This document shows, piece after piece, positions 1 to 20,000 of a stretch of 20,000 bases of DNA. The position numbers were made by a program, and so were the translations under genes. Origin of the DNA: an uncultured virus (IMG/VR IMGVR_UViG_3300020045_008339) (taxonomy: Duplodnaviria; Heunggongvirae; Uroviricota; Caudoviricetes); the IMG/VR virus record IMGVR_UViG_3300020045_008339; one strand, 5' to 3'. Under the pieces are notes generated by a model. That model ran no database searches. It was not told the DNA's origin and saw only the letters and a list, made by a program, of their open reading frames with translations. Each line of letters opens with the position of its first letter. Within the stretch, counting starts at the first letter, position 1.

Positions 1-3000
1 TTCAGCAGAATACTTCTTACGCTGCCATGCAGTAAAACTTTCGTTCAATTTTTGAACCTCTTTAGTAAGTACAGCTTTTTTCTTGAAGATGGGGTCGCCT
101 GAAAGTTCTGCGGCCATTGCTCCCATATCAACATCATCTTCCGCAATATCCTTCATCCTACGCTGTATAGCACCACCCAATTTTAACTGTGCAATGAACT
201 TAGCTTTAGTATTCACCAATTCGTACATTGATGCATCCAGTGTACGCTCCGTAGCATAGTAATAAGCCTGTACCTTATTGTCACGGTGCATCTTCGCCAT
301 TATGTTCATCTGGCGTTCAAACCTGCCGTTCCTCTGTTCCAAGTCAGCAGGTTTCCAAGTAATATCAAGATGGTGGCCAGCGATTACCCTCTTCTGTACA
401 TTCACGCCAACACCCATTTTACGGGTACTGCCAATAAGTACACGAACATCACCATTGTTTACCCTCTCATAAAGTTTTTCCCTCTTGCTCCTACTGTCAT
501 GGTCATGGATAAACTCTATTTCTTCTGGGGCAATACCCAATTCTATAAGCGATTTTTTCAAGGCATTGTAAACATCAAAACGTACAGCAGTATTAGCCTC
601 ACGCACAAGGTTGTCAAAGTCGGCCTCCGTAATGTCAAGGTACTTACCTGTACCATCATCTTCTTTGGCAAGCAGCTTCGTTTTTATTTGGGAAAGTGCA
701 GGCTTTTTACCCCCTTCGCCAAAACTCTCACCAAACACTTCTATCATTTCTGTATCACTAAGCATCCCTTCATCTTCCAAGAAATTGTAAAGGTTAGTAA
801 CCTGGTCTTTTGTCTTTGGAGTGCCAAGGTCACAGAAAACAAGTTGAGTGCCCTTGTATGGCGTTGAATCAACGTACTCTTCCAATATGTTACGGGCAGC
901 AGCTTCTATCTTGCTTCCCTCGCCTGCATCCGCATCTATCAAACGTGGGTCAACGGAAAGTTTCTTTGCAAAAGTTGTGGCCAGTACAGCGTAGGAAGGA
1001 TTAACACCCTTTTGTTCATCATAGCCATTTTCAAGTCCTAGAGTTTCCTTGTAAGCGTTACCCTTTGTTGCAATGTATTCCTGCAACATGCCTATGTATT
1101 CCAATTGGGAATTGGTAGGCTCAATCTTAACCAGTGTATGAATGGCTTTTGGCCTATCAAGTACAATGTTGTTTGCATTGCGTACATCCGCAATTTCCTG
1201 ATACATGGTTATAAGTTCAGGTAAGTTCACAAACTGCCTGAACCTGCTTACCTCTTTGAACCTGCCCATGTAATATTCAAGGTCGGTAAAGTCCTCTGCA
1301 AAAAGAGCAGCCCACTGATCAAAAGTCCTTATGCCTAATTCAAGCATCTTGTTTGGACGGAGGTACTTGAACAAAAGGTACAGTTCGGCCATTGTGTTTG
1401 ATATAGGCGTACCCGAAGCGAACAGGATACCTTTGTCGCCACCGTTAAGATTTTGCAGGTAACGGCAAGATATAAGCATGTTGAACGCCCTCTTACTGCC
1501 TATCATGTTACCTAAGCCACGCACATTCCTTTTCTTGGTAATAAATTCAAGGTTCTTGAACTCTTGGCTTTCATCAACCATCATGAAATCAATACCCAAC
1601 TGGCTAAAGTCCAGAATATCTTCATCCTTCTTTACATTCTTCAAATTGGCAATACGCTGCCTGTAATTGGATAGCCTATTTTCCAAACCTTTCAATTCCT
1701 TCTTATCAGTAATGCCCCTCATTTCATCTTCAATCTCACTGCATAGTTCATCAATCAACTTAACCTGTATTTCAACAGGCATTGGGATTGCGTTAAGGTT
1801 CTCATGCGTAAGTATAATTGCGTCCCAATCGTTTGTGGCAATTTGGGAAAGAAGTCTTTTCCTGTTTTCAGGTTTGAAATCATTCTGCGAAGGGAACAGG
1901 ATTTTTGCCAATGGGTAAGCCTTCCTGAACTCTGCTGCAAACTGTGGTATCTGTGATTTAAGACCTGTTATCAATGGTTTCTTGAACACACCAAGCCTCC
2001 TGCCTTCCATTGCGGTGGCAATCATCATCAATGTTTTACCAGAACCAACAATGTGGTCGGCAATACCGCCCTTCGTAGTAACAAAACGCCACACGCCATC
2101 CTTCTGGTGCGGCCTCAATTCAAAACCAAGCATACCCGGCAACTGTAGATGGGAACCATCGTACTGCCTAAGTATAGTTGTGTTGTAAACCTTATTGTAA
2201 ACTTCCTGTATATTATTACGGATGGTTTCATCTTCGTACTTCCATTGGTCCCATAGGTTGCGTAGCTTCTTATAGTTGTCTTTAGCTACTGCTGTATCGG
2301 TTTCATCAATATAAGTCTTACCTTCCCTGTCTGTGTACTTGACAATTGGCTCTATACCATTAAGGGCATGTTCAACAATCCACGAAGCCTTCTTTCTTGA
2401 AGTGGAAAAAGCATCGCTCTTTGCTGATTCACTCATACTAACAGTATAACTATCATTGCTCCTTGAGTAACGTATCATCAAAGAATTGTCACTCATAACA
2501 TGCTGCAAGAACTGTTTCAGGAACGCAGTTGGCAACCAACGGGCATTCATTGGGCTGTAAATATCTATAGCCTCAATATCTGCTGGCTGCACTTTCTGCA
2601 ATTCCGAAACATTATGCTCCATCCTTGCATCTTTCGCCTCCTGTAGCTTCTGTTTGACATTGCCAGACAGATATTCCTCTCTACTTACAAAAGTATTATT
2701 AGGCTGCTCGAATATAGCACCACCCTCCCTAGTTTCATCAATCAACACTTGCTCTGCAGATTTACCAAGCAGTTCCCCAATCCTGTGCAAATTGAGATTG
2801 CCAAACTCTTCAAGTGACACCAATATTGCATCATGCACATTATCAACCTTGTCAAGTTTTTTAACTGGTTTGATAGTACGCTGTGTGAAAACATCAGAAG
2901 GAACATAGCGGCCGCTTTCATCTTTCTTTTCCAATGCAAGGATGGTCCACTGGTCAGCATCCTGCTTAACAAGTGTGTAATTATCCTTTGCATTCAAACG

Positions 3001-6000
3001 GCCAAACTGCTTAACAAAATCGTCGTAAACACCTTTGAGAGCCTTTCTTGTATTGGTTACGGCAAAATCGTTGTAGCCATTAAGTTCCTGATAGAACAGT
3101 TTATTTACAAAAGCCCTTATCTTGGTAAACAGTGGGGCCTTTTCCCTTTGCTCCTTTCCGAGCCTCAATTTTTCAACTGCACGAATATTGAACATGTCAG
3201 CAGACAATCCAACACTTTCAAGTTTTTCTGAATCAACAACCCCGTCCCTGATACGGTCAGGATTTATACCTGCCGCCCATGCTTTTGCATCCAGTTCCTC
3301 GTCCTTGTAAATATCACCAGTAACCCTACCTACATCACCAGAAGGGAGTACAACGATATTGCCTATCTTATCGTACTCTTCATTATTTACATAGTCGCTG
3401 GTTTCTTTTTTTACACGTTCGTTTTTTTGCTTCTGTTCCTCTGTGAAAAGTTCTTTCGTGAATATCTTGCCAATAGCTGTGTTGATGGCAGATTCAAGGT
3501 CAACACCTTTTCCTGAAAGGTTGAAGCTGTCATTTGAATAGAGGCCACCCAACTCAACCTTTCCAAGCATCATATCTGGATTGATATGGAAATATGAATT
3601 GTACGATACTGGCGTACCATTAATGGTAGTTGATTTTGATTTTACAAAAGACTGGTCAAGTATTTTTGTTTCGCCAATATCATATTTGCGGATGAAGATA
3701 ATATCTGCAACAACCTCCGTTCCTGCCGCAGCTTTGAATGTTGTGTCTGGCAAACGTATAGCACCAATCATTTCACCTTGCTCCGCAATCAGTTCCCTTG
3801 TTTCCTGACTTTTGGAACTGTCCATCGTTCCCTTTGAAGTAACGAAGGCAACAACACCACCCGGCCTAACAAGGTCAAGCCCTTTTGCAAAGAAATAATT
3901 GTGTATGCTTTTTGATGCAGACTGGTAGCGTTTGTCCTTACTTGCAAACATTGGGTCGAAAACTGATGTGCTGCCAAAAGGCACATTGGAAACAACAATA
4001 TCGTAATGGTTTTCTGGCAACCTTGCATCCTGCAAACCTTTGATATGAACATCGGCTAATGGATAAAGCTGCTTGAGCAACCTACCTGTAAGTTCATCAA
4101 TTTCAACGGCAGTTATTTCAGAGTTGGAAGACATTGCCTGTGGCATGGCAGCAATGAAGTTTCCCTTACCTGCGGAAGGCTCAAGGAAAGAACCACCCTT
4201 GAAGCCAGCAAGTGCAAGACCGTGCCATATAGATTTGGTAACAACGTGAGGCGTAAAGTGGGCATTGAGAACGCCAGCCTTTATCCCCTTCAACAAACCC
4301 TTTGCTCCTGTAGGGTCGAACAATTTAATTGCATCATGAACAGCTTGCACCTTGTCACGGTAGCGTTCATCAATTTCTTTCCATCCTTTTTCTGCTGGGT
4401 CTAACAGTATTTCTTTAAGTCCACCAAAACCAACATATTTGGCAAGCACAGATTGTTCATCAGGATTTGCCAATCTACCTGTTGATTCCAAATCAAACAA
4501 AAGTTTCAATGCTTCAATATTATTATTGAACATTATATTTTTGTTCCAAGTGGATTGCTCCTTAAAGTCTGTAGGGATGGTGTAATTCATAAGCCGAACT
4601 GCTGCGTTGTTTCCGGCCAAGCTATTTCCCTCGCCTCCGATTGGTTCAGTCCTGATGCTATCAGCATTTCCATTTTCTGGCTGTACTCCTTCTCCGCTTT
4701 CTGTACTGTTGCTATCAGTTTTCCCTCCCCTTTCAGTTGGTCGTACAGTGGTTTTTTGTAATCCTTTATCAGGTTTAGCAGCATCGTTCCGTCTGTTCCC
4801 AGACTTTCCGCTTCCTCCTGACTGTTCTGTATCACCTTGTAATGTGCCATCGTCGTTTGGTTTAAATATTTCATCGTACCTTTTCTCAAACAGTACCATT
4901 AAATTTTGTTTCTCCGCCTTGCTTCTTGCTTCACTAGGTAATTCTATACCAAGAATCCTTTCCAATGGTTGTGAATAATACCTGTTATTCCATGCACCCG
5001 TAACACTGGAATCATTAACAAGCCCTTCAAAATTACGGGTAACAAAATTGTTTACCATCGTGTACAGGTACTTTGGCAAATAATCAAAATCCCTTGTGCT
5101 CAAAAATTCCTGCTTAACAAAATCAGCAATCGTATCAACATCAGGCGACTTCAAAATATCCAGTGCATCAATTTTGTTGCCTTCCTGATAGTTGGCAAGG
5201 ACACCGCTTACTACGCTATCCAGTTTTTCCTGCCACGCCCACTCTATACCTGGCCTTTCATAAATGGTATTATAAACATCCGCAACCATTTCGGCCACCA
5301 GTTCATCACCATTGGGCAATCCTTCCTGTGCAGCCCTACGCTGCATGTAATCAAAGAACAATAGATGCTGGGCTTCCTGTGCATCCTGTGCAGCCATATC
5401 AATCTGGTCTATCCTTTTTTGGATAGCTTGAGCAGCAAGTTCCAATTCCTTCTTTTCATCCTTGTTACGGGTAGCCTTCTGCTGGGAAACAAGTTCCTTC
5501 AATTCCTTTTGCAACGGCTCCACTTTACCCTGATGCTCTGCAATAAATTCATCGTTCACTTCATTTATCGCAGAAACATTCCTGTCCAGCATTTCCACAA
5601 GAGGAGGAGCAACAAATTTGTACTCACCTTCTTCAAACATTTCTGTTTGGGCTGATGGTTTGCCCTGAATACGTTCCAGTTGCTTGTAAAGGCTATTCAG
5701 TTCATTTTTGATTTTTTGCACAGCCCCTTTCTCACGCTTGGTTGCAACCTCTCTTTGGGTAAGGTCAATCTCTGCACTAAATAACTTTTCATTTGCATTT
5801 CCTTCGGCAGTGGCTCCAAACAAATCAGGAGTGGAATTTGAAATAGTTTTTTCAAGGGACTTGATTTTAGTTTTCAGTTTCTTCTCTGCCGTAGCAAGCT
5901 GCTTCTGTTTTTCATCAATCATGGCCATTACAGCCTTTTCCTCATTGGTCAGTCCAGATAACCTACTGACTTCCTGTTCTGCTGTATCTCCTTCGAGTTC

Positions 6001-9000
6001 TCCACCAGTTCCTTCAAGGCTTCCTTGTCCCCCTGTTTCCTCTGGTTGTTTTTCTCCTTTATCTGTAGAGATATTCTCTCCAACCCATCCAGCAAGGAAG
6101 AGTTGTTTTTCTGTGTCGTTAAGTTCGTTGTCATTTTCTATTAGGTTTTTTATCTCTGCCTGTTGTGATTCCGTTAAGCCAAACTGTAATTTTTCTCCTT
6201 CGCTAGATTCCAATATAACGGGCTTATTGTTATTTTCCGAATTATCGAAAACAACAACTGAAACATCTGGGAACTGCTTAAGAAAATCAATCCTGCCATC
6301 CTGTGCATTGGTGGCCCTTATAAAGTATTCAAGACGTACTACTCTTCTATCCTTGCCCTTATGATACCTCTTAATGATGTTGGCGAAGGCTTGTGTCGGT
6401 ACATTGTAAACAAGATTTACATGAACCGCTTTGCCGTTACCAGTTGCTTTCTCAACAAAGGTAACCAATTTTTCGTTATCAGTAAACACACCGTCCCAAA
6501 CGAAAGACCTATCAGCCTTTGCACCTGTCATTACAGATGATTTGCCCACACCGGGACCACCAATAACAAACGATACTGCATCATAGTCTGGTGAAGTAAT
6601 CAACTTGTCATATACGGAGTTTAAAATAACTGCCATATCATAGTTGTACTTTTCTGGAAAGGCTGCATCATAGTCTGGTATGAAAGTCCTGATTTTATCA
6701 GGGTCGGCCACGCCTTCAAAAGAAGCAAGGTAATTATCTACAACTTCGTTATGTTGTCCTTCGGTAAGGAGGAACTTTTGTCCTTTAGTTTTTTCGTTGC
6801 CATCGCCAACAGGTTTGCCATCAGTGTTTTCCTTACTTCCTTCGGGAACTTTACCATCATCTGGTAAAACGGTATCGTCCTCCTGTTCGCCTTGAATGTC
6901 GTTGTCGGTTGTTTCATCAATTAATGCTTTAATGTTATCAATAACTTCATCTGGGAATGCTGCTGCAAACTGTTCATCAAATTCTTCCCTATTTGCTTTG
7001 TAATCTTCCTGAAAATTTTCTGGGAAAAATTCATTATCAAAACCTTCATCAAACCTTTCTGTCATGAACGCTTCAAAGTTCACAGGCCATTGCTCTGGTA
7101 TTTCATCAAAGGCACGTTGAGGCTCAAATTCTCCCCACACAAGCAGTTCATCTTCTGGCATTTCATCAACAACTTCCGCAGCTTCTTCCTGAATATCCAT
7201 GTACGCCTCAATAGGAACACCTATACGGTTATTTGTCTTTCCTGCACGTTGCACGAAATCAATATAGCCGCTATTGTACTGCCCTTCCAATGCATCAAGC
7301 ACATCAAAAGAATGGGCATTGGGTTTTCTTTTGGCAATAGCCTTCAACCCTGAACGTACATAAGTTGCAGGGATACCCAAATCAACCTTGGGCTCAAATT
7401 TATCTGAATCGTTAAGTGAACGCTCCAATTGTGGAAGGAAGGAATTGTAAAAAGACTGGAACTCTTCCGACCTGTTTTCAAGACCAGCACGTTTGCTAGT
7501 ATCACTTTCCATCTTTACTGATGGACGTTTCATTTTTACGCCAGCTTCATCAACAATATCAAAGTTCCTTTTACCACCTTTGCCAGACCTTGTTCTTATG
7601 GTGTCTGTATATTTAATGGTTGCACCTATTTGGTTTGCCAAGTCATTGGCTTGCTTCTCAATCTGTGAAAGTTTTTTTGTTGCATTAGCAGGTGTCCTCC
7701 TGTGTTCATCACGCAGGTTCATCAACGTGCTAATAGTAGCATCGTTTTCGTTTGACAAAATATCGTCCAGTAAATCCTCTGCTTTTGAAACAGAAGAAGG
7801 AGTGCCGTTACCAGCACCACCTTCTGTTTTTTCTAGTGGCCCCTTTTGCTGCCCCCCGTCCTTCCCCCTACCATTCTGGTTGCTGGGTTCTTGGTTGGGT
7901 AACTGCTGCTGGGACCTCCGGGCTTCTTGGTCACTGTCGCTTTCGGACTGCTGCTGCCTTTGCCCATTTTGGGTTTGATTCCTGCCATGACTGTTGGTTT
8001 TTGATGAAGAAATATGTTCTAAAAGTTTTCTTGATGTATCTAATTGATCTTGAATATCGCTCTTTTTACCACCGTCTTTATACTCTACACCTCCCTTGAA
8101 CTTAGTTAATGCTTTTTCAAGTAAATTAATATTTTCTTTAAGTTGTTCAATCTTTGCTTTCTTTTCAACATCGGTCGAAGAATTAAAATCTAATAATGAT
8201 TGTTTTACACTTTCATCACCCGGATTAGCACTGGTATCTTCTGGGTTCAGTTCAATAGGATTGCTTATATCTTCTGGCTCACCCCTGATAATACTATTAA
8301 CGCCAGCTATAAGTGATGTATCGTCAATAGGAAGTTCCTCCGGACGCTCTGTTATAATCTCCAATTCTTCTGGGGTGAAACTGTCAAGGAAACTATCCAC
8401 AAGTTCCGTTCCCCTTACTTCTTCACTGGCCAATATTGTAGCAATATCATTTCGCCTTCCATCAATCTTGTCTGCTGCACTTTGGGCAACTACCTTAACA
8501 TCATCGTCTGCCACACCTACATTTCTATTTGCAGAAGGATTGATAATAGCATTCTGTATGGCCAATGCCTCTTCCGTATCCTGATTGATAATATCAATTT
8601 GTGACTGCAATGGTTCATCTGCAATAAGTTTGTTATTATGCCTTATACGGTACTCCTGTGCAGCAAGTGTTGCAGCCTCCTTTTGTGTCAAAGGAACTTC
8701 CACTCCATCACGAATTTTTGTTGTTGGCATTTTGCTTACAATCTTCTCCATCGTGTTTACCGCACGGATATTCCTGTCAGCTTCTTCCTGTGTTATTTCG
8801 CCAGTAGCCAAACTCTTATTAAAATACGCCCTATAAGTATCAGGGTTCATGCCAGCTTCAAAAAGGCTTTCCTTCAATATATTGCTCCTGTCACGTCCCC
8901 TTCTCATGCCAGCACCGAAACCAAGGCCCATTGTTCCAATGGCTGTTTGCACAAATGTTTCAAGCATACTGTTACCAAGTTCGCCCGGCGTTGTATCCTT

Positions 9001-11307
9001 TCCAAGCATAACCTTATCGGCAATGGCAGTAATTGGGATGGGTACAAGTTCCTCCGCAGATTCTTCGGCAATAACAGAGAGAGCAGTCTTGCTACCTGCT
9101 TTTAGGCCATCAAGTATAGCACCCTGCAAACCCTTAGCCTTAACTGCTGCTTCAAAAGTTTTGAAAGTGACATTTTCGCCAGCTTCCAGTATTCCCTTCC
9201 CGAATATTTTGCCAGTAAGGTTGGCTGGTGATAAAATGTTTTCAGATAAACCTTGTGGCAATGAAGTAATAAAAGCATAACCATGCCTCACTTTTTCATC
9301 GCTGGTATATTTTGATGCATTCTGGTACCCCTGTTCGTAAGCCGCCAATGTTCCTGCTGCTGTAGTAGTAGAGAACTGCAACGCCTTTTCAAGTTTCTGG
9401 TACTTGCTCAAAGCAGCCTGTGTTTCTTCTACAATCTGTGCAGCCCTAGTCATACCGTCAACACCTTTCAATGCTCCTGCACCCTTAACTATAGCCTTAC
9501 CTGCTGCAAGTTCTGCACCAAGTGTAACAGGAGCATTGAAAGCACCAAGTCCCATAAAATTACCAGTGGACGTACCAATGGTATTCAGTACACTTTCATA
9601 GTTGAAATTAAAATGGTTCTTGCCATCAGCACCTTTCTGCAAAAGTTTTTGGTTCTCTGGGATGAAGCCGTAGTTTTCCAAACGGTTCTGTATAAGTTCA
9701 TTTGTCTTGTCAGCATAAGCCTTTGACGCAAATATCCTATTAGCACCCTGCCCAATACCAGACCACACATCATCAATACCAGAAGCTACGTTGGATATAA
9801 AACCCTTAACCCTGATAGGGTCAGCACCAGTGTTCCAACCGATACCCATTTGCTCCTTGTAGTTCTTCTGTATATCCTTCGCTTCATCAATAGTAATAGG
9901 GTCGCCCTTTGCGTTCATTGTCTTAACAATCGCTTCCAAATCTTCATCACTGGCACTTGTACCAAAAATACTATGTAGCATTCTCCTTCCATAACCAACT
10001 GCTGGCACACCTGGTACTGCAATATTCGATTCAACAGCATATTCAATCTGCCTACGGTTGGCAAGCTGGTTAATCATGTTTATACGCTGCTGTCTTTTTA
10101 CCAATTCAGGAAAGTTCTTTTTGAAAGTTCCATCAATACCCTTCATAGTGCCTTCATATTCTTTCAGGGAATCAAAATATGAGGAAATATTTTTGTCGGC
10201 AAGCAGGGTATTCAATTTTTGAAGTTCTGCTACCGTTACCTGTGGCTTGCCGCCTGTTTTAAATGCCGCCGCATCTGCTTCACGCTTCATCATCAATGTT
10301 TGTGCCTCCGCTAATTTCTTAGGGTCGGCCATCCTGATTTTTTCCGCCAGATCATCCTGCATAAAACCCATTACAGCATCCCTGCCATCCATCCAGTTCC
10401 TTGCCTGTAAGGTTTGCTTTGTTTCAAGTTCGTTGTTTGTTTTAGCAACATTCAAAGCAGTGATCTTAGCTGTATCGTCAGATACTTTATTGTCGCCCAA
10501 CAACTGCCTCTTGAGTACGCCAACCTTCATAATGGCATCCTTGTCCATAGTGATAGGTACACCTTTGAAAACCTGTTTTGTAATAGCCTTGTTACTAACT
10601 TGGGATATTGATTTTTTTAGGTCATCAAGGTATTTTTGCTTCTCTTTTTGTACGGCATCTATAGCTGGGTCTATTTGCACACGCATAGCAGCACCTTCAT
10701 AACCACCAGAGGGGATGTGTAACTTCTTTTTTTCTTCAAGCTCTACTATTTCTTCCGTAAGAGCTTTTATCCTTTCGTTAGCATAATTTTTTATTACACC
10801 AAAATCATCGCCGCCAGTAATTTGCCTACGGCGATATTCCTTCTCATCCTGTTTATTGGGCATGTGGCCACCAGCAATACCTGTATTTTGAATTTGCTGG
10901 ATAGCGGAGATAGAAAATTTGTCTGTTGGTTTTTGTTGGCTAGAAATGCCATCTATGGAGAAACGATTCCAGTTATCGTAATCCTGTTCAAGGAACGATT
11001 TGGCTTTCTGTGTTTCATCTTCTTTTTTAGCAGCAAAAGTATCATCAACTTTTTTAGCTACAGCAGTTCCGCCACCTGCTTTTTCAATCAGCTTCGATTC
11101 CGCTTCCTTTTCTGCCAATAAGTCTAAAGAGGAAATCTTTGAAGAGCCACCAGTAGAAGGCTGGTCGCCAGTTTTTTTTTTTTGAGTTTCTCCAAGCAAT
11201 TCTAATGTGGAAGGTTTGCCCTCCGCTTGCTCAATCAGGTTCTTATCACTGATACTTTCATTGATAAGGTCGAGAGAACTTGGTTTCGGTCTTGTTGCTT
11301 TTGACAT
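1..11307 (-). CDS. Giant polyvalent virion/ejection-type protein (DarB-like): zeta-toxin-like kinase + N6-adenine DNA methyltransferase + SNF2-like helicase; >=3769 aa, truncated by the left window edge
   Basis: ATG at 11307-11305, 2 nt after the stop of the 579-aa gene, starting MSKATRPKPSSLDLINE. The same frame was open wherever I translated it and reads ...EVQKLNESFTAWQRKKYSAE at position 1. The track lists no stop-terminated ORF in this frame. Motifs GGPGVGKS, FLEPSAGKGNF, NVPFG, DHIVGSGKT, DESQ, SGTP and QRNGRFER are all in this frame. Confidence 0.93.
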   Translation of the reverse strand, partial: MSKATRPKPSSLDLINESISDKNLIEQAEGKPSTLELLGETQKKKTGDQPSTGGSSKISSLDLLAEKEAESKLIEKAGGGTAVAKKVDDTFAAKKEDETQKAKSFLEQDYDNWNRFSIDGISSQQKPTDKFSISAIQQIQNTGIAGGHMPNKQDEKEYRRRQITGGDDFGVIKNYANERIKALTEEIVELEEKKKLHIPSGGYEGAAMRVQIDPAIDAVQKEKQKYLDDLKKSISQVSNKAITKQVFKGVPITMDKDAIMKVGVLKRQLLGDNKVSDDTAKITALNVAKTNNELETKQTLQARNWMDGRDAVMGFMQDDLAEKIRMADPKKLAEAQTLMMKREADAAAFKTGGKPQVTVAELQKLNTLLADKNISSYFDSLKEYEGTMKGIDGTFKKNFPELVKRQQRINMINQLANRRQIEYAVESNIAVPGVPAVGYGRRMLHSIFGTSASDEDLEAIVKTMNAKGDPITIDEAKDIQKNYKEQMGIGWNTGADPIRVKGFISNVASGIDDVWSGIGQGANRIFASKAYADKTNELIQNRLENYGFIPENQKLLQKGADGKNHFNFNYESVLNTIGTSTGNFMGLGAFNAPVTLGAELAAGKAIVKGAGALKGVDGMTRAAQIVEETQAALSKYQKLEKALQFSTTTAAGTLAAYEQGYQNASKYTSDEKVRHGYAFITSLPQGLSENILSPANLTGKIFGKGILEAGENVTFKTFEAAVKAKGLQGAILDGLKAGSKTALSVIAEESAEELVPIPITAIADKVMLGKDTTPGELGNSMLETFVQTAIGTMGLGFGAGMRRGRDRSNILKESLFEAGMNPDTYRAYFNKSLATGEITQEEADRNIRAVNTMEKIVSKMPTTKIRDGVEVPLTQKEAATLAAQEYRIRHNNKLIADEPLQSQIDIINQDTEEALAIQNAIINPSANRNVGVADDDVKVVAQSAADKIDGRRNDIATILASEEVRGTELVDSFLDSFTPEELEIITERPEELPIDDTSLIAGVNSIIRGEPEDISNPIELNPEDTSANPGDESVKQSLLDFNSSTDVEKKAKIEQLKENINLLEKALTKFKGGVEYKDGGKKSDIQDQLDTSRKLLEHISSSKTNSHGRNQTQNGQRQQQSESDSDQEARRSQQQLPNQEPSNQNGRGKDGGQQKGPLEKTEGGAGNGTPSSVSKAEDLLDDILSNENDATISTLMNLRDEHRRTPANATKKLSQIEKQANDLANQIGATIKYTDTIRTRSGKGGKRNFDIVDEAGVKMKRPSVKMESDTSKRAGLENRSEEFQSFYNSFLPQLERSLNDSDKFEPKVDLGIPATYVRSGLKAIAKRKPNAHSFDVLDALEGQYNSGYIDFVQRAGKTNNRIGVPIEAYMDIQEEAAEVVDEMPEDELLVWGEFEPQRAFDEIPEQWPVNFEAFMTERFDEGFDNEFFPENFQEDYKANREEFDEQFAAAFPDEVIDNIKALIDETTDNDIQGEQEDDTVLPDDGKVPEGSKENTDGKPVGDGNEKTKGQKFLLTEGQHNEVVDNYLASFEGVADPDKIRTFIPDYDAAFPEKYNYDMAVILNSVYDKLITSPDYDAVSFVIGGPGVGKSSVMTGAKADRSFVWDGVFTDNEKLVTFVEKATGNGKAVHVNLVYNVPTQAFANIIKRYHKGKDRRVVRLEYFIRATNAQDGRIDFLKQFPDVSVVVFDNSENNNKPVILESSEGEKLQFGLTESQQAEIKNLIENDNELNDTEKQLFLAGWVGENISTDKGEKQPEETGGQGSLEGTGGELEGDTAEQEVSRLSGLTNEEKAVMAMIDEKQKQLATAEKKLKTKIKSLEKTISNSTPDLFGATAEGNANEKLFSAEIDLTQREVATKREKGAVQKIKNELNSLYKQLERIQGKPSAQTEMFEEGEYKFVAPPLVEMLDRNVSAINEVNDEFIAEHQGKVEPLQKELKELVSQQKATRNKDEKKELELAAQAIQKRIDQIDMAAQDAQEAQHLLFFDYMQRRAAQEGLPNGDELVAEMVADVYNTIYERPGIEWAWQEKLDSVVSGVLANYQEGNKIDALDILKSPDVDTIADFVKQEFLSTRDFDYLPKYLYTMVNNFVTRNFEGLVNDSSVTGAWNNRYYSQPLERILGIELPSEARSKAEKQNLMVLFEKRYDEIFKPNDDGTLQGDTEQSGGSGKSGNRRNDAAKPDKGLQKTTVRPTERGGKTDSNSTESGEGVQPENGNADSIRTEPIGGEGNSLAGNNAAVRLMNYTIPTDFKEQSTWNKNIMFNNNIEALKLLFDLESTGRLANPDEQSVLAKYVGFGGLKEILLDPAEKGWKEIDERYRDKVQAVHDAIKLFDPTGAKGLLKGIKAGVLNAHFTPHVVTKSIWHGLALAGFKGGSFLEPSAGKGNFIAAMPQAMSSNSEITAVEIDELTGRLLKQLYPLADVHIKGLQDARLPENHYDIVVSNVPFGSTSVFDPMFASKDKRYQSASKSIHNYFFAKGLDLVRPGGVVAFVTSKGTMDSSKSQETRELIAEQGEMIGAIRLPDTTFKAAAGTEVVADIIFIRKYDIGETKILDQSFVKSKSTTINGTPVSYNSYFHINPDMMLGKVELGGLYSNDSFNLSGKGVDLESAINTAIGKIFTKELFTEEQKQKNERVKKETSDYVNNEEYDKIGNIVVLPSGDVGRVTGDIYKDEELDAKAWAAGINPDRIRDGVVDSEKLESVGLSADMFNIRAVEKLRLGKEQREKAPLFTKIRAFVNKLFYQELNGYNDFAVTNTRKALKGVYDDFVKQFGRLNAKDNYTLVKQDADQWTILALEKKDESGRYVPSDVFTQRTIKPVKKLDKVDNVHDAILVSLEEFGNLNLHRIGELLGKSAEQVLIDETREGGAIFEQPNNTFVSREEYLSGNVKQKLQEAKDARMEHNVSELQKVQPADIEAIDIYSPMNARWLPTAFLKQFLQHVMSDNSLMIRYSRSNDSYTVSMSESAKSDAFSTSRKKASWIVEHALNGIEPIVKYTDREGKTYIDETDTAVAKDNYKKLRNLWDQWKYEDETIRNNIQEVYNKVYNTTILRQYDGSHLQLPGMLGFELRPHQKDGVWRFVTTKGGIADHIVGSGKTLMMIATAMEGRRLGVFKKPLITGLKSQIPQFAAEFRKAYPLAKILFPSQNDFKPENRKRLLSQIATNDWDAIILTHENLNAIPMPVEIQVKLIDELCSEIEDEMRGITDKKELKGLENRLSNYRQRIANLKNVKKDEDILDFSQLGIDFMMVDESQEFKNLEFITKKRNVRGLGNMIGSKRAFNMLISCRYLQNLNGGDKGILFASGTPISNTMAELYLLFKYLRPNKMLELGIRTFDQWAALFAEDFTDLEYYMGRFKEVSRFRQFVNLPELITMYQEIADVRNANNIVLDRPKAIHTLVKIEPTNSQLEYIGMLQEYIATKGNAYKETLGLENGYDEQKGVNPSYAVLATTFAKKLSVDPRLIDADAGEGSKIEAAARNILEEYVDSTPYKGTQLVFCDLGTPKTKDQVTNLYNFLEDEGMLSDTEMIEVFGESFGEGGKKPALSQIKTKLLAKEDDGTGKYLDITEADFDNLVREANTAVRFDVYNALKKSLIELGIAPEEIEFIHDHDSRSKREKLYERVNNGDVRVLIGSTRKMGVGVNVQKRVIAGHHLDITWKPADLEQRNGRFERQMNIMAKMHRDNKVQAYYYATERTLDASMYELVNTKAKFIAQLKLGGAIQRRMKDIAEDDVDMGAMAAELSGDPIFKKKAVLTKEVQKLNESFTAWQRKKYSAE
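170..2170 (-). other. SNF2-like (SF2) helicase domain of the giant protein
   Basis: LRPHQKDGV, Walker A DHIVGSGKT (~2032-2058), Walker B variant MVDESQEFKNL (DESQ at 1564-1575), motif III ASGTPISNTMAELY, TQLVFCDLGTP, GSTRKMGVGVNVQ, motif VI LEQRNGRFERQ. Boundaries are approximate. Confidence 0.9.
3560..4590 (-). other. N6-adenine DNA methyltransferase domain of the giant protein (DarB/methylase-helicase type)
   Basis: LAKYVGFGGL, NAHFTPHVV, SAM-binding FLEPSAGKGNF (~4156-4188), AVEIDELTG, catalytic DIVVSNVPFG (NVPF at 3976-3987), IHNYFFAKGLDLVRPGGVVAFVTS, GAIRLPDTTFKAAAGTEVVADIIF. Boundaries are approximate. Confidence 0.9.
4587..4850 (-). CDS. Nested +1-frame small helical protein, TnpV-like (87 aa), inside the giant ORF
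   Basis: MAHYKVIQNSQEEAESLGTDGTMLLNLIKDYKKPLYDQLKGEGKLIATVQKAEKEYSQKMEMLIASGLNQSEAREIAWPETTQQFGL. The start context AAACCAAACGACG-ATG has A at -3, -6, -12 and -13. The host frame here is a disordered G/N/E/T/S linker. The track starts this ORF further upstream at 4889. Confidence 0.65.
   Translation of the reverse strand: MAHYKVIQNSQEEAESLGTDGTMLLNLIKDYKKPLYDQLKGEGKLIATVQKAEKEYSQKMEMLIASGLNQSEAREIAWPETTQQFGL
5949..6134 (-). CDS. Nested +1-frame helical peptide (61 aa) directly downstream of the zeta-like domain; candidate antitoxin
   Basis: A-rich start context CCTAATAGAAA-ATG. Amphipathic sequence SLLDGLERISLQIKEK...EALKELVENSKEIQ. The host frame is linker-like (TDKGEKQPEETGGQGSLEGTGGELEGD). 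Confidence 0.5.
   Translation of the reverse strand: MTTNLTTQKNNSSLLDGLERISLQIKEKNNQRKQGDKEALKELVENSKEIQQNRKSVGYLD
6200..6740 (-). other. Zeta-toxin-like P-loop kinase domain of the giant protein
   Basis: Walker A VSFVIGGPGVGKS (6538-6561), followed by FVWDGVF, AVHVNLVYNVPTQAFANIIKRYHKGKDRRVV and VVVFDNS. This resembles the zeta/AAA_33-like nucleotide kinase pattern. Confidence 0.65.
6738..6917 (-). CDS. Nested +1-frame basic helical peptide (59 aa) between the acidic segment and the zeta-like domain
   Basis: MKQPTTTFKANRRTIPFYQMMVKFPKEVRKTLMANLLAMATKKLKDKSSSLPKDNITKL with AT-rich upstream sequence. The host frame is a linker (DIQGEQEDDTVLPDDGKVPEGSKENTDGKPVGDGNEK). Confidence 0.45.
   Translation of the reverse strand: MKQPTTTFKANRRTIPFYQMMVKFPKEVRKTLMANLLAMATKKLKDKSSSLPKDNITKL
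7833..7988 (-). CDS. Nested +1-frame small basic K/G/S/P-rich peptide (51 aa)
   Basis: MAGIKPKMGKGSSSPKATVTKKPGGPSSSYPTKNPATRMVGGRTGGSKRGH*, with no acidic residues. Start context CAAAAACCAACAGTC-ATG. The host frame is a Q/N/G/R-rich linker. It falls below the ORF-track length cutoff. Confidence 0.45.
   Translation of the reverse strand: MAGIKPKMGKGSSSPKATVTKKPGGPSSSYPTKNPATRMVGGRTGGSKRGH
11172..11183 (-). repeat. A12 homopolymer (T12 on +) near the start of the giant ORF
   Basis: Coding strand reads CAA AAA AAA AAA ACT (QKKKT) at codons 42-46. Confidence 0.95.
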
Positions 11308-11309
11308 AT

Positions 11310-13049
11310 TTATTCGTTGTCGTCTGTTATAGCTGATTGGTCGTCCTTGTTTGTTACTTTATTGTTCAGTGCCTTTGCTGACTGAAAAGTTGAAATCCTA
11401 GTACCTGTACCGTTTGCACCTTTCAATTCACCATCCTGATAACCACCTTGGTCAACAAGTTTCTGAATATAATCCGTCACCTTAATACCTGCTCTCAAAG
11501 CATCTTTAGCAAGTTCTGCTTTTGTATATCCATGCCACTTGCCTTGCTTATCCTTCATCCACCAATTATCAAGCGGCTTGAAATAATACCCCGGCTTCGT
11601 TGATTCAACACCAGATTTACCCTTAACAGGTAAATCTGTTTTTAACGGTTCCAATGGAATTGTCTTACCATCCTTGCCAACACCACCAAGCATTGCTTTC
11701 ACTGTTGGTGTTAAATCATCTGCCGCCACGAACAAATTACCAAACTGCGTTTTCTGAACCTTGCTCAACACTTCGTTGAAAGGATTGTTAGCCATTATTT
11801 CATCATCCTTTGGTCCAAGAGCATCTGTTTTGGCCCTGTAGTACCCAGCCATTGCTAATGACTTCCTTCTGTTTGCTGCCGCATCCTCATTCAGCTTGTT
11901 TACTTCCGCATTGCCCTTCTTAAGTTTTTCATCAGCTTCAAACCTTTCCTTGTCGAAAGACGATAAAGCACCTTCCTTGTACTCATGGGCAATATACATT
12001 GCTTTTTGAAAATCTTCCCTTGTAAATTCATTATCTAAAATAGGGTTACCATTACTATCAAGCCTTACCTTCTCAAATTTCTTCCCATCTGGCCTGTGCT
12101 TATTAGCTTTATCTATAACATCGTTCCATTGGCCATACTCCTTAACCTTGTCCTTGTATGAACGGGGGTTATTCAAAAGTTCATCGGTATATTGTTGAAG
12201 GACATTCTTCGCAACCTCACCATGGCCATCAACCAAAGTTTCATTATAGGTTTTTTCAAGTTCATCAAGGTTCGTGTGTACCTCTGTCTTGTTGTAATAC
12301 TTGGCTAACGGGTCGTTTGACTTTGCAGGTGCAGGAGTACCGACGCCAGAAACAACGGGCTTTGCCCCTTTTACTGTAGAAGTTGTTGTAGTGGTTTTTG
12401 CAGGAGCACCACCTTTCGCTGTAGTAGTAGTTTTTGTGGTTTGAGGAATCTGTACCTCTTGCCCATCAGATGTTGTCATACCGATTGGCTTAAAGAAAAG
12501 TTCCCTGTTCATGGTAGGGTCTTCCTTATAAGGCTCATACAGTTCAGAAGTATTCTGCTTCAATCTTTCACGCTGGCCATTCACATGGTCAATAGCTTTT
12601 TTCCTAGCCTCTGGGCCCTTTATTTTGGATGCTGCGGCCAAATCCTCCGTAATTGTCTTGTAGTTTGTCTTGGCATAAGCATTGAACTCGTTGAACTCAC
12701 GGATATTTTTTTGTACGGCGGCAAACGCTTCACGGTCTTCAAGAATAGCAGGGTTCTTAATCAACTGTTCAGTAATTAAATCTATTTTGTCCCTTGCTTC
12801 TTTTTGGTTCTCTGGCAGTAGTTTATCGAAGTCTGTTTGCTGGTTGGCAATCATACCAAACACCTTGTCCCTGTCAGCAATCTTCTGGGCATGGTTCATA
12901 TCGGCCACTTGGTTACGCCTCCTGTTAAGGGCATCCAATGATGCTACGGCAGGAGCAAAGCTGCCTGTGCCCAATTCAAATGTTGCACCGCCAGAAGAAC
13001 CTGCGGCCAAGTCACCATTACCTTGATAATTTAAAATATCTGCTGGCAT
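11310..13049 (-). CDS. Putative internal virion/DNA-ejection protein (579 aa)
   Basis: Long ORF with A-rich start context, charged helical composition and an internal T/K/P-rich linker. It lies between a small ejection-like gene and the giant gene, matching the small-medium-large order of podovirus ejection genes. Confidence 0.6.
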   Translation of the reverse strand: MPADILNYQGNGDLAAGSSGGATFELGTGSFAPAVASLDALNRRRNQVADMNHAQKIADRDKVFGMIANQQTDFDKLLPENQKEARDKIDLITEQLIKNPAILEDREAFAAVQKNIREFNEFNAYAKTNYKTITEDLAAASKIKGPEARKKAIDHVNGQRERLKQNTSELYEPYKEDPTMNRELFFKPIGMTTSDGQEVQIPQTTKTTTTAKGGAPAKTTTTTSTVKGAKPVVSGVGTPAPAKSNDPLAKYYNKTEVHTNLDELEKTYNETLVDGHGEVAKNVLQQYTDELLNNPRSYKDKVKEYGQWNDVIDKANKHRPDGKKFEKVRLDSNGNPILDNEFTREDFQKAMYIAHEYKEGALSSFDKERFEADEKLKKGNAEVNKLNEDAAANRRKSLAMAGYYRAKTDALGPKDDEIMANNPFNEVLSKVQKTQFGNLFVAADDLTPTVKAMLGGVGKDGKTIPLEPLKTDLPVKGKSGVESTKPGYYFKPLDNWWMKDKQGKWHGYTKAELAKDALRAGIKVTDYIQKLVDQGGYQDGELKGANGTGTRISTFQSAKALNNKVTNKDDQSAITDDNE

Positions 13050-13061
13050 AATTTATTTTTA

Positions 13062-13850
13062 TTACCTACCATAACTGCCAGTTTCAAACATACCCCTCAT
13101 GTTCATTCCTCCAATAGGAAGGATGCCCAGGTTGTTGAGCATTTCGTTTGAACGTGGTGTGTAATTTATCTGTGGCGTAGTGGTGGACATGAAAGGTACT
13201 CTGTTAGGGTCTAGGTTTAGTTTTGGCATCTTGGCTAACGGTTGTGGCTGTGTCCATCCATTCGTAGGTGCAGTCGCTGTACCCATCGGTCTTGCTTCAC
13301 CTGCTGTGGGTGCAAGTTTTGCTGTTTCCATTCCTGCCCAAGAACCGATAGCGGCATTTGCTCCACTAAAAACATCCTGATTACCTTCCCTTGAGAGGCT
13401 GGATGCTTCCCTAGCCCTGTCAGCCCAAGGAGCATACTTGTTTATTCCCCAAACCTTATCCTGTTCTTCTGCAAGTTTTTCATTGCTCCGAACAAGCATA
13501 TTAATATTCCTGAACTTGGCCTCGTCTTCCGCAAAAGCCATCTTGCTTGCACCAGTATTGTAATCATCGTAAATGTCCCCAATCATGTTTGGGTTGCCAC
13601 CAGACTTGAGTATAGCATCAATGGAGGCTGTTAAAGCTCTATCGCTGTTTGTTGTGAAAAGTTGTTTCGCACTATCAGAAAGACCAGAACCAGCCCTGCT
13701 TTCAGATAAAGCCTGATTGTCCAATATAGGTTTTGCTATCTGGGCTTCTGGACGGATGTTCTTTTCAGCCATCCTTTTGGCTTTACCTTTTTTGATAAAA
13801 CCATTAACGGCCTGTCCAACTCCCAAAGCTGCTGTTGCTATTAGTGGCAT
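13062..13850 (-). CDS. Putative small DNA-ejection/pilot protein (T7 gp14-like organisation, 262 aa)
   Basis: Hydrophobic Gly/Ala N-terminus MPLIATAALGVGQAVNG followed by a basic KKGKAKR patch, a helical middle, a second Gly/Ala segment (VFSGANAAIGSWAG) and a low-complexity tail. Confidence 0.6.
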   Translation of the reverse strand: MPLIATAALGVGQAVNGFIKKGKAKRMAEKNIRPEAQIAKPILDNQALSESRAGSGLSDSAKQLFTTNSDRALTASIDAILKSGGNPNMIGDIYDDYNTGASKMAFAEDEAKFRNINMLVRSNEKLAEEQDKVWGINKYAPWADRAREASSLSREGNQDVFSGANAAIGSWAGMETAKLAPTAGEARPMGTATAPTNGWTQPQPLAKMPKLNLDPNRVPFMSTTTPQINYTPRSNEMLNNLGILPIGGMNMRGMFETGSYGR

Positions 13851-13854
13851 ACTG

Positions 13855-14301
13855 TTAAGTGCTTAATACTGTTATTGATTTTGCTACAATGGCCATTCCG
13901 TTTTTTTGAAGCCATTTTATAGCCCTTTCATTATACGAAAACAAATATACTTGAAAGTCGTTCCCTACAATTGATTTTATGTTTTCAAAGAAAACAGACG
14001 AGTACGTTTTTCTGTATGCCTTGTTGAGGGCAAAACTTATGAGCAACCTGTTATTTACGTCATATACAAAATATCCAATAGGTATTTCGTCAATTGATCT
14101 TTTATGATAAACGATATAAGCACCAACACCCCCGTTAGTATAACTCTGTATTTTCTCACATACATTCCAAGCAGCCTCTTCAAGTGTCTTAACATTGGCA
14201 TCTTTATCAAACAATTCAAGCAAAGCATAATCACCTTCAAAAGATAACCTGATATATTTTAGCAAGTCGTACTTATGGACTGCTCTTGTAGTCATTTTCA
14301 T
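13855..14301 (-). CDS. GNAT-family acetyltransferase-like protein (148 aa)
   Basis: PIGYFVY...LISFALNKAYR and C-terminal NERAIKWLQKNGM match GNAT motifs. Its position just before the ejection genes is like that of T7 gp13-type genes. Confidence 0.7.
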   Translation of the reverse strand: MKMTTRAVHKYDLLKYIRLSFEGDYALLELFDKDANVKTLEEAAWNVCEKIQSYTNGGVGAYIVYHKRSIDEIPIGYFVYDVNNRLLISFALNKAYRKTYSSVFFENIKSIVGNDFQVYLFSYNERAIKWLQKNGMAIVAKSITVLST

Positions 14302-14310
14302 AAAAATATT

Positions 14311-14490
14311 TTACAATTCAAATTCACCATCTTCATTTACTTCCCCATCATCATCTGCCAGTTCCTCTATACCGTCGTCTTCATCATCACCCAGCATGGA
14401 GAAGTTTGTCCTAACAGTGTCCCTCAAGCACCTGCCTTTCTCAAAGCAGTATTCAGGAACTTGACAAAGCTGGCAGCACTCTGTTACCAT
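14311..14490 (-). CDS. Unannotated 59-aa microprotein with a Cys-rich head and an acidic tail
   Basis: MVTECCQLCQVPEYCFEKGRCLRDTVRTNFSMLGDDEDDGIEELADDDGEVNEDGEFEL*. The ATG overlaps the end of the upstream gene, the stop lies 9 nt before the GNAT start, and the ORF fills the only sizeable intergenic gap. Confidence 0.8.
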   Translation of the reverse strand: MVTECCQLCQVPEYCFEKGRCLRDTVRTNFSMLGDDEDDGIEELADDDGEVNEDGEFEL

Positions 14491-15482
14491 AACGGAATAA
14501 TTTCTTGAAGCTGTACAAAATGGTCCATATCTATCGGGTTCAAAAACTTGAACAGGTCAACCTTAGCATCGTCCCACAAAACTTTATTGTCCCTTGTAGA
14601 TAACCTACCTACATTTTGTCTATGAGCACCAGCGTAAAACGTTATTCCAAAATGCAATGTTGCTATAGCATAATCAGGAACCATTATCTCTCCATTTGGA
14701 TGTGTGCCACTGGATTGATAGGTAAGCACCAGTTCCTTTGGAAGGGGCTTGTTCCCGTGACGGGAAACAACGGCATCCGCAGCAAGCAGGTATATCCTGT
14801 TACTGTCAAAGTTGTGATTGAAATAGCCATACTCGTTCTGTATAAGGAAACGCTCGTCTGCCCTGTCGTAGCTACGTCCACAATGGTCACGCATCTTTAC
14901 CTTATTGGCTTCTGTATTCTTTACGCATCCACAAGTATTGAGTTCAAGGGAACAAACATTGTTTTTCTTTTCCTCAATAACCACCTTGTTCAATTCTTCA
15001 TCCCACACAGGATATTCCGAAACCTCTATAACCTCACCACTGCCCAACGTCTGATACCAAGTTTTGAGTACCACATCCTCCCCATTGAACTTTTCAGTCC
15101 TTGTCACAATTTTTGTTTCCTCAATACTACAAAGGCTTTGCCCACTACTGCACGTTGCACATTTTTTTGAAGTATCCTCAAAATCAATATCGGCAAGAAC
15201 CTGACCAGACAAAAGAAGTGGATGGTAACCAACGGTATCATGGACAGCTACACCAAGTATCCTGCTACAGTCTTTTGGTTTTTTTATGTACGGCCTACCA
15301 TCTTCGGCTATATGAACCTGAACAACAGTTTGCACTATTGAGTAAAGCGTTTTGAGGAACAGTTCACGCCATGCGGTTTGTGCATGGTAAAGGAAATTTG
15401 CAAACCATGCTTTTTTATTATTGAAGGCAGCAAGACAGTATTGCTCCGTTGCATCATTCAGTGTTGTTCCTACTTCGTTCAT
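14484..15482 (-). CDS. Putative structural (ring/head-tail connector-like) protein with Cys-rich insertions (332 aa)
   Basis: ATGA overlap with the upstream gene. Helical N-terminus, KPKDCSRILGV, LVLTYQS...GEIMVPDYAIATL, and inserts CATCSSGQSLC and CSLELNTCGC. The function is inferred from resemblance to ring proteins and from context. Confidence 0.5.
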   Translation of the reverse strand: MNEVGTTLNDATEQYCLAAFNNKKAWFANFLYHAQTAWRELFLKTLYSIVQTVVQVHIAEDGRPYIKKPKDCSRILGVAVHDTVGYHPLLLSGQVLADIDFEDTSKKCATCSSGQSLCSIEETKIVTRTEKFNGEDVVLKTWYQTLGSGEVIEVSEYPVWDEELNKVVIEEKKNNVCSLELNTCGCVKNTEANKVKMRDHCGRSYDRADERFLIQNEYGYFNHNFDSNRIYLLAADAVVSRHGNKPLPKELVLTYQSSGTHPNGEIMVPDYAIATLHFGITFYAGAHRQNVGRLSTRDNKVLWDDAKVDLFKFLNPIDMDHFVQLQEIIPLW

Positions 15483-16198
15483 GACTTGGCTTGCATTTTA
15501 TTGATTTCCGTTTCAATTATTTTGTTCGGGTTCCTGTCATTGCTCATGTCCACTATCATTCCCTGTGCTGCACCTTTAAACAGGTTTACACCAAAAGAAA
15601 TTATATCAGCCTGTTTGCCCAATGGTATTATAGCCTTGTCAGCATCTAGGCTCAACGCTGGGGCAAAATTTACGCCCCACTCTTTTGGCTCACAAATTGA
15701 AGTGGTAAACCCATGGACTTTTTTGCCTTGAACAAACCAATAGATGCTATTTGTTTTTGGCAAATGCTTTAAACTGTCTTTCTGGTCACGGTTAATCCTT
15801 ATCATGGATGATTCGCAATCGGATGGTTCAATGAGTTCAACAGATTGCACCCCATAACCCATGGTGTCAAATGGAAAAGGGAAAGGTGTTTCCTTCAATT
15901 CGCCAACATAGTGGGCATACTTACCACCACCCTTTACTTTTTCTACCTTCACAACCTCTTCAATTAACCAGTCTTGGCTAACATCAATGGTATAGTAACC
16001 AGTTTCCTCTTTTGCTAAACGTCTGGCTTTATCACTCTCTATCTCAAGCAACTTTCCATAGATAGCCCTAGCGGCAAATATGAAGTGCGGAAGTTCAAAA
16101 AAATCTTCGCTTGACTTCACATTCTGATAGTAAAGGTCCATTATCATCTGAGCGACATAACTCAATGACGATTCATTTATTTCTTCAACTTCTGCCAT
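15479..16198 (-). CDS. Putative structural (ring/connector-like) protein (239 aa)
   Basis: Clean ORF in the operon with a helix/beta-core/helix layout and C-terminal DMSNDRNPN. The function is inferred from context. Confidence 0.45.
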   Translation of the reverse strand: MAEVEEINESSLSYVAQMIMDLYYQNVKSSEDFFELPHFIFAARAIYGKLLEIESDKARRLAKEETGYYTIDVSQDWLIEEVVKVEKVKGGGKYAHYVGELKETPFPFPFDTMGYGVQSVELIEPSDCESSMIRINRDQKDSLKHLPKTNSIYWFVQGKKVHGFTTSICEPKEWGVNFAPALSLDADKAIIPLGKQADIISFGVNLFKGAAQGMIVDMSNDRNPNKIIETEINKMQAKS

Positions 16199-16839
16199 AG
16201 GAAAGGGGATAAAAAAGATAAGCTAATACAATAGGGAACCCAATATACAAGAAACACGTTCAAGTCAACATTTGCAAGCCATCCTAACCTGTTGCTAATA
16301 ATAGCATTCAGCCACCAGAACAAACTACCATATATGGAACTATAGCAAAAGATACATGAAGAAACAGGCATCCTTACCCATTCAGGGAACCTGTATGTTT
16401 TTTTCAACTTAAAGAAATTTACATAAGCCCCTAACCCATGCTTCTTTATAACCATGCTCACATCATTGTTGTGGCCAAAAACCCACCACCTATCATTAAA
16501 ATATGCTATAGTTCCAGTATTGGGTAACCATATAGAATTTTCGCCTTCCACAAGACTATACTTCCTGTCTGGACTGGTAGCTTGTGTTGACATGCCCATT
16601 TGTGCCTCTATTTGAATAACCAGCTTACGCAACTCTCCTCCATGATAGTAAATCTTGTTGGAAAAAGTTTCAGTTTCCTGCTCCCAGAATTTACTCCACC
16701 CTTTAAATATTTTACCTTTATAAACCTTTGTACCATCTGGCAATATTTGCCATTCACCCCTAGTAATAACATACCAGCCAACATTGAACATTGCACCAGT
16801 AATCAACATCAATAATAGAAAATTTAATAAGCTAATCAT
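16177..16839 (-). CDS. Membrane protein, DUF1360-like, with a CxxC motif (220 aa)
   Basis: N-terminal TM helix, a large soluble insert, then PEWVRMPVSSCIFCYSSIYG followed by two hydrophobic segments. Confidence 0.6.
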   Translation of the reverse strand: MISLLNFLLLMLITGAMFNVGWYVITRGEWQILPDGTKVYKGKIFKGWSKFWEQETETFSNKIYYHGGELRKLVIQIEAQMGMSTQATSPDRKYSLVEGENSIWLPNTGTIAYFNDRWWVFGHNNDVSMVIKKHGLGAYVNFFKLKKTYRFPEWVRMPVSSCIFCYSSIYGSLFWWLNAIISNRLGWLANVDLNVFLVYWVPYCISLSFLSPFLWQKLKK

Positions 16840-17591
16840 TTTGTTTCTTTTTGTTCTGCGTTAGAAATTTGATATACCATCCCTTCCCTTATAAACTTAC
16901 CGTACTTCTTGCCCAGCCTTGTTGTAAACTCTGTTATGAGCAAGCTGCTCCACTCAAGTTTTTTTGATGTGGCTGAATTGTAGATAATATTGTCCTCTGC
17001 ATCCAACGTGTAGTCAAACGTTGCCTCTTTTGGTGGACGCAAATAGTCAATCATTACATGCTGCAACCCTTTAGGAGCAATCTTGAAACCCATCCCATAC
17101 TGTGTAGTTGCAGGGCTGTCCAACTTTGGTTTTAGCATCTTGTGTTCTGAAATCCCTTCCCACTTATTATTCGTTAATATACGGATACCAACCTCACTGT
17201 ACTTTGCATCAACCGTTTCATAATAGAAGCCATCACTTTTATTTGGGTCCTCTTTTAGCTTGCAATAATCGTCTGGCTCCACGCCGTTTCCTTTGTCCTT
17301 ATAAAAGTAACGCATGGCTGATATGTGGCCATAGTCACCGGGATAAGGAACAAGGTCGTAGGTTGTCCCACCTGGCTGCACCTTTACAAGTTCAGACCTT
17401 AAGAATGGCTTTGCTAAATCATCTGTTATTTTTTGGCTCTTTTGCCAAGCGTCCTTGTATTTATCGTTGAAAATATCCTTTGATATATCATTTACCCAAT
17501 GAACGAAGTTTCTATTGGGACGTACATGTCCCCCTTGATGGGTATTGAACTCACCGCAAAATTTTTCCCATAAAACAAATAAGTCTATCAT
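16836..17591 (-). CDS. Putative tail tubular/ring (head-tail adaptor) protein (251 aa)
   Basis: N-terminal helices (FVHWVNDISKDIFNDKY), YPGDYGHI and VMIDYLRPPKE resemble adaptor/ring proteins of Bacteroidota podo-like phages. Confidence 0.55.
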   Translation of the reverse strand: MIDLFVLWEKFCGEFNTHQGGHVRPNRNFVHWVNDISKDIFNDKYKDAWQKSQKITDDLAKPFLRSELVKVQPGGTTYDLVPYPGDYGHISAMRYFYKDKGNGVEPDDYCKLKEDPNKSDGFYYETVDAKYSEVGIRILTNNKWEGISEHKMLKPKLDSPATTQYGMGFKIAPKGLQHVMIDYLRPPKEATFDYTLDAEDNIIYNSATSKKLEWSSLLITEFTTRLGKKYGKFIREGMVYQISNAEQKETK

Positions 17592-17592
17592 A

Positions 17593-18984
17593 TTAAGAAC
17601 ATTGATTGTCTAAGGTACAAGAACCGCCCGACACAACAGTAAATGTACTTGGCGTAATTATAGGGCCACCAGAGTTTTCCCTGAACACAGGAGCCGTCTT
17701 TGAGCAAAGGCTGTACATCACTCCACCTCCTGTTGATTCAGCCAATAATATAAGATTAATCCTACCAGAAACAGGCGTATTTGAACCGCCTACCTCACGA
17801 GTAAACTCAATCCAAAGATTACTTTCAGGAGAACCATCAGGAACTTCAAAGCTGTAACAAGTACCCCACATTGCAACAGTTGTTGTTGCTGGGACGGTTG
17901 TTGGTGGTGCCGTGGTCGGGGCAGAAGTCGTAGCCGGAATAGTTGTTGTTCCTTCTGGATTACGGTCAACCAAAACAAGGTCGCCATCAATAAATACAGA
18001 GGCTGAACTAAAAGAAACTGTTCCTGTAGTGCTTGGGTCAAATATTTTGGTCTGCAAGGTAGTGCCGCCCCTTATATGCCTCATTCTTGATTCAAGTCTT
18101 GGTGAACCAGAATTGTTGTTAATGAATATACCAAATATGTGCGGAGATGTATCGATTCCACTTAGGTTGCTTTGATGCCCATTTACATCCAATCTGGGGA
18201 TAAAAACAACTAAAGTCGAACCATCAATAAATACCCTAGCAATCATTATCTGCTCGCCAAGTGGCCAACCATTCCTAAGGATTACCCCAGTTGCTTCATA
18301 GGATTTTACCACTGTTTCCCCAGTATTGCCATTGCTGCACACAGGTGTTATTCTAAACAAGTGGGATATGTTTATGTTGTCAATAACAAATAGACTATAT
18401 GTTATGGAAGTTCCACTAATCAATGAGCCTGTAGTAGGAACAACCCATGTTGCACCTCCATCAAGACTAACCTCAACAATAACAGATGTCGGGAATCCTC
18501 CTGTGTTTATCCATGTAGCATTGTAAGCAGTTCCAAAAGAGCCATCGTCAATAGGTTCTATTTCTATATCAGACAATACAATTCCACAACCACCAACAGT
18601 TGTTGTTGCTGGGACGGTTGTTGGTGATGCCGTGGTCGGGGCAGAAGTCGTAATAACCGTAGTTGGGGGAATCGTAGTTGCCATCGTTGTTGGAGGGATG
18701 GTTGTTGGTGCAGCAGTAGTTGGTGAATTTGTAAATGTAACTTTAACACCGCCAGTTGGATTGCACTTGGATGTACTCCAAACGGTATAAGAGCCGTAAT
18801 GTTCCACCTCAATAAACAATGGTTGGACAAGTGTGCCATCCTGCAATACTGCTAAATCTTCTGATGCAACAGTATAATTGCTTGGAATATCAGGAAGGGA
18901 TGCCAGCTTATACTTGATAATAAGCCTCTGATTGCCATTTTTAATGGCTGAAAGAGGAACCTTTGTTATTTTTAAAAAATACAT
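17593..18984 (-). CDS. Modular beta-rich surface/decoration protein with FN3-like domains and two Thr/Pro linkers (463 aa)
   Basis: The N-terminal domain is paralogous to the neighbouring gene. It has an internal FN3-like segment (WINTGG...VEVSLDGGATW...FRITPVCSNG), two TTxAPTTxxPTT linkers and a Cys-containing C-terminal module. Confidence 0.7.
   Translation of the reverse strand: MYFLKITKVPLSAIKNGNQRLIIKYKLASLPDIPSNYTVASEDLAVLQDGTLVQPLFIEVEHYGSYTVWSTSKCNPTGGVKVTFTNSPTTAAPTTIPPTTMATTIPPTTVITTSAPTTASPTTVPATTTVGGCGIVLSDIEIEPIDDGSFGTAYNATWINTGGFPTSVIVEVSLDGGATWVVPTTGSLISGTSITYSLFVIDNINISHLFRITPVCSNGNTGETVVKSYEATGVILRNGWPLGEQIMIARVFIDGSTLVVFIPRLDVNGHQSNLSGIDTSPHIFGIFINNNSGSPRLESRMRHIRGGTTLQTKIFDPSTTGTVSFSSASVFIDGDLVLVDRNPEGTTTIPATTSAPTTAPPTTVPATTTVAMWGTCYSFEVPDGSPESNLWIEFTREVGGSNTPVSGRINLILLAESTGGGVMYSLCSKTAPVFRENSGGPIITPSTFTVVSGGSCTLDNQCS
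17874..17932. repeat. 59-bp direct repeat, copy 1 (Thr/Pro linker)
   Basis: Identical to 18594-18652 except for one mismatch (17907 G vs 18627 A). Confidence 0.95.
18594..18652. repeat. 59-bp direct repeat, copy 2
   Basis: Lies 720 bp from copy 1, in the same reading frame. Confidence 0.95.
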
Positions 18985-18999
18985 TTTAGATTTTTTAGT

Positions 19000-19626
19000 T
19001 TATGAACAAACCACATAGTTATAATTCGCTACACTTGCTGGTGTAATGCTGTCTATCCTTGTTTCAAAATTATCAACACCAAGTACGCCTGAAACAACAA
19101 ACGTAAATGCCGAAGAGATATTTGCACCTTGCGGTATAATCAAAGGGCTTGATGCGGCTATCCACGAACCATTATCAACTTTATAGCTGTATGCAATTTC
19201 AATATCTGCAAAGACATTTGTACCTGCATGACCACTTGCATAGTAATTATTTACCCCATCTTCCTGTATAGAACCAGATTCAATAATTATGCAAACATCA
19301 ATTTCGCCAACAGTTGTTGTTGCCGGGATAGTTGTTGGTGGTGCCGTGGTTATAACAGTTGTGGGAACAAAAGGCTTGTTAAATATTTTTTTTATACCTG
19401 TGGAATTGCATTCAGAGTAAACCCATACGGTATAGGAACCAAATTCAGCAGTAGCTAGATAAACAGGATTGACAAGGGTTCCATCGGGCTTAACTTCCAC
19501 ATCCGTAGCAGCAATGATATAGCTGCTATCAGGTGATGCAGACAATTTGTACTTAATAGAAACCCTTGAATAGTTGTCTATTACAAATTCGGCTGGAGGA
19601 ACTTTTTCAATCTTGATATATGACAT
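19000..19626 (-). CDS. Paralogous modular surface protein with a Thr/Pro linker (208 aa)
   Basis: Shares KIxKVP, IKYKL, DGTLVxP and GSYTVWxxSxCNxTG with the 463-aa protein, has the same linker, and carries a different C-terminal beta module. Confidence 0.75.
   Translation of the reverse strand: MSYIKIEKVPPAEFVIDNYSRVSIKYKLSASPDSSYIIAATDVEVKPDGTLVNPVYLATAEFGSYTVWVYSECNSTGIKKIFNKPFVPTTVITTAPPTTIPATTTVGEIDVCIIIESGSIQEDGVNNYYASGHAGTNVFADIEIAYSYKVDNGSWIAASSPLIIPQGANISSAFTFVVSGVLGVDNFETRIDSITPASVANYNYVVCS
19308..19350. repeat. Partial third copy of the linker repeat (43 bp)
   Basis: caacagttgttgttgccgggatagttgttggtggtgccgtggt, with 3 mismatches to copy 1. Confidence 0.85.
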
Positions 19627-19631
19627 TTCAA

Positions 19632-19967
19632 CTATTTATCGAATGTAAAATACTTCCTGTAATCGCCCCAATCCTCCCTGATTGTTTTACCATTACTGTT
19701 ATCTTCATAACACACTTCACAATGTGAAGTAAAATGGTGGTTCTTGCCGTCCTTCCCTGTACCATAATTACCCAAGTGGTTCATGTTTACATGAATGGCT
19801 GGATGCTCATTTGTAAATTCTATTTGCGAAAATACGGATTTGTCGTTAGGTTCAACGTAACACCATCCAAAAGGTGTGTCCCAGCCCTCTACCCGACTGT
19901 TGCCAATAGTTTTGAGACAGTCATTCACTTTCTGTTCCAATTGACTTTCAAGGAAAAATTTTGCCAT
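19632..19967 (-). CDS. Hypothetical protein (~111 aa)
   Basis: The likely start is the ATG at 19967 (MAKFFLESQLEQ...) rather than the track's TTG at 19985, because it follows a TAA by 2 nt. Confidence 0.75.
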   Translation of the reverse strand: MAKFFLESQLEQKVNDCLKTIGNSRVEGWDTPFGWCYVEPNDKSVFSQIEFTNEHPAIHVNMNHLGNYGTGKDGKNHHFTSHCEVCYEDNSNGKTIREDWGDYRKYFTFDK

Positions 19968-19969
19968 GA

Positions 19970-20000
19970 TTAGATCGCCATCCAAACAACGCTCTCATTA
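19970..20000 (-). CDS. Probable 3' end of an upstream gene (...NESVVWMAI*)
   Basis: An open frame ends in TAA at 19972-19970, directly before the next ATG. Only about 10 codons are visible. Confidence 0.35.
   Translation of the reverse strand, partial: NESVVWMAI

Follow-up and report, generated by a model that had tools for sequence, protein, structure and literature searches.

Do the small open reading frames that lie wholly inside the linkers of a giant phage gene encode proteins of their own, or are they shadows of the sequence in which they sit? The question arises in a 20,000-nucleotide stretch of DNA from an uncultured virus (IMG/VR IMGVR_UViG_3300020045_008339), the whole of which we call the window. 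An earlier note on it had described four ATG-initiated ORFs nested in a gene for a polyvalent protein. The giant gene fits that description, in that it joins many unrelated effector domains (Zeta_toxin, Eco57I methylase, SNF2, Helicase_C) in a single polypeptide; P1 DarB is another system of this kind. RadC (PF04002) is one of the precomputed families for the 4721-aa protein P0002, a neighbour of the giant gene has a PHROG match to a virion structural protein, and the methyltransferase module is 30–43% identical to 24 relatives. In common with the polyvalent proteins of Iyer et al. (2017, PMC5512222), this is a giant multi-domain protein with kinase, N6-adenine methyltransferase, SNF2 helicase and RadC-like modules. 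A search of the main text of that paper for the terms TnpV, overlapping, frameshift and linker returned no occurrence of any of them and, on the basis of this term search, the polyvalent theme described there does not include genes nested in linkers. Our answer, to which we give a probability of roughly 0.85, is that one of the four ORFs, 4850-4587, is a complete TnpV-family gene inside the +1 frame of the giant gene and that the other three are most likely shadows. The features are collected in Table 1.

Table 1. Coordinates of the giant gene, its modules and the ORFs nested in it (window positions)
Feature	Position	Strand	Remarks
Giant polyvalent protein gene	1..11307	-	3769 codons in the window; runs off the window's low end; whole protein P0002, 4721 aa
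Zeta-toxin-like kinase match (giant aa 1600-1691)	6235..6510	-	Pfam PF06414, E 1.7e-6, 28.1 bits vs cut-off 22.3
N6-adenine methyltransferase module (giant aa 2239-2600)	3508..4593	-	Pfam Eco57I at aa 2431-2512; follows the nested gene immediately
SNF2-type helicase module (giant aa ~3062-3665)	313..2124	-	Pfam ResIII, SNF2-rel_dom, Helicase_C
Frame-0 tether (giant aa ~2150-2238)	4594..4860	-	Hydrophilic, low-complexity; joins upstream modules to the methyltransferase; same DNA as the nested ORF
Nested TnpV-like gene	4587..4850	-	87 codons + TGA stop; +1 frame; leave-window-out HMM, Pfam TnpV, AF2, homologues in 25 other loci
+1 ORF, 51 aa	7833..7988	-	No support; probably a shadow ORF; peptide G-, S-, P- and K-rich
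+1 ORF, 59 aa	6738..6917	-	No support; probably a shadow ORF
+1 ORF, 61 aa	5949..6134	-	No support; least unlikely of the three

All four ORFs (7988-7833, 6917-6738, 6134-5949 and 4850-4587) are present on the minus strand, and because they start at positions that are 2 mod 3 while the giant gene's codons start at 0 mod 3, all four are in its +1 frame, as had been claimed. The frame-0 sequence that they overlie has few hydrophobic residues: the fraction of F/L/I/M/V in frame 0 is 0.02, 0.15, 0.16 and 0.12 under the four, against 0.26 for the whole protein. Their placement at domain boundaries is borne out in part. Two of them flank the Zeta_toxin match and the fourth ends just ahead of the methyltransferase homology (from about aa 2239 on), but the proposed 'ejection-like N-terminus' has no Pfam match in giant aa 1-1100. 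The A/T-rich upstream context is there as well (63–80% A+T); however, the window's 11 ordinary genes all share it, and it therefore does not discriminate.

The lengths of the ORFs are not beyond chance. Among 16 +1 ATG-ORFs of at least 40 aa, the four rank 1st, 5th, 7th and 9th, and the longest (95 aa) is matched in 60% of synonymous shuffles, so that an excess over codon-shuffled controls, which the earlier note had made a test of its idea, is absent. The probability of finding no +1 stop, given the frame-0 protein, is 1.000, 0.20, 0.10 and 0.097 for the four, compared with 0.036 and 0.010 for shadow ORFs within the methyltransferase domain; the real ORF scores like the other three, which leaves this openness test without power. 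A stop in the +1 frame needs a T at position 2 of a frame-0 codon, which specifies a hydrophobic residue, and because such residues are rare in linkers, +1 stops are few there. Specifically, frame 0 across 7833..7988 contains a run of 36 codons that lack T at their second position, and the openness of 7988-7833 follows entirely from its hydrophilic frame-0 composition.

What distinguishes 4850-4587 is homology. A profile built from 20 related nested peptides, with the window left out, gave only one match among 534 six-frame segments, at window positions 4590-4898(-) with an E of 1.2e-11, whereas the next-best segment had an E of 0.078. A second profile, from all 21 nested peptides, matched 3725 protein clusters at E <= 1e-3, and Pfam TnpV (PF14198) was present at 121–255 bits in 9 of the 10 longer profile matches that were checked. 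The window's +1 peptide itself scores 25.3 bits (E 1.6e-5) against Pfam TnpV, where the gathering cut-off is 27, but two of its nested relatives exceed that cut-off (L006, 28.4 bits; L007, 27.9 bits), and nested copies in Clostridia loci are canonical TnpV at 84–148 bits, the scores found for L042-L045 and L047. Profile searches thus place the peptide by homology in the TnpV family. Its match spans profile positions 13-79 of 111 and so falls short of the full-length domain; in the alignment, this short form is missing both terminal segments (N and C) of canonical TnpV, and it is only 11–26% identical to its relatives. On these matches, the window ORF belongs to a short, divergent subfamily of TnpV (PF14198). 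Homology favours the ATG at 4850 as its start over an upstream in-frame ATG at 4874, which would give 95 aa. AF2, run on the 21-sequence alignment, confidently predicts a bundle of five helices (mean pLDDT 85.9, pTM 0.71), and Atlas recognition of the peptide is 2523 against a mark of 2300. A fold search with the nested protein returned no informative match; the best, 2apl_A, has a Z of 8.5, in a range common for helical bundles.

The same arrangement occurs in 25 other giant methyltransferase-helicase genes, each with a homologous ORF in the +1 frame of the linker that precedes the methyltransferase. The nested ORF was found in 10 of 20 IMG/VR loci (plus one weak match), in 6 of 21 metagenome loci (plus two weak matches), in 4 of 5 genome-contig loci (all four of them Clostridia genomes), and also on a plasmid of Clostridium perfringens and in a plasmid record of Monoglobus pectinilyticus. 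It is always on the same strand as the giant ORF and always +1 to it, and it is intact, with ATG and stop kept, in 26 of 26 copies (the window and the 25 loci). Standard annotation misses the nested gene: in RefSeq only one of the two, the giant gene or TnpV, is annotated, and we found no published description in the literature of TnpV nested in a giant gene. Among the methyltransferase-helicase polyvalent genes that phages, plasmids and integrative elements carry, the nested arrangement is ancient and widespread.

The per-frame dN/dS comparison that had been proposed supports the ORF ahead of the methyltransferase, with selection measured in its relatives, i.e., not on the window's own copy. 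L004 and L005 differ at 23 positions, distributed 4/4/15 over +1 codon positions 1/2/3, with an omega of 0.12 for +1 as against 2.0 for frame 0; L002 and L009 differ at 10/6/18, with omegas of 0.33 and 2.5. Over the close pairs of relatives, omega is 0.12–0.38 in +1 versus 1.6–2.5 in frame 0. Amino-acid identity is higher in +1 than in frame 0 in 78 of 78 pairs, although for distant pairs the alignments were fitted to the +1 peptides, which favours +1, and the close, gap-free pairs alone escape this bias. Purifying selection thus acts on the +1 frame of these relatives, while their frame 0 evolves freely.

Frame 0 is at the same time held open by selection against stops. It contains no stop in 10 nested ORFs for which resampling from the codon usage of the giant gene predicts 2.4–6.6 each, and none across 23 nested ORFs. 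In those 23, a T at +1 position 3 that would create a frame-0 stop occurs at 0 of 697 risky sites versus 178 of 1440 other sites (Fisher 8.7e-33, a value that overstates independence since the 23 ORFs are related). The nested ORF has several properties of a gene: both frames are open beyond chance, the nested frame is under purifying selection (in the relatives only), and it has its own start and ribosome-binding context. The start codon is ATG in 22 of 22 nested ORFs, and a Shine-Dalgarno match of at least 5 bases is present in 14 of the 22, so that most of the hosts whose genes rely on such a site have it here; the window's copy has no such site, and neither does any of 11 ordinary window genes.

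These starts bear on a different way of reading the TnpV-like frame, by a programmed +1 ribosomal frameshift that would yield a truncated isoform with the N-terminal modules fused to TnpV. A relation that is always same-strand and +1 would suit such a shift, as would the missing Shine-Dalgarno site of the window copy, but the ATG is at a homologous position in every copy compared, TnpV is a stand-alone small protein elsewhere, and a +1 stop lies one codon ahead of the nested ATG in L008, L024 and L047 and 4–5 codons ahead in three more. With stops this close to the ATG, a conserved shift site would have hardly any space, and we regard frameshifting as quite unlikely. The frame could instead be a fossil, once read and now persisting without expression, as the short, divergent window copy with its score below the Pfam cut-off might suggest; purifying selection on +1 across lineages, the intact ORF with its conserved ATG and stop, and a confidently predicted fold make this highly improbable. 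It could also be supposed that 4850-4587 is a chance shadow and its TnpV match an artefact of composition, given that its length is within shuffled controls and that the +1 reading of a G/E/K/N/Q-rich linker is a K/E-rich, helix-like sequence. This last reading is refuted by the leave-one-out profile, in which no other segment comes near, and by the selection tests, which agree with a real gene; moreover, the homologues share frame and place in 25 loci.

The broader claim of the earlier note, that all four ORFs are nested partner genes (antitoxin, inhibitor or chaperone), one for each effector module, is very unlikely. In its favour, all are ATG-initiated +1 ORFs at domain boundaries, one of them has proved real, the codon-usage score of 6134-5949 (+0.12) exceeds both the +0.06 of the real nested gene and the score of every ordinary +1 shadow window (maximum -0.15), and the giant ORF has 175 +1 stops versus 201 +/- 7 in synonymous shuffles. 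However, linker composition confounds the codon score, and the stop deficit is even along the giant gene (0.85–0.88 per third), with no focus on linkers. Among 1816 alternative-frame segments from 47 giant ORFs, conserved alternative-frame families (large clusters beating frame 0) were found only ahead of the methyltransferase and not in the other linkers, which gives no support to one nested gene per module. The three remaining ORFs have no Pfam or PHROG match, and 6917-6738 and 6134-5949 have no Pfam family even at E <= 1; no peptide matches an antitoxin family, and an antitoxin for the zeta-like kinase is accordingly unsupported. Likewise unsupported is a role in which the partners neutralise the cargo and stay out of the new host at injection. 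In 49 related loci (717,799 bases), tblastn gave no match below E 0.27 for the three, this being the best value for 6134-5949, and none with E <= 1 for 6917-6738; 6134-5949 is also without a homologue, and its Atlas recognition is 1615, with no match. The only homologous protein for the region of the three ORFs, P0003, aligns at their linkers with large insertions or deletions or with a different module, and has a different, non-linker sequence at the position of 6917-6738; it does have a like tether at the matching place before the methyltransferase. For want of a homologue, family or conserved counterpart, the three are most likely shadow ORFs. Of the proposal of nested genes in linkers, then, 4850-4587 stands as real and conserved and the other three do not.

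We return to 4850-4587 as a complete nested gene. The same 264 bases would be read twice, in frame 0 as a hydrophilic tether and in +1 as a folded, all-helical protein of 87 residues. The tether would link the modules upstream, the zeta-like kinase among them, with the N6-adenine methyltransferase and the SNF2 helicase, and translation of the nested protein would begin at an ATG of its own on the mRNA of the giant gene. The TnpV frame is probably the older of the two, with the tether overprinted on it when the flanking genes fused across tnpV. The suggestion that a small operon had fused into one ORF while keeping its small gene fits 4850-4587: TnpV is stand-alone elsewhere, and the frame-0 tether is fast-evolving and of low complexity.

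TnpV was first named in Tn4451/Tn4453 of clostridia. PMC3158075 gives it a postulated role in excision, from its likeness to lambda Xis. The nested ORF shares this family (PF14198), and all are small helical proteins; the known TnpV genes are stand-alone, in contrast to the one described here, which lies wholly within another gene. Of 36 plasmid records, 22 list only 'TnpV protein' under the match, and Cohnella provides a stand-alone example. As in our case, a small gene with its own start is embedded in a larger phage gene in lambda Rz/Rz1 (PMC5295617, PMC6139136). Rz1 lies in the +1 frame of Rz, just as the TnpV-like gene does in the giant gene. The Rz/Rz1 proteins are unrelated to the TnpV-like and giant proteins, and they are known to form a single complex, whereas a partnership of the two products here is only a possibility. 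Unlike in Rz/Rz1, the host gene here is a polyvalent gene of more than 4700 codons, and what is overlapped is a tether rather than a functional domain. Viral overprinting (10.1101/229690) resembles the present case in that selection acts on both frames of one stretch and the younger one is disordered. Usually a new small gene arises inside an old one; here the order appears reversed, the small folded gene being old and the tether looking overprinted. A gene nested in a polyvalent linker would in this respect be a case of reversed overprinting, with the giant gene's tether as the overprinted frame.

What the nested protein does can be stated only tentatively. The leading possibility, though we hold it at less than even odds, is that it serves the methyltransferase-helicase module as an accessory partner, in the way that Rz1 pairs with Rz; scarcely less plausible, it may be the DNA-binding or regulatory factor of a mobile element, merely trapped by the fusion. 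That it does something else is the least probable of the three. A more far-reaching reading, possible but rather doubtful, is that methyltransferase-helicase polyvalent proteins, across bacterial phyla, have obligatory partners in the small helical proteins encoded out of frame in the pre-methyltransferase tether (TnpV-like ones and, at the same spot in proteobacterial-type loci, an unrelated second family). If so, the complete overlap would itself be functional, locking the partner to the giant gene, and synthesis of the partner would be coupled to the giant mRNA, for example as a chaperone, inhibitor or release factor in the producer cell. The 'disordered linkers' of polyvalent proteins in general would then be refuges of swallowed operon genes.

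The four small ATG-initiated ORFs that the earlier note had read as partner genes, one per effector module of the giant polyvalent protein, are all present in the +1 frame of the giant ORF, and they do lie on linker-like stretches: the fraction of F, L, I, M and V in the frame-0 protein beneath them is 0.02–0.16, versus 0.26 overall. The expectation of lengths beyond codon-shuffled controls was not borne out. The four rank 1st, 5th, 7th and 9th among 16 +1 ATG-ORFs of at least 40 aa, and the longest is equalled in 60% of synonymous shuffles. A +1 stop requires T at the second position of a frame-0 codon, and therefore a hydrophobic residue, so hydrophilic linkers are automatically open in +1; for ORF 1, the frame-0 protein implies an open +1 frame with probability 1.000. 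Synonymous-shuffle and codon-permutation length tests are powerless here, with a genuine nested gene scoring as shadow ORFs do, and a codon-usage log-odds score is confounded by linker composition. Across the giant ORF, +1 stops are scarcer than in synonymous shuffles (observed/expected 0.87, 0.88 and 0.85 per third, versus 0.98 in the window's other nine genes); a different codon-pair context in the giant ORF may be the cause.

Examination of the +1 peptides in the window singled out ORF 4. A Pfam scan of eight such peptides gave one near-significant match, that of 4874/4850-4587 to TnpV (PF14198; E 2e-5, 25 bits, below the 27-bit cut-off), and the window peptide is a short form that matches TnpV profile positions 13–79 of 111. 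When a profile of 20 other nested peptides, with the window left out, was searched against 534 six-frame window segments, the sole match was 4590-4898(-) (E 1.2e-11; runner-up E 0.078). The start proposed earlier, ATG 4850, is the homologous one in alignment with relatives; another in-frame ATG lies ahead of it at 4874. AF2 on a 21-sequence alignment predicts five helices (pLDDT 85.9, pTM 0.71), and a language-model recognition value was 2523 for the TnpV-like peptide and 1615 for ORF 3, against a mark of 2300. Foldseek comparison of this fold with the PDB gave no match at E <= 0.001, and the top match of a wide VIA-align search (2apl_A, Z 8.5; remainder Z <= 6.5) is uninformative for a helical bundle.

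Features of the window and of related loci (L-numbers)
Feature	Sequence	Coordinates	Strand	Remark
Giant ORF	window	1-11307	-	3769 codons inside window, open at low end
Zeta_toxin	giant protein	aa 1600-1691	-	Pfam
Eco57I-type N6-adenine methylase	giant protein	aa 2431-2512	-	Pfam
SNF2 + Helicase_C	giant protein	aa 3062-3665	-	Pfam
Zeta-like kinase position	window	6235-6510	-	compared with P0003
ORF 1	window	7988-7833	-	+1 frame
ORF 2	window	6917-6738	-	+1 frame
ORF 3	window	6134-5949	-	+1 frame
ORF 4	window	4850-4587	-	+1 frame
Nine upstream genes	window	11310-19626	-	co-oriented
Virion structural protein	window	16836-17591	-	PHROG, E 8.7e-6
Second nested family	L014	9717-10004		+1 frame of giant ORF
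Second nested family	L015	9741-10034		+1 frame of giant ORF
Second nested family	L016	9744-10025		+1 frame of giant ORF
Second nested family	L017	9672-9965		+1 frame of giant ORF
Second nested family	L018	9693-10058		+1 frame of giant ORF
Second nested family	L019	5027-5323		+1 frame of giant ORF
Weak TnpV-like match	L003	9489-9854		+1 frame, E 0.0099
'MLEVFEE'-like stretch	L012	~9750-9965		+1 frame
Helicase-related protein	L047	8283-14201		1972 aa
Unlisted giant-gene part	L048	4160-7271
QLSLFD-like motif	L029	~460-500		frame 0
QLSLFD-like motif	L032	~20-45		frame 0
QLSLFD-like motif	L038	~7400-7440		frame 0

Because no DNA of a close relative of the window was found, we turned to distant relatives fetched through conserved modules: 20 IMG/VR loci by the methyltransferase, 21 metagenome loci by the helicase and 5 genome-contig loci by the methyltransferase. 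In tblastn the window peptide matched four IMG/VR loci, each time +1 to the local giant ORF; at these sites +1 is protein-like with its own ATG and frame 0 is a G/A/D/R/E-rich 'linker'. Profile matches were strong in 10 of the 20 IMG/VR loci (plus 1 weak), in 6 of the 21 metagenome loci (plus 2 weak) and were found in 4 of the 5 genome contigs, all from Clostridia genomes with canonical TnpV at 84–148 bits. Every one of them is +1 to the giant ORF. The same arrangement is found in two named plasmid records, from C. perfringens (L047, NZ_CP102305.1) and Monoglobus pectinilyticus (L048, NZ_OY725736.1). An assembly or sequencing frameshift is ruled out: the +1 relation recurs in 25 independent loci, one of them a complete plasmid. 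A tblastn search of plasmids and phages with the nested peptide of another locus (L005) gave no match.

The region is truly dual-coding: uninterrupted frame 0 is combined with purifying selection on +1, both measured in the relatives rather than in the window's TnpV copy. Specifically, in two close, gap-free pairs, differences at +1 codon positions 1, 2 and 3 number 4, 4 and 15 (L004/L005) and 10, 6 and 18 (L002/L009), and omega in close pairs is 0.12–0.38 in +1 versus 1.6–2.5 in frame 0. Amino-acid identity is higher in +1 in 78 of 78 pairs, a count favoured by the fitting of distant-pair alignments to +1. Frame-0 stops are absent from the nested ORFs, where resampling of giant-gene codon usage expects 2.4–6.6 per ORF (probability of none from under 0.0005 to 0.08). 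In addition, T at +1 position 3 occurs at 0 of 697 sites where it would create a frame-0 stop (23 ORFs), versus 178 of 1440 elsewhere; since the ORFs are related, the p-value (8.7e-33) exaggerates the significance. The +1 frame is thus selected for protein sequence and frame 0 solely for openness and hydrophilicity.

A scan of 1816 alternative-frame segments from 47 giant ORFs, seeking clusters more conserved than frame 0, returned TnpV-like peptides in two clusters, of 15 and 4 members, together with a second family ahead of the methyltransferase in L014–L019 and a few clusters of 2–3 members. The second family (~94–121 aa, six high-GC loci) lies immediately ahead of the methyltransferase; its first six residues are identical in all, an SD-like GAAGGAG stands upstream in most, all 15 pairs are more conserved in +1 than in frame 0, and frame-0 stops are absent. 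AF2 predicts four helices (pLDDT 87.5). Pfam gave nothing significant for its alignment, and hhalign detected no relation to the TnpV-like peptides (probability 0.3%). Two further +1 ORFs immediately upstream of the methyltransferase fit neither family cleanly: that of L003 is the weak TnpV-like match, and that of L012 has an 'MLEVFEE'-like stretch in common with the second family.

The other three ORFs fared differently from the fourth. They have no Pfam or PHROG match, and their conservation in homologues, on which the partner-gene proposal depended, found no support, with no tblastn match below E 0.27 in 49 loci; for ORF 3 neither a homologue nor an Atlas match was found. The only protein with homologous linkers is P0003, which carries a large inserted domain in linker 1, a different module in place of linker 2 and five insertions or deletions in linker 3. 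It is very unlikely that any given one of the three is a real nested gene, a judgement from absence of evidence. A protein search with aa 1080–2260 returned the window's own protein and P0003 only, and no relatives were found among shorter proteins, by the central region in viral contigs or by its alignment in metagenome contigs; a whole-protein alignment gave N-terminal patterns in viral contigs, none confirmed. Against GenBank phages, blastn of 4400-8100 gave no match and tblastn gave only a 64-residue match in Pseudomonas phage Itty13. At the zeta-like kinase position, P0003 has a different, shorter sequence with low-complexity linkers on both sides, which suggests module swapping at linker boundaries. 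The whole giant protein is 4721 aa, encoded on a 72-kb contig, and the nine genes upstream of its gene are almost without PHROG matches, the sole one being to a virion structural protein.

How the nested frame is entered can be judged from its surroundings. The start codon is ATG in 22 of 22 nested ORFs, 14 of which have a Shine-Dalgarno match of at least 5 bases, often AAGGAG, read in frame 0 as Lys-Glu codons; in three loci a +1 stop lies one codon ahead of the ATG. Together, these features of the sequence speak more for independent initiation than for a programmed frameshift. None of 11 window genes has a Shine-Dalgarno site, their upstream regions being 63–80% A+T, so the lack of one at ATG 4850 is in character; the window's host may do without Shine-Dalgarno use and could be Bacteroidota-like.

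The earlier note's alternative, a small operon fused into one ORF, fits ORF 4: stand-alone TnpV genes occur in many plasmids and, according to PMC3158075, in Tn4451-like elements, and the frame-0 reading of the overlap is low-complexity and fast-evolving. Flanking genes would have fused across tnpV, reading it out of frame as a tether. Among the best 150 of 3725 profile matches, no giant protein with an in-frame TnpV was found. The start of the methyltransferase-helicase ORF itself lies just upstream of the overlap in L029 and L038, and the overlap therefore belongs to the N-terminal tail of that module. We give roughly a 40% probability to the TnpV-like protein being a partner of the methyltransferase-helicase module; a co-fold of this protein with the methyltransferase N-terminal module scored 0.00, which speaks neither for nor against binding. 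In a slightly less probable, likewise tentative reading, the fusion trapped a regulator of the element or a DNA-binding factor. Some other role is somewhat less likely again. Methyltransferase-helicase ORFs without a large N-terminal extension open with a short QLSLFD-like motif, and the overlapped tether follows shortly after it; we take the motif to resemble the beta-clamp-binding consensus QL[SD]LF.

Each of the three ingredients, a nested gene, TnpV and a polyvalent protein, is already known. To our knowledge, long-conserved full overlaps are rare outside small viruses and are disallowed by annotation pipelines. Among the papers listed on polyvalent proteins and overlap, none contained the term 'polyvalent protein', and among the titles listed on TnpV, with or without overlap, we found no description of TnpV nested in a polyvalent gene. 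Neither TnpV nor 'overlapping' occurs in the main text of Iyer 2017, nor TnpV, 'overlap' or 'nested' in PMC12084326. For method, the lesson is that ORF-length and codon-shuffle tests are blind here; comparison across relatives alone separated the real gene from the shadows. RefSeq resolves the overlap inconsistently, which affects both polyvalent domain maps and TnpV gene counts. In the C. perfringens record a 'helicase-related protein' has an entry and the nested TnpV (85 bits) has none. The Monoglobus record annotates TnpV, and its listed giant gene begins 3.1 kb downstream of the frame opening, in a PLSDB gene table that is incomplete and could lack a pseudogene line; the unlisted part presumably encodes an ArdC-N-like domain. 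Phages, plasmids and integrative elements share the fully nested same-strand pair, with selection on both frames, and its conservation reaches from low-GC Clostridia to loci with 69% GC; it gives TnpV, a family without a tested function, a constant genomic partner.
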